Source of the DNA: Candidatus Bathyarchaeia archaeon
Lineage (GTDB): Archaea > Thermoproteota > Bathyarchaeia > 40CM-2-53-6
Assembly (NCBI GenBank): GCA_049586635.1
Contig: JBAVCK010000126.1
Span: 1-49,785 of the forward strand
Length of the DNA stretch: 49,785 bases
Direction of reading: 5' to 3'
Numbering within the stretch: position 1 is the first letter of the stretch; each line of letters opens with the position of its first letter. Of the stretch, positions 1-49,785 are shown piece after piece. The position numbers and the translations under genes were made by a program. The notes beneath the pieces are model-generated. The model did not search any database. It worked only from the letters and a program-made list of their open reading frames with translations, and was not told the origin of the DNA.

Positions 1-1
1 A

Positions 2-283
2 GGATGTGAAATCCAAAAACCGCTCTTTGAGAAACTAGCAAACCAAATCCAAGAGAAATACGGCGACCGAGTACAATTCGGTTCGGTTCACGTTTCGGAG
101 AATAACCAGTTTAGGGAGAAATTGCAAGATTTCCGGCGACTCCTCAGATTCGCGGCCTACCCAACCTACATGGTTCTACTCCGGACTGAAGTGGGTATTG
201 TGGAGACATACCGAGGTATTGAACCTCCGATGGAAGAGATAGCTCGAAACATTGACCTCGCGATGGAACTGGCACAACGATAA
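2..283 (+). CDS. thioredoxin-fold protein, 5'-truncated by window edge
   Basis: Open frame from the window edge to TAA at 281-283. Translation is GCEIQKPLFEKLANQIQEKYGDRVQFGSVHVSENNQF...AAYPTYMVLL...G, which has the layout of a thioredoxin-like fold downstream of a CxxC site. The N-terminus lies outside the window. Confidence 0.4.
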   Translation, partial: GCEIQKPLFEKLANQIQEKYGDRVQFGSVHVSENNQFREKLQDFRRLLRFAAYPTYMVLLRTEVGIVETYRGIEPPMEEIARNIDLAMELAQR

Positions 284-300
284 GAACGAAAGAAAACTTC

Positions 301-1209
301 TCAGATATGGCGCCCGGTCGGTTTCAAAGTCATGTAAACGCCGGCTAAGATCAGTACTGCGCCTACGCCAACATTCGGATCGGGAACTTCCTGCAGCACT
401 ATCCAACCCAACAGCAATGCCACGATGGGGTTCAGAAAAGTGATCATGGAAGTATTAGTGGCGGTAGTTTTCTTCAGAAGCCAGTATAGTCCGATGAATC
501 CGAGTGCGGAGCCGACTACGCCCAAGTAAAGGACGACCACGACTGCTACGGGCGTGAAATTGAGCGAAGTCGTTGATTCACTGACCAGGCCGAGAGACAG
601 CAGAGCAATGGCTCCAACTGCATGCTGAACCAGAACATTGGCAGCGGGGTCAATTCTCTCCGCGTGTCGCTTAGCAACCACATTGGCCAGCCCACCCGAA
701 GCTGCGCTTCCGACTACGGCCATGCTTCCCAGAACAGAATAGTGGCCGGCGAGGTTTTGAAATGATGCAATATCTCTCCAGAAAATTGCTACCAGGCCGA
801 AAAAGGATAGGATAATTCCTGCAGTTTTGATTCGTGTCAATTTCTCCGAGGTGAGGATATGGGCGAAGATAGCAACGAAGAAAGGTAGGGTGGCAAACAG
901 GACAGCGGATAAACCTGACGAGATGAACTCTTCGCCCCAGAATACCAACGCGTATGGTAGGCTGATCTGAAATGCCCCTAGAAACAGCATCACATTCCAA
1001 GAGGAATGGTCTCTGGGCATGCGAGCGTGAAGTATCTTCGCCAGGACGAGTAATGCAACGGTCGCTGTTGCGAAGCGAAGGCCCGCGAAGAGGAATGAAG
1101 GTAAGAATTCTAGACCGATCTTTATTCCAAGCCATGTTGAACCCCAGATTATGCAGAGTGCACTGAAGACTAGGCCTGGGGCTTTCGACTGCAAATGCTT
1201 CGGGTACAC
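301..1209 (-). CDS. EamA/DMT-family (drug/metabolite) transporter
   Basis: 302-aa ORF, polytopic (about 10 hydrophobic segments), with two EamA-like halves and a typical DMT N-terminus (ALCIIWGSTWLGIK). Confidence 0.8.
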   Translation of the reverse strand: MYPKHLQSKAPGLVFSALCIIWGSTWLGIKIGLEFLPSFLFAGLRFATATVALLVLAKILHARMPRDHSSWNVMLFLGAFQISLPYALVFWGEEFISSGLSAVLFATLPFFVAIFAHILTSEKLTRIKTAGIILSFFGLVAIFWRDIASFQNLAGHYSVLGSMAVVGSAASGGLANVVAKRHAERIDPAANVLVQHAVGAIALLSLGLVSESTTSLNFTPVAVVVVLYLGVVGSALGFIGLYWLLKKTTATNTSMITFLNPIVALLLGWIVLQEVPDPNVGVGAVLILAGVYMTLKPTGRHI

Positions 1210-1256
1210 CTGCGTGGACTGATTGGGGAGACTCTATTCTGGATTACGATGGGTTT

Positions 1257-2405
1257 TCAGTCGAACCAGGCTTTCATGCGGTCCTCCAAGAAATTTTGCT
1301 TCTGCCGGAATCCATCCTCACTCGGGGGCTCGAGTTCCCATTCCGGATTAGGCTGCGCATAGAAATTCGCGCGAAGCGGTGCGGCTATTCCATCTCCGGC
1401 TTCCATGAAGCAAACTCCTTGACCGTCAAAGGCGGCTGATTTCTCGGCGCCTTGGATTTCGTTAATTATATTCTGCGCTACAACCTTTCCTTGCTCTTCT
1501 GCTAAGACGCCTGCCCTAGGAAGCATGGCCCCTTTAGGCGTCTTGGGGTCAGCGCAGTCGCCGATCGCATAAACGTTCGGAATCTCCGTCGCTAGCGTCG
1601 CTGAATCTACCGGAATCCATCCGGACTCATCCAATAGTCTAGAATTCTTCAGCACTGAGGGGGCTACATGTATGGGAATCGCGAAAATCGCATCGTGCGG
1701 GATCTCTTTCCCTTCTTCAGTTAGGATACTCGTTTGTCGAATTTCTTTCACTTTTTGCGAGGGATAGTAGGCGATTTCTCGACTTGCGAGGAGCGTGGTT
1801 ACCCTCTTTCCGGCTTCAGAACCAAGTATACCGAGTGGGTGAGCCTCAGGGGTTACAATTTGCATTCTCACTTTGTCCCTGATCCCATTTTTCCTTAGGA
1901 CATCGTCTATGATCATTGATGCCTCGTAAGGTGCTGGGGGACACTTGAACGGCAACCCGCAAACAAGGACAGTCAATGTCCCTCCTCTAAGCGAAGGAAG
2001 CAGATCCCTAATCTCCGCGCAACCGCTCTCCGTATACATGTTCTTAGCATACCTAGCGAAGCCCTTTGGCGAGCCGAGCGAATAGTCGGCCCCCAACGCG
2101 ATAATCAGGTAGTCATAGGTGAAGCGCTCGGTTCCGATTCGAACTTCACGGTTTGCAAGGTCAATTTCGCTTACTTCACCTTCGACGAAATTGATCCCAC
2201 GCTTCGCCAACAGAGTTCTATTACCGGGATTCTGGCCCACTTGCCTTCTGCCGTTAATTACCCAGAGTTTTGTAAGACCCATGAAAAAGAGCGGTTGTTT
2301 GTCAACCAAGGTTACTGTATGCTCGGAGCTGAGGCCTTTCCGGAATTTGTTAGCCGCCGCTAGACCACCAAAGCCTCCGCCTAGAATTAGGATATTCTTG
2401 CCCAC
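1257..2405 (-). CDS. FAD-dependent pyridine nucleotide-disulfide oxidoreductase (sulfide:quinone oxidoreductase / NDH-2-like)
   Basis: N-terminal dinucleotide-binding motif ILILGGGFGGLAAA, a second Rossmann region, and a C-terminal AIGDCA motif. 382 aa. Confidence 0.75.
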   Translation of the reverse strand: MGKNILILGGGFGGLAAANKFRKGLSSEHTVTLVDKQPLFFMGLTKLWVINGRRQVGQNPGNRTLLAKRGINFVEGEVSEIDLANREVRIGTERFTYDYLIIALGADYSLGSPKGFARYAKNMYTESGCAEIRDLLPSLRGGTLTVLVCGLPFKCPPAPYEASMIIDDVLRKNGIRDKVRMQIVTPEAHPLGILGSEAGKRVTTLLASREIAYYPSQKVKEIRQTSILTEEGKEIPHDAIFAIPIHVAPSVLKNSRLLDESGWIPVDSATLATEIPNVYAIGDCADPKTPKGAMLPRAGVLAEEQGKVVAQNIINEIQGAEKSAAFDGQGVCFMEAGDGIAAPLRANFYAQPNPEWELEPPSEDGFRQKQNFLEDRMKAWFD

Positions 2406-2430
2406 GCCAATTTCACGACGAATATGGGTT

Positions 2431-2625
2431 CTATCTAATATCGATAACTACGACTGAAACCCGTTTCCCGCATCCCCGTTTCCCGATTTTCTGGCAGAAG
2501 ATGAAGTTCTCTAGGACTTGCCCTACGTTTGTTATGACCGACGTGTCGAAGGCGTCATACTTGCTGTCGAACTTCGCTTTGCATTCCAAACACCTTAGTT
2601 TTACGTGCGTTGTCTGTTGACTCAT
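2431..2625 (-). CDS. small Cys-containing hypothetical protein (possible zinc ribbon)
   Basis: 64-aa ORF with CLEC ... C-x7-C, lying directly upstream of and co-directional with the oxidoreductase gene. No recognisable family. Confidence 0.3.
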   Translation of the reverse strand: MSQQTTHVKLRCLECKAKFDSKYDAFDTSVITNVGQVLENFIFCQKIGKRGCGKRVSVVVIDIR

Positions 2626-2722
2626 TATCTATACTTCACAATTGAAAATGGGGATTCGGTCTTCTCCAATTGAAACCTTTCGGTCGATTCTCCCCCTGAA
2701 TTGGCCTACGGGGCTTGGCAAC

Positions 2723-3856
2723 CTAGGAGGATAGCTTGGGGAGGCTGTCCAGTGTCGAAAGCACGTCTCCGACGCGTCCCAAGCCTGAAATCAAACGTTC
2801 CCGCTCACAGCCGTAGCCTATTCGCAAATAATGGTCCATTCCGAACTGGTCACCAGGCACTACCAAAGTGCTCTTCTCCTGCAAGAGTCGCTCAGCGAGC
2901 CGGGTCGAGTTGATTTTAAGGAAATACTTCAAGTACGCGATAGCTCCGGCCTTGGGCGGAATGAATGACAAGTAATCGTGATGTTTGTCAACCCAACTCG
3001 TTAGAATTGGTAGATTCGAACGGAGTATCTCTCGCGTTCGCCCTAGGATCTTTGCTCGCATTTCGGGTTGCAAGGCCTTCCTTGCGATGTAATCGCTCAA
3101 AGCGCTCGGACCGATGGTTGTATAGTCATGGTAAGACCAGAGTTTAGTTGCTAACTCTTTGCTCGTCAATGCCCAGCCAACCCTGAGTCCTGGTAGGCCG
3201 TAGGCCTTCGACAACCCGTTAGTTACTATGATCTTATCGTACTTACCCCAGAATGTTGGAGTCTCCGACCCAGATAGTTCAGCGCCATGATACACCTCGT
3301 CGGAGAGGATCCACGCACCAGCCTGTTTCGCGACTTCGCAAATACCTTCAACCGCCTCCTCATCGAGAACCGCGCCAGTCGGATTGTTTGGGTTGCATAT
3401 GGCGATGAGCTTTGTCCTCTTTCTCACGATTTTTCTTAGAGCGCTTAGATTTGCTGCCCATTGACCTGCCTCCTCCCTGAGCCAGAACGGCTTGACCTTG
3501 GCTTGCATCGTTTTGGCCAAGCCCCAGACTTGCATGTAGTTTGGTAGCATCACAACAACTTCAGCGCCTCGCTTCAGGAAAGACCAGAGGCAGACGAAGA
3601 TTGCCTCAGAGCTACCATTTGTCACCAACAAGTTATCGGCCGATGCTTTCGAGTATATGGCCGCGATTGTCTTTCTCAGTTCCTCGGTTCCATTTGTTTG
3701 ACTGTATCCTAGGGATTGGGTGAGTATAACGGACGCGTCGCCGTCAAGCAACTCGTGGAGCTTGAGCGGTTCCACGCCGCTCTCTGACAGATTGTATTCG
3801 ACTTGGTGCTCCCATGTAGATTGCCAACGCTCCAATTCAAAAGGCTGAAGCTTCAT
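2723..3856 (-). CDS. PLP-dependent aminotransferase, class I/II
   Basis: The ORF runs to 3922, but the conserved N-terminus MKLQPFELERWQ...YNLSESGV begins at the ATG at 3856. SKAYGLPGLRVGW carries the PLP-lysine motif, and NPNNPTG is present. Confidence 0.8.
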   Translation of the reverse strand: MKLQPFELERWQSTWEHQVEYNLSESGVEPLKLHELLDGDASVILTQSLGYSQTNGTEELRKTIAAIYSKASADNLLVTNGSSEAIFVCLWSFLKRGAEVVVMLPNYMQVWGLAKTMQAKVKPFWLREEAGQWAANLSALRKIVRKRTKLIAICNPNNPTGAVLDEEAVEGICEVAKQAGAWILSDEVYHGAELSGSETPTFWGKYDKIIVTNGLSKAYGLPGLRVGWALTSKELATKLWSYHDYTTIGPSALSDYIARKALQPEMRAKILGRTREILRSNLPILTSWVDKHHDYLSFIPPKAGAIAYLKYFLKINSTRLAERLLQEKSTLVVPGDQFGMDHYLRIGYGCERERLISGLGRVGDVLSTLDSLPKLSS

Positions 3857-3921
3857 AACTTCCAACGAGCCTATGGCCCACGAGGCCCGATAACAACCTT
3901 TCCAGAGATGTAGAATCGACA

Positions 3922-4584
3922 ATGATGGAAGGCTCCCCGATAGCGGCGTCGCTCGAACATGCCGTTTACTATCCTACCCAGAAAGCCGAGCGATATGCAG
4001 CTGTTGTCGCATTGCATGGTCGTGGAACCGACGAGTACGATTTGATACCACTCGTGAGTTCGCTTGGTTTGACTGACGTTCTTGTTATTTCTCCACGTGC
4101 ACCGCGACCATTCCAGTTTGGTGGAGGATTCGCTTGGTACGACGTAAGCCAGGAGGGAGTGCCACATGCTCAGACGTTCGTTTCGAGCCTCGACATTTTA
4201 CGTCGGTTCATAGACGAGATCAGGGCGGGTTACCCTGTGAACCCTGAACGGGTCATGCTCCTAGGTTTCAGTCAGGGAACTATCATGGCCTATGCCGTAT
4301 CGTTAATGGACCCAGCTTCGTTTCTCGGAATCGCCGCCTTGAGCGGTTACATCCCGCAACGCTCCGGCTTGTCACTCACCCTAGAAAATCTCGGCAGCTT
4401 TTCCGCCTTCGTCTCCCACGGAACATACGACCAAATCATACCCGTACGCCTAGCCCGTGAATCCGCGGAGCTGCTGAAGAAGGCCGGAGCCCGCGTAGAC
4501 TATCGAGAGTATCCAATGGGGCACGAGGTTAGCGAAGAAACGGTTCGAGACCTGTCCGCTTGGGCCAAGAACCTATTGCAATAA
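3922..4584 (+). CDS. phospholipase/carboxylesterase-family alpha/beta hydrolase
   Basis: 220 aa with a GFSQGT nucleophile elbow (GxSxG), ALHGRG near the N-terminus, and a C-terminal His (MGHEV). Confidence 0.8.
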   Translation: MMEGSPIAASLEHAVYYPTQKAERYAAVVALHGRGTDEYDLIPLVSSLGLTDVLVISPRAPRPFQFGGGFAWYDVSQEGVPHAQTFVSSLDILRRFIDEIRAGYPVNPERVMLLGFSQGTIMAYAVSLMDPASFLGIAALSGYIPQRSGLSLTLENLGSFSAFVSHGTYDQIIPVRLARESAELLKKAGARVDYREYPMGHEVSEETVRDLSAWAKNLLQ

Positions 4585-5273
4585 GACCCCATGGCTTGAC
4601 TCATGAAGGGCGAAGTTTAATTCAACTTGATGTGGGGATAGCAGTGCGGGTAGGAGTATTGGGCACTAAGCCGCTGCAACCTCGAGAGGTAGCGCTCACA
4701 GCCGTGATGACGGCTGCGACAGCGGCCGTTACTATGGTCATCAGCATACCTTTCCCGCCCACTCGTGGTTACTTCAACCTAGGTGATGCGATGGTCATGC
4801 TCGCAGGCTTGCTATTCGGCGCAAGGCTCGGTGGTATTGCGGGTGGCGTTGGCTCGGCAATCTCTGACATTCTCTTGGGCTATGCGTACTTCTCGCCGTT
4901 AACACTCTTCATCAAAGGGACTGAAGGTTTCCTAACTGGCCTAATCGGAAACAATAGGAGACTTCCTCTCAAGGTGGCTGGTGTGGTGGCGGGCGCAATT
5001 GCGATGTTGCTTGGCTACTTTTCTGTGGAAACCCCGTTGTACGGAGTTGGCGCCGCTTTTGCGGAACTCGTAACCATAAACTCTCTTCAGGTCTTGTCGG
5101 GAGCAGTGGTATCACTGCTGTTGTGCCAAGCTATACTGAAAGCCTACCCGGACATCAAATTCCTCCAACCGAGGCATGAAGGCCTCCGGGTGGGTGTCAT
5201 AATGGTGATCGTGGCTACGCTGGTCCTAGCTGGGATCGTCGGAGTCTACTTATTGACGGGTATTTCGCCTTGA
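4560..5273 (+). CDS. ECF-transporter S-component-like integral membrane protein
   Basis: Polytopic. The NLGDAMVMLAGLLFG...GGVGSAISDIL and IKGTEGFLTGL motifs resemble ECF substrate-capture components. The true start is probably downstream, because the listed start overlaps the previous gene by 25 nt. Confidence 0.55.
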   Translation: MGQEPIAIRPHGLTHEGRSLIQLDVGIAVRVGVLGTKPLQPREVALTAVMTAATAAVTMVISIPFPPTRGYFNLGDAMVMLAGLLFGARLGGIAGGVGSAISDILLGYAYFSPLTLFIKGTEGFLTGLIGNNRRLPLKVAGVVAGAIAMLLGYFSVETPLYGVGAAFAELVTINSLQVLSGAVVSLLLCQAILKAYPDIKFLQPRHEGLRVGVIMVIVATLVLAGIVGVYLLTGISP

Positions 5274-5333
5274 GGCGCTATTGAGACTCTCAAGACAGCC
5301 TAATCCATCTCGACTTCTTCTCTTGGTCCGTCC

Positions 5334-5987
5334 TCACCGCCTTAGGGCGCTTTCCGGTGGACGCTCTAACACGGCTAGGAAGTCTCTCATCGAATCAACT
5401 GACAGGTTCAAAGACCCGATCTTCAATTCCTCTCCATCCTTCACACCGTCTTCCAGCAGCTTTCTGCTCAACTCATACGGTCCCGCCAAATAGACAGAGC
5501 GCATCCCCTTCCTATCTTCTCTCCAAACGGTAACGCCTTCTTGCTCCATTCGGAACATGTCGTAAGCCTCTCCGGACAGATGCCGTTCGTATTCACCGCT
5601 CGGTAACCTCGTAAAGTCTCCCATATGCACTTCCAAGGAGTTCGGTAATGACGGGCTGGGCGTCGCAGGGATTGTTACTGGCGGCGCTAAATTCTCGGGG
5701 TAGAGTTTTGGCTGTGCAAAGGGGACGGTCAATTTTGCTTCTTCTACATCCGGCTGGGGCGAAGTGGGCTGCGTTCCTGTTGGCGCCGCCACTGAACCAG
5801 GTCTAAGCAAGTAATAGAGTGAAATGAAAACTGCCACGGAGCCTCCCACGAGAAAGTTGGCGCCTAGGAACTGCGAAGTTAGCTCCCGTGCTCCTGGGAA
5901 TCCGGCGGCAACTAAACTGAAACCATAATCAATCAACACAAAGCCGCATGCGACGCCAAGGATCTCGTAGAACCGCCGTGAAACCAA
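5334..5987 (-). CDS. hypothetical membrane-anchored protein with Pro-rich linker
   Basis: 217 aa: two N-terminal TM helices, a P/T/S-rich linker, and a charged C-terminal domain. No family recognised. Confidence 0.5.
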   Translation of the reverse strand: MVSRRFYEILGVACGFVLIDYGFSLVAAGFPGARELTSQFLGANFLVGGSVAVFISLYYLLRPGSVAAPTGTQPTSPQPDVEEAKLTVPFAQPKLYPENLAPPVTIPATPSPSLPNSLEVHMGDFTRLPSGEYERHLSGEAYDMFRMEQEGVTVWREDRKGMRSVYLAGPYELSRKLLEDGVKDGEELKIGSLNLSVDSMRDFLAVLERPPESALRR

Positions 5988-6084
5988 GGATATTCGAACT
6001 CTGCGAAAAGTAAACGGTAGCTAATAAGAATAATAAGAATACGATTTCTGTTGCCTGAATCGATTCACAAGTCTTTACCGAAAA

Positions 6085-6450
6085 ATGCCAAGCGCCTTCG
6101 TCGCCATTTTCGGGATGCCAGCCGTATTTGGGCTGACGCTTGGCCAATTCATAGCAAACCTTGGCGTCGAAGCATCACCGATAGCCACGTTATCCCCGTT
6201 ATTCTCGTTCATCGGCCTCCTAGTAATCTACTATGCACGGAGGTTTACTACCCTTGCAGGTTGCCTAGCCCACGTAGCCATAACGTCGCTTTGGCTGACC
6301 TACCTTTTGCCAATTGTTTCAGGGATTTCAACAATTGAAGCCGGGTACTCAGCATTCATCTGCCAATTTATCGCGGTCATGATAGGATATTGTGCATATG
6401 TCTTAGTATGCAAAACTATTCGCACCAGCCCCCCACCCGCAAGTAATTGA
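6085..6450 (+). CDS. hypothetical small membrane protein
   Basis: 121-aa ORF with about 4 hydrophobic helices. A competing ORF at 6051-6338 in another frame looks non-proteinaceous. Confidence 0.45.
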   Translation: MPSAFVAIFGMPAVFGLTLGQFIANLGVEASPIATLSPLFSFIGLLVIYYARRFTTLAGCLAHVAITSLWLTYLLPIVSGISTIEAGYSAFICQFIAVMIGYCAYVLVCKTIRTSPPPASN

Positions 6451-6720
6451 AGCCCCAGTCTCCTTCGTGCGCATCCTTACATCGCCATCTGAGGTTACTT
6501 GCAGAACTCATCTATGTCGTGTAAGAGCGATGTCTGTTCTCCCTTGTCCAATCCTCTGCTCACCAGTATGACAATTGGACTATTGGATTCAACCGACCGC
6601 CAATATAGTTTCTGTACAACCTACGTCGGAGTTGTTTTCACTTCCACGCCGCGAACTAGCTCTTTACATATGACTTCAGCAGCTCTCACGAGCAGCGCTC
6701 ACAGTTTGGGTGCAAGCATA

Positions 6721-7791
6721 ATGGCAAAGATTCGCGTTGCAATCGTTGGCGTGGGCAACTGCGCATCCTCCCTCGTCCAAGGCGTAGAATTCTACAAGGA
6801 TGCCAAGGAGAATCAGTTCATTCCGGGATTGATGCACGTTAGGTTAGGAGGCTATCACGTTCGTGACGTGACCTTCACCGCCGCCTTTGACATCGACAAG
6901 AACAAGGTTGGGAAGGATCTAGCCGACGCAATTTACACGAAACCCAACAACACGATAAAGTTCAGCAACGTCCCGAAGCTCGGCGTCGAGGTTCAACGAG
7001 GCATGACCCACGATGGGTTAGGAAAATACCTGAGCAAGGTCATAGAGAAACATCCGTCCCACACAGTAGACGTAAGCCACGTTTTGAAGGAAACTAAAAC
7101 GGATATTGTCCTCAATTATCTTCCCGTTGGCAGCGAGTTCGCCACGAAATGGTACGTGGAACAGGCGCTAGATGCAGGGTGCGCAGTCGTAAACTGCATC
7201 CCCGTCTTCATAGCAAGAGAAAAGCGATGGCAGCAAGTGTTTGAGAAACGCGGCCTTCCAATAATCGGCGATGATATCAAATCACAAGTCGGCGCAACAA
7301 TTGTTCATAGGGTTCTCACTCAACTCTTCAAAGACCGTGGTGTCAAACTTGAACGCACCATGCAGCTCAATGTGGGCGGAAACACAGATTTCCTCAACAT
7401 GCTGGAACGGGAGAGGCTGGAAAGTAAGAAGATCTCAAAGACCGGCGCAGTGACCTCAGTACTCGACTATAAGATGAATCCTGACAACGTGCACATTGGC
7501 CCGAGCGATTACGTGCCGTGGCTGTTGGATCGCAAATGGGCCTACATCCGCTTAGAGGGGACCACCTTCGGAAACGTCCCACTGAACATTGAAACCAAGC
7601 TTGAAGTCTGGGATTCCCCGAACAGCGCAGGCGTTGTGATCGATGCCATCAGATGCGCCAAGCTGGCATTGGATAGAGGCATCGCCGGAGCATTGAAGGC
7701 ACCTTCGGCGTACTTTATGAAATCTCCGCCAGAACAATACCCCGACGATGTAGCCAGACGCATGCTCGAAGAATTCATCCGAGGCAAATGA
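6721..7791 (+). CDS. ino1: myo-inositol-1-phosphate (inositol-3-phosphate) synthase, archaeal type
   Basis: [21 protein letters not shown] (NAD-binding) starts at the ATG at 6721. The conserved blocks [10 protein letters not shown] and SKKISK are present. The upstream 74 codons of the ORF are Ser/Thr-rich and unlikely to be coding. Confidence 0.9.
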
Positions 7792-7830
7792 AGCGGGACA
7801 AGAACTCTCGGCGTTTCTGTTGCGAAATAA

Positions 7831-8481
7831 TCATGCCATCAACGTCAGAGCGGCAGCCATAGCTCCGTGCTCAGCTGTCGCCCTATCGGGAGCGCTGCTT
7901 AGGACCACTACGTCACCCACCTCTGGGCTGAACAGTTTTCTCAAGTCCTGGAAGAGCGGATCATCTCGGCTCAGTCTCCAATCCTCAGTCTCACTCATCG
8001 GCATCGAGAATTCTCGACCCTGAAACACGAGTGTGCAAGCTCCTGTCGCTCCAGCCCGTATGGCGGCATCTCTCTGCTCGATACCCTTCTTCACGATACG
8101 CCCTACTCGCCTGACTGAGACAGCCGCACTGACTCTGTCGAGGGCAAACTGCTTCGCCTCTACTGGGGAGACCTTCGAAACTCTTGACCTCAGTGATTTG
8201 TAAAGTGGTGCTCCGCGCTTCGTCAACACGCACCCGCTTTTCGTGACTTTAATCAAGTTTGCTTGCATCAGATGCTTTATGATCGTACGTGCCGCACCCT
8301 CGCCAACCCCTAATCTCTTTGAAAGCTCAATTCTCCCGATCTGGCCTTCATCTCCAATTGTAAGAACTGCCTGAGCTACGTCAACATGCGTGAAGGCAGG
8401 AGCTGGCCCCGGGCTTGGTTGTCGCGAGAGCGTTTGCAGGATTTGAAGAATTCTCCCGGAGGCCATTCGCGGCGGCGCCAC
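7831..8481 (-). CDS. winged-helix DNA-binding protein (DUF4443-like)
   Basis: 216 aa. The N-terminal wHTH (IGRIELSKRLGVGEGAARTIIKHLMQANLIKV) is followed by a conserved C-terminal domain. Confidence 0.55.
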   Translation of the reverse strand: MAPPRMASGRILQILQTLSRQPSPGPAPAFTHVDVAQAVLTIGDEGQIGRIELSKRLGVGEGAARTIIKHLMQANLIKVTKSGCVLTKRGAPLYKSLRSRVSKVSPVEAKQFALDRVSAAVSVRRVGRIVKKGIEQRDAAIRAGATGACTLVFQGREFSMPMSETEDWRLSRDDPLFQDLRKLFSPEVGDVVVLSSAPDRATAEHGAMAAALTLMA

Positions 8482-8484
8482 TGA

Positions 8485-9675
8485 TTATGCCCTTGTTTTT
8501 GCTGGCAGCCTCTGTTTCGGCTTTTCACTGAGCTTCTTAATGCGCCGCTTGACTTCTTGCAAGGTCGTATCTTTCTTACAGTACGCTATGCGAACCTTTC
8601 GTCTGCCCAGCTCCTTGTCGTGGCAGAGAGCGCTCGCGGGCAACACGGCCAACCCAACAGTCTTCAGTAGGTAATCGGTGAATTGTTCCCCATCCTTGAA
8701 TTGGTCGGGGGCGTTCACCAGAATGTAGTAAGCACCCTCTGGCCTGTGGTATTGAAGCCCGGTTTCGTCGAGGATTTTCATCATCGTCCTGCGTTTTCTG
8801 TCATATGCTTCTGAAAGTCTATCGTAATACGAGGGTGAAAAGTTCAGAGCGGTGACGAGAGCTTCTTGCAACGGGGTTGGGGCACAGATAGTTAAATAAT
8901 CGTGAACCTTTCGCAGGGCATTCGTGAGTTTTGCTTCCGCTATGGCCCAACCAACCCTCCATCCTGTGACACTGTAAGTCTTTGATGCGCCACTAACAGT
9001 TACGGTTCGCTCATGCATATTGCCTAAAGATGCTAGGCTTACATGTTTCTTGCCATCGTAAATGATGTGCTCGTATATCTCGTCCGTAACAGCGATTGTC
9101 TTTTCTTCTTCGCATAAGTCCGCAATCAGTTTCAATTGCTCTGTGCTCATCACTTTTCCTGTTGGGTTGTTGGGAGTGTTTAGGACGAGCAGTTTGGGAC
9201 GGGTTGCCATGGCGTTCTTTAGAGCCTCTTCGTCGAGCAGCAGATTACGCCCCACGAAGGGGACGTAGGTTAGTTCGCAGTTCGCCATGATTGCGTCTGG
9301 AACATAGTTCTCATAGAAGGGGTCCGGGACCACGATTCGATCGCCGGGATTTGTTAAACCGAAAATTGCGGCGGCGAGGGCTTCGGTTGAACCGCATGTG
9401 ATTGTAACGTTCTTTTCGGGATCGGCCTCAATGCTGTTGTAATCCTTGACTTTGTTAGCAACTGCCTCCCTAAGGCCCTTGTACCCCCATGTGTTCGCAT
9501 ACTGGTTCGAGCCGTGTCTTATCGCTTCAACTGCTGCCTCGATCAGGTTTGGGGGTGCTGCGAAATCTGGCATGCCTTCGGCGAGGTTTATTGCCCCATA
9601 TTCATCACTCAAACTAGTCATTTCAGCGATAACAGACTCAGTGATGAAACCAAGCTTCGCCGCCAAGAAAGACAC
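8485..9675 (-). CDS. PLP-dependent aminotransferase, class I/II (aspartate/kynurenine aminotransferase-like)
   Basis: 396 aa with NTPNNPTG, SGASKTYSVTGWRVGW (PLP Lys) and an N-terminal INLAEGMPDF motif. Confidence 0.85.
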   Translation of the reverse strand: MSFLAAKLGFITESVIAEMTSLSDEYGAINLAEGMPDFAAPPNLIEAAVEAIRHGSNQYANTWGYKGLREAVANKVKDYNSIEADPEKNVTITCGSTEALAAAIFGLTNPGDRIVVPDPFYENYVPDAIMANCELTYVPFVGRNLLLDEEALKNAMATRPKLLVLNTPNNPTGKVMSTEQLKLIADLCEEEKTIAVTDEIYEHIIYDGKKHVSLASLGNMHERTVTVSGASKTYSVTGWRVGWAIAEAKLTNALRKVHDYLTICAPTPLQEALVTALNFSPSYYDRLSEAYDRKRRTMMKILDETGLQYHRPEGAYYILVNAPDQFKDGEQFTDYLLKTVGLAVLPASALCHDKELGRRKVRIAYCKKDTTLQEVKRRIKKLSEKPKQRLPAKTRA

Positions 9676-9828
9676 TCAGCCGACATGATGAGGATTGGGG
9701 TTTTAAATTAACCCCACTAAAGTGCATTAGATTTGGTGCTAGAGCGCCCTCTTGGCCTGCAACATAGGCAATACGCCACGGGCGGAATCTCCGATGCCTA
9801 AGCAAAGCTTGCGATGGAAACAGGCCGA

Positions 9829-9981
9829 TCAGTAGTGCAGACCGCAATATCCGCAGTAGAATCGGTTATAGTACGGAATCTCGGTCAACTCACGACCGCA
9901 CTCTTCACATACATAGACATAATCGCCACTCTCTGCCACTGGTACTTCTTCAATCAACTCATACTCACCAACCTCTTGCAA
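9829..9981 (-). CDS. small zinc-ribbon protein (TTG start), tentative
   Basis: Hand-translated 50-codon frame: (M)QEVGEYELIEEVPVAESGDYVYVCEECGRELTEIPYYNRFYCGYCGLHY-stop. It has two CxxC pairs. Too short for the ORF track. Confidence 0.3.
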   Translation of the reverse strand: MQEVGEYELIEEVPVAESGDYVYVCEECGRELTEIPYYNRFYCGYCGLHY

Positions 9982-10219
9982 GGGAGAACACGTAACCGCA
10001 TGTCTTGAGCCAATTGCTCAAAAGCCTTTCGTGCGACACGGCTGGGCCCATACTCGCCAAGTTAACCCTCCCAGGCGATACCACACATACTGTGTCAAGG
10101 TTGTCAACGTTCGTCGAACGAGACTTTCACTCCGACGCCTATTGAATTTGCAATCTAGAAATCTTCTTTACTTAAGCTGTGCGCAATAGCGGGTTGCTAT
10201 GCTAGGCGAAGCTTTCTCC

Positions 10220-10321
10220 GGGGGCGTAGTCTAGCATGGTTATGATACGCGGCTTGGGCCCGCGTGAGTTGCCTAAACCGCAACCGCGAAGTCCTGGGTT
10301 CAAATCCCAGCGCCCCCACCA
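10220..10321 (+). tRNA. tRNA-Pro(UGG) with one 24-nt intron; genomically encoded CCA
   Basis: Acceptor GGGGGCG/CGCCCCC, anticodon arm CGCGG-CTTGGGC-CCGCG (anticodon TGG), T arm CTGGG-TTCAAAT-CCCAG, and 3' ACCA. There are 24 extra nt (hairpin GTTGC-CTAAACC-GCAAC) between the anticodon loop and the variable loop. The insertion position is ambiguous (38/39 to 43/44) because CCGCG is duplicated. Confidence 0.85.
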
Positions 10322-10473
10322 CAAGCTTTGAATTAGCTCCAACTACCGCGATTCAATGTACCAGGTGGTAAATCAGAACGAACATTTGTAGAATGATCAG
10401 TTGAGCTGAACAGCTGGGAATATTCGATGCCAGCGTCGTTGCTCGTTCTAGCGCCTGATACGGCGCGTCACCA

Positions 10474-10659
10474 TCAAAGGTTGTCAGCGATATTTCCATC
10501 ATAACTTGGAATGCTCTCTCCATGCTGCCTTTGGTAGTGCTTTTTCAGTTGAGCTTTAGTGCTGAAACGCCTGTCACAGAAAACGCACGAGTAGAGCCCG
10601 ATAAGAGGCCAGAGACCGCCCGGCTGCCTGCTCTGATAGTCCAAGGAGGTTTGGCCCAT
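10474..10659 (-). CDS. small classical C2H2 zinc-finger protein
   Basis: 61 aa containing YSCVFCDRRFSTKAQLKKHYQRQH, which is C-x2-C-x12-H-x4-H with the conserved F and L of the TFIIIA-type finger. Confidence 0.5.
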   Translation of the reverse strand: MGQTSLDYQSRQPGGLWPLIGLYSCVFCDRRFSTKAQLKKHYQRQHGESIPSYDGNIADNL

Positions 10660-10783
10660 GGTTCTCCACTTTGCCTCAACTACGCCCTATAGTTATCTTA
10701 TAACGCAGATGGATGATTCATCCTCAACTGCTTTAGCCAGCTGCAGACGTGTCTGAAACTCAACCGTGGAGGTGAGAGAAGAG

Positions 10784-10930
10784 ATGCCGCATGTACCAGT
10801 GGGTTTCGGCCTGTTCGGGCTTATTCGAGGCATAATTGGAGTTGCAATAGCCGTTGCGTTTATTTGGCTAATTTACAAGCTCGGAAAGCTAATCGATGCA
10901 TATACCACGAAACTAAAAGGGAAAAACTGA
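10784..10930 (+). CDS. small single-pass membrane protein, tentative
   Basis: ATG preceded by GGAGGTGAG. 48 aa: MPHVPVGFGLFGLIRGIIGVAIAVAFIWLIYKLGKLIDAYTTKLKGKN. Confidence 0.4.
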   Translation: MPHVPVGFGLFGLIRGIIGVAIAVAFIWLIYKLGKLIDAYTTKLKGKN

Positions 10931-10987
10931 GCCCTACAACTTTACCAGCGTAACATGTAAATGTAGATAGTAAACTATGGCGTGTAG

Positions 10988-11722
10988 TTGATGGCCATGG
11001 CTGCACGATCCGCCCCTGCGGTACAAACTATTGATGTTACGAAGGTATACCGCGTGGGGCATGTTGATTACCCGGCATTGCGGGGCATCAACATCAAGGT
11101 GGAAAGAGGGGAGTTTGTGGCTATCATGGGGCCCTCAGGCAGCGGCAAATCGACCCTCCTGAACCTAATAGGAGCCCTCGATCGCCCGACCTCAGGCCGA
11201 GTAATCATAGACGGAGTTGACCTCAAGAAGCTGGATGAGGATAGACTCTCCCTGCTTCGAAATCGGAAACTGGGTTTTGTTTACCAGTCCTTCAACTTGA
11301 TTCAGCGGCTTACGTCAGCTGAGAACGTCGAGATGCCACTGATTTCTCGAGGAATACCTGAAAAGGTTCGAAGAAGCAAATCAATAAAGATGCTAAGCGC
11401 TGTCGGGTTGACTGGGAAGGCCAACAAACGGCCAGCCGAGTTGAGCGGCGGAGAGCAGCAACGCGTGGCCATTGCTAGAGCCCTAATAGCGGAACCAGCC
11501 CTGATAATTGCCGATGAACCTACTGGCAATTTGGACTCGAAGACTACTCGTGAGGTCGTAAATCAGTTTATCCAAGTGAACAAAGAATTCGGAACGACCA
11601 TTCTGGTCGTTACTCACAACTCAGAGATTTCTAGTATGACACAGCGAGTAATCAGCCTGAAAGATGGGCTAGTTGAAAAAGAGGAATATATCCAAAGAAT
11701 AGACGCTTACACATTGAGGTAA
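10988..11722 (+). CDS. ABC transporter ATP-binding protein (MacB/LolD/FtsE-like)
   Basis: Walker [10 protein letters not shown], signature LSGGEQQR, Walker B IIADEPT, and an H-loop (THN). Confidence 0.9.
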
Positions 11723-11727
11723 GAACG

Positions 11728-12978
11728 ATGCGATTTGTCGACATGTTCAAGTTAGCGTCCAAAGCGCTGCTTGATAGAAAGATCCGCAGCGTCCTTACGA
11801 TACTCGGAATCACGGTTGGCTCGGCAATCATTCTGGCGCTGATTGCTAGCTCAAGCGGACTTAACGCCGGCATATCTGCCAATATTGAGAAGACTGGGGC
11901 GAACGTTCTCACATTACGAAACTCGGGGGGCTTTTTCGCCAGTGGTTCAACAAACACTTACGAGCTAAGTCAACAGGACGTAACCTACCTCAAATCAATA
12001 CCTGGCGTAATTGCGGCTTATCCATACTACAGCTATGGTGCAAATATCATGAGTGGCGGACAGTCGATTCAAGCCAGCGTAGTCGCCATAGACATGGTGG
12101 CTCTGCCCGCCTTGTATAATGGCTTGACTGTTGCTGAAGGCTCCATACCGCTCTTGGGCGACACGACATCTGCAGCCATAGGATGGGGAATAGCCAATCC
12201 GGTGTCAGGAACACCAATCGGACTCCATGAAATGGTTGCTATGTCTATTACAGGAATTAAGGGAAGCAAAGGAGCCGTGTCATACGCTGTCCTCGCTAGC
12301 GGAATTCTGGCTCAGTATGGTACGGCATTATTCGCAAATATTGATGATACCATCTTCATATCGTTCGCGGCAGGCGGAATTCTTTCTAAGTCTCCATACT
12401 TTACAGGCATCTACGTCCTAGTTGACAACACGGATGATGTTGTGACCGTTCAGAACACAATAACGACTTACTATTCCAATAACGTTCGAGTGATAAGCCC
12501 GGGACAAATCCTGTCAAGCATCCAAGGGATTACGGGACAATTGACAGTCTTCTTGGGCAGCATAGGCGCGGTATCGTTGTTTGTAGCAACTGTTGGAATA
12601 GTCAACACGATGTACGTGTCGGTAATGGAGCGCACAAGAGAAATTGGGATACTGAAAGCTATTGGTTATAGGCCGAGACAAATAATGGGCATGTTCCTAG
12701 CAGAGGCTGCACTCACGGGAGTAATTGGAGCCTTCTGCGGACTCGCCCTAGGCTATGTGCTATCCTTCCTGATGGGAGGCATGCTCGGAGGATTAGGCGG
12801 CGGACGCGTCGCATTTGGAGGAGGCGGAGGGGGTGGAATGACCATCGTTCCAGTCTTCTCAACGGGACTCATTGTTTTCTCATTAGTCTTCCCGGTAATA
12901 CTAGCAACCATAGCGGGGCTTTATCCCGCCTGGCGTGCTTCAAGAATGAACGCCGTCGTTGCCTTGAAGTACGAATAG
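11728..12978 (+). CDS. ABC transporter permease, FtsX/MacB-type
   Basis: 416 aa: an N-terminal TM, a large extracytoplasmic domain, and a C-terminal FtsX 3-TM module (ERTREIGILKAIGYRPRQI). Starts 6 nt after the ATPase gene. Confidence 0.85.
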   Translation: MRFVDMFKLASKALLDRKIRSVLTILGITVGSAIILALIASSSGLNAGISANIEKTGANVLTLRNSGGFFASGSTNTYELSQQDVTYLKSIPGVIAAYPYYSYGANIMSGGQSIQASVVAIDMVALPALYNGLTVAEGSIPLLGDTTSAAIGWGIANPVSGTPIGLHEMVAMSITGIKGSKGAVSYAVLASGILAQYGTALFANIDDTIFISFAAGGILSKSPYFTGIYVLVDNTDDVVTVQNTITTYYSNNVRVISPGQILSSIQGITGQLTVFLGSIGAVSLFVATVGIVNTMYVSVMERTREIGILKAIGYRPRQIMGMFLAEAALTGVIGAFCGLALGYVLSFLMGGMLGGLGGGRVAFGGGGGGGMTIVPVFSTGLIVFSLVFPVILATIAGLYPAWRASRMNAVVALKYE

Positions 12979-13029
12979 GCCTCTTGCGAACGGCTGCATA
13001 GCCCTTAGACGCCACTAGAGGGAATGCGA

Positions 13030-14001
13030 TTATCGATTACCGGTACGAATGGAGGACCCGAAATCTGCTCTTGAAAGGACGATGAGATGCGCCAAGCTGA
13101 AGTTGCTTGCAGATCCGAAGAATATACCTTCAAGATACCTGAGAATCTCTAATAGGATTCCGAGTACCCCGGTGGCCCCTCCGCGCCCTTGGTTCGGAGA
13201 CAAACCTTGTCTTCTTAGTTGAATGGCTGCGGTTCCCTGGGCTAAGTATGGAACTCCGGCTCGACCGTTGTCTATTGCAGATGCCGTAATTTGAATTGAG
13301 TAGTTTCCAGGAACGACATTGCCCTTGAACACTACCACTACGCTGAACGGTCGGGGTATGTTTGGGTCGATTTCGCCCAAGAAAGAGCTGGAAAGAGCGC
13401 TCGGTACTGTGATATCAGAGGCCGCCGTAACGTTTGCATCGTAAACTGCAAGGTTCCCCGAGTTCAAAAGGTTGCCTGAGATTGTAGCGTTTCCACCTGG
13501 GGTTGAGGTCGAAGGGGTGACCTGTATTCCGTACAGTGTGAGGCTAATGTAGGCATATACGGAGAAGCTGACTGAGTGAACCTCCTGAGTGTAAGACACG
13601 TCTCCCAACGCCTTGTAGGTCACTGTTATAGTACCCTGATAGGCGCTCCCGATGGTCGCTGTTGGCGCGTACACTTGAAAGTTGATTGCAACCGACTGGC
13701 CTAGCTGCATTGTGTCATAGCGCCAGTGACTGCTGCCATACATGGCTAAACCAGCCGGGATGGCAACGGCAACATCGACATCGTAGATTGCTGGGTAGTT
13801 GTAGTAGTTATCGACTACCGTAACGGTCACGTTGTTGTTGAACCCGGCCGTGAGAGCCTGCCCGGTCAATGTGACCGTCAGATGTGGAACTGTCTGAGCT
13901 TGAACAGAGCCAATGGGCACAGATATCAAGCATATTGACAGGAGAATAAGAACCAGAGGCTGGATCTTATGAGACGCGTTCACTTTTGCTTCATTTCCCA
14001 C
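13030..14001 (-). CDS. secreted/cell-surface protein with Ig-like beta-sandwich repeats (CARDB/COG1361-like)
   Basis: Has a signal peptide (LVLILLSICLISVPIGSVQAQ), two similar beta-rich modules, N-x-S/T sequons and a C-terminal hydrophobic segment. Confidence 0.55.
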   Translation of the reverse strand: MGNEAKVNASHKIQPLVLILLSICLISVPIGSVQAQTVPHLTVTLTGQALTAGFNNNVTVTVVDNYYNYPAIYDVDVAVAIPAGLAMYGSSHWRYDTMQLGQSVAINFQVYAPTATIGSAYQGTITVTYKALGDVSYTQEVHSVSFSVYAYISLTLYGIQVTPSTSTPGGNATISGNLLNSGNLAVYDANVTAASDITVPSALSSSFLGEIDPNIPRPFSVVVVFKGNVVPGNYSIQITASAIDNGRAGVPYLAQGTAAIQLRRQGLSPNQGRGGATGVLGILLEILRYLEGIFFGSASNFSLAHLIVLSRADFGSSIRTGNR

Positions 14002-14918
14002 AGTGCACTTATTCGGGCTTCTATGGCTGGGTGCTTATCGAATATTCGTGTTACTCCTCTTCGCCCTGTTAGATTGCACATGCATGAGGTTGCTGGCATC
14101 GCCAATTCCAGATTACTGCAATCCTTCAGCTTTGTCAACGCGGAAATCAATGCGTCTGGCCCTCCTACTAACCTGACCGCAGTCAAGTCGGCTAGGAATT
14201 CTCTAGCCCTGTAGACTGCAGGCTCAAGTAGGTAGCTCATAGGTCGAGCGAATAGGGCGACCTTTGCTAGGGTCGCAGCGAACCTCACAGTGAAGTCATG
14301 GTTCTTCAAGTGTGCAATCTCGTGGGCTAGACATGCCTCCACTTCACAATCTTCCAGAGACTCCAGAAGGCCAACCGAGACTGTAACCGTGTACCTCCGA
14401 TTGGCCCGGACCGTAAACGCTGAAGGCATACCAGAATCAATCAGGCGAACATCCGGAGTTGAAATTCCAGCCTCAGCTGCAAGCCGCTTAACACTCTCCT
14501 CGAGACGGGTCGGGGGTTGGAGAAACGTGATCTGCGGAAACGCTTTCGAAAGGCTCATGCGTGACTTGCCGAATTCGATGAAAATAGCTGCACATCCGGC
14601 AGCCACTGCCCCCAGCAGAACCGCGCCAAGATCCAACCTCGGTATTAAGTCAAAGAAACTTCTGGAGCTTTCTACCAAATGTGCGGGTTCGGCTCTGACT
14701 ATGAAGTGAAGTGTAAACCCAACGACGAATACGCTCTCAACTAGCATCAACCCAAAGATTCCTAGCAAAGCAAGGGTCCGCTCGCGATACGACCGCCGCA
14801 GAACAAATACCAGAGCGACCCCGCCAGCGAGTAGGCCTATGGTCGGAAGTGCAAGTATGGGCGGACCAGCAATCAGCCAGCTAATCACGAAAAAGTATCG
14901 CGGAAGAATAAGGATCAT
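13980..14918 (-). CDS. membrane zinc metalloprotease, M48/M56 (BlaR1/HtpX-like)
   Basis: N-terminal TM helices and a HExxH motif (CLAHEIAHLKNHD). Overlaps the upstream BlaI-like gene by 4 nt. Confidence 0.8.
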   Translation of the reverse strand: MILILPRYFFVISWLIAGPPILALPTIGLLAGGVALVFVLRRSYRERTLALLGIFGLMLVESVFVVGFTLHFIVRAEPAHLVESSRSFFDLIPRLDLGAVLLGAVAAGCAAIFIEFGKSRMSLSKAFPQITFLQPPTRLEESVKRLAAEAGISTPDVRLIDSGMPSAFTVRANRRYTVTVSVGLLESLEDCEVEACLAHEIAHLKNHDFTVRFAATLAKVALFARPMSYLLEPAVYRAREFLADLTAVRLVGGPDALISALTKLKDCSNLELAMPATSCMCNLTGRRGVTRIFDKHPAIEARISALWEMKQK

Positions 14919-15346
14919 TTCTTTTCCTTCTTGCGCAGACGATTCAAGTATTTCGAAGCGAAATGGAAATCGCTTCCGTCGGAGGCACCCATTTTTTCAG
15001 CCAAGTAAGCAACTGTGACCTCATTAAAGCCTTGGAGGAGCCCGTCCATTACGTTCCTAACGACTGCCTGCTTGAACTCTTCCTCGGTAACCTTGGCCTT
15101 ATACAAGTAGTGAGGACCACCGTCTCTCGCCAGCTGCCTCGAAACCACCCCCTTTCTATACAAACGGTCCAAGATTGTTGCGACCGTCGTGACGGCAACT
15201 GGCCGAGTCCTTGCAGTCCTAGACTGTGACTCTCTCACGGAGAGTGGTTTGTGAGATTCCCAAAGCTGCCTGAGAACGACGGCCTCAAGATCGCCCAATG
15301 CAAATCTAAGATTTGGATTGTTGGGACGGACCGCGTGAAATTTCAA
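14915..15346 (-). CDS. BlaI/MecI/CopY-family winged-helix transcriptional repressor
   Basis: 143 aa. LGDLEAVVLRQLW...VTTVATILDRLYRKGVVSR...YLYKA is the typical penicillinase-repressor fold signature. Confidence 0.8.
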   Translation of the reverse strand: MKFHAVRPNNPNLRFALGDLEAVVLRQLWESHKPLSVRESQSRTARTRPVAVTTVATILDRLYRKGVVSRQLARDGGPHYLYKAKVTEEEFKQAVVRNVMDGLLQGFNEVTVAYLAEKMGASDGSDFHFASKYLNRLRKKEKK

Positions 15347-15400
15347 CGTGCTGATTCCTAACTATGCGATGTAGTTAGCCTTATATAAACACGGTCACCT

Positions 15401-15814
15401 TTGCCCCGCCGCCATTGGAGTTCACGCCAGATGCCCCAGCTGCCGATCATCATTCCCATCATAATCATCGGCGTCCTAATTGGCTCGTTACAGAAATCAG
15501 GAAAGAAAACCTCAGCCAAAAAAATTACTTTGTGGGCTTTCGTCGCCGGGGCCCTAAACGCTGCCAACGCTTATGCGGTCTACATACTAACACCAGCGCC
15601 GACATTCAGAGGATTCGGAGCTACCACCACTCTTGTACGTTCGACTTCAGAAATCGGCTTTACCATTTCCTCGTTCATAGCTGGCTTTCTCATTGTGGCA
15701 GCAGTTTTCGCCATTGCAGCTGTGTACGGCCGAGTTCGCAAGGGCGACTCAGAACTAAGCGACGAATCCGAATTGCAAGAGACCGAAGAATTATCGAAAC
15801 TCAAACCGGGCTAA
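15401..15814 (+). CDS. hypothetical membrane protein
   Basis: 137 aa with 3-4 TM helices and an acidic C-terminal tail. The alternative frame at 15415-15819 is Arg/His-rich and was rejected. Confidence 0.45.
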   Translation: MPRRHWSSRQMPQLPIIIPIIIIGVLIGSLQKSGKKTSAKKITLWAFVAGALNAANAYAVYILTPAPTFRGFGATTTLVRSTSEIGFTISSFIAGFLIVAAVFAIAAVYGRVRKGDSELSDESELQETEELSKLKPG

Positions 15815-15815
15815 C

Positions 15816-18773
15816 TTGATGTCGGGCACATGGACTCGGTGCTTCCGCGTTCTCATTATCTGCTTAGCTTTGTCGAGTCTCTTACTAGCCCCGATGCCCG
15901 GGGAGAAGGTCTTCAGCAAGGATATCGCAGTCTCGCCTGGCAAATACGACCTCAGGCTGGGTGCAGGATTCCCGGGTTTTGGACCAGTTAAGCTGGCTTA
16001 TCCGAACAGCAGCATCCTAACAAACAGTGTGGGAGACCTACTCTTCACGGTTACGCTCAACGCAACCTCTTCCGACCGCACAATCCAAGGCGTGCCCGAC
16101 GCCGCGTTGTATAGCAGTGTGGATATCTACATCTCGCCCGACTTCTCGGGCCTAACTATAGGTAATTTGTGGACGAGCTTCACGAACAGTTACGACCCCC
16201 ACAGCATTTCGCTATCGAGACTCTCATCCGGAGACCAGATTGGGCCAAATTGGTGGAAAATCACAGTCTACAACCTGATAGTGACATCCGATCTAAATTA
16301 CCCAAAGGACAACATCAACATGACAACCAACCGAATATTCCTCGAAAACCAGACGCAATATATCAGGCTCCTTCAAGTCACATCGCCATCTACAGCTGGA
16401 AGATATTTCTTCAAGGCGTTCCTGAACGGAACATCAATCGGTCCAAGAAATTTTCCGACCATAGTCGTCAAAACAAGTCGGGACCCCGCCTATATCTCCG
16501 GAACACTTAGAGAACTAGGTGACCGCAACAGGACGAGGGCAGGACAGCCGATAACTCTACCTAATGGAATGGGAGCTCAGATCATCGCGACTGGGTTAGA
16601 TTATCTCGGAGAAACGGTTTCAGCCCAAGCATTCGTCAACTCCACTGCCCAAGGGCAGTATACCATATTCGGAGTCGCACCTGGCACGTACAACATAACC
16701 GCTTACGCGGCCGGCTACATCCCAACAACTAGACCAACCACTGTCAATGTCGGTCCAACCCAATCACTCGAAGGAGTCGACATCTACATGACTGAAAGTG
16801 TCAACATCACGGGAACGGTCTTGTCCACATCTGCTGAAGGATTCGCTATCCCGTGGGGAACCCTCTTCGGTATCGACATCTTCGGTCACAGCCATCCAAC
16901 AAAACGAGCGATATCAGTCAAACTTCTCAACTTAGATGGATCCGTTGTCGCTTCGATTCCTCCGCCTTCCAGTTTCGCTCTGTTGACCGACCCTCACGCA
17001 ACATCATTTAACTTCTCAATTCAGTATCAACTCGGGTTTGATGGCCGAATCCCCCAGAATTCCGCGGGTTTCACATCCGGCCTGACCTCCGGCGACTATT
17101 TGTTGTATGCTTATGTTACGTCGTACATCCAGCTTGAAGAGGTCTATGTGCATGTGGGTAACGAGACGACCAAAACGGCTTCTACCATACCGCTTATTCG
17201 ATCAGGTACCTTCAATGTCACTGTGCATTTCAGAGACCTGAACTCAACAATAGGACCAGATCAACTCAACAATGTAAACGCAAACATAGGACAACTCGAG
17301 GTCAATTCAACACTTACTGTCTCCGCGTATGATCAGCAGGGAATACTTAGAGCACAAAACACGACCTTCGTTGCCGCCGGAGCTACCAGTGCTACGGTGG
17401 AGCTGCAGGGGTTCAGCAACTCTCGAAGTTTCGGAAGCGTCTCCTCTTTCTCACAAAACAGCGGGCTTCTGCCCGGAACATATCAAATCGTTGCTCGGGT
17501 AAGTTCATCGCCAAGTTTCGCTGGGTTTGCCAACCTTGGCATTCGAGATTTCTATTACCAGAGGACCAACGTTCAAGCAACCATAGGACTGGGAGATGTC
17601 GTCGTCAGCCTGAGCCTTATTGTGTACAAGGCAGGTGGACTACTGCTTTCAATCGATTCCGTCGATGACCAAACGCCGCCAGTCGGTACGTTTTGGCACC
17701 ATCCTGGGAAAACAATCAACGTCATGATCATTGGTTCCAACGGCGCCGTTTACCAAGCAAACTCCACGCAACCCTTTGATTCGACAAACGCAACTTTCGT
17801 TTATGTCGGACTTCTGACCGACACATACGACGTTGTAATCCAAACGCTTGGGTATACTCAAAGAGAGATAATTCATTTGAATGTAGTGTTGGGCGGGAAC
17901 ACCGATGCCGCGGTCTGGATGATTGAGAACCCCGTAATTGACTTGACTGTTACCTTCAGGGATGAGGGGCTTCTGTCAATCATCAACTCAACGCAGCCTT
18001 ACGCTCAACCAATCAATCATTTGGATGGTACGCCAGCACGCATCGAAGTCTTTGATGACCATGGTAACTTTGTGGCGGCCAATGTGAGTTACATACCCAA
18101 TTTCTCTGAAAATGAAACGTTCACCCCTACCAGAACTGGGCACTTCACCTTAGCTGGGTTCGACCGATACTACGGCGACCCAAGGTTTGTCTGGTCAGGC
18201 TTCTATGACACGACCGACGGTGCGGGTCAGAGCCCGGGAGGATTAATTCTGTATCCATGGAGTGATTCGCCTCGCTGGTATGTTGTCAGGATATGGGTAG
18301 ACGGTTATTATCAGACAAGCCCGCTGCAAGTGCTCGTGCCCGCGAGAGGCAACGTTTCAGCAGCGGAGTCCCTGGATCGCGCCACAAGAATCTCTGGAAC
18401 CATCACGGGCCCAGATTTCTATAACATCGCACGCCCCTTGTCTTGGGCCGCTATAACTTTGGAACCAAACAATTACACGTTGACAGCCATCATTGATGTT
18501 AGGCCCGGCAATTACACAACATTCAGTTTGGATGGTTCGTTCCAGGTCTGGGTGCCGGGTGGGAGCTACGGCATTGGGGTGGCACTCGCCGGATATTCCA
18601 TGTACTCGGCTCTGATGAATGTCCCCCAAGGTTCTGATATCAGTATGCAAATCTGGCTGAACGACTACCAGCCATCACCGGGAACAAGTGCGCTCTCATC
18701 TTCGTGGATGTTGTCGTCGAACTTACTTGGCTCCATGGACAAGTATGATTACAACGCGACCTTCAAGCGTTGA
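15816..18773 (+). CDS. large secreted surface protein with carboxypeptidase-regulatory-like (CarboxypepD_reg) beta-sandwich domains
   Basis: 985 aa with a signal/anchor (VLIICLALSSLLLAPMPG), repeated G(T/D)Y...(A/V)YA.GY motifs, and more than twenty N-x-S/T sequons counted by eye. Confidence 0.65.
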   Translation: MMSGTWTRCFRVLIICLALSSLLLAPMPGEKVFSKDIAVSPGKYDLRLGAGFPGFGPVKLAYPNSSILTNSVGDLLFTVTLNATSSDRTIQGVPDAALYSSVDIYISPDFSGLTIGNLWTSFTNSYDPHSISLSRLSSGDQIGPNWWKITVYNLIVTSDLNYPKDNINMTTNRIFLENQTQYIRLLQVTSPSTAGRYFFKAFLNGTSIGPRNFPTIVVKTSRDPAYISGTLRELGDRNRTRAGQPITLPNGMGAQIIATGLDYLGETVSAQAFVNSTAQGQYTIFGVAPGTYNITAYAAGYIPTTRPTTVNVGPTQSLEGVDIYMTESVNITGTVLSTSAEGFAIPWGTLFGIDIFGHSHPTKRAISVKLLNLDGSVVASIPPPSSFALLTDPHATSFNFSIQYQLGFDGRIPQNSAGFTSGLTSGDYLLYAYVTSYIQLEEVYVHVGNETTKTASTIPLIRSGTFNVTVHFRDLNSTIGPDQLNNVNANIGQLEVNSTLTVSAYDQQGILRAQNTTFVAAGATSATVELQGFSNSRSFGSVSSFSQNSGLLPGTYQIVARVSSSPSFAGFANLGIRDFYYQRTNVQATIGLGDVVVSLSLIVYKAGGLLLSIDSVDDQTPPVGTFWHHPGKTINVMIIGSNGAVYQANSTQPFDSTNATFVYVGLLTDTYDVVIQTLGYTQREIIHLNVVLGGNTDAAVWMIENPVIDLTVTFRDEGLLSIINSTQPYAQPINHLDGTPARIEVFDDHGNFVAANVSYIPNFSENETFTPTRTGHFTLAGFDRYYGDPRFVWSGFYDTTDGAGQSPGGLILYPWSDSPRWYVVRIWVDGYYQTSPLQVLVPARGNVSAAESLDRATRISGTITGPDFYNIARPLSWAAITLEPNNYTLTAIIDVRPGNYTTFSLDGSFQVWVPGGSYGIGVALAGYSMYSALMNVPQGSDISMQIWLNDYQPSPGTSALSSSWMLSSNLLGSMDKYDYNATFKR

Positions 18774-18788
18774 CGGACGTTGATCTGA

Positions 18789-20441
18789 ATGCCGTATCAA
18801 CTGCGACTGCTATGTTCTGTTTTTGTGTCCGGCGCGGTCGTGATGGCGCTTGAACTTCTAGGGAGTAGGCTGCTTGCCCCTGTGTTCGGAAATTCAATCT
18901 TTGTATGGGGCAGCCTCATCGGCGTGGTTCTCGCTGCTCTAAGCCTCGGATACTACCTGGGCGGGAAAGTTGCCGACCGCAAGCCAGATTTTCACATTCT
19001 ATCTCTCCTTATTTTCGTCGCAGGCCTTTTTGTCACAGTTTTGCCGACCCTAGCTCCACCTGTTTTTGATTTCGTTGTTAGGCTCGGTATCGGTGATCGG
19101 TACTCGCCGCTCTTGGCGACGACGGTGCTGCTTGGGCTTCCAAGCATTCTGTTGGGCATGGTGTCGCCCTATGCGATACGCCTCGCGGCGAAGAGCTTTG
19201 AGAAATTAGGTAAGTTGTCTGGGAATTTGTATGCCTTGTCAACGCTTGGGAGCATAGTGGGTACCTTCGTCACTGTTTTCGTCCTCATCCCTGCTTTTGG
19301 CGTGAACAAAATCGTGCTTGGCCTGGGAGTGACGTTATTGGTTGTTGCATTCTTTGGTCTTGGTTTTCGAATGAAAGTCTTTGTTCTATTAGTACTGTTG
19401 GTGCTGCCGTTTGCGGCTCCGTACATGGTTAGCCGAAGATTGACTGTCGCCGCCTACACCTTGGCGCTCGGCGACACTATATACGAGGCGGATACGCCGT
19501 ACCATCATTTGCTAGTGGCTGATGCCTATGACCCCGCGCATCAATCAACAGTCCGTTACCTGATCTTGGATGACAACTTGCACAGCGCGATGGACCTCAA
19601 CAATCCGGACCGCACGGTCTTCGAATACACAGACTATTTCCACCTAGGCTTCCTGCTCAATTCGAACATCACTCGCGTACTGTTCATCGGAGGCGGCGGC
19701 TTCACGGGCCCCAAAGCGTTCCTGAAGGACTACCCTAACCTCACGGTTGACGTTGCTGAAATCGACCCTGAAGTCATCCGAGTCGCGGAAACATATTTCG
19801 CCGTAAACGCCAGCAACCCTAGACTGCACATCTACAACGAAGATGGCCGTATATTTCTCCAAGGAAACTCCCAGAAGTACGACCTAGTGGTCTTGGACGC
19901 GTACTCAAAGAGTTATGTCCCGTTTCACCTCATGACTGCTGAGTTCTTCGCGCTAGTGTCATCTCACTTGACTGGAGAAGGAAGCCTAATTTCCAACCTT
20001 ATTGCTGCAACCTCCGGCGACCAAGCCCAGCTGCTTATGGCCGAGGTGAAGACGGTGAGCACGGTTTTCCCGGAAGTCTACGTTTTCCCAGTTAACGGGG
20101 TTGACTACCAAGAACCGCAGAACGTCATAATACTCGCGACACGACTCCCCAACCCCCTGACAAAAACCGACTTCGCAAATCTCGCAGCGAGCACGACAAC
20201 CGTCAAAATCCCGGCACTAAATGGCTATGTGGCAAACTATCTCGCACTAGACACGGGCAACGCACCCGTCCTAACGGATAATTACGCCCCTGTTGAGACT
20301 CTACTCAATCCACTAACCGGGCAAAGTCTCACGAGTAATCAGGAATCAACAGTCAACTGGCGCGAGGTGGAAACCCTTGTCGCAGTTGTTCTAGGCCTCG
20401 CAGTAGTATTCTTGGTCCTCGTTAAGAAGAAAATATTATGA
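18789..20441 (+). CDS. membrane-embedded spermidine-synthase-like (PABS-family) methyltransferase-fold protein
   Basis: 550 aa: about 7 N-terminal TM helices, then a spermine/spermidine synthase-like domain (VLFIGGGGFTGP, DVAEIDPEV, DLVVLDAY), then a C-terminal TM. Confidence 0.75.
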   Translation: MPYQLRLLCSVFVSGAVVMALELLGSRLLAPVFGNSIFVWGSLIGVVLAALSLGYYLGGKVADRKPDFHILSLLIFVAGLFVTVLPTLAPPVFDFVVRLGIGDRYSPLLATTVLLGLPSILLGMVSPYAIRLAAKSFEKLGKLSGNLYALSTLGSIVGTFVTVFVLIPAFGVNKIVLGLGVTLLVVAFFGLGFRMKVFVLLVLLVLPFAAPYMVSRRLTVAAYTLALGDTIYEADTPYHHLLVADAYDPAHQSTVRYLILDDNLHSAMDLNNPDRTVFEYTDYFHLGFLLNSNITRVLFIGGGGFTGPKAFLKDYPNLTVDVAEIDPEVIRVAETYFAVNASNPRLHIYNEDGRIFLQGNSQKYDLVVLDAYSKSYVPFHLMTAEFFALVSSHLTGEGSLISNLIAATSGDQAQLLMAEVKTVSTVFPEVYVFPVNGVDYQEPQNVIILATRLPNPLTKTDFANLAASTTTVKIPALNGYVANYLALDTGNAPVLTDNYAPVETLLNPLTGQSLTSNQESTVNWREVETLVAVVLGLAVVFLVLVKKKIL

Positions 20442-20473
20442 CCGTAAGAACCTCGCACAACACTATTCGCAAT

Positions 20474-22876
20474 TCAAGTCCGCATGATGCTCTTGACGAG
20501 CCGATCATATGCCGGCAGTCTTTCAAGTCCGGCCTTAATCCCCATTTCTGCCTCAGGCATTTTGTGCTTGTCGAAGAAACTCTCGACCTCTTGGATTCTA
20601 CCGACCCCTAAGATCGGGATCAGACTTCCGAACATTCCCGAAAGCACTCCCGTATTATGGTACAGGTCCCGAATCCTTTCAATATTCAATTGCAGCCAAG
20701 ACCATATGGTGTCGCCAGCACGCGGCTTCTCAGCGGCGGCGCCAATTACGGCGACGACGTCTTGTCTCTTGACTTCGCCACTCAGAGCAAGACTCAAGGT
20801 CTTTAGCAGCAATGCCTCATCTGCGAAGCCGGTCATCGCGTTAAGGAACCTGATTTTGTCCTCGTCCGAAGCGCTTTCCCTGTAAACCTTCGTGAGGCCT
20901 TCGAAATCGTTAGTTGATCGTGCATATGCTAAAGCTACGGCTTGTTTCATATCGGGTGGGACCTTTTCGTAATCTTTGAAATCTTTGCCTAATTTGGAGG
21001 CGTAACCCTCATCGACCAGCGCCAACCTGCAAGCCACTTTCCCCCGTAAGATCGAACTGTTCCCGTCGGTCTTGTGCTCCAGCAATTCGAGCTGCGTCCG
21101 ATGAAATTCCTTCGCAATTTCGGCGACTTTTGAAGGAACAAGCGTGTACAGTAGTCCTAGTTGGTCTGAAATCTCTCCCGCCGGAAGAGTACTGGCTTCT
21201 CTACTGAACTTGTTCAGAACCTCCAGATACTCCTTGTAAGTGATTCTTCCAGAAAGGAGGAAAAGGAACGCGTCGAACACTATTCCCCATTTGTCAAACG
21301 GTGAAAGCTCACTTTCCCACAGAAGGTCATCGAGGCCGACGTACTTCACCAAGAAGAAGCCCGTGCAGTCAGGGTTTACTATTAACGCCTTCAAACCCTT
21401 GGTTTCAACTATCTCGTCCACCTTCTCCATGAGGATCCGCCTTCTTTCGCCATTCACTTCAATCACAATTGGAATCGGCCAAGTGACATTCTCCGTATCA
21501 CCCGAGAGAAGGAATCTCTCTTGCCGAAGAGCCAGCTTTCCCTCACGCAACGAAACAGTTACAATTGGATATCCTGGCTGCTGTACCCAATGAGACATTA
21601 TCCGCTTTACAGACTTCCCGGACGCAGCCTCAAGCATAGACCACAGGTCATTCCCAGTGGCGTTCGAGTATGCGTGCTTTGAGAGATAGCGGCTTACACC
21701 TTCCCGAAATGCTTCCTCACCAATGTAGGCCTCAATCATTCTGAGTACGTGGGCACCCTTACCGTAGCTAATGGCGTCGAAGATTTGCTCGATTTCGTCA
21801 GGCGATTTCACTTTGACTTCGATTGGGTGAGTGTTCTTCAGGCAATCTCTCCCTAAGGCTCCGGCGAGTGTTTCAACTCTTGGTTCCCCGTTGTAAAAAT
21901 TGTCGAAGATCTTCCAATCTGGATGGATAGAGTCAACCGCCTTGTATGACATGAACGTTGCAAAACTTTCGTTCAGCCAAATGTCGTCCCACCATTTCAT
22001 GGTAACTAGGTCCCCAAACCACTGGTGGGCCAACTCGTGAGCTACGCCCATCGAAGAACGCATCTTCATCCTAGTACTCGTGTTAGCGTCAACAAACAGC
22101 ATGATTTCGCGAAAAGTAATAGCTCCCCAATTCTCCATCGCCCCCATCGCGAATTCAGGGACACCGATCAAGTGCACCTTCGGAAGGGAGTATGGCAGGC
22201 CATAGTAGGAATTGAAGAATTTGATTGCTTGCCGGGCTTCATCCTGTGCGAATTTGCCCAGCTTCGTCTTGCCAGGGGTCGTTGCCACGATTATTTCGGT
22301 CTTGCCGAGTTTCTCTGTCTGCGTTTCGAACTTACCGACTCCAAGGTAAAGGAGGTAGGTGGACATTCGCGGCGTCTTTTCAAAAGTGACTGTTTTCTTC
22401 TCCGCATCCTCGCTAACAGATTGTACGGGCATGTTCGAAATTGCTTCAAGGCCCTTGTCGATTTTTACTGCGAGCTTAAACTCGGCTTTAACGTCGGGCC
22501 GATCAACGCATGGGAACATTCGCCTCGCTTGAGCTGCCTCGAAATGCGTCGTTACGATATGCGTATGGTCGTATGGAGCGCTGTAGATTCCTGCTAAAGA
22601 ATTTGGAATGGCAGCTGCATAATTGATTTGCAAGGTGCCGTCGAATGGCCCTGTCTCGATAGTTAGGTTCTCGTCTATCTGACTGAACCGGAAAACGCTT
22701 TCGCCCGAACTGACACGTTCTATGTTTAGGCCAACAGAGTTCAGGAGGATGTCTTCTTCCGTCTTCAGCTTGATAAGCAGCTTACCTTTGAATTTCAAAT
22801 TAGTAAAATCCAGGTCGATGAACAAATCGTACTCGGCGACTTGCACGGTGCCACTACCACCTAGCGGCAAGAGCAC
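20474..22876 (-). CDS. M1-family aminopeptidase (tricorn-interacting factor F2/F3-like)
   Basis: Has a GAMENWG exopeptidase motif, HELAHQWFGDLVTMKWWDDIWLNESFA (HExxH-x18-E), and an ERAP1-like C-terminal domain. 800 aa. Confidence 0.9.
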   Translation of the reverse strand: MLLPLGGSGTVQVAEYDLFIDLDFTNLKFKGKLLIKLKTEEDILLNSVGLNIERVSSGESVFRFSQIDENLTIETGPFDGTLQINYAAAIPNSLAGIYSAPYDHTHIVTTHFEAAQARRMFPCVDRPDVKAEFKLAVKIDKGLEAISNMPVQSVSEDAEKKTVTFEKTPRMSTYLLYLGVGKFETQTEKLGKTEIIVATTPGKTKLGKFAQDEARQAIKFFNSYYGLPYSLPKVHLIGVPEFAMGAMENWGAITFREIMLFVDANTSTRMKMRSSMGVAHELAHQWFGDLVTMKWWDDIWLNESFATFMSYKAVDSIHPDWKIFDNFYNGEPRVETLAGALGRDCLKNTHPIEVKVKSPDEIEQIFDAISYGKGAHVLRMIEAYIGEEAFREGVSRYLSKHAYSNATGNDLWSMLEAASGKSVKRIMSHWVQQPGYPIVTVSLREGKLALRQERFLLSGDTENVTWPIPIVIEVNGERRRILMEKVDEIVETKGLKALIVNPDCTGFFLVKYVGLDDLLWESELSPFDKWGIVFDAFLFLLSGRITYKEYLEVLNKFSREASTLPAGEISDQLGLLYTLVPSKVAEIAKEFHRTQLELLEHKTDGNSSILRGKVACRLALVDEGYASKLGKDFKDYEKVPPDMKQAVALAYARSTNDFEGLTKVYRESASDEDKIRFLNAMTGFADEALLLKTLSLALSGEVKRQDVVAVIGAAAEKPRAGDTIWSWLQLNIERIRDLYHNTGVLSGMFGSLIPILGVGRIQEVESFFDKHKMPEAEMGIKAGLERLPAYDRLVKSIMRT

Positions 22877-23133
22877 ACTCGGCCTAAGTAATCTTTTCCG
22901 GAACCCTTGCGACTAGGCGGTTTCCTGGGGTGGTTACCACTGAACGTTTGGGTGGTTATCGAGATTCCTCAAGAGATCAGGGACGAGTTCGCCCGCATCG
23001 TGGCGGAGAACGAGGCCGCGTCGAATGGGCGGGGAGAATAGCTCTAATCAAATCCCGGCCGTCCTTAATCCAGACCTGATGGCAGTAGGCACATGAGTAA
23101 CTTGATCTAGCTATCAGAGGAGGGCAGATCTAG

Positions 23134-23826
23134 TTGATCGCGCATATAGTTCTGTTCGATATTGATGGGACGCTAATATCTAGCTCCGCGGCTGAAGAGA
23201 CTTTATCAAAGTGTTATCTCAAAACTATACGTGACGTCGTCGGCACGGAGCCATCAGTAATCCCATCGCGTTTTCAGGCATGGTGGATCCGCAGATTTGC
23301 AAGATACTTCTGGCTGAGACCGGCTTAGAAGGTAGAATACTTCCTCCCCAAAGTGCTCACGCGGATGGGCGAGGTTTATCGCTACATGGGAAAAAGACCC
23401 ATGCTAAACGAAGGAGTCGAAGAACTGTTGCACATTCTTACAAAATCACAAAACCATATTGTAGGAGTGCTCACCGGCAACCTTTCAGCAGTTGCCACCG
23501 AGAAATTGAGGGTCACGGGAATCGATTCATATTTCGCAGAACGTTTCTATGCTGACAGTTATTTTGACCGCAACCGCCTGATTGAAGACGCTGTCAGGAC
23601 ATGCGTGGCGAACTATAAGCTGTCCGACCGCAAGAACGTTATGATTGTTGGTGACACGCCCAGAGATATGAGCGCAGCCAACGCGGCTAGGGCCACATCG
23701 ATCGGGATCGCTAGCGGCACATTCTCATTGGAGCAGTTGTCTCAGGCGAATGCGACTTGGGTTTTTTCAGATCTCAAACCATCGAAAGAACTACTGAGAG
23801 CACTAGGTTTGGGACCACAGCCATAA
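23134..23826 (+). pseudogene. HAD-superfamily hydrolase, apparently disrupted (in-frame TAG plus local frame switch)
   Basis: Motif I MIAHIVLFDIDGTL starts at 23134, and motifs III/IV (VGDTPRDMSAANAA) lie in the 23353-23826 ORF in the same frame. A TAG at 23326-23328 separates them. Between about 23255 and 23335, the HAD-like sequence (FSGMVDPQICKILLAETGLEG) is only found in a different frame. Confidence 0.5.
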
Positions 23827-23832
23827 TGCCTT

Positions 23833-24168
23833 CTGGACACATTCTCTCGCTGTGACGATGCCGACGTTGCGATTATCCAGCTGGTGCGGGAAAACTCTCG
23901 TGCCACGTACCAAGAGCTGGATTGAATTTTGTCCGACATACAATCTTCTATGTCGGACAGAATTAGGCGTGGCCGTCCCCGAGTGGGCGACCATATTGAT
24001 TTCCGGATAGGGACGAAATACAAAGCCTTCATCGTGATCCTCAACAACCCTACTAGGCGCACGCTGCAAAACACGCTCAACCAAACAAACCAACCCGCAC
24101 CGCGTGGAAAGTACCGACGAGGTTCAGATACTAAGCTTTTAACGGTACATGTTGGAGCCTCGGGCTAG
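23833..24168 (+). pseudogene. Lrp/AsnC-family regulator remnant (multiple frame breaks, no start codon)
   Basis: Hand translation finds LDTFSRCDDADVAIIQLVRENSRATYQELD-stop in one frame. Another frame gives LSDIQSSMSDRIRRG...IDFRIGTKYKAFIVILNN. These match the HTH and the start of the RAM domain of Lrp/AsnC but are not contiguous. Confidence 0.3.
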
Positions 24169-24416
24169 GTTGGGACCGTCGTTTAGAACCGTCAACCAAG
24201 CAAGCCTTCAGCTTGAAATCAGTTAAGAACAAGACGAAGTCAAGCCAATTCCGAGCATAACTGGTATGATATTTTCACCTGTAACCTGTCAAAGTTGTGC
24301 GCAAAACCCCATAGCGATTGCTATTCATCGGGAACTGCAAATACCCAGCAGAATCAGACTAAGGCCCAACGGACTAGCGGGGGCGTGGCTTAGTTTTCCT
24401 TCCTGTAACGAACTGG

Positions 24417-24776
24417 CTAGGCGGGTGCGTCTTTGGAGCCTTCGCGTTCATCGAGCACTTTGAAGACGAAACGGGCGGGCCACTCAGCAAGGGCTCCTCC
24501 CATTGCCAGGGCCACGGCAGTCGCCTCGAGAATCTCCTTACGTGACGCGCCTTCTTCCATCGCTGCGGTAACATGGTACTCGACACAAGGATAGCATTTT
24601 TCACATATGCTGATTCCGAGGCCGATCAGTTCCTTGTACTTCGCTGGGAGCGCTCCCTCCCGTAGGGCTTTTGCTTCTAGGTTCTCGAGTTCCTCGAATG
24701 TTCCAACCCCGCTCCTGAACATTTTCAGGTTGTACTGCTTCCTGCTTCTTCTAATCTCACCAATATCATCGAACAC
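24417..24776 (-). CDS. carboxymuconolactone decarboxylase / AhpD-like family protein
   Basis: 119 aa. KYKELIGLGISICEKCYPCVEYHV carries the CMD-domain CxxC-containing signature. Confidence 0.75.
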   Translation of the reverse strand: MFDDIGEIRRSRKQYNLKMFRSGVGTFEELENLEAKALREGALPAKYKELIGLGISICEKCYPCVEYHVTAAMEEGASRKEILEATAVALAMGGALAEWPARFVFKVLDEREGSKDAPA

Positions 24777-24864
24777 GCTAATCGCCTCGCGTGTCGCTGA
24801 GTGCTTCCGGTGGATAAAAGAATTAGATGATGTGTTAAACGCTATCTTGTCCGCTGTCGTCTAT

Positions 24865-24978
24865 TGGAGCCTCGGGCGGGGTTCGAACCCGCGACCTGCC
24901 GCTCTCCTGATTCAGGTTACAAGGCGGCTGCTCACCAGTGCCCAATGTAGGGCATCTACCAGGCTGAGCCACCGAGGC
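24865..24978 (-). tRNA. tRNA-Thr(UGU) with two introns (D-loop and anticodon loop); encoded CCA
   Basis: Minus-strand read: GCCTCGG TG GCTC AGCCTGGTAG [about 22-nt insert ATGCCCTACATTGGGCACTGGT] GAGC A GCCGC CTTGTAA [14-nt insert] GCGGC AGGTC GCGGG TTCGAAC CCCGC CCGAGGC T CCA. Confidence 0.8.
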
Positions 24979-25028
24979 GTCGGCGGAGTATTAACGGACC
25001 AGCTTAAAATTCTCGCTAAGGCGACTTG

Positions 25029-26267
25029 CTATCTGCTTTTGTGGCGCCTAGCCGCATCAACAAGTGCCTCGATCGCTGGAAGCTCTTCACCGGCTAGCAA
25101 AGAGAGCATGGCGCCTCCCGCTGTGCTGACGTGGGACAATCTGTCCGAGATGCCGAGTATGCCAGCGTAACCTGAAAGGTGCCCACCGCCGATTACGGTG
25201 AATGCGTCCGAATCTGCCATAGACTCTAGGATGGTCTTAGTCCCAGTTTCGAAACCATCCTCCTCAAAGACGCCCATGGGCCCAGCGGCCACAACAGTCT
25301 TCGATTCGCGGATGATTTCTGAGAACTTTTTGGCTGTTTTCGAGCCTATGTCGAGCGCACGGCCGGCGTGGGATAATTTCGCGACTGGCGTGTCAGCACG
25401 TTTGCCGTCGAGGATTGTTCCAAAGTCTGTGGGGAGCACTATTCGTTTTCGGTATTTTGAGAGGATTCGGTTGGCTTTCAAGACTTCATCCGTAACACTT
25501 GCCAACTCACTCTCATCGGCTTGGCTGAGCTTCCGGTCGGCGGCCTTCAGGAATACCTTCGCAACGTTTCCCCCGACGAGAACATGCTCCGCCTTCCCTG
25601 TTGAGAGAAGGTTATCGATGACTGGTACTTTGTCTTCAACCTTAGCACCGCCCAGAATGTAAGTACTCGGCCGATCGGGCTTTACAAGTAATCGTTCGAG
25701 TGCAGCAAGCTCTTTCTCCATTAGTCTGCCGGCGGCTGACGGGAGGATATGTGGGAAACCTACGAGCGAGGCCTGTGACCTATGGGCAGCGGCGAAGGCA
25801 TCGTTGACGTACAGGTCAAATAGCGGCGCCAGGCGCGAGACAAGGTTTGTTCTAGCAAGCTTCTCACCTGTTTCTTCTAGGTTCTCCTCGGCGCAAAAGC
25901 GTACGTTATCCAACACCAAAACCTCGCCGCTCTTGAGGCCCTTTATTGCTCCTCGTGCAGCGGGTCCCATGACATCATCAATGAAACTAACGGATCGTGC
26001 GCAGCTGTTCTGCAGGCGTATTGCGTGTTGTTGGAGAGGGGTGAAATCGTCCCTTCCCGGACGGCTTTGGTGTGAGAGAATCACGACTTTGGCACTTGCG
26101 AGCGCGTCTAACGTTGGCGTTGCAGCGACGATCCTTCCTTCGTCAAGGATCTTCTTGGTGTAGGGGTCCATTGGAACGTTGATGTCTAATCTCAGGAGTA
26201 CACGTTTGTCGCGGAGCTCGAAGTCGTCGAGGGTTAGGTAGTTGAACTCCATTCCTTGCGCGTCCAA
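25029..26267 (-). CDS. pgk: phosphoglycerate kinase
   Basis: 412 aa with RLDINVP, SHQSRPG, and the C-terminal GGGHLSGYAG...STAGGAMLSLLAGE motifs typical of archaeal PGK. Confidence 0.9.
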   Translation of the reverse strand: MDAQGMEFNYLTLDDFELRDKRVLLRLDINVPMDPYTKKILDEGRIVAATPTLDALASAKVVILSHQSRPGRDDFTPLQQHAIRLQNSCARSVSFIDDVMGPAARGAIKGLKSGEVLVLDNVRFCAEENLEETGEKLARTNLVSRLAPLFDLYVNDAFAAAHRSQASLVGFPHILPSAAGRLMEKELAALERLLVKPDRPSTYILGGAKVEDKVPVIDNLLSTGKAEHVLVGGNVAKVFLKAADRKLSQADESELASVTDEVLKANRILSKYRKRIVLPTDFGTILDGKRADTPVAKLSHAGRALDIGSKTAKKFSEIIRESKTVVAAGPMGVFEEDGFETGTKTILESMADSDAFTVIGGGHLSGYAGILGISDRLSHVSTAGGAMLSLLAGEELPAIEALVDAARRHKSR

Positions 26268-26385
26268 CCAATAACCGGAACGATAGCCTCGTGTTCATTA
26301 AACGCTTTTCACTCCGCGCCACGACCGCCTCATCTGGGAATTTGATGCGAACGTTTTTACATCAAGCGCCAGCTTTCTGGGCGGG

Positions 26386-26495
26386 GCCGGGGTGGCTCAG
26401 CTGGTAGAGCGCCAGCCAGGCTTAAGGGACGAAACTCATAATCTGGAGAGCCGTGGGCCCAGAAGCCGCGGGTTCGAACCCCGCCCCCGGCACCA
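26386..26495 (+). tRNA. tRNA-Met (or Ile2) (CAU) with two non-canonical introns; encoded CCA
   Basis: GCCGGGG TG GCTC AGCTGGTA GAGC G CCAG[18-nt insert]A CTCATAA TCTGG, then a 21-nt stretch where 5 nt are expected (about 16-nt insert with a GGGCCC hairpin), then GCGGG TTCGAAC CCCGC CCCCGGC A CCA. Confidence 0.8.
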
Positions 26496-26807
26496 CTGAT
26501 ATTTGTTATTACCAGGGTAATCCTGCGCCGTCATGCTATATTTCGACTAAGTCGGTTTTTGCTGAGTTTGGGCTGCGGCGGTTGCGCGTAATCCTGAGGA
26601 TCCTGAATGGTTTTGGTTGAAGCGTTTAGATGTGGATACGGTGCCGGTTGCGAGGGCGAATTTTCGGCGAAGCCATGAGTATTGTAGGTCAAAGCTTGAG
26701 CGTCCTTTAACAGAATAGCAATCTCACAATCATGTTTGCGGGAACCCACTGCATGGGCCAAAACAAGTATAGCGTACTAACATTCGAGACTTGGATTAAG
26801 TGGGAAA

Positions 26808-27728
26808 ATGGGCGTTAGCGCTGGCCAAGTTGTATGCGATAAGCTGACCAAGGTGTACGGCAAGAGTGAAACGAAGGCCCTCGACTCCGTAACCTTTTGT
26901 TTGCCTTCTCGTGGCATCTTCGTGCTGATTGGGAGGAACGGTTCTGGAAAGACCACGCTCGTACGGATCTTGGCCACGCAACTCGAACCAACGTCCGGAA
27001 AAGCGACGATAAACGGGATCGATGTCGTAAAGGAGGCTCGAATGCTCAGGGAAAAGATCGCTATCGTCCCTCAAGAAGCTAGACCGATACCTTGGATGAC
27101 ACCAATGCAGACGGTGCTCTCGTACCTTCTCTGGAGGGGGTTCGACTACGGTGAAGCTAAGCGGCGGGCGTACCGGGCGCTTCAAAGGCTCGGGCTCGCC
27201 CAATCATCCAATGTTATGAATCGCTCGCTATCTGGCGGAATGAGAAGGAAAGTCATGGTGGCCACAGTCCTCTCATCGGAGGCAGAGGTAATTTTCCTAG
27301 ACGAACCAACGACGGGACTCGACCCGATTTCACGAAGAGAGTTTTGGGGAACGCTACGGGAAATCGGAAACCAACGCCTCACGTTTCTTACAACGCATTA
27401 TCTGGAAGAGGCGGAACAGCTGGCCGACCAGATCGGCATACTCGACCGAGGCCATCTAATCCGCATAGGCACATTGGAAGAATTACGCCAAAGCGTGAAT
27501 TACAATTACAGCCTGCGGCTCCTCGAAACACCCCCGCCCCCTCTTCCAGCCGTGGAAAAGGGAGAGGTAATAACCGGACCGGACGGCAGTATCAGAATCC
27601 TTACAGTCGAAGATGAAGCCTTCAGGATCTCAAGCGAGCTTGCCAAACATGGCCTCAAGTTCACGATCAACCCAGTTTCACTTGATGACATATTCTTCTA
27701 CCTCGCGAGCCAGAGAGCGGGTGACTAG
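26808..27728 (+). CDS. ABC transporter ATP-binding protein (ABC-2/DrrA-like exporter)
   Basis: Walker A GRNGSGKTT, signature LSGGMRRK, Walker B IFLDEPTTGLD, and an H-loop (TTHY). Confidence 0.9.
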   Translation: MGVSAGQVVCDKLTKVYGKSETKALDSVTFCLPSRGIFVLIGRNGSGKTTLVRILATQLEPTSGKATINGIDVVKEARMLREKIAIVPQEARPIPWMTPMQTVLSYLLWRGFDYGEAKRRAYRALQRLGLAQSSNVMNRSLSGGMRRKVMVATVLSSEAEVIFLDEPTTGLDPISRREFWGTLREIGNQRLTFLTTHYLEEAEQLADQIGILDRGHLIRIGTLEELRQSVNYNYSLRLLETPPPPLPAVEKGEVITGPDGSIRILTVEDEAFRISSELAKHGLKFTINPVSLDDIFFYLASQRAGD

Positions 27729-28493
27729 ATGTCCGATAGTATTGTATTGATGAAGAGGAGTAAGTTTAGCCAGTTTCTCGCTGCAGTACTCGTCAATTCC
27801 GTATACGAAATGAGAAATTACCCGATTGTTCTAATCAACACGGTTCTTTCCCCTCTGTCGTTTCTGCTTCTCATTGTTTTCGTGAGTCACGGAAGCTTGA
27901 TAGGAGAAGCCGTGGAGGGCGGATTCATCATGAGCATGTTCTCCGCTGGCGTTTCTCTGCAAGGGGACCTCTCGCACCTGAAAAATGATTTCAAGTTGCA
28001 AGATATGGTGGTCAGTTCTCCAACCTCATGGCAGACCTACATGTTTGGGATGGCGATTTCAGAAATCGTTTACTCTGTCCCAGCCCTGCTCGTGCTCTGC
28101 GTACTTGCATATTACTTCATGAATTTGAGCCCAATAGGAACCCTAGCGTTTATCGGGGTACTTCTCTTGATGTTTCTCACTTCGGTTGCGATTGGTTTCA
28201 CCCTTTCAACCTTCTCGTCCGACATCGTCCAAAGCTTTGCCTTCTCGAGGTTAATCTCAACTCTTTTCTCAACGATACCGCCGGTATACTATCCAATTAC
28301 TTACATTCCGATTCCATACAGGTATCTCGCCTACCTGTCTCCAACCACTTACGCTGCTGAACTGGCCCAGAGCTTCGCTGGATATCTGACCCTGTCACCC
28401 GCAACTACCGCGCTTAGCTGGACGATTTTGATTGGTGTGGCTTCAAGCCTACTTCTTGTAGCGAGAAGCAAGGCGAGATGGAGAGAAATCTAA
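27729..28493 (+). CDS. ABC-2-type transporter permease
   Basis: 254 aa with 6 TM helices. The ATG immediately follows the ATPase stop codon (TAGATG). Confidence 0.8.
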   Translation: MSDSIVLMKRSKFSQFLAAVLVNSVYEMRNYPIVLINTVLSPLSFLLLIVFVSHGSLIGEAVEGGFIMSMFSAGVSLQGDLSHLKNDFKLQDMVVSSPTSWQTYMFGMAISEIVYSVPALLVLCVLAYYFMNLSPIGTLAFIGVLLLMFLTSVAIGFTLSTFSSDIVQSFAFSRLISTLFSTIPPVYYPITYIPIPYRYLAYLSPTTYAAELAQSFAGYLTLSPATTALSWTILIGVASSLLLVARSKARWREI

Positions 28494-28579
28494 GATCGCC
28501 GCAGATACTCTGCGAAGTCTGGAATTACTTTTCTATTTCTCCCGCGATAATGCTTCTGGGTTGAGGTGCAAGAAAACCC

Positions 28580-28786
28580 GTGTTTCCGTTATACCTTGCT
28601 TACGTCATTTGGCTGATCGTTCCCATAGTGATTTGGAGCGCTTTCTGGAAGGCCCTTGGACTATGGTTTTCGGCTAGAAATAACGAAAAAACCTGGTTCA
28701 TCGTATTTGCCTTCATCAACCTGCTAGGAATTCTTGAGATCTACTACTTGCATTCTAGAAGGTGCTGGCCCTTCAGACGAAAGTAG
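28580..28786 (+). CDS. small two-TM membrane protein (DUF5652-like)
   Basis: 68 aa. WKALGLWFSARNNEKTWFIVFAFINLLGILEIYYL resembles the DUF5652 pattern. Confidence 0.5.
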   Translation: MFPLYLAYVIWLIVPIVIWSAFWKALGLWFSARNNEKTWFIVFAFINLLGILEIYYLHSRRCWPFRRK

Positions 28787-28832
28787 CCCTGCGAGATTTC
28801 CACTTCGTACTTCGCAATGTTCCTTCCTACGC

Positions 28833-30218
28833 TCAATTAGTCGTCGCTTTGCGCCGAAGCGGCCCCGTCTTTCTGTACTTGTATCTCTCGTAAATCATTT
28901 CGACGCCGTGCCTGTTGAACCTGAACTCAATCATCATCCTGGCTGTCCCAGCCAGAGAATAGAAGCTAGCCCCATCCGCATCCTCGCTTTCGGGGACCAG
29001 AACTATGTTTTCGCCTATGTCCTCACCGGATAGCATAAGGAAAGAACCGTTTCGTTTCACTTCCGCCAACACAGTGCCTTTGTACGCCGAATACTCGCCC
29101 TCAAGTCGCCTGAGAAGCTTGTCTAGCTTAATGACCGGCAGCTCCTCGGGATCCCTATCCATCAGAAGGGCCATTCCATAGAGCGCAATTCTATCAATCG
29201 AGTAGCCGGTCCCGTTCGCAAGGCATACGATACCGTACCCAGCACTACGAGAGTAGGCGAAACAGGCTGTGAACACTTCCACGGACCCACCATGAAAGAC
29301 AACCTTGCGGCCGTAGAAACTGGGTATGATCTCTAAGCCGTAGCCATAGCCTTGGCCTGGGAAGGTTTCCCTCGGCCATCTAACGTATGGAGTTTCCATC
29401 TTCTCCAATGTGTCCGCGCCGACTATTCTCTTTCCCTCGAACGTTCCACCATTGATTAACATCGTAACGTAGTTTGAAAGATCGACTACATTTGACACGA
29501 GCCCACCGGCGGGGCTGGAACCGTAGGGAATTTTCGAAGGGTTAGCCTTTCCGTCCTTGACTACATATGGCGTTGCTCTGTCTGCATCCTGTTCAATTTG
29601 GTCTTTTGCAAAGAACGACCTGGTCATATGCAGCGGGGTAAGAATTTCTTCCTTCACGAATTCGGTATACGGACGGCTGCTCACTTTTGTGATGACCTCT
29701 CCAAGGAGGTCGTAACCTTCGTTTAGGTAGAACAACTTCTCACCTGGTTTCGACTCAACCCAGTCATCCACCTCATCCAAGAATTGGACAACATCGTCAA
29801 GATTTGAGATGGGCAACGGCCGCTTGTAAGTCCCAAGCGTATTGTAGATCTGAACTTCTGAAAACCCGAGGCCAGGAATCCCACTTGTGTGGGTTAGAAG
29901 GTGGTGGATCTCAACTTCTCGAAATGCCTTCTGCTTCAGAGGTAAGAAATCAGCTATTTTATCGTGGAAACGTAGTTTGCCTTTCTCAACTAGTTTCGCG
30001 ACGGAGAGCGCGGTAAAGGACTTTGTGATTGAACCAATGCCATAGAGAGTGCTGATAGATGCTGGTGTCGATGAAGCGATATCTTTGAACCCGTACGCAA
30101 TCGAGTGAACGGCCTTCCCGGTTTCAATTAGCCTCGCAGTGACGCTCGGAAGATTAGTTTCGCTGGCGTTGGTGGTGATGAACTCATCAAATTTGCTGAA
30201 ATTTGTGGATCTCGGCAT
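28833..30218 (-). CDS. serine hydrolase, beta-lactamase/transpeptidase-like (class C / esterase EstB-like)
   Basis: 461 aa with the S-x-x-K motif GSITKSF, a downstream YLNEGY-type Tyr motif, and HGG near the C-terminal part of the catalytic domain. Confidence 0.85.
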   Translation of the reverse strand: MPRSTNFSKFDEFITTNASETNLPSVTARLIETGKAVHSIAYGFKDIASSTPASISTLYGIGSITKSFTALSVAKLVEKGKLRFHDKIADFLPLKQKAFREVEIHHLLTHTSGIPGLGFSEVQIYNTLGTYKRPLPISNLDDVVQFLDEVDDWVESKPGEKLFYLNEGYDLLGEVITKVSSRPYTEFVKEEILTPLHMTRSFFAKDQIEQDADRATPYVVKDGKANPSKIPYGSSPAGGLVSNVVDLSNYVTMLINGGTFEGKRIVGADTLEKMETPYVRWPRETFPGQGYGYGLEIIPSFYGRKVVFHGGSVEVFTACFAYSRSAGYGIVCLANGTGYSIDRIALYGMALLMDRDPEELPVIKLDKLLRRLEGEYSAYKGTVLAEVKRNGSFLMLSGEDIGENIVLVPESEDADGASFYSLAGTARMMIEFRFNRHGVEMIYERYKYRKTGPLRRKATTN

Positions 30219-30295
30219 GATGGCTGAGAAACGCCGCTGGTTATTTATTCGTTCGTAACACGGGCATTGCTGCGACGGAAACGGAGAGCCGGCGT

Positions 30296-30994
30296 TTACT
30301 GAAGTACGTCTACTTCGCCGGTTCGGCGCCCAACGTAGACTACATCAGCTAAATTCAGAAATAACCCGGTCTCTATCAATCCTGGCACAGCTTTCAAACG
30401 TCGTTGCAGAAGTGTTGCGTTTTCTATTTTACCGAAATCAGCGTCTAGAACGAAGTTTCCGTTGTCCGTCACGACCGGGCCGACTTTTCCTTGGCCCTCC
30501 CGGAGCTTCGCTCTACCACCCATCCTCGTGACTTGAATCTGCACATGCTTATGCGCGAAAGGCAGTACCTCTAATGGGATTTGTTGCGCGCCACCAAGGT
30601 GTTTCGATAGTTTGTTTTCGTCTACAACTATTGCGACTCTCCGCGCTGCCGAGTCGACTATCTTCTCCCTAAGCAGGGCGCCGCCTCCGCCTTTGATTAG
30701 GTTGAGCGAAGGCAATTCAACCTGGTCAGCTCCATCAATTGCATAATCGATTGTGAATGCCTCATTCATACTGAGGATTCTGAGCCCATGGGATATGGCT
30801 AGATTTTCGATCTGGTGCGACGTGGGGACAACGGAAACCTCTAGTTTTCTACCCTTGATCAACCTTGCGAGTTCGGTTACGGCGTAGGCCATTGTGGAAC
30901 CGCTGCCGAGGCCGATTATCCACCCATTCTTTATGGGCTGCAGGGCTCTGAGGACGGCTTTGTGTTTTGCGCCCTCAACCCAAGACAAGTTCAT
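30296..30994 (-). CDS. rpiA: ribose-5-phosphate isomerase A
   Basis: GLGSGSTMAYAV, IDGADQV and KGGGGALLREKI are the canonical RpiA blocks. Confidence 0.9.
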   Translation of the reverse strand: MNLSWVEGAKHKAVLRALQPIKNGWIIGLGSGSTMAYAVTELARLIKGRKLEVSVVPTSHQIENLAISHGLRILSMNEAFTIDYAIDGADQVELPSLNLIKGGGGALLREKIVDSAARRVAIVVDENKLSKHLGGAQQIPLEVLPFAHKHVQIQVTRMGGRAKLREGQGKVGPVVTDNGNFVLDADFGKIENATLLQRRLKAVPGLIETGLFLNLADVVYVGRRTGEVDVLQ

Positions 30995-31635
30995 TCTTCC
31001 GTTTCAATCTGTTCAAGTCGGTCCATGGCTTGGAGAATTTCCTCGCGGATCTTTTCGATACGTTTCTCAGCGTCAGTAACCTGCTCCTCTTCCTTCTGCT
31101 TCCCCAGCGGGTTTTGGCTTGAATGCTCTCCTTCGGTTACCTTTCTCTCCGTCGCCCGTTCGCGTTGTTCGCGTGTCAGTTGAATAGGGTTCTGGGGCCT
31201 TGATGTCCCCGACCTAAGCTCCTTGATTCTAGTTTCAATTTCTGCCAGTTTGGCTTTGTAGTTCTTTGTGACCTCTTCCCTCTCAACTTCTAGGTCAAAG
31301 AGGTCTACTACTCGCTGGTTTTCCTCGATCGCGTTCTCAAGCCTCTTCAGATCCACTTTGTACTTCTCAAGGAGCCGATCCCTTTCCGCCTCCGTAATGA
31401 CCCCCTTCGTTTGTGACTCGTAAATAGTGGTTACCGCTGAGCCGAGTATCTGCCGTTCCAGCTTCAGGACTTTGAGGGCCTCCCTAGCACGGTTCACTGC
31501 CTCAAGTGAAGCGGAAGGGGGCACGCCGAGCGTTGATGCAGACAAGTTTGGGAGCGGAATGACCCTCTCGGGTCCAGGGGCAGTTCGGGGTTCTTTTCTC
31601 TTCCAAAATGCGATGACCGTGACCAAGCTGACCAA
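30991..31635 (-). CDS. hypothetical coiled-coil protein with N-terminal membrane anchor
   Basis: 214 aa with an N-terminal hydrophobic helix followed by long heptad-like charged helices (E/K/R-rich). Overlaps the rpiA start by 4 nt. Confidence 0.5.
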   Translation of the reverse strand: MVSLVTVIAFWKRKEPRTAPGPERVIPLPNLSASTLGVPPSASLEAVNRAREALKVLKLERQILGSAVTTIYESQTKGVITEAERDRLLEKYKVDLKRLENAIEENQRVVDLFDLEVEREEVTKNYKAKLAEIETRIKELRSGTSRPQNPIQLTREQRERATERKVTEGEHSSQNPLGKQKEEEQVTDAEKRIEKIREEILQAMDRLEQIETEE

Positions 31636-31876
31636 GATCGGCCCCTGAATTACGTATGGTTATCTTTCATTGAGTGTATTAATGCTTCGCGCCATTAAGG
31701 AGTCATTCTGAATGCATCAAGACTCCACACAATTATTTCAAAACCTGCAAGCGTTGAATAGTTTCGGATTCATTGGTTGAAAAGTTGCATCATGCTTTCG
31801 CGTTTCCTTGGCGCGAACATGAAGTCTTTTACCATCCTCTGCATCCAAGACTAATGACATCGGAGGTCGAGAATGC

Positions 31877-32326
31877 ATGCATTTAGAAGGGTCATTTGAA
31901 ACCCCAGCCCCCCGAAAGACTGTGTACGATTTCCTCCTCAGCCCGAAGGATATCGCACCATGCTTCCCTGATCTGCAATCGATGGAGATACTCTCTCCGG
32001 ACAGCTTCAGAGCCAAAGTCAAGGTGGGCATATCGCTTGTGAAGGGGACGATGGAATTTGAATTCCGAACAGCCGACAAAGTTCCGCCAAGCTCCGCGAA
32101 ACTCATCGGAACCGGGCGAGGCGTAGGAAGCACAATTGATATGCAAACCGGGTTCACCCTTGAAGAGGCAGGCGCTGGGACGAAGGTCGGATGGGTTGCC
32201 GACGTGAACGTGGGAGGGATTATGGCTGGGCTTGGCACGAAGCTTCTCGATTCCACGTCAAGCAAGATGGTTGGACAGGTTATAGAGAACCTCAAGAACA
32301 GGTTGAAGGAACACACCGGCGCTTAG
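31877..32326 (+). CDS. SRPBCC-fold protein, CoxG (carbon monoxide dehydrogenase subunit G)-like
   Basis: 149 aa. MHLEGSFETPAPRKTVYDFLLSPKDIAPCFPD...KVKVGISLVKGTMEF matches the CoxG family pattern. Confidence 0.7.
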   Translation: MHLEGSFETPAPRKTVYDFLLSPKDIAPCFPDLQSMEILSPDSFRAKVKVGISLVKGTMEFEFRTADKVPPSSAKLIGTGRGVGSTIDMQTGFTLEEAGAGTKVGWVADVNVGGIMAGLGTKLLDSTSSKMVGQVIENLKNRLKEHTGA

Positions 32327-32440
32327 CCCTATCGATAAGGCCACTCCCCGAGACTGGTGGGCAGGCGGGGTCCAGTAGGGAGTTTTGGTAATCGCTCTCG
32401 TTTTTCACTATTTTGACGGCTAGGGTGGTTGAATGAGCAG

Positions 32441-33664
32441 TCAGCTGTATGCTTCGAAACCTTTCCCCAGAATCAACGAAGCTATCTTGAGCTCCATGAT
32501 CTCGTCCGTGCCTTCATAGATTCTCGCCACCCGGGCATCGCACAAATGCCTGGCAACGGGGGACAGCAGGGAATAGCCGAAACCCCCGAACACCTGAACC
32601 GCTAGATCGGCGCTCTCGTACGCCAATCGAGAAGCGACACGCTTTGCGATTGCCGATTGAAGGTCAACCTTGTTTCTAAGCTCTAGGTCGGCAAGGTTCG
32701 AGTCAAGCCTCGTCTTCTCGACAGCAGCATAATACGTTGGCCATCTTGCCATCTCGAGGTTCATCGCTATGTTTGCGATGTGGCGTTGAATCAATTGGTG
32801 TTTGCCGATGGGCTTCCCGTGTTGCACGCGCGACTTTGCACGTTCCGTTACAGAATTAAGACAATCTCCAATGATGCCAACGCATCCTGACCCTATCCCA
32901 ATCCTTCCGTTCAAAAGCGCCGAGTAGGCAACATGCAAGCCCTTCCCAGGCTGCCCCAGCAAGTTATCCTTGGGGACGCGTACGTCGGACAATTCAAGCA
33001 TAGCCGTGTCCGAAGTGAAGAGGCCAATCTTCTCTTCGAGGTGCATGGCAACGGAGAAGCCTTCAGACTTCGAGTCGACGACGAAGGCTGACATGCCTTC
33101 CTTCTTGCCTTTCGGGTAAGCGAAAATTATGAGCGCGTCGGCGACGGACCCGTTCGAGATGAGGTATTTGGTGCCGTTGAGAACATAGCCGCCATCACGC
33201 TCCTCATAGCTGGTCTTGAGTGAGGTTGGTTCGCTTCCTGCTTCGGGTTCTGTCAAACCATAAGCTAGAACTTTCTGCCCCTTAGCTGCCGGAACGAGGT
33301 AATCCTTCTTCAGATGTTCGTTGCCCCATTGTTGAATTGCCAGTGAGGCTAGGAGGCAGTGGACGTCAACGAACGTAACCACACTCAACCCAATCTGCCC
33401 GAAACGTTCAAGCGCCAGTGCCCACGTGAGCGAGTCGGCTCCGACTCCTCCATACTCCTGGGAAACTGTGAGGCCCATGAGATTGTATTTCTTCAGCGTC
33501 TCTGGCGTGTCGGGATTGTACTTGTGTGCTATGTAGTGCTCGAACTCGGAAAGGTAAAGCTCCTTGCACGCTTCATCCACGCGTTCCAGAATTCTCAGCT
33601 GCTCGTCGCTTAGCTCGCGCAGTCGACTGGCTAGCTGAACTGATTCCGCGAAAGAGCCTTCCAA
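32441..33664 (-). CDS. acyl-CoA dehydrogenase
   Basis: 407 aa with GLTEPEAGSE, the YEGTDEIMELKIA C-terminal motif, and the typical three-domain length. Confidence 0.9.
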   Translation of the reverse strand: MEGSFAESVQLASRLRELSDEQLRILERVDEACKELYLSEFEHYIAHKYNPDTPETLKKYNLMGLTVSQEYGGVGADSLTWALALERFGQIGLSVVTFVDVHCLLASLAIQQWGNEHLKKDYLVPAAKGQKVLAYGLTEPEAGSEPTSLKTSYEERDGGYVLNGTKYLISNGSVADALIIFAYPKGKKEGMSAFVVDSKSEGFSVAMHLEEKIGLFTSDTAMLELSDVRVPKDNLLGQPGKGLHVAYSALLNGRIGIGSGCVGIIGDCLNSVTERAKSRVQHGKPIGKHQLIQRHIANIAMNLEMARWPTYYAAVEKTRLDSNLADLELRNKVDLQSAIAKRVASRLAYESADLAVQVFGGFGYSLLSPVARHLCDARVARIYEGTDEIMELKIASLILGKGFEAYS

Positions 33665-33779
33665 GCCAAAGCTTCCCTCAGCCCCTCAACTTTCATTTGC
33701 GCCTTTTCAAACCTCCGGCGCGTCATTTACCGTCCCACGCTGGCAAGCTTCTTACATAACCAAGTAGGTGAATTAATGG

Positions 33780-34187
33780 TTGGTAGCTATGCGCTTCGTT
33801 TACTTTGGCGTCCGAGTGAGCAACCTGAACCGGTCGCTTCGGTTCTACACGAAAATCTTGGGCATGAAGGTAATTCACAGGGGAACAATGCGCCACGGAG
33901 GAGTGTTCGTCCACCTCAAGAACCCCGGATCGGCGCAGAGGCTGGAACTCAACTACTATCCGTCCCGGAACAGGTTTTACGAACGGTACCGGCCAGGAAC
34001 GGAGATGGACCATATTGGGTTCTGGGCCGATGATGTTGACCGAACTTATGCCATGCTCATTGCGAAGGGGGCTAAGAGAGCAGTTGCACCCTTCTCTAAT
34101 GGTCGCGAGAGATTAGCCTACGTAAAGGACCCGGACGGAATCTGGATTGAGCTCTTCGGCACCGACAAGCGAAAGAAGCCCCGTTAG
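33780..34187 (+). CDS. VOC-family protein (glyoxalase I / methylmalonyl-CoA epimerase-like)
   Basis: 135 aa with FVYFGVRVSNLNRSLRFYTKILGM, HIGFWADDVD and KDPDGIWIEL motifs. Confidence 0.8.
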   Translation: MVAMRFVYFGVRVSNLNRSLRFYTKILGMKVIHRGTMRHGGVFVHLKNPGSAQRLELNYYPSRNRFYERYRPGTEMDHIGFWADDVDRTYAMLIAKGAKRAVAPFSNGRERLAYVKDPDGIWIELFGTDKRKKPR

Positions 34188-34295
34188 CAAATCAAGTTAG
34201 ACCTAGCACGGTCCATTGATCTACCTTTTCTTGGGTTGAAGCGTTCAAGCCATTTAATATATCCAAGCGCTTGTAATTCTTGACTGGTGAGTTGA

Positions 34296-34385
34296 TTGTC
34301 TCTAGGAACATATATTTGCCCTGCTTGCAAAATGTTCTTCAAAACAAAAGAAGAACTTGAAGCACACGCAAAGTCAGCACACTAG
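34296..34385 (+). CDS. 29-aa C2H2 zinc-finger mini-protein (TTG start), tentative
   Basis: Hand translation: (M)SLGTYICPACKMFFKTKEELEAHAKSAH-stop, which is C-x2-C-x12-H-x4-H with F and L at the canonical hydrophobic positions. Confidence 0.3.
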   Translation: MSLGTYICPACKMFFKTKEELEAHAKSAH

Positions 34386-34889
34386 GCACAGACGAGCGCC
34401 TTCAAGTCTTCGCGAACTCTTTTCTTTGAGTTCGTATTGCAAATAACCTCTCATTCTTCTTATCCTACTACGACAGCGTAGAACGATTCAGTTACCATCG
34501 AGTCAAGTAATGCCCTAACAAGGCTACATTTTGCCGGACTTCATCGGGATTGACGTCTCGTTGCGCAGGTCCCACAATTACAACAAGGGACCACGTTAGC
34601 ATCTCGAAAAAGCACGTGAAATCTATTCTACACAAACATGCGGTGTCATAGACCTTGACCTTCCTGTGAGACTGGCGGCTGCAGCTACGTGACCAGACCG
34701 GTGAGTGTGAGTTTAAGCGTGTGCAATAATTCGTGGGTAATGTACAGGATTCTTCGAGGGTTCAACTGTTCGCGCGGGCTTATGCTGTTCGACACCTAAT
34801 GGCTTATGTTTTGGGTAAGTTGTTTCTCTCTTTTTAAGGGGTTCAAATCATATTATTTGATATGAAATGAACAAAGAGTGTGAAGTAAT

Positions 34890-35129
34890 TTGAGCACTTT
34901 TCTTAGAAAGCATATTGTTGCAAGGTATTGTGTTGGACTGACTTTTGTTACTTGTCTATCCGTGCTTGTTGTGTACGCAGTTCATGGATGGACGTGGAAT
35001 TCACAATTTGCAGGAGGAAGAATTACGTTGACTCTGCCTGAGTTTGTAATTACTATCGTCCTACTCACACTGGTTGCTGGCATATGTATTGACATGTGGA
35101 GAAGCCGGAATCCAACCAAACGAAAGTAA
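34890..35129 (+). CDS. small two-TM hypothetical protein
   Basis: 79-aa ORF in an AT-richer, gene-poor stretch. It has two hydrophobic helices. No family recognised. Confidence 0.35.
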   Translation: MSTFLRKHIVARYCVGLTFVTCLSVLVVYAVHGWTWNSQFAGGRITLTLPEFVITIVLLTLVAGICIDMWRSRNPTKRK

Positions 35130-35264
35130 ACAGCCCCAAGCACCAAACGACAATGACGCGTTACCCAGAACCAAAATCCCGAAAATTAGACACCTAGTGA
35201 CATAAACCATTAGACGCCTAAACCCATATGTCACAGCCGAATTTTTACACAGGCTTAGTTTAGC

Positions 35265-35373
35265 TGGAGCCCCGGGCGGGATTTGAACCCGCGACCTTCG
35301 CCTCTTTGTCTGTTCGTTACCAAGGCGGCGCTTTTGGCGTTGTGTTGTTTCTACCAGGCTGAGCCACCGGGGC
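35265..35373 (-). tRNA. tRNA-Thr(GGU) with two introns (D-arm and anticodon loop); encoded CCA
   Basis: Minus-strand read: GCCCCGG TG GCTC AGCCTGGTA G[18-nt insert]AGC G CCGCC TTGGTAA [14-nt insert] GGCGA AGGTC GCGGG TTCAAAT CCCGC CCGGGGC T CCA. There is one C-A mismatch at 27:43. The anticodon assignment is less certain than for the other tRNAs. Confidence 0.7.
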
Positions 35374-35773
35374 CTTCGAGCGGGCTGCCCTATACACAAC
35401 TTCGCTAAATATGTGCTGAGAAGACACCCGACATTTCTGAAGAGAAGTCGTGCGGACTAACGACAAGGTTGATGGAACCTTAGTCAGTTATTGAGAACTT
35501 TGTCTCCGAAGCATAACTCGCGCGGGCCACTAGGCGATCGGACAATCTTCTGAGCAGCAAGCGTTCTAAACGGAACTACATGGCGTCATTAGTGAAAAAC
35601 CCCTATTACAGGTGTACCAGTCACAAGAGAACGAGGTGCCTAGACCCAGTAACAACGTTTTGCGTTAAAAAATGGTATTATTGCGCTTTTATCATTCACC
35701 TATTTGACAATAGTTAAGCAAACGCTTAAGTGCGTTGACGACGGCTGCGTGTTTCCGAGTTAAATTAACTAAA

Positions 35774-35778
35774 GGAGG
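35774..35778 (+). promoter_or_regulatory. Shine-Dalgarno (GGAGG) for the first gene of the ubiquitin-like cluster
   Basis: AAAGGAGGCT lies 12 nt upstream of the ATG at 35791. Confidence 0.5.
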
Positions 35779-35790
35779 CTAATTAGGAAA

Positions 35791-36576
35791 ATGGTCAGAA
35801 AATGCCCAGCATGCGGCTACAACAACCGCGACGACGCAGCATTCTGCTCAAGCTGTGGCTCATCACTCGCAGGCGCAGCAGGACCCACACTCAAACCAGT
35901 CCCTTCAGTCCGAGTTGTAACACCTGTCAGCCCTGGCAACCCGATCAGGGTTCCAGCACCTGGCCAATGTTACTATCACCCTAGCCTACCCGCCGTCTAT
36001 GTTTGCAACCGTTGTGGAAGAGCGATCTGCCGCGACGACTCGAAGGCATACATGGACCTTGTACTCTGTCCGCAATGTTACCAAGGCGTTGTACCGATGG
36101 TAGCAGCTCCACAACAGCAAATGCCATCGATGCAAATGCCACCTTATCAACCGATGCCAGGACCCGCCTACGGTCCACCCCCAATGGCAGCGCCGGCTCC
36201 CTTCATGGGACCATTGCCCCCGCTTTACCAACCTGCTCCCCCGAGAGCTCTCTGGGGCTTCATACTAGCAATGATCGCAGGCATACTTGTGATACTTAAC
36301 GCAGCAGCTTTGCTTTCACCGAGTTTCTACACTCTATGGACAGGCATCTTCTTCTGGTTGCCAGCTGTCGGCCCGGCAAGTCTAACGTTCGCTATAGGAG
36401 CGATAATCGGGCTCATACTGGTAATCGGATCAATACTAATGCTACTAGGATACGGAACCATAGGCAGCATAGTTGTCTTTCCACTTGCTGTCTTGAGCTT
36501 GCTGATCGGCGGTGGCTTCGTGGCCGGATTCGTTCTGGGCGTGCTGGGTGGAATACTCGGCATGCTAGGACGCTAG
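35791..36576 (+). CDS. membrane-anchored zinc-finger protein: RanBP2/NZF-like zinc ribbon + B-box-2-like finger + Pro/Met-rich linker + 3-4 TM helices (candidate E3/adaptor)
   Basis: CPACGYNNRDDAAFCSSCG matches C-x2-C-x3-N-x6-C-x2-C. CYYHPSLPAVYVCNRCGRAICRDD...CPQC matches C-x2-H-x8-C-x2-C-x4-C-x2-D-x9-C-x2-C. The linker is QQQMPSMQMPPYQPMPGPAYGPPPMAAPAPFMGPLPPLYQPAPP. The C-terminal half is hydrophobic and Gly-rich. Confidence 0.75.
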   Translation: MVRKCPACGYNNRDDAAFCSSCGSSLAGAAGPTLKPVPSVRVVTPVSPGNPIRVPAPGQCYYHPSLPAVYVCNRCGRAICRDDSKAYMDLVLCPQCYQGVVPMVAAPQQQMPSMQMPPYQPMPGPAYGPPPMAAPAPFMGPLPPLYQPAPPRALWGFILAMIAGILVILNAAALLSPSFYTLWTGIFFWLPAVGPASLTFAIGAIIGLILVIGSILMLLGYGTIGSIVVFPLAVLSLLIGGGFVAGFVLGVLGGILGMLGR

Positions 36577-36631
36577 CGGCACAATAATCATTCCCAATTT
36601 TTTGTCTCCTTCCGGTTTCTTGGTGTAGGCT

Positions 36632-37774
36632 TTGTCCTACGTGAGCATAGCGAAGCCCGTTAACGATAAAATAGTCCGGGCTGCGCGCACGACTAAGAAT
36701 GAAATAATCGGCGTACTGATAGGACGGTTTCAGGACAATACCATAATAATCGAAGACTCGGTCACCGGTGAATCCGCCGCCGAGCCGCACCGAGCAATCC
36801 TCTCATCGAAAGCGTTGGCGGAGATTGCGGACGGAATTGTGACCGGCCGGATAAAGGGCAATATTGTCGGCTGGTACCACTCACACACCCACGGCGGGCT
36901 CTTCTTCTCGCAAACAGACATCGCAACCCAATCAATACTCCAACAGTTTTCAACACTCATTTCTGGAATGGTCGTGGACGCCTCGACCGGCGATGTGGGC
37001 TTCTTTCGCGTGGAGCCTTCGAGTGGGCAAGCCGTCCGCATATCTGCTGAAAGAATCACAGTCTTCACCGTGCGGTCGGCGGCGGTTCGGCCCGAGGCAA
37101 GAGCGGAGCCCCCTGCTGCGATACCAACGGTCGAAGTGAAGCAGTCTAATTCCCGGATACGCATACTTGGAATCTTCGGAGCCGTTGGTCCTATTGTCTA
37201 TATCGCCGCCGTCTTGATTGGCGGTTTCTTATGGCCTGGGTACTCACACTATAGCCAGACAGTGAGCACGCTCATCTCATCGCGTGCTCCTAACCAAGTC
37301 ATAATGGTGCCTCTTTTCGCCTTCTACAATGTTTGCTTGATCCTTCTGGCGGTTGGTCTATACTATGGAATCCAGAAAGAAGTCAGACACATTTGGGGTT
37401 CGGCGTTCCTAGTCGCCGCAGGCGCTGGGGGCCTGGTTCTCTTTCTTTTCCCGCAAGATTATACCGCCGGTCCTCCGTTCGCTGTATTGGACTTGCTGCA
37501 CTTGGTCATCACAGGAATTATTGCATTCTTCTCGCTTGCAGCGATTGCTCTCTTTTGGCTACAATTCCGTCTCGACCCACGTTGGAAAGGCTACGACCGT
37601 TTCAGTATCGTAATGCTACCAATCGCGCTTACCCTAGGTGTCCTCGGCCTCATCTCGATTTCCGCCCCATACGCAGGCCTTGCCGATAGATTGTCCATTG
37701 GATCATTACTGTTATGGATTGAGGTCGCTTCAACTGGACTCATCATTCGTGGTTCAAAGGGTTCCGCACCGTAG
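36632..37774 (+). CDS. JAMM/MPN+ (Rpn11-like) metalloisopeptidase fused to a polytopic DUF998-like membrane domain
   Basis: Has the catalytic Glu context KNEIIGVLIG and an exact JAMM motif HSHTHGGLFFSQTD (H-x-H-x7-S-x2-D, nt 36878-36919). The C-terminal about 200 aa hold about 6 TM helices and the PGYSHYSQTVSTL signature of DUF998. TTG start (GTG at 36641 is an alternative). Confidence 0.85.
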   Translation: MSYVSIAKPVNDKIVRAARTTKNEIIGVLIGRFQDNTIIIEDSVTGESAAEPHRAILSSKALAEIADGIVTGRIKGNIVGWYHSHTHGGLFFSQTDIATQSILQQFSTLISGMVVDASTGDVGFFRVEPSSGQAVRISAERITVFTVRSAAVRPEARAEPPAAIPTVEVKQSNSRIRILGIFGAVGPIVYIAAVLIGGFLWPGYSHYSQTVSTLISSRAPNQVIMVPLFAFYNVCLILLAVGLYYGIQKEVRHIWGSAFLVAAGAGGLVLFLFPQDYTAGPPFAVLDLLHLVITGIIAFFSLAAIALFWLQFRLDPRWKGYDRFSIVMLPIALTLGVLGLISISAPYAGLADRLSIGSLLLWIEVASTGLIIRGSKGSAP

Positions 37775-37787
37775 CTGGCTGAATAGA

Positions 37788-37976
37788 ATGAATAAGGAGG
37801 CCACGACGTTAGACGAAGGCTCCGGAACAGAAGGTTACCACATCGGCCTCCCAGGCTCACAATGCATACCATGCACCCAACAAGAGCCACCCGGGGCGGG
37901 GACCTTGCCTTCACGCACCATCCGATTCATAGCAAGACAGTTTAAGCTCATCTGCGAAAATGAAGGCCCAGCATGA
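37788..37976 (+). CDS. possible 62-aa ORF translationally coupled to the Ubl gene
   Basis: The ATG at 37788 comes 14 nt after the JAMM stop. Its TGA stop overlaps the ATG at 37973 (ATGA). The sequence MNKEATTLDEGSGTEGYHIGLPGSQCIPCTQQEPPGAGTLPSRTIRFIARQFKLICENEGPA has no recognisable family. Confidence 0.25.
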   Translation: MNKEATTLDEGSGTEGYHIGLPGSQCIPCTQQEPPGAGTLPSRTIRFIARQFKLICENEGPA

Positions 37977-38239
37977 GTGGAGGTGAAACACGACAAATGA
38001 AACTGTTCGTCCAAGCGCCCATCGGCCCCCAGACTGGCCTAGCGGAAATCGATGTAATTCCAGACCATACTGTTGCGGAAATAAAGCAACAGGTCTGCCA
38101 ATCGTTCAACGTTGACCCGAGCACCGTGGCTCTCATGTATGGAGGCGCGATATTAGACGAGGGTACCACCGTTGCAAGATTAGGCATCCCTGAAAATGCT
38201 CAGCTTGCGCTCATGCCATACAACATCATCGGCGGGTAG
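37973..38239 (+). CDS. ubiquitin-like beta-grasp protein ending in Gly-Gly-stop
   Basis: MKLFVQAP...DHTVAEIKQQVCQSFNVDPSTVALMYGGAILDEGTTVARLGIPENAQLALMPYNIIGG-stop follows the ubiquitin pattern (MQIFVK..., L.F.G..L.D..TL). The likely true start is the ATG at 37997 (80 aa), which has GGAGGTGA 10 nt upstream. The GG codons are at 38231-38236. Confidence 0.85.
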   Translation: MSGGETRQMKLFVQAPIGPQTGLAEIDVIPDHTVAEIKQQVCQSFNVDPSTVALMYGGAILDEGTTVARLGIPENAQLALMPYNIIGG

Positions 38240-38250
38240 GCTAGCTAGAT

Positions 38251-38844
38251 TTGGATGTCTCGTTGCTGCTGAAGGAAAAGAGCCTGCTCAACCATCAGTT
38301 CCCTACAGTCACTGCAATCGACGACCCACCCACTCAATTCGAAGGCCTCATTCGCTGCGAGAAAGGGGAAGTCATGAAGCTGTCCGAGAAGGGAGTCTGG
38401 CCCTTCACTGATTACACGAACTGGCACCGCTTCAGACTTGATATTCCCCCAGAATACCCGTTAAAGCCACCAGTGGCTACCTGGCTCACGGAAATCTCCC
38501 ATCCAAACATAGTCCCGAAAATACCGAACGCCGTATGCGTTTCAATACTCGGAGAAAAATGGGACCCTAGGCTGAAACTCGTATCTGTCGTCAACGCGTT
38601 ACATTACCTTCTGACCGATCCAAACCCTCAGAGTGTTTTTGATAACCCCCGGGCGCTCAAAGCAGCAGACGTTTGTCGTTCGTACGGATTTCCCAAGATG
38701 ACGAAAGCTAGGCCAACGAATAAGGAAGCCGACGATATTGTCCGCTTCAACGTAGTCCCTGTTCCCGAATTAGCCAAATCTTCAGGCGCAGATGACATAG
38801 TTAGGTTCGATATCCCTGGACGGGTACGCCGAGCGTCTTCTTGA
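38251..38844 (+). CDS. ubiquitin-conjugating enzyme (UBC-fold E2) with C-terminal repeat tail
   Basis: FRLDIPPEYPLKPPVATWLTEISHPNIVPKIPNAVCVSILGEKWDP carries YP.kPP, an HPN triad (38500-38508), the catalytic Cys (38536-38538) and a downstream W.P. TTG start 11 nt after the Ubl stop. The tail has two ADDIVRF[ND] copies. Confidence 0.85.
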   Translation: MDVSLLLKEKSLLNHQFPTVTAIDDPPTQFEGLIRCEKGEVMKLSEKGVWPFTDYTNWHRFRLDIPPEYPLKPPVATWLTEISHPNIVPKIPNAVCVSILGEKWDPRLKLVSVVNALHYLLTDPNPQSVFDNPRALKAADVCRSYGFPKMTKARPTNKEADDIVRFNVVPVPELAKSSGADDIVRFDIPGRVRRASS

Positions 38845-40085
38845 TGCGCATAAGAGCCTCGCTCCCTTCCTACAAAGAGCTCGAAGTGGAGCTGAACCCA
38901 AACAAGACGGTGAAGGATCTCAAGCAAATAATTTGCAAGAAACTAAGCATTGAACCAGAGCTCACCAATCTGCTGGCAGGCGGCAAACTCCTCCCGGAAC
39001 ATTGCCGACTGTCGAAAATCAAGGGCAAAGTAATCGTTGACTACCTTTGGGCGCGACACTTGCTCGTTTGGGGGCCGGAAGGACAGCGGAGGATAAGGGA
39101 TTCATCGGTGCTACTTGCTGGGGCCGGCGCCATCGGGAACGAGGTAGCCAAAAACCTAGCCATGTTGGGAGTCGGCAAAATCTTCATTGTAGACCGGGAT
39201 ATTGTCGAAATGTCTAATGTTAGCCGCATGGTGCTCTTTCAACAAAACGACCTGGGACGGAATAAGGCCGAGGTTCTGGCAGGAAACCTCCACAGAAAAT
39301 ACCCTTTCGTTCAGACGATTGCCTTCACGGGCGACCTCGAGAAGATGCCTCTGAAGTTCTATTTGGACTCGGACGTAGTTGTTTGCGGGCTCGACAATGT
39401 CGTCTCGCGAATTTTTCTAACCCAGATTTGCAGAAAATACTCCATCCCGTTAGTTGATGGGGGAATCACGGGGCTGAACGGTAGAGTGCATGTCTACCTA
39501 CCGCCCGACGATGCGTGCCCTGTATGTATGTTTCCGCCCAACCAGTACTCTAAGATCGTTGGCTTACGAAACCCATGTGATGCACCGTTGGAGCAGGAGG
39601 CCGTTCCATCCTTTGCAACGACGATTTCACTGGTCTCATCAATACTTGCCCAGGAAACGATCAAGCTGATCCTAGGGATGAAGGAATACCGGGCGAACGC
39701 AAAATGGCCTGGAACCAGCGGTCAACCCCTCAGATCTGTCTTGTTCATGGACTTGAAGAATAATCGGTACACCCCGATGGACTTGAAGCGTGGTGAGAAA
39801 TGCTTCGTGTGCGGAAAGGAAGGGACGACTAGAGAACCTGCCCAACGGGCTGATTTGCCGTTCGAAGTTGCCCATAGTTCGAAGGAGAGTTTGGAAGAAA
39901 CTATCCGCCATCACACCAAAATCAAGGCCGGAACATTGAACGTCCTAACGGAAACTTCTGAGGGTTCAAGACTACTTAACGGGCATTCAAGGCTAGGCAA
40001 GGGTATCGCCCGAGGGGACTATCTCAGAGTTCTCGGCGAAGACAAGAACGGAGAGTTTCACGAATCAATTCTAAGGCTGACATAG
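38841..40085 (+). CDS. E1-like ubiquitin-activating enzyme (ThiF/MoeB/UBA adenylation domain) with N-terminal ubiquitin-like domain
   Basis: LLAGAGAIGNEVAKNLAMLGVGKIFIVDRDIVEMSNVSRMVLF is the E1/ThiF nucleotide-binding signature. The CPVC...CFVC zinc pairs are present. N-terminal residues 2 to about 70 (ELEVELNPNKTVKDLKQIICKKLSIEPELTNLLAGGKLL) align by eye with ubiquitin ([37 protein letters not shown]). The start overlaps the E2 stop. Confidence 0.85.
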   Translation: MMRIRASLPSYKELEVELNPNKTVKDLKQIICKKLSIEPELTNLLAGGKLLPEHCRLSKIKGKVIVDYLWARHLLVWGPEGQRRIRDSSVLLAGAGAIGNEVAKNLAMLGVGKIFIVDRDIVEMSNVSRMVLFQQNDLGRNKAEVLAGNLHRKYPFVQTIAFTGDLEKMPLKFYLDSDVVVCGLDNVVSRIFLTQICRKYSIPLVDGGITGLNGRVHVYLPPDDACPVCMFPPNQYSKIVGLRNPCDAPLEQEAVPSFATTISLVSSILAQETIKLILGMKEYRANAKWPGTSGQPLRSVLFMDLKNNRYTPMDLKRGEKCFVCGKEGTTREPAQRADLPFEVAHSSKESLEETIRHHTKIKAGTLNVLTETSEGSRLLNGHSRLGKGIARGDYLRVLGEDKNGEFHESILRLT

Positions 40086-40208
40086 TGTGAATTTTGTAAT
40101 AACCGTGTCACACTTTTGCACGCGGATCATTCCAACTCCCATGGATTGCCACATTTCACGACGAATTGGGATGGACGAACCCCTTCCGCCCTAAGCAACC
40201 GTTAAGAA

Positions 40209-40643
40209 ATGCTTGATGCCAATGGATGTCGGGATTTCAGCATGTCAATGTGTCCGGCTTGCGGCTCACCCAACTCTGGGGATGCAAAGTACTGTTTCAA
40301 ATGCGGTGCGATGGTTTCCCGTGGACCACCTGTGAAGGTTGAAGTGCGATCGCCCTTAACTCCCTCCATGAAACCAACTCCGGTTGCTCCAATCGCTCCG
40401 TCAACGTACGTTTCGAGACAAGGCCAAAGACAGGGAAGCTGCTACTATCACTCTGAGCTCCCATCATCGTTCATATGTTCAAGATGCGGCAGGTCGATTT
40501 GCGCAGCCTGTAACAGGCAATACGGGGTTCTAAGCCTGTGCACAGAATGTTACTGGGGATTAGCCCCCAAACTAGGCGCTCCACTCGGACAATATGCGGT
40601 TGCGAGTGAGCAGCAGGCCCGTTCCCCGTTTTCGCTCTTTTAG
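40209..40643 (+). CDS. soluble zinc-finger protein: RanBP2/NZF-like zinc ribbon + B-box-2-like cross-brace finger (candidate E3)
   Basis: CPACGSPNSGDAKYCFKCG matches C-x2-C-x3-N-x6-C-x2-C. CYYHSELPSSFICSRCGRSICAACNRQYGVLSLCTECY matches C-x2-H-x8-C-x2-C-x4-C-x2-C-x9-C-x2-C (8 ligands). It is a paralogue of the N-terminal half of 35791-36576. The true start is probably the MSMC Met (about 40242). Confidence 0.75.
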   Translation: MLDANGCRDFSMSMCPACGSPNSGDAKYCFKCGAMVSRGPPVKVEVRSPLTPSMKPTPVAPIAPSTYVSRQGQRQGSCYYHSELPSSFICSRCGRSICAACNRQYGVLSLCTECYWGLAPKLGAPLGQYAVASEQQARSPFSLF

Positions 40644-42292
40644 GTTAGGCGCCCCTGATTCTTCAGCCGCTCCGTTATTTCCTTGAGTTCGCCCACAGGA
40701 ATTCCGAGATCCGATGAAGCCTTGCTTAAGGATATGACACCTTCATGTTTCACGATGTAATCGTATACTTTTTCGTCCGATGAAGCCGCTGGCATTTCCA
40801 ACGGCGCGCCGCACTTTTCACAAAATGCTCCTTTCGGCACAAGATTCCCACACGTACTGCAAGCCTGCGTTGCAGCTACGAGTGTGGGTGAGCCTCCAGG
40901 TGGGTGGAATTTTTGCGCTTCGCGATTGAAAATACCCCGCCTATACGCGAGGACGATTCCAACGCTAAGAATGGTTGCTAGTCCTCCACCTCCTAGAATT
41001 GCGACCAGTGGAAAGTAGTCAAAGCTCCACTGGGCTTCAACAATATATGGCCTGTCGACGGTCAGATTCCATGAATCACCAGTTCTCTGGAGTACCCCCG
41101 TTGGTGGGTCGAGCCGCAAACCGGTGAGAGCGTATGTTATCGGCCAACTTTGTTCGCCTGCTACAACAGTAATCTTCGCGGACGCCCCGCGGTCGTACCA
41201 TCCCGAACCGGAAACTGAACCATGCGAAGAACGGACGTCCACGTAGTACTGTGTATTGTACGACAGGGTGACTGTACGCGGTTGATCCATCACCACCGTG
41301 TACGATGGGGTCGGGAAAGATGATCCGTTGTCAACCCAACCAACGAAACGAAGGCGTTCGACGGAACTCAAATCGAGGGTCAAGGGAGCCGGCCCAAGTT
41401 GAACGTTTGCGTTAGCACTATACCAGCCCGCATCCGATTCATTGTATTTGGTTGAAATGGTAGCGGGATCATACTGAACGGCAAGTAGGTATTGGGCAAG
41501 GAAATTGGCCTTAACTGTATGCGGCCTGTCCATCACTATGTGGCCAGTCAGCGACTGACCCGTGTAATCGCCGCTCCAGTGATCAAACTTCAGCCGCGTA
41601 TTGCCAGTTGCCGTGACAATCGCATTTACTGAGAAAGTAGCCGGACTCCCTGAATCATACCACACAGAACCGGCAAGACTCGAGACGTTGGGTGGGTCCG
41701 ATTCAACCGTCAAGAAAAACTGTGTCTTCCAGTTCGCTATGGCACTTTTTGCTCCGGTCATCAGGATGCTATTCGAACTCGTATCGGTGCCAGAGGCATC
41801 TCCTGACCACCCAGCAAATACTTGCCGCGTCCCCTGGCCTTCGTCAATCTGACGATCTTGAACAGTTGCCTGTGCTGAGGCACCGGAGTTGTACCATCCC
41901 TGGCCGGTCGGAGTACTGTAGGACGACTGTACAGTAAGATAGTACTGCGCCGTGTAGGTGAAAACGTGGTTGCCTGACGCGCTGAAACCCCATGATGCTT
42001 CTTGCTCATAGTATCGGGTGCCGTTTGCACCGATGCTGCTTGGGATGTAGGAGTCTACCGTAATCACATGGCCTATGTTTGAAGTTGCGAAACTGAATGA
42101 GCTTGTCTGGCCACCGACCATCGTCGTATTGAATGACCCGTCGACGTAGACATTTGTGCTAATTGTGGTGGGGAGGCCAGCGATTGTTATTGAAACCGCG
42201 TAAGTTGCCTGCGCACGAGCAGTTGGAATGAAAAGGCCAGCGATGACTATGCAGATGAGCAGCGTCAAAAGTGGCCGCGCTGAGATGGGCAA
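40640..42292 (-). CDS. single-pass membrane protein: extracellular repeated beta-domains, cytoplasmic zinc ribbon + winged-helix domain
   Basis: Has a signal peptide and four or more repeats of Q(Y/F)(Y/F)L.V.S...G.GWY..G(A/S)... (InlB-B-repeat-like). These are followed by a TM helix (VAILGGGGLATILSVGIVLAY), CSTCGNLVPKGAFCEKCG, and then EKVYDYIVKHEGVISLSKASSDLGIPVGELKEITERLKNQGRL (wHTH). Confidence 0.65.
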   Translation of the reverse strand: MPISARPLLTLLICIVIAGLFIPTARAQATYAVSITIAGLPTTISTNVYVDGSFNTTMVGGQTSSFSFATSNIGHVITVDSYIPSSIGANGTRYYEQEASWGFSASGNHVFTYTAQYYLTVQSSYSTPTGQGWYNSGASAQATVQDRQIDEGQGTRQVFAGWSGDASGTDTSSNSILMTGAKSAIANWKTQFFLTVESDPPNVSSLAGSVWYDSGSPATFSVNAIVTATGNTRLKFDHWSGDYTGQSLTGHIVMDRPHTVKANFLAQYLLAVQYDPATISTKYNESDAGWYSANANVQLGPAPLTLDLSSVERLRFVGWVDNGSSFPTPSYTVVMDQPRTVTLSYNTQYYVDVRSSHGSVSGSGWYDRGASAKITVVAGEQSWPITYALTGLRLDPPTGVLQRTGDSWNLTVDRPYIVEAQWSFDYFPLVAILGGGGLATILSVGIVLAYRRGIFNREAQKFHPPGGSPTLVAATQACSTCGNLVPKGAFCEKCGAPLEMPAASSDEKVYDYIVKHEGVISLSKASSDLGIPVGELKEITERLKNQGRLT

Positions 42293-42341
42293 CCCCGGTC
42301 TTCTCGTATCGTAAAATCGAAGCTCGATGCCTTAAGCATTT

Positions 42342-42366
42342 TAGAGCACGCTATAGTGTTGGTTAA
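42342..42366 (-). repeat. copy A (inverted) of the TTTAACCA(A/G)CACTA(T/A)AG motif
   Basis: The reverse complement reads TTTAACCAACACTATAGCGTGCTCT. The core contains the perfect palindrome AACACTATAGTGTT. Confidence 0.5.
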
Positions 42367-42429
42367 ACCGCGAAAAGCCTCTCATTTTGAGTTGATTCAA
42401 TTAAAAATTGAATTCTGTCGCATGGAAGC

Positions 42430-42594
42430 CTAGCTCGTCCTTCGTATTGCGATTTGACCGTTAGATAGTTCTTTGACGATTTCCCAGCCCTTCTCAAGAT
42501 ATGGAACCAAGTCCTTTTCATTGACAAGTAACGCGTTGAAGTCCTTGCCCCCATTCGTCAACGTCTCTGTCGCTTCGTAATCTGTATCCTCCAC
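42430..42594 (-). CDS. small hypothetical protein (GTG start), tentative
   Basis: Hand translation: (M)EDTDYEATETLTNGGKDFNALLVNEKDLVPYLEKGWEIVKELSNGQIAIRRTS-stop. It is more protein-like than the track ORF at 42363-42554 in another frame. Confidence 0.3.
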   Translation of the reverse strand: MEDTDYEATETLTNGGKDFNALLVNEKDLVPYLEKGWEIVKELSNGQIAIRRTS

Positions 42595-42635
42595 GCTTGA
42601 ATTGAATCAGTCAGTTCTTGTGTGTGTGGGTATAG

Positions 42636-42659
42636 TGGTGCGGGCAGCGGAATTTGAAC
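42636..42659 (-). other. orphan tRNA 3'-end-like fragment (T-loop + acceptor 3' strand + ACCA)
   Basis: The minus strand reads GTTCAAATTCCGCTGCCCGCACCA. No matching 5' acceptor strand (GCGGGCA) or T-stem partner is visible nearby. Confidence 0.35.
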
Positions 42660-42775
42660 TCATTTTCTAGACTACCATTAAACGCTAGGTAGACAAGGTT
42701 AGACAGAGTTCAGTACCAGTCTGGTCTAGCTGTCTTACAGCGAACCGTCGAGGGACGACTGATAGGAATTCTGGA

Positions 42776-42799
42776 TTTAACCAGCACTAAAGAGCGGTG
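42776..42799 (+). repeat. copy B of the TTTAACCA(A/G)CACTA(T/A)AG motif
   Basis: TTTAACCAGCACTAAAGAGCGGTG, with an imperfect dyad CAGCACT-AAAG-AGCGGTG. Confidence 0.5.
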
Positions 42800-42837
42800 T
42801 TAATTGATTATACAACCTGTTGAAGCAAAAAATGCGT

Positions 42838-42861
42838 TTTAACCAACACTATAGAGTGGTG
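42838..42861 (+). repeat. copy C of the TTTAACCA(A/G)CACTA(T/A)AG motif
   Basis: TTTAACCAACACTATAGAGTGGTG, starting 62 nt after copy B, in the divergent intergenic region upstream of 42962. Confidence 0.5.
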
Positions 42862-42961
42862 TCAAGTATTTTACATATCAGCGTTAATTGTAAACTCGTT
42901 GGGCCGGTGCGAATAGCACACATTCATGGTGGAGAATTGAGCATCCAGAGGGATTGGAAAG

Positions 42962-43270
42962 ATGGTATCTACCCCATACACTAGAGGCAGGAGCCGCGAA
43001 TACCAGGTCCTACGCTTGTTGAGGGAGGAAGGCTGGTTTTGCAGTAGAAGCGCAGCCTCTCACGGTCCAGTTGATATTTTCGCTGGCCGCGGAGGGCGCA
43101 TGTTGATGGTTCAAGTGAAAAGCGGAGAAGGCAGAGCTACAGACGAAGACCGTAAGACGCTGAAGCTATGGGGAGAGGCTTTCCACGGAACAGTCGAAAT
43201 ATGGAGGTTTAGGAAAGGCAAACCACTTGACCGTGAAACTGTGTATGAGTGCGATGGTCAGAACGCCTAG
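42962..43270 (+). CDS. PD-(D/E)xK nuclease, Holliday-junction-resolvase (Hjc)-like
   Basis: 102 aa. RGRSREYQVLRLLREEGWFCSRSAASHGPVDIFAGRGGRMLMVQVKS follows the Hjc pattern G...E...L...G...R...S.G..D.iA....l.v(E)vK, but with Gln in place of the usual Glu. Confidence 0.5.
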   Translation: MVSTPYTRGRSREYQVLRLLREEGWFCSRSAASHGPVDIFAGRGGRMLMVQVKSGEGRATDEDRKTLKLWGEAFHGTVEIWRFRKGKPLDRETVYECDGQNA

Positions 43271-43614
43271 TGTGTTGCATGCGTCCCAATCTCCTGAAGC
43301 GTCTCTTCGATTGCCTTCTCCGACAGGCCACGTCCGAGTAAACCATCCCTTCTGAAGATTGGCCGGCTGTCTCTGAAGACAATTACCGTCGGGACGACGT
43401 TTATGTCGAAAGTTTCCCAGAGCGGATCCTCATCGTTACTGATGTCAACCTCCGCCCAACGCTCGCCCTTACCGTTCATCGCGGCCTCGAACTCTGGAAG
43501 GAAACTTCTGCAGAAAGGGCACCATTGTGCATAGAATAGTACAGGGATTGTTCCCGTGCGCTTCAACCGTTTGCCGTCGAAATCTGACGAATGCAATTTC
43601 GTTTGATATTCCAT
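43267..43614 (-). CDS. thioredoxin-family protein
   Basis: 115 aa with a WCPFC active site followed by VVPTVIVF (cis-Pro region). Confidence 0.8.
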   Translation of the reverse strand: MEYQTKLHSSDFDGKRLKRTGTIPVLFYAQWCPFCRSFLPEFEAAMNGKGERWAEVDISNDEDPLWETFDINVVPTVIVFRDSRPIFRRDGLLGRGLSEKAIEETLQEIGTHATH

Positions 43615-43751
43615 GAAACAGGCCGGGAACCATTCTCGGCTTTGAACCTATCGTTGAACAATTCGGGCCCTATTTGCCGGGTCGCGATTCTCTGAGAATA
43701 CTAACGCATTTTAGTTACGGTAACAGACCCCTTTCGCGGCGAACTAGCTCG

Positions 43752-44654
43752 ATGGCGAACAACTTCAAGCTCCGAGGCATTGTAACAGCCCTTGTGACAC
43801 CTTTTACACAGAACGGTGAGGTTGACGAAGAAGCATTACGCGAAATTGTTCAATTCCAGTTGAGAAGCAGAGTCAACGGGTTCTACCCCCTTGGAACTAC
43901 TGGGATGGGTCCGGCGATGGAGACGAGTGAGAGAAAACGAGTTGCGGAGGTTGTTGTGAAAGAAACGAATGGCCGCGTCCCGGTCATCGTGCAGATAGGC
44001 GCATCTGACCCGAACGCTAGTCTAGAACTGGCACGCCACGCTGAGAAGATTGGGGCCGACGCCGTGGCCAGCCTGACCCCGTTCTACTATCATCCGGGGG
44101 AGGATGCAATTATCGAGTACTATGAGAAAATATCCCGCGCCACGGACCTCCCCTTGTTTGTCTACAATATCCCCCCAAATACAGGGTTCAATGTCAACGC
44201 CAAGCTACTCGAGAGGCTGAGTAGGATTCCGAAAGTTGTTGGAATCAAGGATAGCAGCGGCGATTTCACGCAGCTGTTGGATTATCTGCGCATAGTCCCC
44301 GATGAGTTCAATGTCATCACTGGAACGGACTCGTACTTGTTTTCAGCCTTCTGCGCCGGCCTTCACGGAGGCGTGTCGGCGATTGCGAACGCTTTTCCCG
44401 AACATTTTGTTGAATTGTACGAAGCGTACAAAGCGAAAGATTTGGAGAAAGGAAAGACTGTGCAAATGAAAATGCGCGCAATTCGCAATGCGTTGTCTAC
44501 ACCTCCTATTGCACCCATCCTGGAAACTCTGAAGATGAGGGGGCTGAGGAGCGGCTACGTGAGGCTCCCGCTACGACGGATGCACCCTCAGGAGATAGAA
44601 GCCCTGCGCGCCACAGTGAACCACATTCTACCAGAATTGAAGCTAAGAAGCTAA
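43752..44654 (+). CDS. DapA-family class I aldolase (4-hydroxy-tetrahydrodipicolinate synthase / KDG-aldolase-like)
   Basis: LRGIVTALVTPF, GTTGMGP, FVYNIPPNTG and GIKDSSGD (Schiff-base Lys). The start was chosen at the ATG at 43752, because the ORF's upstream 26 codons look non-native. Confidence 0.85.
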   Translation: MANNFKLRGIVTALVTPFTQNGEVDEEALREIVQFQLRSRVNGFYPLGTTGMGPAMETSERKRVAEVVVKETNGRVPVIVQIGASDPNASLELARHAEKIGADAVASLTPFYYHPGEDAIIEYYEKISRATDLPLFVYNIPPNTGFNVNAKLLERLSRIPKVVGIKDSSGDFTQLLDYLRIVPDEFNVITGTDSYLFSAFCAGLHGGVSAIANAFPEHFVELYEAYKAKDLEKGKTVQMKMRAIRNALSTPPIAPILETLKMRGLRSGYVRLPLRRMHPQEIEALRATVNHILPELKLRS

Positions 44655-45748
44655 GGCCGACTCGCAGCAAAGGCATCCAAGGTATCCTTCGCTGCCCGTT
44701 TCCCAGCTTTCTCCTCTAAGCCGGATAACCTGACACCGAGAAGTCGTACCTTCTTTGGATGATTCTTGAACTCTTCTGCGAGAAATCGTATTGATTCGAC
44801 GATTGCGTCCTTGTTCGAAGCTGTGAATCGCAGTGTTTTTGCTCGGGTATAAGTCTCGAAGCCCACGAACCTAATCTTCAGCGTTACGGTACGAAAGGAC
44901 ATGCTTTCGTCAATCAATCTCTTGTAGACAAGGTCGATCAGGTCGAGGAGTTGACGATCTATTGCAGCCCAATCATCCGTGTCGATGTCAAACGTGTGCT
45001 CGGCCCCAATGGATTTCATAATATAATTTTCTTGAACTTCCACCTGCTCCTCGCCGTTGGCTATGGCCCAGAGCCAGACTGCGGATTTGCCGAACTCTTT
45101 GAGGAGGTTTTTCGGTGGGTATTTCGCAAGGTCACCTATGGTGTTGATTCCAAGTTGGTTGAGCCTCAGTTCTGTCTTCTTTCCAACCCCGCTTATCTTG
45201 GAAACTGGTAGTGGAGCGAGGAACTCCTTGACATGAGCGGGTTCCACGTACGTTAGGCCATCAGGCTTCTTGAAATCTGAAGCTATCTTCGCAGTAGATT
45301 TGTTCGGAGCTATTCCGATAGAGCAGGTGAGCCCCTCATGTTCCTTGACGTCAGCTTTAATCAGCTTAGCCAGTTCAATAGGGATACCATAACGTTTGCT
45401 GCCTTCAGTCACATCCAAGTAGGCTTCGTCTATGCTCACCTGCTCAAATCTATCAGCATACTTCTTGATTCGCTCCATAACATCTGCGGAAACTTGCCCG
45501 TATAATGCGAGGTTGGGTGGAACATACACTCCTTGCGGGCATAGCCTGTAAGCTCTAGAAATGGGCTGGCCCGAGTGAAGCCCAAACTTTCTCGCTTCAT
45601 AGGAACAGGCAACAACAACGCCCCTGCCCTTTCCCGCTTTAGGATCGGCGCCAATAATGAGTGGGACGCCACGTAGAGATGGGTTCTCCCTTTGTTCCAC
45701 CGAAGCATAGAAAGCATCCAAATCAACGTGAAATATGACGCGCGCCAA
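44651..45748 (-). CDS. dinB: Y-family DNA polymerase IV (Dpo4/DinB-like)
   Basis: IFHVDLDAFYASVEQ, SIDEAYLDVT, SIGIAPNK and PVSKISGVGKKT motifs. Confidence 0.9.
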   Translation of the reverse strand: MARVIFHVDLDAFYASVEQRENPSLRGVPLIIGADPKAGKGRGVVVACSYEARKFGLHSGQPISRAYRLCPQGVYVPPNLALYGQVSADVMERIKKYADRFEQVSIDEAYLDVTEGSKRYGIPIELAKLIKADVKEHEGLTCSIGIAPNKSTAKIASDFKKPDGLTYVEPAHVKEFLAPLPVSKISGVGKKTELRLNQLGINTIGDLAKYPPKNLLKEFGKSAVWLWAIANGEEQVEVQENYIMKSIGAEHTFDIDTDDWAAIDRQLLDLIDLVYKRLIDESMSFRTVTLKIRFVGFETYTRAKTLRFTASNKDAIVESIRFLAEEFKNHPKKVRLLGVRLSGLEEKAGKRAAKDTLDAFAASRP

Positions 45749-45766
45749 CTTGACTCCAACATTAGA

Positions 45767-46582
45767 CTAGCGTGATTTGGAAAAGTCGAAGAGAGTTTTC
45801 TGCGGACCCTGAGCTTCTTTCAAGCCTGACCAATCAAGCTGCACCAGCCCCATTAGCCTCCTGAATTCGTTCACGGAGGCAGGGCCAAAACCGGCGAAGT
45901 GGTTATTGAAGAAAATGAACCGGTCCTTAACCTCATCACCAACCTCTTGCAGTGTCTGACTCCAGGTCTTTGTGACCTTAGATTGATCCTTCTGTACCTT
46001 CCCGAATTTGGTGAGTTCTCGGTCCCCGACGAAGCGCATGTAGACGAAGTCTGAGGTCACGATAGGCGGCGTTGTCAAGTACTGGTTAACTGACCAGACT
46101 TGGCAGATGTTCCTGTTTCGGAGCAGCTTTTCCACGGTCGGATTAAACCAGGATTTGTGGCGGAATTCTATAGCGTACTTATACTGTGGGTCAAGGGTTC
46201 CGATAAAGTCGGCTAAGGCCTTCTCATGCTTAGGAATTTTGAAGGATGGTGGGAGCTGTACCACGAATGGCCCAAGCTTCTCCCTCAACTGAGCTAAGGT
46301 TCTGACGAAGTGCTCAAGATAGGATGAAACATCCTTCAGGTGCTGGTCGTGTGTAATGCGTTTCGGTAGCTTCGGCGCGAACAAGAAACCCGATGGGGTA
46401 GCACTATTCCATTGTTGCACCATCCCTGGGGAAGGCGCGCGGTAAAAAGTGGAATCAATCTCTACACAATCAAAGACACCCGAATACAGTTTCAAGTAAC
46501 CGTGAGGCGTAGTATCCTTTGGGTAGAATGGCCCGACCCAATCGGGGTATGACCAGCCACTGCACCCTATCCTAATACCCAA
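45767..46582 (-). CDS. DUF72-family protein
   Basis: IRIGCSGWSYPDWVGPFYP...FDCVEIDSTFY is the typical DUF72 N-terminus. 271 aa. Confidence 0.85.
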   Translation of the reverse strand: MGIRIGCSGWSYPDWVGPFYPKDTTPHGYLKLYSGVFDCVEIDSTFYRAPSPGMVQQWNSATPSGFLFAPKLPKRITHDQHLKDVSSYLEHFVRTLAQLREKLGPFVVQLPPSFKIPKHEKALADFIGTLDPQYKYAIEFRHKSWFNPTVEKLLRNRNICQVWSVNQYLTTPPIVTSDFVYMRFVGDRELTKFGKVQKDQSKVTKTWSQTLQEVGDEVKDRFIFFNNHFAGFGPASVNEFRRLMGLVQLDWSGLKEAQGPQKTLFDFSKSR

Positions 46583-46731
46583 GGCCGCCAGACCAGATTA
46601 ATCGCCTGCCTTAGAAGGATTTTCCACCTCTGGGGCTCTTGGGAAGGCGCAGCTTGCAGTAGTCAGAACTTGCTGACCAGCAAGCTTTACTTCAACAGCT
46701 GGCCCTTCCAAGGAAAAGGATAACGGGAAAA

Positions 46732-47454
46732 TTGACCGTTTTGGAGTCCGCAAGCCATCGTAGGAAAGAATCTGAGGATGAGTCAGGCGGGGCTTTTCGG
46801 AAGACCCTCCAAATATCGACCGTGGGCGAGGATTCAGAAGGAGTCTTAGCCGGGGTAAGAAACGCGCCCGCGAATAAGCTTGCGTTGATTTGTTATGACC
46901 GCGACAAGGAGGGAGTTAGGCGCTTGGCAACGCGCATAACAGAGACACTCAAGGCCGAAGTCGAGGTTTACGACACGATTAGGCCTGAACACTCCTACAA
47001 GGACATCATGCAGGTCTTCTCAGAAATTGTCGAAAAGAACAAGGATCGGTTTGATGATTTCCTGCTGAACGTTAGCAGTGGCGATAAGATGATTTGCATC
47101 GCCGCCGCCGTCACCTCGTTCATTCTGGGTTTCAAAGCGTTCTTCTGCAAAGGGGATGAGTGCGTCATGCTTCCCCCAATGAAGCTCAGTTACACTGAAT
47201 TGGTTTCGGACGTGAAGTTGAACATACTCAGAGCATTGGACAAAGCCGGGGGAGAAGTTGAAAGCCTAGACGAGTTGAGCAAGCTTACAAACTACGGTAA
47301 ACCCCTACTCAGTTACCATATTCACGGCTCGGAGGATGCACGCGGCTTAATTGACCTCGGCCTCGCCCAAGCCACTAGGCATTCTAGGGGAAAGACCAAG
47401 GTCAAGTTGACTACTCTTGGAAAGATGTTGTTGGTTGAGAAAATCAAGACATAA
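46732..47454 (+). CDS. Rossmann-like (CARF/Csa3-like, DUF6293-type) domain + C-terminal winged-helix regulator
   Basis: The N-terminal alpha/beta domain (LQISTVGEDSEGVLAGVRN...LLNVSSGDKMICIAAAV) is followed by a wHTH (KLNILRALDKAGGEVESLDELSKLTNYGKPLLSYHI). The family assignment is by pattern only. Confidence 0.5.
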   Translation: MTVLESASHRRKESEDESGGAFRKTLQISTVGEDSEGVLAGVRNAPANKLALICYDRDKEGVRRLATRITETLKAEVEVYDTIRPEHSYKDIMQVFSEIVEKNKDRFDDFLLNVSSGDKMICIAAAVTSFILGFKAFFCKGDECVMLPPMKLSYTELVSDVKLNILRALDKAGGEVESLDELSKLTNYGKPLLSYHIHGSEDARGLIDLGLAQATRHSRGKTKVKLTTLGKMLLVEKIKT

Positions 47455-47476
47455 AACATAAGGAGGCTTCTTTCAA

Positions 47477-48100
47477 GTGCTCACTTTCTATCAGGAACCA
47501 TTCAGCCACTGGTGCATTAAAGCCAAGAAAATCATGGACTACAAGAAGATCAAATACCAGACGAAAAATGTCGGCTACCATGATAAGAGGGAGCTCATCA
47601 ACGCAACTGGCCAAGACTATGTTCCGGCCATAGTGATCGATGGCCAAATCGTGACCTACCCCGACATTCCAGACTTCTTGGAAAAATTCCAACCCAACCC
47701 TACGATTTACCCCGACGGAACCAAAGCTTTGACGAAAGCGATCGAAAACTGGGCGCACTACCGCCTTGAGGAAATCGTATGGCGCTACGCTGTCGTCGAT
47801 TTCCCCAAGACATTCAAAGACGATTTGGAGCGCTGGGTCTTCGTCGAAATCCAAGAATTGAAGCGCGGTCCGCTCCAACTCATGGAGGTCAGACGACCCG
47901 AATTCAAGGTCGACATGGAGGCTCATTTCCAAATCATTGAGGATATGTTAAAGGCGCACCGCTTCCTCGTGTCCGATAAGCCAAGCCTGGCTGACTTCGC
48001 GGTCTTCGGAGCAGTTAACCCACTCGTCTACTCAGGAAACCGGTTCCCTGAACGGTTCACTAAGCTAAGCGCATGGTACGAGTCCATAGACCACATTTGA
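47477..48100 (+). CDS. glutathione S-transferase-like / glutaredoxin-2-like protein
   Basis: An N-terminal thioredoxin-like half (LTFYQEPFSHWCIKAKKIM...YVPAIVIDGQIV) and a C-terminal GST helix bundle (DKPSLADFAVFGAVNP). GTG start. Confidence 0.65.
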   Translation: MLTFYQEPFSHWCIKAKKIMDYKKIKYQTKNVGYHDKRELINATGQDYVPAIVIDGQIVTYPDIPDFLEKFQPNPTIYPDGTKALTKAIENWAHYRLEEIVWRYAVVDFPKTFKDDLERWVFVEIQELKRGPLQLMEVRRPEFKVDMEAHFQIIEDMLKAHRFLVSDKPSLADFAVFGAVNPLVYSGNRFPERFTKLSAWYESIDHI

Positions 48101-48124
48101 TTTCCCCGTCGGCGGCTGTTGAGA

Positions 48125-49003
48125 CTAGGCCTCAGGCCTGAAGACGATAGATACTTCACCGATAGGCTCAACAATCGCCCATACTGTTTCGAGCAACTTT
48201 CTGCGCAAATTCTCAGTCTCCGTAACAGTCTTCGAACCGTCAACCAGCACAGCGATTATCCCAGTGAGGTAGGGCCCGGAAGGCCGTAGCCTTATGCTCG
48301 CTACACCTCGTACCCCTTCCACTGTCTTGAGCGCGGCCGCCAATGCAGATGTCAGTTCGGGGCTCTCACAGGCGTCCAGCAAGACCAGGGAGGATTCTCT
48401 GAATGCGATGTAGGCGACGCCGAAAATGTATATCGCGATTATCATGCCGCCAACTGCGTCAAGTTCGCGGATGCCAAGTGATGCACCTAGAACACTAACG
48501 AAGACAACGAATGACGCTGTTCCATCCTTAATCGAATTATTGGCATCTGTCCGTAGCGATAGCAGCCCATACTTATTCGCAATCCCCCTCATCTGAAATG
48601 CGCGGTACATTGAGATTGTTCCACACACGAGAACGGTCGCGAGAGCAATCGTCGGAAATACGATGGGCCTTGGGTTCAGGAACGTCAAATATGACTGAAG
48701 CATGACGTACGCCGCGAGGCCAACCATCCCGATTGACACAACAAGTGCCGATAGACTCTCAACCTTTTGGTAGCCGAAATGAAAACGCGCATCCGGCCGC
48801 CTTCGGGAATAATGCAATCCAAGCCATACGATCAGAGAGATAACAGAGTCAGAAACTGAGTCAAGCCCGTCTGCTTTGAGCCCTAGGCTGCCGGTCCAAT
48901 ATCCGACCGTTAGTTCTACTATCCCTATGCCGAGCAGGGTGATTACGGAGAGCTTAGCGATTCGTTCGCCAGCTTGAAATGCTTCCGCCGAAGCCGAGGA
49001 CAC
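48125..49003 (-). CDS. cation diffusion facilitator (CDF) family metal efflux transporter
   Basis: 292 aa with 6 TM helices, LKADGLDSVSDSV (TM2 metal site), NNSIKDG (TM5), and a C-terminal cytoplasmic domain. Confidence 0.85.
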   Translation of the reverse strand: MSSASAEAFQAGERIAKLSVITLLGIGIVELTVGYWTGSLGLKADGLDSVSDSVISLIVWLGLHYSRRRPDARFHFGYQKVESLSALVVSIGMVGLAAYVMLQSYLTFLNPRPIVFPTIALATVLVCGTISMYRAFQMRGIANKYGLLSLRTDANNSIKDGTASFVVFVSVLGASLGIRELDAVGGMIIAIYIFGVAYIAFRESSLVLLDACESPELTSALAAALKTVEGVRGVASIRLRPSGPYLTGIIAVLVDGSKTVTETENLRRKLLETVWAIVEPIGEVSIVFRPEA

Positions 49004-49073
49004 AAGCTACATGACATAGTGCTTTTACTTATTAAATCGGACTAAGCGAATCGAGACCTCGAGTGAATATGCG

Positions 49074-49631
49074 TTGCAGGTCCATCACAGTTCGAGAATC
49101 AGGGATTCGCCGTCAGTTTGGATGTCTGCGATTCTTGTCATCCTATATTTCGGCATGGGAATTGCTGGAGGTAACATTCTCTCTCTGAATTACGATATGT
49201 TCTATCCTCTAGCCCAAGTGAACGCGGACGTTTGGCGGGGGGCAGTTTGGATGTTGTTTACAGCCATGTTTCTGCATGCGAACCCAACCCATGTAGGGGG
49301 AAACGTACTCTTCTTGTTGATATTCGGAACTTCCTTGGAAGAACAAGTCTCTACGAAAAAGTGGCTGACAACGTATTTCGCGAGTGGGCTTGCAGGTAAC
49401 ATCGCCTTCCTTTTCCTAGGAGGGAACGCTATCGGCGTTGGTGCTTCGGGCGCGATATGGGGTCTGCTCGGTGCAGCCGGAGGGGTAAAAGGTCTCGTGG
49501 GAATGGTCTTTTTCATTGGCCTCGACATTTTCGCAGGGGGCGGTTTCCTGGCCCACGCAGGCGGATTAGTTGTTGGCTTAGCCCTTCACTATTCTTGGCT
49601 CAAGAAAGCGTCGTTAGGAACTGGCAGCTAA
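49074..49631 (+). CDS. rhomboid-family intramembrane serine protease
   Basis: HANPTHVGGNVLFLLIFG (TM2 H/N region), catalytic GASGAIWGLLG, and a downstream AHAGG (catalytic His). Confidence 0.85.
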   Translation: MQVHHSSRIRDSPSVWMSAILVILYFGMGIAGGNILSLNYDMFYPLAQVNADVWRGAVWMLFTAMFLHANPTHVGGNVLFLLIFGTSLEEQVSTKKWLTTYFASGLAGNIAFLFLGGNAIGVGASGAIWGLLGAAGGVKGLVGMVFFIGLDIFAGGGFLAHAGGLVVGLALHYSWLKKASLGTGS

Positions 49632-49671
49632 TGCGTTCTCATATATACAATGAAACGGGAACGGTTTACTC

Positions 49672-49785
49672 ATGAGCTCCGAGCCTAGGATGCGCGGTAC
49701 AAGATTCCGCAGGCCATCCACTAAGAAACACTCAAAGGAAAGGAGAGAAGAACACGAAACTTCGGTATTCTACCAAGAAGCAACA
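49672..49785 (+). CDS. start of an ORF running off the window (basic N-terminus), tentative
   Basis: The frame starting at the ATG at 49672 stays open to the window end: MSSEPRMRGTRFRRPSTKKHSKERREEHETSVFYQEAT... Confidence 0.2.
   Translation, partial: MSSEPRMRGTRFRRPSTKKHSKERREEHETSVFYQEAT

Follow-up and report, generated by a model that had tools for sequence, protein, structure and literature searches.

A cluster of six same-strand genes in the chromosome of a soil archaeon of the class Bathyarchaeia very probably encodes a working, vertically inherited conjugation system for a ubiquitin-like protein (Ubl), which is of the eukaryotic E1–E2 type, homologous to the system of Caldiarchaeum and organized around the membrane. 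The cluster occupies positions 35791–40643 of the window (the whole 49,785-nucleotide stretch of DNA analysed) and encodes, in order, a zinc-finger membrane protein (ZnTM), a JAMM protease carrying a DUF998 domain, the Ubl, an E2, an E1 and a soluble ZnTM paralog (ZnB). All open reading frame (ORF) positions given in an initial annotation of this DNA were reproduced. That annotation counted six or seven co-directional genes; six are present, but the candidate seventh, a conserved neighbour at 40640–42292, lies on the opposite strand. Its reading of the locus as a ubiquitylation operon is borne out by Pfam matches above curated cut-offs for all four core proteins, and the two assignments on which it staked that reading, those of the E2 and the Ubl, both held. 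These matches are far beyond chance, as judged by the Pfam scores and by an arrangement that recurs in 53 independent assemblies.

The Ubl, E2 and E1 proteins

The Ubl gene (37973–38239, + strand) encodes a beta-grasp protein whose 88-codon ORF, as first described, terminates in IIGG-TAG and carries no C-terminal pro-peptide. Many orthologous ORFs are exactly 80 amino acids long, and thus the true start is probably M9 (ATG at 37997; MKLFVQ...), with GGAGGTGA standing upstream. The protein belongs to the ubiquitin family (PF00240; 40.4 bits versus a cut-off of 25.4), matches ubiquitin and Caldiarchaeum ubiquitin (CsUb; 2MQJ and 6FJ7) in the PDB, and has no ThiS or MoaD match in Pfam even at E ≤ 1. 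An alignment from 30 loci is gapless over 80 residues, with the GG-stop in 30 of 30; K2 and K30 are present throughout, except for K2R in three sequences. With identities of 73–99% across loci, the highest of any cluster protein, the Ubl is, judged from this alignment, under extreme purifying selection.

The E2 gene (38251–38844, + strand; 197 amino acids) encodes a UBC-fold protein that exceeds the Pfam UQ_con cut-off (61.9 bits versus 27). Its active-site residues H84-P85-N86 and C96 (nucleotides 38500–38538), which are accompanied by a WxP motif, are invariant in all 14 aligned homologs. The best PDB relatives in profile searches are eukaryotic UBC12, Rad6 and UbcH5 (E of about 1e-13), and NCBI automatic annotation already labels the protein ‘ubiquitin-conjugating enzyme E2’. 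Family-specific features include a conserved insert, RCEKGEV (residues 35–41), and a C-terminal tail in which DDIVRF occurs twice (residues 161–166 and 181–186).

The Ubl, E2 and E1 genes are translationally coupled, as the initial annotation had noted. Only 11 nucleotides separate the last base of the Ubl stop codon (38239) from the TTG start of E2 (38251), and the E2 stop codon (TGA, 38842–38844) overlaps the start of E1. Comparison with homologs makes ATG 38844, which forms a TGATG junction, a more likely E1 start than the alternative TTG at 38841.

The E1 gene (38841–40085, + strand; 414 amino acids) encodes a ThiF/UBA-type protein with an N-terminal beta-grasp Ubl domain (residues 1–67) that lacks GG and scores just below the Pfam ubiquitin cut-off (25.2 versus 25.4 bits; E = 1.4e-5). 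The adenylation domain (residues 69–330; ThiF, 176.4 bits versus 28.1) contains the GxGxxG motif and CxxC zinc pairs reported in the annotation, which read GAGAIG (residues 94–99), CPVC (226–229) and CFVC (321–324), as well as the motif DRDxVExSNxSR. A flexible crossover loop (residues 236–248), disordered in the AF2 model, holds an invariant Cys246. Neither an inserted catalytic-Cys domain nor a rhodanese domain is found in this protein, and the alpha/beta domain at its C terminus (residues 335–414) takes the position of a UFD, although no resemblance to known families of UFD or E2-binding domains could be detected. The best PDB matches are UBA1, UBA7 and UBA6 (1e-37 to 1e-21), followed by ThiF (3e-21) and MoeB (2e-15). 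In the AF2 model (pLDDT 84.7, pTM 0.85) the N-terminal beta-grasp is visible, and the top Foldseek matches are to UBA3 over roughly 426 aligned columns.

These assignments bear on whether the cluster instead serves to thiolate cofactors or tRNA, as a sulfur-carrier or SAMP/Urm1-type system that pairs a ThiS/MoaD-like protein with a MoeB/ThiF-like E1 and whose ‘E2’ has been misread. In NCBIfam, the ThiF, MoeB and UbaA models also match the E1, all far below their cut-offs, and JGI labels its homologs ‘molybdopterin/thiamine biosynthesis adenylyltransferase’. However, the reading is contradicted by the profile searches that place the E2 in UQ_con, with its invariant HPN and Cys, and the Ubl in PF00240. 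The higher scores of UBA1, UBA7 and UBA6 over ThiF and MoeB, the missing rhodanese domain and the lack of thiamine or molybdopterin genes in the neighbourhood inspected also oppose it, and we consider it highly improbable.

A further alternative is an antiviral system resembling bacterial Bil or CBASS Cap2/Cap3, in which Ubl, E2, E1 and JAB act together against phage, transplanted into archaea. All four protein types of BilABCD are present, and the adenylation domain of the E1 matches the PADLOC models ‘E1-E2’ (Cap2; up to 5e-18) and BilD (4e-8), but these matches are limited to the generic adenylation fold, the JAMM protein matches only marginally (7e-4), and the E2, Ubl, ZnTM and ZnB have no PADLOC match. 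Moreover, the cluster keeps a fixed chromosomal site in dozens of species, unlike a mobile defence island, among housekeeping genes (acyl-CoA dehydrogenase, glyoxalase, an Hjc-like protein, thioredoxin and DHDPS). Together with the strong constraint on the Ubl and the fact that, outside its own family, the E2 is closest among named proteins to eukaryotic E2s, this makes a defence origin improbable, and a eukaryotic-type conjugation system remains the favoured explanation.

Membrane anchoring and zinc-finger proteins

The second gene (36632–37774, + strand) encodes a predicted JAMM/MPN+ deubiquitinase of the Rpn11-like type. The exact H-x-H-x7-S-x2-D motif claimed for it can be read directly as HSHTHGGLFFSQTD (residues 83–96), which supplies H83, H85, S93 and D96, and the upstream catalytic Glu is E24 in NEIIG. 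The JAMM domain (residues 1 to about 125; JAB, 42.6 bits versus 22.5) is most similar in the PDB to the Rpn11-like protein of C. subterraneum (6FJV, E = 4.7e-12), followed by CSN5, RPN11 and BRCC36. It is joined to a DUF998 domain (74.4 bits versus 30) with six transmembrane segments at residues of about 178–372, as located, like those of ZnTM, by a simple hydropathy scan rather than a dedicated predictor. The JAMM domain is assumed to face the cytosol. Most relatives carry one transmembrane helix and roughly 330 residues of extracellular repeats instead of DUF998, so that across lineages the anchor has been replaced while the membrane location was kept. This agrees with the earlier proposal of a membrane-associated variant. 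In one sub-clade the cluster lacks the JAMM domain, which suggests that deconjugation there comes from elsewhere or is absent.

ZnTM (35791–36576, + strand; 261 amino acids) begins with a zinc ribbon (C5-x2-C-x10-C-x2-C22), which a short linker strand (V-R-V-V) joins to a B-box-like binuclear domain (C60-x2-H-x8-C-x2-C-x4-C-x2-D-x9-C-x2-C96). After a Pro-rich linker, a C-terminal hydrophobic domain contains about three or four transmembrane segments (residues of about 157–255). Matches to Zn_Ribbon_1 (30.6 bits) and DZR (29.7 bits) both exceed their cut-offs, and the zf-B_box match is sub-threshold (E = 0.009). The gene is syntenic across related loci, and its ligand pattern is kept in orthologs, the sixth ligand swapping between D and C.

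ZnB (40209–40643, + strand; 144 amino acids), whose conserved start is probably M12 (40242), repeats this layout without the membrane domain. Its zinc ribbon (C15-x2-C-x3-N-x6-C-x2-C32) has RanBP2/NZF-type spacing, and a linker with the conserved strand PVKVEV leads to the B-box-like domain (C78-x2-H-x8-C-x2-C-x4-C-x2-C-x9-C-x2-C114). All 12 metal ligands are invariant in the family, including the eight of the B-box-like domain. Zn_Ribbon_1 is matched at 26 bits and zf-B_box at 18.8 bits, below the 24.1 cut-off; zf-B_box is matched by 29 of 36 family members (best 6e-5) and Zn_ribbon_RanBP by nine. Both domains are modelled by AF2 with pLDDT values of 78–89. Foldseek returned nothing significant for the ZnB model (E > 0.3), and the resemblance of the model to TRABID NZF1 and to RanBP2 fingers is of low significance.

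Both zinc-finger proteins are candidate E3s or adaptors, membrane-anchored in the case of ZnTM, but they could also be receptors, substrates or regulators. The initial annotation held that every component of a ubiquitin cascade is encoded here. This is true of the E1, E2, Ubl and JAMM protease, but Pfam detects no RING or U-box in either zinc-finger protein or elsewhere in the cluster, and the zinc-finger proteins are only putative E3s. With RING and U-box domains missing, a B-box match that falls short of the cut-off and no significant Foldseek result, these proteins may not be E3s. It is possible, if rather unlikely, that the cascade is real but its E2 works E3-free, with ZnTM and ZnB serving as NZF-like Ubl receptors, substrates or membrane scaffolds. 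Some eukaryotic B-boxes bind E2s, which speaks against this alternative, as do the related cross-brace folds of B-boxes and RINGs, the location of ZnB exactly where Caldiarchaeum has its RING E3 gene, and the replacement of the ubiquitin-binding T-F pair of NZF by G-K/S/Y in the ZnB family. In its favour are the RanBP2/NZF-like features of ZnB and the zinc ribbons fused to JAMM (locus L044) or to both E2 and JAMM (L055) in relatives, which parallel NZF fusions in some eukaryotic deubiquitinases. Bacterial Cap2 and Bil enzymes also modify targets without an E3. The Caldiarchaeum E2 modifies itself without one (PMC5654768), and prokaryotic B-boxes have been described not as E3s but as partners in membrane-protein folding, stability and proteolysis (PMC4506424).

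The conserved convergent neighbour (40640–42292, − strand; 550 amino acids) is probably a functional partner of the cluster, which it adjoins in most loci whose contigs extend far enough downstream; its stop codon overlaps that of ZnB by 4 nucleotides. The protein starts with a signal or transmembrane segment, continues with extracellular InlB-B-repeat (Flg_new_2) domains (Pfam, 43.3 bits) and a transmembrane helix (residues 430–448), and ends in a cytosolic tail that contains a zinc ribbon (E = 7e-4 when the tail is searched alone) and a winged-helix-like C terminus.

Distribution and proposed pathway

Synteny of the whole ZnTM-JAMM-Ubl-E2-E1-ZnB cluster extends to 53 species-level genomes, with E2 identity down to 56% and the longest of the contigs reaching 2.36 Mb. 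All are Bathyarchaeia except for four contigs filed under bacterial bins. The initial statement that such operons are known from only a handful of lineages is therefore an understatement, given that this version is widespread in Bathyarchaeia. This recurrence also argues against eukaryotic contamination or recent horizontal transfer from a eukaryote, which we regard as scarcely credible. Eukaryotic proteins are the top named matches for the E2, E1 and Ubl, but over the core the identity reaches only about 30–45%, the E1 is a compact single-domain protein, and an indel is common to the E2s of this cluster and of Caldiarchaeum. Furthermore, the genes are intron-less and translationally coupled, use TTG starts, and are surrounded by archaeal genes and intron-containing archaeal tRNAs.

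For the vertically inherited system that we favour, sequence analysis and structural models show which families the proteins belong to, their catalytic residues and domain layouts, where membrane segments lie, and that gene order and sequences are conserved; the thioester chemistry of the following pathway is inferred. The 80-residue Ubl would be produced already mature, ending in GG. The E1, probably a homodimer like ThiF and MoeB, would adenylate the terminal Gly at its GAGAIG/Arg-finger/Asp site and then hold the Ubl as a thioester, presumably on Cys246 of the flexible crossover loop. Its C-terminal domain, N-terminal Ubl domain or both may recruit the E2, possibly aided by the DDIVRF pair in the E2 tail, and the Ubl would pass to Cys96, with Asn86 of the HPN motif aiding attack by a substrate lysine. 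Soluble ZnB and membrane-embedded ZnTM could deliver E2~Ubl to targets, from which the membrane-anchored JAMM protease would take the Ubl off again. The likeliest targets are proteins associated with the membrane or envelope, modified for quality control, turnover or signalling. Inspection of the neighbourhood revealed no proteasome, Cdc48 or ESCRT genes, and thus the neighbours give no indication of the fate of conjugates.

Comparison with known systems

In the Caldiarchaeum operon, a divergent rpn11 lies beside genes for Ub (Csub1474), E2 (Csub1475), E1 (Csub1476) and the RING protein srfp (PMC5654768). The Bathyarchaeia cluster has the same Ub-E2-E1-zinc-finger order, with ZnB in the position of srfp, so the core gene order given in the initial annotation agrees with the published locus. 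The E2 and the E1 each share 35% identity with their Caldiarchaeum counterparts, which have been reconstituted biochemically, and the two E2s share the unusual HPN-x9-C spacing. Among solved structures, the best relatives of the cluster proteins are eukaryotic E2s, UBA1 and UBA3, and Caldiarchaeum Rpn11 and ubiquitin, rather than sulfur-carrier or bacterial defence proteins. We found no published description of a membrane-tethered Bathyarchaeia ubiquitin cluster in the literature searched. It is unusual that the tag-removing protease and one zinc-finger partner are built into the membrane. Several features set the cluster apart from known operons. Its Ubl requires no processing; its E1 carries a Ubl domain at the N terminus and lacks an inserted Cys domain; no RING is present, both zinc-finger proteins instead combining a zinc ribbon with a B-box-like eight-ligand domain; and its JAMM protease is invariably held at the membrane, with different lineages using one or the other of two unrelated anchors.

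Layout and distribution of the cluster

Six co-directional genes on the + strand make up the cluster in the ORF table. These encode the membrane zinc-finger protein ZnTM (35791–36576, 261 aa), a JAMM protease fused to DUF998 (36632–37774, 380 aa), the ubiquitin-family modifier Ubl (37973–38239, 88 aa), the UBC-fold protein E2 (38251–38844, 197 aa), the ThiF/UBA-type protein E1 (38841–40085, 414 aa) and ZnB (40209–40643, 144 aa), a soluble paralogue of ZnTM. Only 11 nt separate the Ubl stop from the E2 start, and the TGA of E2 overlaps the E1 start in the context cTTGATGc. Because E1 homologues begin at ATG, the E2/E1 junction is a TGATG overlap. A gene for a 550-aa membrane protein with InlB-B repeats (40640–42292, − strand) is convergent with ZnB, such that the two stops overlap by 4 nt. 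Beyond it lies the next conserved neighbour in most related loci, a gene for a small Hjc-like protein of Holliday junction resolvase fold (42962–43270, + strand). The initial annotation described the cluster as a complete eukaryote-type ubiquitylation operon, and each of the motifs that it named (the Ubl IIGG-stop, the HPN and Cys of E2, the GxGxxG and CxxC pairs of E1, and the JAMM motif) is present where it was placed.

The neighbourhood consists of ordinary archaeal housekeeping genes and intron-containing tRNAs. Two tRNA genes on the + strand, at 10220–10318 and 26386–26492 (99 and 107 nt), are matched by Rfam and not by ARAGORN, and their length suggests archaeal introns. A third, tRNA-like gene (35267–35374, − strand) lies ahead of the cluster, in a 1.6-kb stretch poor in ORFs. 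Its acceptor stem spans 7 bp (GCCCCGG/CCGGGGC), its T-arm (GCGGGTTCAAATCCCGC) is perfect, and it also has a D-arm, an encoded CCA and about 40 extra internal bases. This element, which is missed by ARAGORN (even with intron options) and by the Rfam tRNA model, probably represents a tRNA whose intron is non-canonical.

In a distribution scan of prokaryotes, with each species represented by one genome, an E2 alignment and two strict peptide patterns served as the query and yielded at least 53 loci, a number that is a lower bound because the patterns are strict. All but four are labelled Bathyarchaeia or Bathyarchaeota (one just ‘archaeon’), mainly from soil, peat and sediment, and one locus resides on a 2.36-Mb contig with 96% identity. 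The remaining four (L007, L008, L016 and L019) are complete archaeal clusters in bacterial metagenome-assembled genomes (MAGs) labelled Acidiferrales, Nitrospiraceae, Acidoferrum and Methylomirabilota. Binning errors are suspected for these contigs because an archaeal cluster resides on them, and the most likely explanation is contamination in public assemblies. BLAST searches of the ORFs reveal that the gene order ZnTM–JAMM–Ubl–E2–E1–ZnB, followed by the opposite-strand membrane protein and the Hjc-like gene, is kept in loci whose E2 is as little as 56% identical. The genomic context, the gene coupling and this distribution rule out eukaryotic contamination and a recent transfer.

Two related, uncharacterised archaeal operons have in common with the window the order Ubl–E2–E1 and the presence of zinc-ribbon and membrane proteins. 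The first, a simpler operon amid ribosomal-protein genes (L055, ‘Thermoplasmata archaeon’, GCA_029932465.1, 6749–9752), encodes an 80-aa Ubl that ends in IIGG and is almost the same protein as that of the window, an E2 that carries a C-terminal zinc ribbon and is 49% identical to the window E2, and a minimal E1 of 255 aa that has neither the N-terminal Ubl domain nor the C-terminal domain. It also encodes a two-transmembrane zinc-ribbon protein and a soluble JAMM whose zinc ribbons are C-terminal. The second (L056, a Logan SRR14699983 contig, 5135–8847) includes a single-pass membrane protein whose zinc finger is AN1/B-box-like, a 97-aa Ubl lacking a terminal GG, an E2, and an E1 that has an N-terminal Ubl domain, as in the window, and a zinc ribbon inserted in its adenylation domain.

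Ubl, E2 and E1

The Ubl protein matches the Pfam ubiquitin family PF00240 with 40.4 bits (cut-off 25.4), and its PDB matches are ubiquitin and Caldiarchaeum subterraneum ubiquitin (CsUb; 2MQJ and 6FJ7), whereas no match to the ThiS/MoaD Pfam families is found at E ≤ 1. It is the best-conserved protein of the cluster, with 73–99% identity across loci and a gapless 80-aa alignment of 30 loci. The ORF ends in IIGG-stop in the window and in GG-stop in all 30 aligned loci, and thus Ubl is predicted to be made in its mature form, with no need for processing.

The E2 protein matches Pfam UQ_con (PF00179) with 61.9 bits against a cut-off of 27, over profile positions 47–122 of 140, and residues H84, P85, N86, C96, W104 and P106 are invariant in the aligned homologues. 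A profile of the family retrieves the eukaryotic E2 structures UBC12, Rad6 and UbcH5 from the PDB at about 1e-13. These profile matches place E2 in the UBC family and Ubl apart from the sulfur carriers, the opposite of the two search outcomes that the initial annotation had named as refuting its operon assignment.

The window E2 and E1 both show 35% identity to their Caldiarchaeum counterparts CsE2 and CsE1, whose sequences were taken from the supplementary alignments of PMC5654768. Nine residues separate HPN from the catalytic Cys in both the window E2 and CsE2, versus seven in eukaryotic E2s, and this shared indel (HPN-x9-Cys) argues for a common archaeal E2 lineage, as far as sequence comparison can tell. 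The window E2 also carries a conserved family-specific insert, RCEKGEV, and two conserved, strand-like DDIVRF repeats in its tail (38731–38748 and 38791–38808, + strand). In these repeats hydrophobic residues in the order hydrophobic–hydrophobic–x–hydrophobic follow acidic residues, so that they resemble SUMO-interaction-type motifs, although any such role is speculative.

The E2 family is isolated among known proteins. Across 1.84 billion representative proteins, scanned in full, only 16 representatives were recovered at E ≤ 1e-30, one of which (49% identity) comes from MAGs labelled Thermoplasmata. Beyond a few unnamed archaeal-sized proteins, the next-best named matches are E2s of plants and animals. 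Homologues are deposited under the name ‘MAG: ubiquitin-conjugating enzyme E2 [Candidatus Bathyarchaeia archaeon]’.

The E1 protein matches Pfam ThiF with 176.4 bits (cut-off 28.1). Its homologues invariably contain GAGAIG, DRDxVExSNxSR and C246 (in NPC[DE]), and its zinc pairs are CPVC and CFVC. The closest PDB matches are UBA1, UBA7 and UBA6 (1e-37 to 1e-21), ahead of ThiF (3e-21) and MoeB (2e-15), and matches to the NCBIfam models for sulfur-carrier E1s (ThiF, MoeB and UbaA) all fall far below their cut-offs. An AF2 model is confident (pLDDT 84.7, pTM 0.85). In the model, amino acids 1–67 form an N-terminal beta-grasp that precedes the ThiF-like adenylation domain. This N-terminal domain scores 25.2 bits with the Pfam ubiquitin profile, just under the 25.4-bit cut-off (E 1.4e-5), and PF00240 is listed in the precomputed Pfam column for most E1 homologues. 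A disordered crossover loop (amino acids 236–248) holds the invariant Cys246, whose position aligns with the Cys marked as catalytic in CsE1, and we infer that Cys246 is the catalytic residue.

The E1 C terminus is predicted to form an 80-aa alpha/beta domain (amino acids 335–414) with a strand order that is not that of a textbook beta-grasp. A C-terminal UFD that recruits E2 is typical of the E1 proteins of clusters I and II (PMC5654768). Foldseek places UBA3, which has a UFD, first for the E1 model, with an alignment that extends over the whole protein (roughly 426 columns), followed by ThiF and MoeB (roughly 266 columns). Pfam finds no UFD or E2_bind match in this domain, including in ten isolated C-terminal domains.

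These features bear on two other readings of the locus. A sulfur-carrier system of the SAMP/Urm1/ThiS-MoaD kind is ruled out by the presence of E2, the membership of Ubl in PF00240, the absence of a rhodanese domain from E1 and the unrelated neighbouring genes. An anti-virus defence system of the Bil/CBASS type, for which one might take the PADLOC models that match the E1 adenylation domain (a generic match) and, marginally, JAMM, is unlikely, because no PADLOC model matches E2, Ubl or the zinc-finger proteins, and because the cluster keeps a fixed place among housekeeping genes across dozens of species (its context is fixed in 53 genomes).

The JAMM protein and the zinc-finger proteins

The JAMM protein matches Pfam JAB with 42.6 bits (cut-off 22.5). 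It contains the motif HSHTHGGLFFSQTD, an exact H-x-H-x7-S-x2-D, with the catalytic Glu upstream in NEIIG, and its best PDB match is Caldiarchaeum Rpn11 (6FJV, 4.7e-12), followed by CSN5, RPN11 and BRCC36. The same protein matches DUF998 (PF06197) with 74.4 bits against a cut-off of 30, over profile positions 2–181 of 184. By hydropathy scan, six transmembrane segments are predicted for the JAMM protein, several for ZnTM (in its C-terminal third) and none for Ubl, E2, E1 or ZnB.

The DUF998 anchor is found only in the sub-clade of the window (L001–L004). In most related genomes, the protein is 500–550 aa long, and its JAMM domain is joined through a Pro-rich linker to a single transmembrane helix, beyond which lie some 330 aa of DUF5980/NPCBM_assoc-like extracellular repeats. 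The anchor comparison took in the JAMM genes of the related loci L005, L009, L022, L030, L041 and L047, as well as loci L035, L042 and L049. Because two unrelated anchors occur on the same enzyme, the domain layouts imply selection for a membrane location of JAMM, and argue that this location would be part of its function. In one sub-clade the Pro-rich, transmembrane and extracellular protein is kept and the JAMM domain has been lost from the cluster, a loss that would be tolerable because Ubl needs no processing. In another related locus (L044, 4988–5812), the JAMM ORF opens with an in-frame zinc ribbon (CPTC...CSVC), a layout that parallels the fusions of NZF fingers to deubiquitinases in eukaryotes.

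The gene for the convergent membrane protein (40640–42292) is kept beside the cluster in almost every related genome. The extracellular part of the protein bears InlB-B repeats, and its cytosolic tail combines a zinc ribbon with a winged-helix-like end. The only PDB match of this tail, to the CdvB winged helix 2XVC, is non-significant (E 0.15).

ZnB and ZnTM have an identical cytosolic layout, in which a zinc ribbon, a linker and an eight-ligand domain follow one another. The ribbon (C-x2-C-x3-N-x6-C-x2-C) is spaced like a RanBP2/NZF finger, and the Pfam family of these fingers is weakly matched by 9 of the 36 ZnB family members. Zinc ribbons are also fused to JAMM in L044 and to both E2 and JAMM in L055, and these fusions would tie the ribbon module functionally to the pathway. 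The linkers are short, conserved and beta-strand-like, with the motifs PVKVEV in ZnB (40329–40346, + strand) and VRVV in ZnTM (35908–35919, + strand), both of which resemble SUMO-interaction-type motifs. Together with the DDIVRF repeats of E2, they may mediate binding of Ubl or of a Ubl domain.

The eight-ligand domain has the pattern C-x2-H-x8-C-x2-C-x4-C-x2-[C/D]-x9-C-x2-C. All ligands are invariant save the sixth, which is Cys or Asp by lineage, an alternation that would fit the behaviour of a true metal ligand. The B-box consensus is C-x2-H-x7-9-C-x2-[CDHE]-x4-C-x2-C-...-[HC]-x2-4-[HC]. Ligands 1–6 of the ZnB and ZnTM domain fit this pattern, and the last pair is C-x2-C after x9. Matches to zf-B_box (PF00643) are found for 29 of the 36 ZnB homologues (best 6e-5), and the window ZnB itself reaches 18.8 bits against a cut-off of 24.1. 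Both small domains of ZnB are confidently modelled by AF2 (pLDDT 78–89). A Foldseek search of this model against the PDB returns LIM, RanBP2/NZF, RING, FYVE and B-box structures, all non-significant at E > 0.3, and a sequence profile of the domain yields no B-box in the PDB and spurious C2H2, TraR and LIM matches. Thus, on the ligand pattern, ‘B-box-like’ appears to be the best label for the domain.

The gene at the position of the Caldiarchaeum small RING-finger protein (srfp) encodes ZnB, with its zinc ribbon and B-box-like domain. No RING or U-box is matched in the cluster, the sole weak match being to Prok-RING_1 in ZnTM (E 0.012). This leaves a serious alternative to a ligase function, namely that the zinc-finger proteins are receptors, scaffolds or substrates of Ubl. 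PMC4506424, citing Burroughs et al. 2011, connects B-boxes of prokaryotes with how membrane proteins fold, stay stable and are proteolysed, and places those of eukaryotes in the ubiquitin system. The cluster sits at the junction of these two themes.

Proposed mechanism and comparison with known systems

The most likely mechanism of the cluster is a standard ubiquitin cascade. E1 would adenylate Ubl and then take it as a thioester on Cys246, from which Ubl would pass to Cys96 of E2. Transfer to lysines would be assisted by the soluble ZnB and the membrane-embedded ZnTM, acting as E3 proteins, and the membrane-bound JAMM would reverse the modification. The proposed targets are membrane or envelope proteins. 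What the sequences and models show is the protein families, the key residues, the layout of the domains and their conservation, whereas the chemistry, the targets and an E3 role are inferred. Because its components are small and Ubl needs no processing, the system is suited to reconstitution in vitro.

A more far-reaching model is offered only tentatively, and we consider it rather doubtful. Bathyarchaeia, which belong to TACK and lie outside Asgard, might run a membrane-embedded ubiquitylation machine in which a B-box-like finger, and not a RING, serves as E3, and in which the state of the envelope or membrane is coupled to reversible ubiquitylation of membrane proteins by a transmembrane deubiquitinase whose extracellular or intramembrane module can be exchanged. 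If this model is correct, the cluster would be a prokaryotic counterpart of ubiquitin pathways of the ERAD-like or receptor-sorting kind, perhaps even their forerunner, and would give the first link between the role of prokaryotic B-boxes as partners of membrane proteases and that of eukaryotic B-boxes in ubiquitylation.

Archaeal ubiquitin systems that contain an E2 are central evidence on the origin of the eukaryotic ubiquitin network, and to our knowledge those studied so far come from Caldiarchaeum and Asgard. Bathyarchaeia are a very widespread archaeal group of soils and sediments. The cluster is of interest for how E3s diversified and how membrane-linked ubiquitylation arose. Should ZnTM and ZnB turn out to be ligases, RING would not be the sole ancestral E3 fold and membrane-linked ubiquitylation would predate eukaryotes.

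Among freely searchable papers we found no description of the Bathyarchaeia cluster, and mentions of Bathyarchaeota and ubiquitin there are generic, such as an M67 isopeptidase in Bathyarchaeota MAGs or ‘ESPs detected’. Bathyarchaeota are absent from the 2017 survey of archaeal ubiquitin clusters, including its supplement (PMC5654768). The proteins themselves are already public under automatic names, which limits their novelty.

Bacterial Bil (BilABCD) and CBASS Cap2–Cap3 systems (PMC10557695) likewise combine Ubl, E2, E1 and JAB genes in one operon, with similar E1 adenylation domains. They differ from the window, where E2 is nearer to eukaryotic E2s, the context is stable, and E2, Ubl and the zinc-finger proteins lie outside the defence models. 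Asgard systems (Spang 2015; Zaremba-Niedzwiedzka 2017; Hatano et al. 2022, PMC9192718) also contain eukaryotic-type ubiquitin, E1, E2 and JAMM genes, often clustered. They have small RING proteins and frequent ESCRT linkage, whereas no ESCRT genes lie near the window cluster.

With the eukaryotic cascade the cluster shares a UBC-fold E2 (HPN, Cys and WxP), a UBA-like adenylation domain, a JAMM of the MPN+ type and a modifier that ends in GG, and with TRIM-type B-box proteins it shares, by sequence, what looks like a B-box-like cross-brace ligand pattern. The last ligand pair is H-x2-4-H in eukaryotic B-boxes and C-x2-C after x9 here. Eukaryotic E1s have FCCH and SCCH domains, whereas the window E1 is compact and single-domain, lacks these and is presumably a homodimer, and the window cluster has no demonstrated proteasome link. 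The placement of conjugation and deconjugation components in the membrane recalls ERAD, a likeness that would be one of function, and a speculative one, not of homology.

The Caldiarchaeum operon was reportedly first described by Nunoura et al. in 2011. That system was reconstituted by Hennell James et al. 2017 (PMC5654768), and structures of its Rpn11 and ubiquitin were determined by Fuchs et al. 2018 (PMC6043591). The operon consists of Csub1473 (rpn11, divergent), Csub1474 (ubiquitin), Csub1475 (E2), Csub1476 (E1) and srfp (PMC5654768), and the core gene order that the initial annotation gave for it indeed agrees with Csub1474–1477 as published there. Both clusters have the order ubiquitin–E2–E1–zinc-finger protein with an adjacent Rpn11-like JAMM, and an E1 with zinc CxxC pairs and an extra C-terminal domain. 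However, Caldiarchaeum encodes a RING-H2 srfp, whereas the window encodes ZnB and a membrane-embedded paralogue that heads the cluster. CsRpn11 is soluble and divergently transcribed, whereas the window JAMM gene runs in the direction of the others and its product carries a fused membrane domain. CsUb carries a 9-aa pro-peptide that is cut off by Rpn11 (PMC5654768), in contrast to the mature window Ubl. The window E1 has the N-terminal Ubl domain and does not have the roughly 50 residues that CsE1 carries as an insertion behind its catalytic Cys, and the window E2 differs by its family-specific insert and two-DDIVRF tail. The window cluster shows that Bathyarchaeia hold a third version of the archaeal ubiquitin system, abundant and strongly conserved, in which the E3 position is B-box-like rather than RING and deconjugation is placed at the membrane.

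Follow-up and report, generated by a model that had tools for sequence, protein, structure and literature searches.

The first gene of a ubiquitin-like (Ubl) operon from a Candidatus Bathyarchaeia archaeon, designated ZF-TM here, encodes a membrane-anchored zinc ribbon and B-box protein that is a conserved member of the Bathyarchaeia Ubl operon, and the link between gene and operon is strong. As the operon contains no RING, this conserved member is the leading candidate for the missing E3 or targeting component; the role inferred as most probable, that of an E3-like protein or adaptor, is nevertheless given a slightly less than even chance of being correct. The window (the whole stretch of DNA analyzed, 49,785 nt of contig JBAVCK010000126.1, assembly GCA_049586635.1) contains a genuine ZF-TM open reading frame, which runs cleanly from an ATG preceded by GGAGG 12-16 nt upstream and by an in-frame stop six codons upstream, and all of the motifs pointed out in an earlier sequence-only reading of this DNA are present. 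That reading also placed the gene at the head of the operon, and it does come first in a same-strand row of E1, E2, Ubl, and JAMM genes (Table 1). No RNA genes were found in the upstream gap.

Table 1. Features of ZF-TM and its operon neighborhood (positions in the window)
Feature	Positions	Strand	Size or basis
ZF-TM, first gene of the operon; membrane-anchored zinc ribbon + B-box	35791..36576	+	261 aa
N-terminal zinc ribbon, Zn_Ribbon_1/DZR type (aa 4-26)	35800..35868	+	Pfam, PDB profile, column conservation
Invariant short linear motif KPVPSVRVVTPVS (aa 34-46), in low-confidence linker	35890..35928	+	conservation, pLDDT
Prokaryotic-type B-box, eight ligands (aa 58-100)	35962..36090	+	zf-B_box, pLDDT, ligand-pair loss
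Disordered Pro/Met/Ala/Gln-rich spacer (aa 101-151)	36091..36243	+	sequence and AlphaFold
Four-helix membrane anchor, conserved Gly-zipper C-terminus (GGGFVAGFVLGVLGGILGMLGR)	36244..36573	+	AlphaFold, hydropathy
JAMM/MPN peptidase (HSH-x7-S-x2-D) fused to DUF998 membrane domain	36632..37774	+	JAB 6e-11, DUF998 1e-20; synteny
Ubiquitin-like protein; GG followed immediately by the stop codon	37973..38239	+	
E2 (UQ_con), HPN motif, catalytic Cys96	38251..38844	+	
E1 (ThiF), N-terminal ubiquitin-like domain	38841..40085	+	
Soluble paralogue of ZF-TM, no membrane anchor	40209..40643	+	144 aa; 37% identity, E 5e-22
Convergent conserved neighbor: InlB-B-repeat ectodomain, TM, cytoplasmic Zn_Ribbon_1, C-terminal tail of ~50 aa	40640..42292	-	

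Along the protein, an invariant short motif (KPVPSVRVVTPV) comes after the zinc ribbon; next are the B-box-like domain with its eight ligands, the Pro-rich spacer, and the four TM helices. These motifs are kept in 244 full-length homologues (identities of 53-100% for the 120 that were listed) and likewise in a paralogue family of 78 members, and are therefore not the product of chance. Across 149 sequences C60, H63, C72, C75, C80, and C93 are invariant, and C5, C8, C19, C22, and C96 are conserved in at least 90%; the lysines K34 and K85 are also conserved. The soluble paralogue has the same zinc ribbon, linker motif, and B-box, with C-x2-C at the position of C80-x2-D83 in ZF-TM. The AlphaFold model used was built from a 149-sequence alignment, whereas a single-sequence model gave pLDDT values below 50 for the N-terminal half. 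When the whole model was compared with the PDB using Foldseek, only non-significant matches to four-helix bundles were returned (E>0.6).

The composition of the operon is maintained among Bathyarchaeia, the single class from which all loci derive. Full-length ZF-TM is followed downstream by Ubl-E2-E1 in 22 of 23 genome loci, ZF-TM lies upstream in 19 of 20 metagenome E2 loci, the soluble paralogue follows E1 in every metagenome locus (45/45), and each of the 41 complete neighborhoods contains at least one B-box ORF. Departures from the full set are found in both directions, with ZF-TM absent and the soluble paralogue kept in one lineage (L095/L034), and ZF-TM kept and the soluble paralogue absent in L001, L012, and L013. 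Outside the operon, there is a stand-alone ZF-TM copy (L015), and there are paralogues with the zinc ribbon and four TM helices that lack a B-box (L039-L041). The absence of RING spacing from the cluster, as had been noted from sequence, holds in the six-frame ORFs of at least 40 aa across the whole window, none of which matches a C3HC4/C3H2C3 regular expression, and the same pattern is missing from all 109 E2 loci searched (1.08 Mb). The Prok-RING_1 model reaches only 16 bits against a cut-off of 29.1. E2-centered searches for RING-containing sister operons recovered only close Bathyarchaeial E2s (identities of 73% or more in the 80 loci retained, and of 62% or more for those listed by a second search). 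In the E2 itself, the canonical RING/U-box docking positions are retained (an invariant W78, equivalent to UbcH5 F62, and W104-x-P106 in loop 7), and the C-terminal tail contains two DDIVRF motifs. Among PADLOC and NCBIfam defense models, ZF-TM, the Ubl, the E2, and the paralogue have no match and only a generic E1 adenylation domain is recognized; on these results a defense reading based on known anti-phage Ubl systems (Bil, CBASS Cap2, 6A-MBL) was rejected.

The second cysteine cluster had been called a B-box, and this assignment is borne out at the sequence level by the wider family. The eight ligands are C60-x2-H63-x8-C72-x2-C75-x4-C80-x2-D83-x9-C93-x2-C96 (nt 35968-36078), forming pairs 1 (C60, H63), 2 (C72, C75), 3 (C80, D83), and 4 (C93, C96). 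The Pfam zf-B_box model (PF00643; gathering score 24.1) gives 23.0 bits (E 9e-5) for the isolated domain in an alignment covering profile positions 4-28, 16.6 bits for the whole of ZF-TM, and 18.8 bits for the soluble paralogue. It is matched by 130 of 149 family members and, at E<=0.01, by 66 of 69 diverse relatives (best 1.9e-8), and several relatives found with the family profile score above the gathering threshold (P0252, 35.0 bits; P0312, 29.1; P0222, 26.7; P0307, 24.3). Compared with PDB sequences, a narrow family profile found nothing meaningful, and a broader profile gave marginal matches to the TRIM28, MID1, and PML B-boxes and the RNF4 RING, as well as to LIM domains. The first six ligands fit the B-box consensus C-x2-H-x7-9-C-x2-[CDHE]-x4-C-x2-[CD], with position 83 occupied by C or D, and their spacing matches that of MID1 B-box2. 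The fourth pair departs from the canonical H-x2-4-[CH] after 3-6 residues, being C-x2-C after nine, a variant that is the rule among prokaryotic relatives (136/140).

The B-box region is modeled with pLDDT 79-87, and strands 67-71 and 78-80 place ligand pair 2 at the tip of a hairpin. Among 408 domain matches, 340 have all four pairs and 51 have only pairs 2 and 4 with identical spacing, while none keeps only 1 and 2 or only 3 and 4. The joint loss of pairs 1 and 3 in 51 relatives, with 2 and 4 persisting, fits a cross-brace, and the evidence leans towards a two-zinc arrangement of this kind (pairs 1+3 and 2+4). A home-made mean-field DCA of 274 domain sequences (effective number 136) was dominated by invariant and gappy columns and was discarded. 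The ZF-TM type of B-box is carried by 441 representative clusters and also occurs on rhomboid fusions in Actinobacteria without E2 (e.g., Mycobacterium, Kitasatospora). The sequence-only reading had held that a generic zinc-ribbon fold, found broadly in genomes lacking E2 genes, would speak against an E3; that objection holds in part, with this domain type widespread in bacteria without E2 genes, and the B-box assignment stands. Since the domain is not specific to ubiquitin systems, any E3 or adaptor function rests on the operon context and not on the domain.

The N-terminal finger had been likened to the RanBP2/NZF type, and here the earlier reading did not hold. The spacing C5-x2-C8-x3-N12-x6-C19-x2-C22 is that of RanBP2/NZF, but C-x2-C-x3-N-x6-C-x2-C also defines the very common prokaryotic Zn_Ribbon_1. 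The ribbon, with the pattern C-x2-C-G-x2-N-x-[DE]-D-A-x-[FY]-C-x2-C-G, scores 30.6 bits with Zn_Ribbon_1 (cut-off 25) and 29.7 bits with DZR (cut-off 27.3), and 148 of 149 relatives match these models. In comparison, Pfam RanBP reaches 10.6 bits against a cut-off of 27 and is matched at E<=0.01 by just 15 of the 149. The ribbon columns show neither W-x-C nor a conserved T-F ubiquitin-binding dipeptide, with K/R/L/V at position -2, an invariant G9, and a variable position 10; NZF proteins thus share the Cys spacing with ZF-TM but differ in having a Trp ahead of the first Cys and the T-F/hydrophobic signature. A PDB profile search with the ribbon matched DZANK1 (3e-10) and the ArnA zinc ribbon (1.3e-7), with no NZF among the matches to solved structures. 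Judged from its sequence, the finger is an ordinary Zn_Ribbon_1/DZR, as in Sulfolobus ArnA, whose N-terminus (S. acidocaldarius, PDB 5a8i) has a near-identical motif (KCNLCGYENDDDALFCIKCG versus KCPACGYNNRDDAAFCSSCG). The likeness to ArnA and DZANK1 is confined to the first 26 residues of ZF-TM and does not inform the rest of the protein.

Within the linker motif, P36 is invariant and V37, V40, V42, and P45 are conserved in at least 90% of sequences across both paralogue families, although the surrounding residues 32-48 are modeled with pLDDT below 50. The 51-residue spacer (19 Pro, 7 Met, 7 Ala, and 6 Gln, including MPPY and PPLY) varies among relatives in both sequence and length (40-76 aa). 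The PPxY-type motif highlighted in the earlier reading is present, but it can be attributed to compositional chance, because a linker with 36% Pro and 6% Tyr has an expected rate of ~0.3 and PPxY occurs in 29 of 71 family members. The three or four TM helices proposed there are resolved as four: hydropathy indicates TM1 at ~154-175 and a continuous hydrophobic block at ~190-259, which AlphaFold divides into helices 196-218, 222-239, and 244-258, and the anchor helices have pLDDT above 90. Neither a Pfam family nor a significant Foldseek match was found for the anchor.

Taken together with the operon context, these features suggest a Bathyarchaeia-specific membrane protein with its entire N-terminal half in the cytoplasm. 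The zinc ribbon would serve as a generic protein-docking module, the B-box as a RING-like two-zinc domain (ligands C-H-C-C-C-[C/D]-C-C), and the spacer as a flexible tether of ~50 residues to the four-helix Gly-zipper anchor. The B-box, perhaps with the ribbon or the linker motif, might dock either the charged E2~Ubl or Ubl itself on the cytoplasmic side of the membrane, where membrane-proximal proteins would then be tagged with Ubl; the adjoining membrane-bound JAMM peptidase would remove the tag, and the soluble paralogue could do the equivalent job in the cytosol. Counting for an E3-like role are the complementary losses of ZF-TM and its paralogue and the retention of W78 and W104-x-P106 in the E2. 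Counting against it are the generic type of B-box, a zf-B_box score just under the Pfam cut-off, the non-canonical fourth pair, the stand-alone copies, the operon without ZF-TM in one lineage, and the rarity of E3 activity even among eukaryotic B-boxes. A precedent is offered by TRIM16, a RING-less TRIM protein with B-boxes only that has E3 activity (PMC3357404), and archaeal Ub/E1/E2 operons without a recognized E3 are known (PMC6043591).

The operon is rated as a variant of the known archaeal E1-E2-E3 operon. Like the E1-E2-srfp(RING)-Rpn11 operon of Caldiarchaeum subterraneum and Asgard archaea (PMC5654768, PMC6043591), it is compact, encodes a eukaryote-like Ubl, and combines a UQ_con E2 (HPN and Cys), a ThiF-type E1, a JAMM peptidase, and a small two-zinc finger protein. 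In Caldiarchaeum the operon-encoded E3 is a small RING (PMC5654768), whereas the Bathyarchaeial operon has no RING spacing and instead carries two ribbon and B-box proteins, one with a four-TM anchor, together with a JAMM-membrane fusion, a Ubl ending directly in GG, and an E1 with an N-terminal Ubl domain. The prokaryotic B-box radiation (Burroughs, Iyer & Aravind 2011, cited in PMC4506424) shares the pattern C-x2-H-P-x6-7-C-x2-C-G-x3-C-x2-C-x6-12-C-x2-C, and PMC4506424, citing Burroughs et al. 2011, ties prokaryotic B-boxes to membrane-protein folding and proteolysis and not to ubiquitin. Actinobacterial B-box-rhomboids resemble ZF-TM in having an N-terminal cytoplasmic B-box on a membrane protein, beside or fused to a membrane peptidase, but they have no E1/E2/Ubl link, whereas the ZF-TM family is fixed in a ubiquitin-type operon, its B-box comes after a zinc ribbon and a conserved linear motif, and a soluble paralogue exists. 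The TRIM B-box2 domains (MID1, TRIM28, TRIM5; PF00643) have the same C-x2-H-x8-C-x2-[C/D]-x4-C-x2-[C/D] spacing but continue with H-x2-4-H after 3-6 residues in place of the C-x2-C after nine, on a predicted beta-hairpin, and ZF-TM has neither the coiled coil nor the RING partner of TRIM proteins, TRIM16 being the RING-less E3 precedent (PMC3357404). In architecture ZF-TM also resembles the membrane-embedded RING E3s of eukaryotes. Hrd1 and Doa10/MARCH place a cytosolic two-zinc RING-like domain on a multi-pass anchor and work with a soluble E2; the analogy is functional only, as the zinc domain of ZF-TM is a B-box and its anchor showed no relationship in sequence.

Archaeal ubiquitin operons serve to reconstruct the origin of the eukaryotic system, and no account was found in the literature of a B-box component in the ubiquitin operons of Bathyarchaeia. 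The sole archaeal E3 demonstrated so far is a small RING, and Ub/E1/E2 operons without a recognized E3 are treated as simpler intermediates (PMC6043591). That Bathyarchaeia have a complete Ubl cascade whose E3 is a prokaryotic B-box, in soluble and membrane forms with the latter beside a membrane-bound deubiquitinase, is a doubtful proposition at present. If true, it would mean that, outside eukaryotes, the B-box clade was drawn into E2-dependent ligation, and would provide a prokaryotic forerunner or analogue of membrane-localized ubiquitylation (ERAD- or MARCH-like). More generally, should the B-box proteins prove to be the missing E3 or adaptor, E2 systems took up non-RING RING-like domains before or outside eukaryotes, the contested notion of B-box ligases gains an independent natural example, and five small proteins would allow a direct test of Ubl tagging at a prokaryotic membrane. 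Otherwise, a conserved eight-gene, membrane-centered neighborhood is still defined.

The position of ZF-TM, ~55-60 nt directly upstream of JAB wherever an adjacent JAB is detected, would also suit a partner or regulator of the membrane JAMM, whose B-box would bind peptide tails, present substrates to the peptidase or gate their access, and play no part in conjugation. JAB is fused to, or precedes, a membrane or Ig-like protein, Actinobacteria have B-box-rhomboid fusions, and prokaryotic B-boxes act with membrane proteolysis according to PMC4506424, citing Burroughs 2011. This reading is nevertheless considered unlikely, as ZF-TM is kept in lineages without a detectable operon JAB (L002/L017, L023, L025), JAB-DUF998 is kept in the lineage that lost ZF-TM, and the soluble paralogue with the same B-box follows E1 and does not adjoin JAB.

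Alternatively, ZF-TM could be a Ubl receptor (through the ribbon and/or KPVPSVRVV, in an NZF- or SIM-like manner) or, as the principal target of conjugation, could itself mark a site on the membrane. Such a role would draw together the occurrence of the ribbon type on ZF-TM, the soluble paralogue, the tail of the convergent surface protein, and the JAB of L001, as well as the invariant strand-like motif within a disordered linker, the similar motif repeated in the E2 tail, and the conserved K34 and K85. However, archaeal membrane proteins very often carry Zn_Ribbon_1, the ribbon of ZF-TM lacks the NZF ubiquitin-binding residues, and a fusion of ribbon and JAB occurs in just one of 75 loci; a receptor also leaves unexplained why a B-box sets the operon copies apart from the B-box-less paralogues elsewhere, and the idea is regarded as quite unlikely. 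A function unrelated to Ubl chemistry, for example in scaffolding the convergent surface protein in a zinc-dependent way, with co-regulation or genomic inertia in one clade accounting for the association, appears improbable. All loci do belong to a single class, in which some synteny possibly reflects shared ancestry, and the L015 copy stands alone, but the gene order persists down to 41-53% protein identity between loci whose flanking genes are entirely different, and at least one B-box paralogue is present in every complete operon, in a complementary pattern.

The gene at the head of the ubiquitin operon (ZF-TM, the membrane-anchored zinc ribbon and B-box protein; see table) encodes 261 aa in a clean reading frame that starts at the first ATG, preceded by an in-frame stop six codons before it and by GGAGG 12-16 nt upstream. 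Every feature listed in the sequence-only reading is present in this frame: an N-terminal finger (C5-x2-C8-x3-N12-x6-C19-x2-C22), a second cluster (C60-x2-H63-x8-C72-x2-C75-x4-C80-x2-D83-x9-C93-x2-C96), a 51-residue spacer rich in Pro, Met, Ala, and Gln that contains MPPY and PPLY, and a hydrophobic C-terminal third. The three to four transmembrane helices proposed there were resolved as four (~154-175, 196-218, 222-239, and 244-258) by a hydropathy scan and an AlphaFold model built from a 149-sequence alignment. Its proposed place as first gene of the operon agrees with the gene order, with the 55 nt that separate it from the JAB gene, and with an upstream gap of ~390 nt in which no RNA genes were found.

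Coordinates of the operon genes and of the convergent neighboring gene
Feature	Position	Strand	Place
ZF-TM	35791-36576	+	first gene of same-strand row
JAMM peptidase fused to DUF998 membrane domain	36632-37774	+	second
Ubiquitin-like protein (Ubl), ending GG-stop	37973-38239	+	third
UQ_con E2	38251-38844	+	fourth
ThiF E1 with N-terminal Ubl domain	38841-40085	+	fifth
Soluble second zinc ribbon and B-box protein	40209-40643	+	last
550-aa InlB B-repeat and zinc ribbon protein	40640-42292	-	convergent

The N-terminal finger had been considered NZF-like, an identity that was rejected in favor of an ordinary zinc ribbon. The finger lies above the Pfam cut-offs for Zn_Ribbon_1 (30.6 bits) and also DZR, as against 10.6 bits for the RanBP2/NZF model (cut-off 27), and 148 of 149 relatives match Zn_Ribbon_1 at E<=0.01 while 15/149 match RanBP2/NZF. 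The hallmark Trp of NZF fingers is absent before the first Cys, and the second Cys is followed by an invariant Gly and then a variable position, which means that there is no T-F ubiquitin-binding dipeptide. When compared with all solved structures, the ribbon profile matched DZANK1 (3e-10) and the N-terminal ribbon of Sulfolobus ArnA (1.3e-7; KCNLCGYENDDDALFCIKCG), with no NZF among the 60 best matches. Judged from sequence comparison, the NZF-identical spacing is simply that of a very common zinc ribbon. The PPxY-type sequence was also dropped as a conserved motif, since the spacer (40 to 76 residues long across the family, 36% Pro and 6% Tyr) would be expected to contain PPxY in ~0.3 of members by chance, and it was found in 29 of 71.

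The B-box interpretation of the second cluster was supported. Against Pfam zf-B_box, the isolated domain reaches 23.0 bits (E 9e-5), slightly short of the 24.1-bit cut-off, and the whole protein 16.6 bits; 130 of the 149 family members match at E<=0.01, and several full-length relatives exceed the cut-off (35.0, 29.1, 26.7, and 24.3 bits). An exhaustive HMMER search of 1.84 billion representatives with the domain profile recovered 441 clusters at E<=1e-3 (56 at E<=1e-10), and among 69 diverse domains from the best-scoring matches, 66 matched zf-B_box (best 1.9e-8), 38 an ANCHR-like B-box, one LIM, and two DZR. Matches of a broader profile to solved structures were marginal only (RNF4 RING 1.3e-3, TRIM28 B-box2 2e-3, MID1 6e-3, PML B-box1 0.03, PINCH LIM 1e-3). 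The spacing of ligands one to six is exactly that of MID1 B-box2. The fourth pair differs, being C-x2-C after nine residues, with a predicted hairpin, rather than H-x2-H, a variant that is the norm in prokaryotic relatives (136/140). The profile matches place the second cluster with B-boxes of prokaryotic type.

Two indirect arguments favor a cross-brace, with ligand pairs 1+3 and 2+4 each binding together, rather than two ribbons. The family profile has 408 matches, of which 340 contain all four pairs and none keeps only pairs 1+2 or only 3+4. In 51 of them pairs 1 and 3 are missing jointly, with pairs 2 and 4 retained and their 17-residue spacing unchanged; such joint loss is predicted by the cross-brace and is the opposite of what two independent ribbons would predict, with the caveat that all 51 belong to one repeat-protein family of ~16 related proteins. 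Additionally, a changed pairing would be unparsimonious, given that the domain is homologous to B-box2 and identically spaced as far as ligand six. AlphaFold places C72/C75 at the turn of strands 67-71 and 78-80, which is compatible with a cross-brace; Foldseek with the whole model found the membrane bundle only, and a small DCA was uninformative. In one protein family (P0251, P0256, P0260, P0297, and related proteins) a single-zinc module, C-x2-C-G-[KR]-x-I-x13-C-P-[DE]-C-[FY], is repeated 3-4 times; of the B-box profile it matches ligand pairs 2 and 4 only, and it could be a mononuclear member of the prokaryotic B-box kindred.

A word-indexed search found 244 ZF-TM homologues, and the 120 listed are all full length (234-289 aa, 53-100% identical); the few that are named among the matches listed are called 'zinc-ribbon domain-containing protein' or 'hypothetical protein', and one RNA polymerase subunit RPC12/RpoP. 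The soluble paralogue, from a family of 78 members, is 37% identical to ZF-TM (E 5e-22) across ribbon, linker, and B-box. In the joint 149-sequence alignment C60, H63, C72, C75, C80, and C93 are invariant, while for C5, C8, C19, C22, and C96 conservation reaches at least 90%. At position 83 the membrane family has D, with C in some members, and the soluble paralogue has C; the latter thus has C-x2-C in place of C80-x2-D83, an alternation expected if this position is a metal ligand. The linker motif K-P-V-P-S-V-R-V-V-T-P-V is near-invariant in both families, and the rest of the linker was modeled with low confidence. This strand-like motif of the disordered linker (KPVPSVRVVTPV; window 35890-35928) has two similar, conserved counterparts in the C-terminal tail of the E2 (aa ~160-190), DDIVRFNVVPVP and DDIVRFDIP, with F166, P170, P172, and F186 invariant; the ZF families and the E2 may thus have in common a short linear motif that serves beta-augmentation of a Ubl fold.

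As for distant relatives, these are typical bacterial membrane proteins with an N-terminal C-x2-H-P...C-x2-C-G...C-x2-C...C-x2-C module, including rhomboid fusions in Mycobacterium, Kitasatospora, and Acidimicrobiia, and no E1, E2, or Ubl was found within 10 kb of them. They match the published view of B-boxes in prokaryotes as domains with a part in membrane-protein folding, stability, and proteolysis (PMC4506424, with reference to Burroughs et al. 2011). Therefore a broad occurrence in genomes without E2 genes, which the sequence-only reading had named as evidence against itself, is what was observed at the domain level, and the domain type is, from these neighborhoods, not ubiquitin-specific.

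Full-length relatives were found only in Bathyarchaeia MAGs in a scan of one genome per GTDB species (best 97% identity, L005). Three loci filed under bacterial MAGs (L029, Acidoferrum; L032, Methylomirabilota; L037, Acidiferrales) contain the complete archaeal operon at 59-92% identity, and these contigs are probably mis-binned, an error in the public assemblies. Ubl, E2, and E1 follow in the same order in 22 of 23 genome loci with full-length ZF-TM and at least 5 kb downstream, most of these also with a detectable JAB directly 3' of ZF-TM, and the flanking genes are wholly different between loci. When anchored on the E2, ZF-TM was present in 19/20 metagenome loci with enough upstream DNA and the soluble paralogue 3' of E1 in 45/45. 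Complete neighborhoods always contain at least one B-box ORF (41/41; two in 36, one in 5). The L095/L034 lineage has an aspartokinase in the ZF-TM slot and keeps the soluble paralogue, and L001, L012, and L013 keep ZF-TM and lack the paralogue; the losses are complementary. The ZF-TM family is tied to the ubiquitin operon in Bathyarchaeia, but not absolutely, as in one MAG (L015) a solitary copy is flanked by unrelated genes, and L039-L041 (~10001-10543) have B-box-less paralogues with a zinc ribbon and four helices and no E1, E2, or Ubl gene nearby. In common with ZF-TM they have the ribbon (CPECGADNRDDAIYCSSCG) and the four-helix Gly-zipper anchor, and their spacer is Pro-rich.

RING spacing is absent from all six-frame ORFs of the window, as had been claimed for the cluster, and from all ORFs across 109 E2 loci (1.08 Mb). 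The window E2 is canonical and eukaryote-like (HPN, Cys96), with an invariant W78 at the position of UbcH5 F62 and W104-x-P106 in loop 7, positions at which UbcH5 and UbcH7 touch RING and U-box domains; the mapping also draws on the loop-4 and loop-7 mutants of PMC5654768. Retention of these positions suggests a partner E3 of RING-like shape, and the two B-box paralogues are the sole conserved two-zinc RING-like proteins of the neighborhood. In the Caldiarchaeum system the equivalent small operon-encoded zinc protein is the E3 (PMC5654768), and E3 activity is reported for a TRIM protein that lacks a RING and has B-boxes only (PMC3357404). For these reasons, a putative E3-like or targeting role is tentatively favored for the B-box proteins, with confidence a little short of even. 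ZF-TM would then hold E2~Ubl on a ~50-residue flexible tether at the inner membrane face, adjoining the membrane-bound JAMM. Of the two, the soluble paralogue is the more constant operon member, and it may represent the core E3-like subunit.

A role for ZF-TM as partner of the membrane JAMM peptidase would be in line with the general prokaryotic B-box theme, but appears unlikely given that some lineages keep ZF-TM without a detectable JAB and that the soluble paralogue sits after E1. It is distinctly unlikely that ZF-TM is a Ubl receptor or acceptor acting through its ribbon or the invariant linear motif, and very improbable that it is a co-located but unrelated membrane scaffold. The system had no match to known anti-phage Ubl systems.

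In public annotation the E2 is named as such and ZF-TM is called only a zinc-ribbon protein, and no description of a B-box component in Bathyarchaeial ubiquitin operons was found in literature outside subscription. Archaeal E1-E2-E3 operons and prokaryotic B-boxes are known kinds; what is new is the combination, with a B-box pair in place of a RING and one copy membrane-embedded beside a membrane-bound JAMM. In the window E1 a ubiquitin-like domain (PF00240, aa 11-59) lies at the N-terminus, whereas Cluster I/II archaeal E1s are described with only a C-terminal UFD. The slot between ZF-TM (or JAB) and Ubl varies, and in several lineages an Ig-like protein without a JAB domain replaces the DUF998 membrane domain (L002 9031-10176; L001 9806-10711). 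At L001, which lacks the soluble paralogue, the JAMM peptidase (8979-9803) has its own N-terminal Zn_Ribbon_1 (MVIKCPTCDSSNKDDAISCSVCG), the only case among 75 JAB loci. Downstream, ~3.5 kb past the operon, two divergent loci have an actin-family gene (crenactin-like, PF00022; L001 16291-16801, L002 16069-16783). The convergent protein of the window combines an ectodomain of InlB B-repeats with a TM helix, and it has a cytoplasmic Zn_Ribbon_1 and a tail of ~50 aa at the C-terminus. Almost every Bathyarchaeial locus with sufficient sequence on the downstream side has its C-terminal part conserved beside the operon, so the protein is a third zinc-ribbon protein of the neighborhood. A protein from the representative-protein search (P0241) has two B-boxes, an InlB B-repeat, and a weak Yip1-like match below the cut-off, all within a single chain.

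Follow-up and report, generated by a model that had tools for sequence, protein, structure and literature searches.

A JAMM isopeptidase domain fused to a six-helix DUF998 membrane domain in a ubiquitin operon of Bathyarchaeia: a probable membrane-integral deubiquitylase

The window analysed here is a stretch of 49,785 nucleotides from a Candidatus Bathyarchaeia archaeon (contig JBAVCK010000126.1). It contains an operon with the genes, in this order, for a B-box/RING-like membrane zinc protein, a JAMM-DUF998 fusion protein, ubiquitin, an E2, a Ubl-E1, and a soluble B-box-like paralogue of the first protein. A corresponding operon was found at the other loci with a DUF998 fusion (L001, L003/L004, and L005/L006), and the gene order was the same in related loci. 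The following features were assigned, with the supporting evidence in brackets.

35791..36576, forward strand: zinc ribbon, B-box/RING-like Cys/His module, Pro/Gln-rich linker, and C-terminal helical membrane domain; candidate membrane-anchored E3 or adaptor
36632..37774, forward strand: JAMM-DUF998 fusion gene, 380 aa (TTG start, TAG stop, fused homologues)
36632..37081, forward strand: MPN+/JAMM catalytic domain, aa 1-150, predicted cytoplasmic (Pfam, AF2 alpha/beta fold, Foldseek, phmmer)
36701..36703, forward strand: codon for the catalytic Glu24, in NEIIG (invariant in family alignment A4)
36878..36919, forward strand: JAMM zinc-binding/catalytic motif HSHTHGGLFFSQTD with H83, H85, S93, and D96 (exact H-x-H-x7-S-x2-D)
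37082..37153, forward strand: flexible Pro/Ala-rich linker, aa 151-174, ending in PTVEVK plus basic residues (pLDDT, motif shared with the sister form)
37154..37750, forward strand: DUF998 (Frag1/DRAM/Sfk1-clan) six-helix membrane domain, aa 175-373 (Pfam, hydropathy, AF2, charge bias)
37929..37972, forward strand: conserved block upstream of the ubiquitin gene, with TTTAAG at 37941-37946 (alignment A3, DUF998-type and ectodomain-type loci)
37973..38239, forward strand: ubiquitin-family protein, 88 aa, ending in IIGG-stop (Pfam ubiquitin, E 2.5e-10)
38251..38844, forward strand: E2 (UQ_con) with an HPN...C active-site region (Pfam UQ_con, 61.9 bits)
38841..40085, forward strand: E1, an N-terminal Ubl domain fused to a ThiF adenylation domain (ThiF 176 bits, ubiquitin 25.2 bits, NCBIfam relatives)
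40209..40643, forward strand: soluble zinc-ribbon plus B-box-like paralogue of the upstream protein (BLASTP, Pfam)
40640..42292, reverse strand: membrane protein with signal/TM, InlB-B-repeat-like ectodomain, TM, cytoplasmic zinc ribbon, and HTH-like tail (syntenic)

The Pfam families ubiquitin, UQ_con, and ThiF were all matched above their cutoffs. Judged by its gene content, the operon is a Caldiarchaeum-type, eukaryote-like ubiquitin system, consisting of a GG-ending modifier, a ThiF-type E1, and a UBC-type E2. The conserved block preceding the ubiquitin gene is likely its promoter. The membrane protein encoded on the reverse strand also adjoins the operon in L001, L003, L004, and L007. Scans of the region from 33.5 to 43 kb for tRNAs and Rfam families yielded no matches.

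Both flanking zinc proteins carry a C-x2-H...C-x2-C...C...C-x2-C module, and the soluble one is 36% identical to the N-terminal half of the upstream one (BLASTP, E 4e-24). The upstream protein has more than 240 homologues in Bathyarchaeia. Matches to zf-B_box were obtained for 21 of 22 members (best E 1.5e-5) and to Prok-RING_1 for 19 of 22, all of them below threshold; in neither of the two flanking proteins did Pfam report a RING domain above threshold. The zinc region of the upstream protein was modeled by AF2 with a pLDDT of about 45. On these sub-threshold matches, the two proteins are named here as E3 candidates, the upstream one as a candidate E3 or adaptor. The latter is the TM-anchored zinc-finger protein that the initial annotation had placed immediately upstream of the fusion; it carries the B-box/RING-like module and is conserved in synteny with the fusion gene (L001, L005, and L007). 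Its gene is absent from the operon version in L003/L004 and therefore cannot encode an obligatory partner.

The fusion gene itself was read as a single uninterrupted frame from the JAMM part into the membrane part, and this reading held: the ORF has no internal stop, and neither a chimera nor a missed frameshift was found. A GGTG motif lies 8 nt before the TTG start, and homologues begin with MSYVSI at the same position, using ATG; both support this start. GC content is even across the gene, its DNA aligned without indels to an independent 2.36-Mb contig, and there was no sign of an assembly join or frameshift. A search for the MPN plus DUF998 architecture recovered about 20 protein clusters with the fusion (96% to 40% identity), originating from independent assemblies, samples, and assemblers; a genome scan located the fused ORF in four GTDB species representatives of Bathyarchaeia, and the contigs bearing it include some of 0.2-2.4 Mb. 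When 1.84 billion cluster representatives were scanned exhaustively, the fusion of JAMM to DUF998 turned up in this clade of Bathyarchaeia only. One further protein, P0128, had been considered as a third JAMM-DUF998 lineage on account of two matched stretches, but it is a tandem of two DUF998 domains without JAMM.

Two observations would fit an artefact in which a soluble JAMM gene was joined to an adjacent DUF998 gene by a chimera or by a missed stop or frameshift. The near-identical locus L002, the only split copy, has separate gene calls for JAB (165 aa) and DUF998 (212 aa), and free-standing DUF998 genes occur in Bathyarchaeia (P0036). The break in L002, however, is a 1-nt deletion in a T-run inside the JAMM domain (column 408 of alignment A1), away from the domain junction, on an error-ridden contig in which the genes for acyl-CoA dehydrogenase, the zinc-ribbon protein, and E1 are split as well; the free-standing P0036 sits in an unrelated neighbourhood. 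Moreover, the fused ORF recurs across independent samples and assemblers at 40-96% identity with the linker between the domains conserved. An artificial origin is thus extremely improbable, and JAMM-DUF998 is a real, conserved fusion.

The N-terminal part had been described as a canonical MPN+ domain, which the present data bear out. JAB (PF01398) matched aa 4-106 with 42.6 bits (cutoff 22.5), and Prok-JAB (PF14464) reached 37.1 bits (cutoff 25). KNEIIG, containing E24, is located at 36695-36712, and E24, H83, S84, H85, S93, and D96 are invariant across family alignment A4. The AF2 model of the fusion protein had a pLDDT of 80, with an unreliable inter-domain arrangement (pTM 0.54). In Foldseek, the JAMM model matched the complexes of CsRpn11 with ubiquitin (6FNN/6FNO) with a TM of 0.82 and an rmsd of 2.3-2.5 A at 28% identity, followed by Rpn11 and CSN5 (target TM 0.7-0.82, probability 1.00). 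The best PDB match by sequence (phmmer) was also CsRpn11 (6FJV, E 1.4e-12). The domain is canonical MPN+ with intact catalytic residues and presumably an active enzyme. Its extent is smaller than the approximately 170 aa first assumed: an MPN domain is present there, but the fold ends near aa 150, and aa 153-172 form a disordered linker (pLDDT below 50 in AF2). No hydrophobic segment was detected in aa 1-160. Eukaryotic Rpn11 of the proteasome lid is an obligate heterodimer with an MPN- partner (Rpn8); within the operon, ORFs and Pfam revealed no second MPN gene. Incorporation of this JAMM into a proteasome lid would be unlikely because it appears to be integrated in the membrane.

The linker leads into a membrane domain through a juxtamembrane PTVEV[KR] motif, which is common to the DUF998 fusions and a sister architecture with a single TM helix. 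The C-terminal half had been read as approximately 200 aa with about six hydrophobic helices and a motif typical of DUF998, and each of these points was recovered: DUF998 (PF06197) matched aa 185-366 with 74.4 bits (cutoff 30; E 1.2e-20; profile positions 2-181 of 184), and PGYSHYSQTVSTL, the most conserved DUF998 motif, is located in loop 1 of the domain. Six hydrophobic segments were found by hydropathy (aa 178-196, 223-241, 254-272, 291-309, 325-343, and 354-372), and AF2 placed six helices at 172-200, 222-246, 255-270, 283-314, 321-344, and 348-375, mostly with a pLDDT above 90. The C-terminal half is hence predicted to be embedded in the membrane. A free-standing DUF998 protein of Bathyarchaeota shares 55% identity with it. 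Among the PDB matches that Foldseek listed, there was no solved Frag1/DUF998 structure. Based on hydropathy and the positive-inside rule, an N-in/C-in topology is predicted: in 14 members, the loops on the JAMM side carry 125 K+R residues versus 28 on the opposite loops, and this bias would place JAMM on the cytoplasmic side. The conserved DUF998 motifs and loops, with residues Y204, S205, H290, R353, and E364, are then predicted to face outward, on the side opposite to JAMM.

It might have been assumed that the fusion is an isolated oddity. This is not the case, since nearly all Bathyarchaeia orthologues of this JAMM are, by their predicted architecture, membrane-anchored. In most relatives, JAMM is followed by a linker, one TM helix, and an ectodomain rich in glycosylation sequons. 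This sister architecture, with the motif PTPTVEVRRR in front of the TM helix, occupies the same operon slot. It carries 4.2 K+R ahead of the TM versus 1.0 behind it, and N-x-S/T sequons are 5-fold enriched on the C-side of the TM. The anchors of the orthologues vary: (i) a single TM with an Ig-like, PKD, or coiled-coil ectodomain; (ii) a TM only, in proteins of about 226 aa; and (iii) in a Helarchaeota relative, a tail anchor. Such variety indicates that membrane residence is the conserved feature. That membrane tethering appears to be the rule for this JAMM in Bathyarchaeia is the main new point of this analysis.

A phylogenetic tree gathered the DUF998 forms in a single clade (80% bootstrap) that is nested within the ectodomain forms. 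On this evidence, they make up a derived subclade, with DUF998 having replaced the TM helix and the ectodomain. The longer fusions (P0015-P0019) end in tails ("...NPAVLAGG...IVR") that were considered as possible remnants of the C-terminus of the ancestral ectodomain; BLASTP aligned these tails collinearly with the final ~55 residues of ectodomain proteins (E 0.004-0.5 with a tiny database). The comparison with the ectodomain C-terminus by hhalign covered 11 columns only (probability 6%), and an HMM search of three-frame translations for a tail remnant gave nothing significant, so the match is suggestive only. A simpler explanation of the recurring "IVR-stop" ending is that its codons fall in the ~45-nt block before the ubiquitin start, which is conserved in all architectures.

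These data bear on the question of whether DUF998 has any function of its own. It could merely localise the deubiquitylase, with its sequence kept for stable membrane insertion. Such a passive role, to which we assign a minor though appreciable probability, would agree with the very different anchors used by orthologues (single TM with varied ectodomains, TM only, tail anchor), and the outward position of the conserved motifs offers no obvious direct mechanistic coupling to the cytoplasmic protease, so that DUF998 may serve as an anchor alone. On the other hand, the hallmark motifs of the family are as well preserved in the fused DUF998 as in free-standing members. In addition, two DUF998 lineages occur on near-identical JAMMs (P0024 and P0015 are 84% identical in JAMM and 23% in the membrane part). 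A second, distant lineage on the same JAMM clade is unexpected if any hydrophobic segment sufficed, which argues that DUF998 was specifically selected as a partner.

Taken as a whole, JAMM-DUF998 is probably an integral-membrane deubiquitylase of the Caldiarchaeum-type ubiquitin system that deconjugates at the inner face of the membrane. In this proposal, an archaeon of the Bathyarchaeia living in soil or peat would have built its deubiquitylase as an integral membrane protein. A catalytically intact, Rpn11-like JAMM zinc isopeptidase at the N-terminus would reside in the cytoplasm, connected by a tether of about 20-25 flexible residues to helix 1 of the DUF998 (Frag1-like) bundle of six helices; the loops of this bundle that are most conserved would face outward. 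The enzyme would remove ubiquitin from proteins that are modified at or near the inner membrane face by the E1, the E2, and the B-box/RING-like zinc proteins encoded alongside it, with one of the zinc proteins itself predicted to be membrane-anchored. DUF998, standing in place of a TM helix and ectodomain, would provide membrane residence and possibly sensing of lipids or the envelope, or binding of a partner. The architecture, its conservation, the intact catalytic residues, the similarity in fold, the synteny, and the topology signals come from the data, and we infer the enzymatic activity, the substrates, and any role of DUF998 beyond anchoring.

Initially, either deconjugation or maturation of a ubiquitin-like protein at the membrane had been envisaged. 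The first would be the better reading. Processing of a precursor is an unlikely task because the ubiquitin of the operon is encoded with a free C-terminal Gly-Gly; in the window and in L001, L003, and L005, and so at every DUF998-type locus examined, a stop codon directly follows the GG, and the JAMM active site is still intact there. A protease whose main task is ubiquitin-precursor processing, with an incidental membrane location, would have its precedent in the soluble CsRpn11, which cuts a 9-aa extension from the CsUb precursor (PMC6043591), and in L007, the one ectodomain-type operon checked, whose ubiquitin ends in GGSC and needs trimming of a 2-aa extension. For the DUF998 form, we regard this reading as improbable.

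Another alternative concerns the substrate. By analogy with Atg8-PE deconjugation, DUF998 might bind lipid head groups and offer ubiquitin-lipid amide conjugates to JAMM. The DUF998 protein DrmA modulates the levels of one aminoacylated glycolipid in Enterococcus faecalis (PMC13370385), and the Frag1/DRAM/Sfk1-like clan has been implicated in lipid homeostasis (PMC13370385; bioRxiv 10.1101/2023.03.09.531927). Ubiquitin-lipid conjugates, however, are not known from archaea, the conserved DUF998 loops are predicted on the face opposite to JAMM, and the sister architecture contains no lipid-handling domain, which leaves lipid-linked substrates very improbable.

A further-reaching possibility, which we consider rather unlikely, is that the JAMM proteins of Bathyarchaeia are receptor-like deubiquitylases regulated across the membrane. 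An outward module would report the state of the envelope, lipids, or environment and control the cytoplasmic JAMM; this module would be the variable glycosylated ectodomain or, in the window, the outer loops of the lipid-associated DUF998. If this were true, then, together with a membrane-anchored B-box/RING-like ligase, it would amount to prokaryotic ubiquitin-based transmembrane signalling or membrane-protein turnover, and to a functional precursor of the eukaryotic ubiquitin control over membrane proteins.

Archaeal ubiquitin systems of the eukaryote-like kind serve as models for the origin of ubiquitin signalling. To our knowledge, the Caldiarchaeum system is the only one characterised, and it is entirely soluble. 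A deubiquitylase that is membrane-integral across an archaeal class, probably along with one ligase-like partner, would put ubiquitylation at membranes in organisms without endomembranes, and suggests that control of membrane or envelope proteins was an early use of ubiquitin. The DUF998 fusion also provides a rare genomic hook, as it ties the widespread six-helix Frag1/DRAM/Sfk1-like family to a defined enzymatic pathway amenable to reconstitution in vitro. In the searchable literature, we found no paper describing a membrane-anchored archaeal JAMM, an absence that is not proof.

Among eukaryotic deubiquitylases, the JAMM enzyme AMSH/STAMBP is peripheral and brought to endosomes by ESCRT/protein partners, and USP19 and USP30 are TM-anchored cysteine proteases, i.e. 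of a class other than JAMM. They share with our proposal the concept of deubiquitylation confined to a membrane surface; none of the three, as far as we know, combines a JAMM with a polytopic membrane domain in one protein. The membrane half of the fusion fits the description of the six-helix DUF998/Frag1-like family (PMC13370385; 10.1101/2023.03.09.531927). Its six helices and conserved loop motifs are those of the DUF998/DrmA family (PF06197), but the described members of that family are stand-alone proteins of about 200 aa, and functional data are limited to the genetics of the bacterial homologue DrmA of E. faecalis, which point to lipid homeostasis (PMC13370385).

The JAMM-TM-ectodomain proteins of Bathyarchaeia (about 500-520 aa; for example P0044/L007) contain orthologous JAMMs with 55-65% identity. 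Linker motif, operon slot, and the predicted cytoplasmic orientation of JAMM are as in the DUF998 fusion, whereas in place of the six-helix domain they have a single TM helix followed by about 300 aa of beta ectodomain rich in sequons. These proteins are known only through automated annotation as 'proteasome lid subunit RPN8/RPN11'. The best match in both sequence and structure is CsRpn11, a soluble Rpn11 homologue of 202 aa from Candidatus Caldiarchaeum subterraneum (PDB 6FJU/6FJV/6FNN/6FNO; Fuchs et al. 2018, PMC6043591). Both are MPN+ JAMM enzymes with a matching E...HxHx7Sx2D site, and both are encoded alongside ubiquitin, E1, E2, and a small zinc-finger protein in an archaeal operon; CsRpn11 is a stand-alone enzyme rather than a proteasome-lid subunit, as the fusion probably is too. 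CsRpn11, however, is soluble and matures an extended ubiquitin, whereas the enzyme in the window is predicted to be integrated into the membrane by DUF998 and is encoded next to a ubiquitin that is already mature.

The JAMM-DUF998 gene (36632-37774, + strand) is a single open reading frame of 380 codons with a TTG start and no internal stops. Pfam matched its product to JAB at aa 4-106 (42.6 bits, cutoff 22.5), to Prok-JAB (37.1 bits, cutoff 25) and to DUF998 at aa 185-366 (74.4 bits, cutoff 30; E = 1.2e-20); the sole NCBIfam match, haloarchaeal desampylase, was weak and sub-threshold. The translation carries the motifs quoted in the initial annotation: Glu24 lies within KNEIIG, and HSHTHGGLFFSQTD fits the JAMM pattern H-x-H-x7-S-x2-D exactly. 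Residues E24, H83, S84, H85, S93, and D96 are invariant. Kyte-Doolittle analysis placed six hydrophobic segments within aa 178-372 and none in aa 1-160. In an AlphaFold2 model built from 30 homologues (mean pLDDT 80), aa 1-150 formed an alpha/beta MPN domain, the linker at aa 153-172 was disordered (pLDDT below 50), and the DUF998 half consisted of six long helices, mostly with pLDDT above 90. The observation in the initial annotation is thereby confirmed, except that the MPN domain spans about 150 aa rather than about 170. The best solved relatives of the JAMM domain were structures of the Caldiarchaeum Rpn11 homologue (CsRpn11), alone and ubiquitin-bound (phmmer E = 1.4e-12; Foldseek TM 0.82, rmsd 2.3-2.5 A); Rpn11, CSN5, and BRCC36 ranked next.

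An assembly chimera or a missed frameshift could mimic such a fusion. A search of 5.8 billion proteins returned about 20 JAB+DUF998 clusters (96% down to 40% identity) from ENA, JGI, NCBI, and Logan assemblies; contigs of 0.25, 0.70, and 2.36 Mb were among the sources. Among GTDB species representatives, full-length fusions occurred in four Bathyarchaeia species (L009, 95%; L010, 77%; L011, 61%; L012, 60%), all MAGs from Danish soil and SPRUCE peat. The gene shows no shift in GC content along its length, and none of the refuting findings named in the initial annotation (chimera, missed frameshift, non-membrane C-terminus) was seen. The database entries bear automated names only: 'DUF998 domain-containing protein' and 'proteasome lid subunit RPN8/RPN11'. 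Only in the related locus L002 were the two halves called as separate genes. We rejected this as a natural split and attribute it to assembly or sequencing noise, since L002 differs from the window and the related locus L001 by a one-base deletion in a T-run within the JAMM domain (column 408 of the DNA alignment A1), and acyl-CoA dehydrogenase, Zn-ribbon, and E1 genes are also split on its contig.

Across 14 fusion members, the segment before TM1, loops L2 and L4, and the segment after TM6 contain 125 Lys and Arg residues versus 28 in loops L1, L3, and L5, which indicates an N-in/C-in topology with a cytoplasmic JAMM domain. Most homologues of this domain (about 75 clusters in the same protein search, more in a HMMER scan) are proteins of 490-540 aa, in which the same JAMM (55-65% identity) continues through the same linker, with PTPTVEVRRR at its end, into a single TM helix and then a beta-rich ectodomain of ~300 aa with no Pfam assignment. 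Such genes sit in the operon slot of the fusion (L007). In 93 of these proteins, Lys and Arg fell from 4.2 per 15 residues before the TM to 1.0 after it, and N-x-S/T sequons were five times denser on the C-terminal side (1.77 vs 0.36 per 100 aa), again pointing to a cytoplasmic JAMM and to an extracellular, probably glycosylated ectodomain. A single TM at aa 170-210 was present in all ~17 other Bathyarchaeia species representatives; more distant relatives carry PKD repeats, coiled coils, or the TM alone, and a Helarchaeota relative is tail-anchored. Two Heimdallarchaeota relatives had no convincing TM segment (in L032, one weak hydropathy peak lies inside the JAMM domain). Tethering to the membrane is therefore the norm in this JAMM lineage, with DUF998 as one C-terminal module among several; the DUF998 fusion is a derived member of a far larger, apparently undescribed family of membrane-tethered JAMM deubiquitylases. 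The searchable literature, limited in coverage, yielded no description of a membrane-anchored archaeal JAMM. Bathyarchaeia-type JAMM-TM-ectodomain contigs also occurred in soil bacterial MAGs titled Acidiferrales (L015), Methylomirabilota (L020), and Acidoferrum (L023) in GTDB, probably through bin contamination rather than horizontal transfer.

In a neighbour-joining tree of JAMM domains (80 taxa, 60 bootstraps), all DUF998 fusions formed one clade (80% support) nested within the ectodomain-type radiation, so the fusion is derived; it has persisted while the JAMM domains diverged to about 70% identity. The two halves join directly after a PTVEV[KR] motif common to both architectures, which places DUF998 helix 1 where the single TM stood. 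Free-standing Bathyarchaeota DUF998 genes in unrelated neighbourhoods (P0036/L008), 55% identical to the window's domain, are plausible donors. Both domains were matched in only two clusters among 1.84 billion cluster representatives (exhaustive HMMER scan), those of the fused homologues P0015 and P0024. These two share 84% identity in the JAMM part versus 23% in the membrane part, both DUF998 matches being above threshold; other fusion pairs share about 70% and 55%, respectively. Two DUF998 lineages thus sit on one JAMM clade, through either module exchange or a second capture. A third candidate, the metagenomic P0128 (434 aa, 12 predicted TM helices), was rejected as a DUF998-DUF998 tandem without JAMM; given such a tandem, DUF998 proteins may function in dimeric or pseudo-dimeric form.

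Longer fusions (P0015-P0019, P0022, P0023; e.g. L003 7140-7260) bear C-terminal tails of 40-50 aa. Apparent frameshifts set these tails apart from one another, and they show a weak likeness, without statistical significance, to the ~55 C-terminal residues of ectodomain proteins ('NPAVLAGG'). The window's fusion terminates earlier, at a TAG stop that reads CAG in L001, and an out-of-frame, tail-like '...RTIRFIAR' persists in the intergenic DNA (37775-37972). Such sequence may be what is left of the ectodomain that was replaced.

The fusion is the second gene of a same-strand cluster, listed here with its convergent neighbour.

Genes of the ubiquitin operon and its convergent neighbour
35791-36576, +, Zn-ribbon, second Cys/His module, Pro/Gln-rich linker, and helical membrane domain
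36632-37774, +, JAMM-DUF998
37973-38239, +, ubiquitin-family protein (Ub), 88 aa, ending IIGG-stop
38251-38844, +, E2 (UQ_con, HPN...C)
38841-40085, +, E1, N-terminal ubiquitin-like domain (aa about 1-60) fused to a ThiF adenylation domain (176 bits)
40209-40643, +, soluble Zn protein
40640-42292, -, 550-aa membrane protein: signal/TM, InlB-B-repeat-like ectodomain, TM helix, cytoplasmic Zn ribbon, HTH-like tail

This gene order recurs in L001, L003/L004, L005/L006, and L007 (L003/L004 lack the upstream Zn-TM gene at its usual position), and the flanks are housekeeping genes (acyl-CoA dehydrogenase, ribose-5-phosphate isomerase, DHDPS, Y-family polymerase). The cluster is a Caldiarchaeum-type operon on the chromosome. 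The two Zn proteins at its ends, each with a Zn-ribbon and a B-box/RING-like module, are paralogous to each other (36% identity, E = 4e-24); the membrane form is one of more than 240 members of a very conserved family in Bathyarchaeia. Their second module reads C-x2-H-x8-C-x2-C-x4-C-x12-C-x2-C with every ligand invariant; matches to zf-B_box (21 of 22 members) and Prok-RING_1 (19 of 22) were sub-threshold but consistent, and the structure model was poor in this region. We regard both proteins as candidate E3s or adaptors. The E1 fusion is conserved in related loci. The last about 50 aa of the E2 form an extension with two 'DDIVRF' copies, ADDIVRFNVVPVP ... ADDIVRFDIPGR, conserved in L003 and L007. 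The 550-aa membrane protein, a convergent neighbour in all loci examined, could be modified by the membrane Ub system as a substrate or act as its partner. Upstream of the operon, window 34502-35262 and L001 3456-4635 differ by an indel polymorphism: L001, from a 95%-identical genome, carries a free-standing LAGLIDADG_3 homing-endonuclease gene; in its place, the window has ~760 bp of different, low-GC DNA that includes a hydrophobic ORF of 79 aa (34890-35129). No tRNA or Rfam match was found in this region.

The ~45 nt directly 5′ of the Ub ATG at 37973 (window 37929-37972) are conserved across both JAMM architectures (window, L001, L003, L005, L007) and include TTTAAG at 37941-37946. Lying 27-32 nt ahead of the ATG, this TTTAAG resembles an archaeal TATA box that would serve a leaderless Ub transcript. 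Where the JAMM gene is short or of the ectodomain type, the block codes for a recurring C-terminal 'I-V/A-R-stop', an apparent protein motif that arises because the conserved DNA encodes it.

The Ub genes of the window, L001, L003, and L005 all encode a GG-stop terminus, which makes maturation unnecessary. Between the two activities initially proposed at the membrane, Ubl maturation thus becomes unlikely and deconjugation is favoured: most plausibly, the intact, retained protease would deconjugate Ub at the inner membrane face. In L007, the one ectodomain-type operon examined, Ub ends GGSC, and the JAMM of that lineage may therefore still have trimming among its tasks.

DUF998 is one of the six-helix bundle families of the Frag1/DRAM/Sfk1-like clan (10.1101/2023.03.09.531927). 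DrmA of Enterococcus faecalis, the one DUF998 protein studied, modulates lysyl-glycolipid levels (PMC13370385). Conservation within DUF998 peaks in the predicted outward loops L1 (0.75, PGYSxYxxTVSxL) and L5 (0.83, PYAGLAER) and is lower in the inward loops (0.44-0.63). Since both alternative modules of the Bathyarchaeia JAMM turn conserved or variable surfaces outside, receptor-like coupling of the outer module to the JAMM is conceivable. That DUF998 is a passive anchor is a serious rival; on the other side, its two lineages argue that DUF998 specifically, and not any anchor, is favoured. Overall, we consider the architectural and mechanistic outline of a membrane-tethered JAMM-DUF998 quite probable. 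The initial interpretation is supported and refined to a cytoplasmic JAMM acting in deconjugation, within a larger tethered family.

By function and membership, the fusion is the Rpn11-like JAMM of a Caldiarchaeum-type ubiquitin operon. CsRpn11 is soluble, and it both matures a Ub precursor with a 9-aa extension and deconjugates substrates (PMC6043591). In contrast, the window's JAMM is predicted to be an integral membrane protein, is paired with a pre-matured Ub, and has partners that are B-box-like rather than clearly RING.

Follow-up and report, generated by a model that had tools for sequence, protein, structure and literature searches.

The E1 enzyme encoded in a ubiquitin operon of a soil archaeon (Bathyarchaeia) almost certainly carries a genuine ubiquitin-family beta-grasp domain at its N-terminus (residues 1-67), as a part of the mature enzyme and with the anatomy given in Table 1. 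The operon lies in a stretch of 49,785 nucleotides (contig JBAVCK010000126.1), hereafter the window, and the E1 open reading frame runs from the ATG at 38844 to 40085 on the forward strand. The domain is followed by the adenylation domain and by a further domain at the position of the eukaryotic ubiquitin-fold domain (UFD), and it marks a single clade of archaeal E1s with one origin.

The N-terminal domain of E1

A ubiquitin-like segment at the N-terminus of E1 had been noticed by eye in the first-pass annotation, and this reading is borne out by profile, alignment and fold comparisons. The peptide is as quoted there, and 17 of 57 residues are identical, without gaps, to the ubiquitin string that had been set beside it. 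When the whole E1 was scanned with Pfam, PF00240 matched residues 10-58 with 25.2 bits, just below the curated cut-off of 25.4 bits, and residues 1-80 alone scored 29.3 bits (E 7e-7), which is above it. PF00240 is also precomputed for most of the 120 E1 homologues listed. Residues 10-57 matched ubiquitin (8q7r_U) in a phmmer search of PDB sequences, and comparison of the domain profile with the free ubiquitins of the operons by hhalign gave a probability of 97% (E 8e-11). The identity with the window's own ubiquitin is 27% over 52 residues (pairwise BLASTP). The structure prediction that had been proposed as a check gave the same answer: the AlphaFold2 model of residues 1-73 (pLDDT 86.3) shows a beta-grasp fold, with predicted strands at 2-7, 11-16, 41-45 and 62-67 and a helix at 23-34, and the top 50 Foldseek matches of the model consist only of ubiquitin, ubiquitin variants, NEDD8/Rub1 and one bacterial ubiquitin-like protein (TM ~0.8, rmsd 1.4-3.0 Å over ~71 columns, 20-26% identity). 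The likeness to ubiquitin, in both profile and fold, is far beyond chance. The domain is conserved in 130 distinct homologues, with P8, C31, I36, E37, T41 and D66 near-invariant, and its dN/dS against a 79%-identical relative is 0.17.

Inspection of the junction with the adenylation domain showed that no homologue examined has a glycine there. The window E1 reads VIVDYLWAR, where D66 is invariant and Y67 almost invariant and LWAR then follows. In the AlphaFold2 model, strand 5 (62-67) is joined directly, with no linker, to the helix that opens the adenylation domain (68-72). The earlier statement that the segment has no Gly-Gly and that the adenylation domain follows at once is thus correct. 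Residues 1-67 have no free or exposable C-terminal Gly(-Gly), which a conjugatable ubiquitin-like protein requires, and because the junction is without glycine, the domain is neither a modifier nor cut off in the way of ubiquitin precursors. A cleavable ubiquitin-E1 precursor, considered by analogy with BubAB, was ruled out for the same reason, as the glycine is missing in all homologues.

We consider it scarcely credible that the segment is not a protein domain at all and reflects a downstream start, a cleaved precursor or a chance likeness to ubiquitin. In-frame GTG codons at V15 and V23 would allow a shorter protein, and the metatranscriptome leaves the segment uncovered: three runs gave small contigs only, on parts of E2 (38200-38646) and on 39537-39757 of E1, and none of them lies over 38844-39044. 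Against this stand the missing glycine, the matches described above and the conservation of the start itself. Residues 1-14 are kept at the protein level throughout the family, M1 is aligned in homologues as remote as ~26% identity within the N-terminal segment, and the ATG overlaps the stop codon of E2, as E2 and E1 likewise overlap or abut in related loci. A downstream start was ruled out by the conservation of residues 1-14 together with the position of the next methionine, since the first in-frame Met 3' of the ATG is M107, beyond the P-loop. There is also an in-frame TTG at L73, and a start at this codon would lose the conserved DYLWAR motif. Another in-frame TTG lies at 38841, one codon 5' of the ATG, and for this reason the first-pass annotation had numbered the segment from residue 2.

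The remainder of E1 and the operon

The adenylation domain matches the PF00899 profile and has the GxGxxG loop, the conserved Arg and Asp residues and the CxxC zinc pairs of this family. Its P-loop, GAGAIGNE, occupies 39120-39143; the start had been placed correctly before, and the end (39140) three bases too early. The domain also contains the W69-A70-R71 helix and the zinc pairs CPVC and CFVC, and it aligned structurally with MoeB, ThiF and UBA3 at Z ~27 (VIA-align). Invariant residues are G93, G95, G98, D117, D119, R128, K141, D184 and the cysteine pairs C225/C228 and C320/C323. C245 lies within a stretch of low pLDDT (239-247), and its position suggests that it may be the catalytic cysteine. 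R71 is nearly invariant and lies four residues past the ubiquitin-like domain, and phmmer aligned the LWARHL of E1 with the LYSRQL of the inactive adenylation domain of Uba1. In structures of MoeB and Uba1 the equivalent Arg acts in trans and enters the ATP site of the partner subunit, and R71 may do likewise.

Table 1. Features of the ubiquitin operon and of E1 in the window
Feature	Position	Strand	Basis
Zinc-ribbon and B-box-like protein with hydrophobic C-terminal half, head of operon	35791..36576	+	Pfam; position kept in related loci
JAMM/Rpn11-like peptidase fused to DUF998 membrane domain	36632..37774	+	Pfam JAB and DUF998
Free ubiquitin, ends GG-stop	37973..38239	+	ORF translation; PF00240 E 2.5e-10
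E2 (UBC fold), C-terminal tail with two conserved strand-like motifs	38251..38844	+	Pfam UQ_con E 6e-17; alignment
TGATG, overlapping stop codon of E2 and start codon of E1	38842..38846	+	Sequence
N-terminal ubiquitin-like domain of E1 (residues 1-67), lacks Gly-Gly and is no modifier	38844..39044	+	Pfam, hhalign, AlphaFold2, Foldseek, homologues
ThiF/E1 adenylation domain (residues 68-329)	39045..39830	+	Pfam ThiF E 7e-52; VIA-align; invariant columns
R71, putative arginine finger, equivalent to Arg of YSRQ motif in Uba1/MoeB	39054..39056	+	phmmer
Invariant C245 (NPC), candidate catalytic cysteine in short crossover loop	39576-39578	+	Position
C-terminal domain (residues 330-413), UFD-like in place and shape	39831..40082	+	AlphaFold2, VIA-align, Atlas
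Soluble zinc-ribbon and B-box-like paralogue, tail of operon	40209..40643	+	Pfam; position kept in related loci

The first-pass annotation had described this protein as a minimal single-domain E1. This description does not hold, because models suggest that residues 330-413 form a further conserved, UFD-like domain at the position of the eukaryotic UFD. The AlphaFold2 pLDDT of this part is mostly 84-93, and the structural alignments that extend to residue 413 (VIA-align) are longer by ~60-65 residues and stop at the UFDs of UBA3 (2nvu_B), SAE2 (9dqb_B) and Uba1. A cluster row of the ESM Atlas annotated as eukaryotic ThiF and E2_bind aligns with residues 69-410 of E1, and a profile search of PDB sequences with residues 330-413 found the SAE2 UFD weakly (E 0.11-0.15). 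There is no Pfam match for residues 330-413; hhalign gave nothing significant for them against the free ubiquitins or the N-terminal domain, and only 19% against the C-terminal domain of the Caldarchaeales E1s. Since residues 330-413 fill the UFD position, the N-terminal domain adds to a UFD-like domain and does not replace one.

Where flanking genes were read, loci encoding an E1 with the N-terminal domain usually also contain a long JAMM gene and zinc-ribbon/B-box genes, as in the window (Table 1), the exceptions being one locus with neither a long JAMM nor zinc-ribbon/B-box genes (L136) and one in which the JAB protein is short (L138). With the same queries, the Caldarchaeales-type loci gave a short JAMM only and no B-box match. 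The Caldarchaeales systems were located by Pfam search of genomes, and a word-index search with the E2 returned only Bathyarchaeia relatives.

Distribution and comparison with known systems

An E1 with the N-terminal domain was found in 54 of the 301 sampled Bathyarchaeia genomes, nearly all of them within one order. In a tree built on the adenylation domain only, all 24 included E1s with the N-terminal domain fell into a single clade (support 100/100), and the domain is found in all clade members examined, a few of which have shortened versions. Some lineages of this clade are without the C-terminal domain, and two or more sub-lineages have an E1 made up of the N-terminal and adenylation domains only, so that the former is their sole beta-grasp domain; in L135 and L017, examples of such E1s, the accompanying E2 is short-tailed. 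The suggested comparison with other archaeal E1s thus places the extension in one whole clade and shows its absence from the Caldarchaeales type, of which all 13 matched E1s begin within ~45 residues of the adenylation domain. When eight Caldarchaeales-type E1s were scanned with Pfam, a C-terminal PF00240 domain was seen in seven (E up to 0.03), in five of them above the cut-off. The profile of the N-terminal domain also matches this C-terminal domain (hhalign, 94%, E 2e-7). Nevertheless, it is at least as close to free ubiquitin, and for this reason an origin of the N-terminal domain from a UFD is not indicated.

The nearest comparison is the E1 of Candidatus Caldiarchaeum subterraneum (BAJ51327.1), whose system has been biochemically reconstituted (PMC5654768). 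Both are archaeal, eukaryote-like E1s encoded directly after ubiquitin and E2, and both combine a single ThiF domain and two CxxC pairs with one PF00240-type domain on the same chain. In the Caldiarchaeum E1, however, the ubiquitin-family domain is C-terminal, at the UFD position, with no domain in front of the adenylation domain; the window E1 has the opposite order. Between the counterparts of window residues 229 and 288, the Caldiarchaeum E1 is also ~50 residues longer, and it belongs to a different clade, closer in the tree to the eukaryotic E1s. Its JAMM is short, and a small RING protein is reported in its operon (PMC5654768), where the window operon has B-box proteins instead.

The arrangement had been reported as unlike that of eukaryotic E1s, and this is so: it differs from them as well as from the Caldiarchaeum type. 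The UFDs of UBA3 (E2_bind), SAE2/UBA2 and Uba1 are likewise beta-grasp accessory domains carried by E1 itself, and the whole E1 model matches these proteins best in structure, with their UFDs coinciding with residues 330-413. The UFDs are C-terminal, whereas residues 1-67 lie N-terminal to the active adenylation domain, are much nearer to ubiquitin in sequence and coexist with a UFD-like domain. Atg7, a homodimeric E1 with its catalytic cysteine in the crossover loop (PMC12355090), resembles the window E1 in carrying an accessory domain at its N-terminus, but this domain comprises ~288 residues and has a fold other than the beta-grasp, so that the likeness is in logic only. Bacterial ThiF proteins with an N-terminal ubiquitin-like domain, for example in Campylobacter jejuni, have a beta-grasp fused N-terminally to the ThiF Rossmann domain (PMC1779556); Iyer, Burroughs and Aravind (2006) list them among domain architectures only, with no E2 or JAB context. 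In BubCD, Cap2/BubBD and MccB, the last of which is among the structural matches of our E1 model, a homodimeric adenylation domain is combined with a docked N-terminal module (a JAB peptidase, an E2 or a peptide clamp; PMC11601596), which is never a ubiquitin-family domain. A survey of archaeal ubiquitin operons states that the components are single-domain proteins (PMC4327156), and in the publications consulted on archaeal ubiquitin systems and E1 architecture we found no description of an archaeal E1 that begins with a ubiquitin-like domain, although Burroughs et al. (2009), who treat the E1 superfamily, may have mentioned one.

Possible roles of the N-terminal domain

We tentatively favor the view that the N-terminal domain is a fixed docking module, most plausibly for E2, while granting that the odds are somewhat against it. 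With one adenylation domain per chain, E1 should be a homodimer, like ThiF, MoeB, UBA5 and Atg7. The ubiquitin-like domain, four residues before R71, should by analogy sit rigidly beside the active site of the partner subunit, because the equivalents of R71 reach the partner's ATP site in relatives. It could then serve as a second, N-terminal 'UFD' and keep E2 in place while transfer occurs across the dimer, in the manner of Atg7. There is precedent for trans recruitment of E2 by the N-terminus of a homodimeric E1: the N-terminal domain of Atg7 holds E2 so that the opposite subunit can charge it, and trans mechanisms are also described for Cap2 and UBA5 (PMC12355090). The profile likeness to the Caldarchaeales C-terminal domain and the sub-lineages in which the N-terminal domain is the only beta-grasp domain are also in favor of docking. 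On the other side, the UFD-like domain, in the canonical C-terminal place, could recruit E2 alone, and the most conserved residues of the N-terminal domain (C31, I36, E37, T41 and D66) adjoin the junction and may reflect packing on the adenylation domain only. Complex prediction of residues 1-67 with the full E2 scored 0.00 in two runs without controls, which counts neither for nor against binding. The more specific claim, that a homodimeric E1 recruits E2 through this domain and that the domain offers E2 to the opposite subunit, is possible but doubtful. If it is true, the transfer geometry would resemble that of Atg7 but be made from the ubiquitin fold; recruitment of E2 by an E1 ubiquitin-fold domain would have arisen twice, or switched ends, before its C-terminal fixation in eukaryotes, and the lineages having only the N-terminal domain would be natural 'UFD-less' E1s.

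The conservation at the junction-side pole, where it is strongest, is also what would be seen if the domain were a substrate clamp or a structural brace, contacting the ubiquitin bound to the other subunit or stabilizing the dimer and the arginine-finger helix, a part comparable to that of the FCCH domain for Uba1 or of the N-terminal peptide clamp for MccB. This explanation, which we regard as rather improbable, agrees with the absence of a linker and with the conserved arginine four residues past the domain, and in homodimeric E1-like enzymes an N-terminal accessory domain often holds substrate or docks rigidly, as in MccB and in BubCD, whose JAB domain is rigidly docked (PMC11601596). Nevertheless, the Caldarchaeales-type and E2-JAB-E1-type archaeal E1s activate ubiquitin, or are expected to, without any N-terminal domain. 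The gene content of the loci would suit a different reading, as long JAMM and zinc-ribbon/B-box genes usually accompany the N-terminal domain and were not seen in the Caldarchaeales-type loci searched. The domain might accordingly be a ubiquitin-fold handle, bound by the zinc ribbons of the B-box protein pair or by the membrane-anchored JAMM and bringing E1 to the membrane part of the system. We think this unlikely, because co-occurrence within a single clade counts as a single evolutionary event rather than as repeated association, and because the match of the zinc ribbons to the RanBP/NZF type is weak (E 0.025-0.36). A ubiquitin-like domain without a reactive tail could also bind the adenylation domain without being activated, and might act as an autoinhibitory pseudo-substrate that covers the ubiquitin surface until displaced. 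This is very improbable, since the domain lacks the linker that would give it freedom to swing in and out, is constitutive in every E1 of the clade and has no evident release partner; purifying selection also acts on it, as on a working domain, though regulation would still be compatible with that.

The closest models that prokaryotes offer for how the eukaryotic cascade arose are the ubiquitin operons of archaea. If the N-terminal domain is a structural brace only, the present result is a modest annotation point. Both archaeal types of E1 carry a ubiquitin-family domain, at opposite ends of the chain, and together they form a natural set of variants (N-terminal domain only, N-terminal and C-terminal domains, C-terminal ubiquitin-like domain only) that are compact and can be expressed in bacteria. 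Such a set makes it possible to study the way in which E2 is found by a minimal homodimeric E1, and to learn if it matters where on the chain the ubiquitin-fold domain sits.

The E1 gene and its N-terminal ubiquitin fold

A set of window genes between 35791 and 40643, assigned from ORFs and Pfam matches (table below), runs in one direction, and the stop codon of E2 is overlapped by the E1 ATG at 38844 (TGATG). We count E1 residues from this ATG; the first-pass annotation, which placed a ubiquitin-like segment from residue 2 onward, was numbered differently because of a TTG one codon upstream. In frame, Met does not recur until M107, past the nucleotide loop, and a start at the TTG of L73 would delete the conserved DYLWAR motif. 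A word-index search with E1 gave 443 homologues. Among the 120 listed, nearly all had 411-417 residues, the pair PF00240 and PF00899 was precomputed for most, and M1 was aligned throughout, as it was in remoter relatives whose N-terminal segments are as little as about 26% identical. P8, C31, I36, E37, T41 and D66 are near-invariant in the homologue alignments of this segment.

Features of the window and of related loci (L handles; coordinates within each locus)
Feature	Position	Strand	Basis or remark
Zinc-ribbon/B-box protein, C-terminal half hydrophobic	35791-36576	+	ORF, Pfam
JAMM peptidase and DUF998 membrane domain fusion	36632-37774	+	ORF, Pfam
Ubiquitin, GG-stop end	37973-38239	+	ORF, Pfam
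E2, UBC fold	38251-38844	+	ORF, Pfam
E2 tail, residues about 150-197	38700-38841		E2 alignment A5
E1, ThiF type	38844-40085	+	ORF, Pfam
N-terminal ubiquitin-like domain (N-Ubl), E1 residues 1-67	38844-39044		
Zinc-ribbon/B-box paralogue, soluble	40209-40643	+	ORF, Pfam
N-Ubl of a 97%-identical relative	L003:4001-4201		
Caldiarchaeum-type E1 with C-terminal PF00240	L113:6461-7657		12 similar loci (L114-L120, L126-L130, L132)
E2 - JAB - E1 operons, archaeal-looking	L133:3941-7465, L134:1551-4129		
Ub-E2 fusion	L016:507-1376		junction …LIGG/IDIARLL…
Ub-E2 fusion	L018:3242-3949		junction …MKGG/ADAARLM…
Ub-E2 fusion	L136:3123-3959		junction …IQGG/VDEELL…
Bacterial-labelled records	L005, L018, L020		proteins P0053, P0084, P0125, P0374
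Second ThiF-family gene of the genome	G000:C74:14719-15417		

The peptide first quoted is present in E1 as written and matches the accompanying ubiquitin string without gaps at 17 of 57 positions, a likeness that Pfam, phmmer, hhalign, AlphaFold2 and Foldseek agree is beyond chance. The Pfam ubiquitin model PF00240 scored 25.2 bits against the whole E1 (residues 10-58; cut-off 25.4) and 29.3 bits (E 7e-7) against residues 1-80 alone, and residues 10-57 matched ubiquitin in a phmmer search of PDB sequences. In hhalign, a profile built from 130 different N-terminal segments matched the free ubiquitins encoded in Bathyarchaeia operons (97%, E 8e-11) and those in Caldarchaeales operons (96.6%, E 6e-10). 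The window's own ubiquitin is 27% identical to the segment over 52 residues.

The AlphaFold2 model of full-length E1 (pLDDT 80.8, pTM 0.83) was weak at the N-terminus, with residues 1-8 of low confidence and no DSSP strand in residues 1-20, and for this reason residues 1-73 were folded separately with a more diverse alignment. The resulting model (pLDDT 86.3) has strands at 2-7, 11-16, 41-45 and 62-67 and a helix at 23-34, which is the ubiquitin pattern residue for residue. The best 50 Foldseek matches in the PDB were only ubiquitin, ubiquitin variants, NEDD8/Rub1 and one bacterial ubiquitin-like protein (TM about 0.8, rmsd 1.4-3.0 Å, about 71 columns, 20-26% identity). The objection that the segment might lack a beta-grasp fold therefore fails.

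In comparison with a relative of 79% protein identity, the N-terminal domain has a dN/dS of 0.17, against 0.055 in the adenylation and 0.23 in the C-terminal domain; judged from these sequence comparisons, the N-terminal domain is under purifying selection. The segment was found in 54 of 301 sampled Bathyarchaeia genomes, one copy each and concentrated in the window's order, within open frames of about 410-500 residues in all but one, a fragment at a contig end. The metatranscriptome contigs recovered fell outside this segment. Between the window and the relative at L003, half of the 14 amino-acid differences fall inside the 67-residue N-Ubl, all seven at variable positions, giving a dN/dS of about 1 on very few changes.

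Junction, adenylation domain and C-terminal domain

The N-Ubl lacks a C-terminal Gly-Gly, the junction being glycine-free, and is joined directly to the adenylation domain: in the AlphaFold2 model, strand 5 (VIVDY, 62-67) passes without a gap into a helix (68-72) that holds W69-A70-R71. By phmmer, LWARHL of this region aligned with LYSRQL, a motif in the inactive adenylation domain of Uba1. In MoeB and Uba1 structures, the arginine of this motif inserts into the partner adenylation domain at the ATP site. The adenylation domain itself is complete, with a ThiF match at E 7e-52 and a Z of about 27 to MoeB, ThiF and UBA3. It contains two CxxC pairs, and its short crossover loop, which is poorly ordered, holds an invariant cysteine, C245.

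The description of E1 as a minimal single-domain enzyme was not borne out, as residues 330-413 form a further domain (pLDDT mostly 84-93 in the full-length model) at the UFD position. Structural alignments ending near residue 330 covered about 225 residues, and those extending to residue 413 covered 281-292 and ended at the UFDs of UBA3 (2nvu_B), SAE2 (9dqb_B), Uba1, UBA6 and UBA7. In the ESM Atlas, the eukaryotic ThiF+E2_bind cluster aligned over residues 69-410. Residues 330-413 had no Pfam match, and their profile gave no significant match to ubiquitins and a weak one to the isolated SAE2 UFD (E 0.11-0.15). The modelled architecture is thus Ubl - adenylation domain - UFD-like domain, and assignment of the last as a UFD is moderately supported by these alignments. 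The second ThiF-family gene of the genome (open frame 451 aa, 256 bits to PF00899) presumably encodes a MoeB/sulfur-carrier E1.

Archaeal E1 types and descent of the domain

When 401 genomes of the phylum were searched with Pfam UQ_con, 66 proved to have E2s, mostly in families of a class other than the window's; 20 of these loci were cut out and their ORFs compared with the window's proteins. Thirteen loci of the other class share the order JAMM (short, divergent strand), then Ub - E2 - E1. Their E1s have 388-425 residues and start at most about 45 residues from the adenylation domain, and in 6 of the 13, window residues 10-61 align at the E1 C-terminus (about 316-367). Pfam analysis of eight of them gave a C-terminal PF00240 in seven (E up to 0.03), above the cut-off in five. 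One falls in a 90% cluster with BAJ51327.1, the 'ubiquitin-activating enzyme E1-like protein' of Candidatus Caldiarchaeum subterraneum that was reconstituted in PMC5654768. The PF00240 domain is C-terminal in the Caldiarchaeum type, whereas it is N-terminal in the window E1. Text searches of PMC5654768 and of the paper on the Caldiarchaeum genome did not turn up a Ubl domain on this E1.

E1s without an N-terminal domain are also encoded in a fourth operon type, which has the order E2 - JAB - E1 and ubiquitin on the opposite strand; those at L133 and L134 (414-487 residues, long C-terminal region) are nearer to the window E1 than the Caldiarchaeum type by E-values. A third group, of short E1s (301-364 residues; labels including Thermoplasmata and Thermoleophilia), consists of N-Ubl and adenylation domain only. 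An ESM Atlas cluster of 406-residue Nitrososphaerota proteins, ThiF with ThiS (PF02597), is another archaeal beta-grasp/E1 fusion.

An IQ-TREE analysis restricted to the adenylation domain, with 54 rows and 262 columns, placed all 24 N-Ubl E1s in one clade (100/100), and therefore the N-terminal domain was acquired once. Every sampled descendant keeps it, a few in shortened versions. Caldarchaeales-type E1s formed a separate clade (99/99) grouped with eukaryotic E1s (87/80). Presence of the C-terminal domain within the N-Ubl clade requires three state changes, for which losses would be the more economical reading; the tree does not fix the root of this clade.

Two strand-like motifs, D-x-V-R-F-N-I-V-P-I-P and G-D-I-I-R-F-x-I, are conserved in the tail of Bathyarchaeia E2s. 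E2s adjoining short N-Ubl-only E1s end instead in a short tail of the form RVxVE (L017, L019, L135) or in a zinc ribbon (L136, L137), so the kind of E2 tail may go with whether the E1 has a C-terminal domain. In three related loci, Ub and E2 form a single ORF with Gly-Gly exactly at the junction, resembling the BubA-BubB precursor of type I Bub operons, which is cleaved by a JAB peptidase (PMC11601596). The C-terminus of the L136 protein bears a zinc ribbon, CxxC…CxxC, together with an acidic tail. Archaeal-type E1, E2 or complete operons, up to 69% identical, also occur in MAGs or isolates with bacterial labels that include Acidiferrales/Acidoferrales, Terriglobales, Methylomirabilota, Nitrospiraceae, Thermoleophilia and [Eubacterium] cellulosolvens, which may reflect mis-binning or gene transfer.

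Possible roles of the N-terminal domain

The N-Ubl is a non-cleavable, linker-less, clade-defining domain of the ubiquitin family, placed beside a UFD-like domain that some clade members lack. E1 is predicted to be a homodimer, in which the N-Ubl would be held fixed near the active site of the partner subunit. We tentatively suggest that it serves as an E2 docking module; it would then be a second, N-terminal UFD acting from one subunit to the other in the manner of the Atg7 N-terminal domain (PMC12355090). Its profile resembles the Caldarchaeales C-terminal domain (hhalign 94%), and it is the sole remaining beta-grasp domain of the short E1s.

The conserved N-Ubl residues gather at the pole adjoining the junction, which would also suit a substrate clamp or structural brace, a role that we consider rather doubtful. 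Zinc-ribbon/B-box proteins and the membrane JAMM usually accompany the N-Ubl clade, for which the domain might be a handle; however, their co-occurrence counts as one event in evolution, and such a handle seems unlikely. An autoinhibitory pseudo-substrate is very improbable because the domain has no linker.

The two-domain annotation PF00240+PF00899 already exists automatically for homologues, and two Bathyarchaeota clusters in the ESM Atlas are named 'ThiF family/Ubiquitin family domain-containing protein'. N-terminal fusion of a Ub-like domain to some bacterial ThiF proteins was described by Iyer et al. 2006 (PMC1779556), a JAB, E2 or clamp domain is found at the N-terminus of other homodimeric E1-like enzymes (PMC11601596), and one survey states that archaeal ubiquitin-system genes code for single-domain proteins (PMC4327156). 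In the literature consulted on archaeal ubiquitin systems and E1 architecture, we found neither a description of an N-terminal Ubl on an archaeal, eukaryote-like E1 nor the contrast with the C-terminal Ubl of the Caldiarchaeum E1. The main value of these enzymes is as a natural series to test partner recruitment by minimal E1s.
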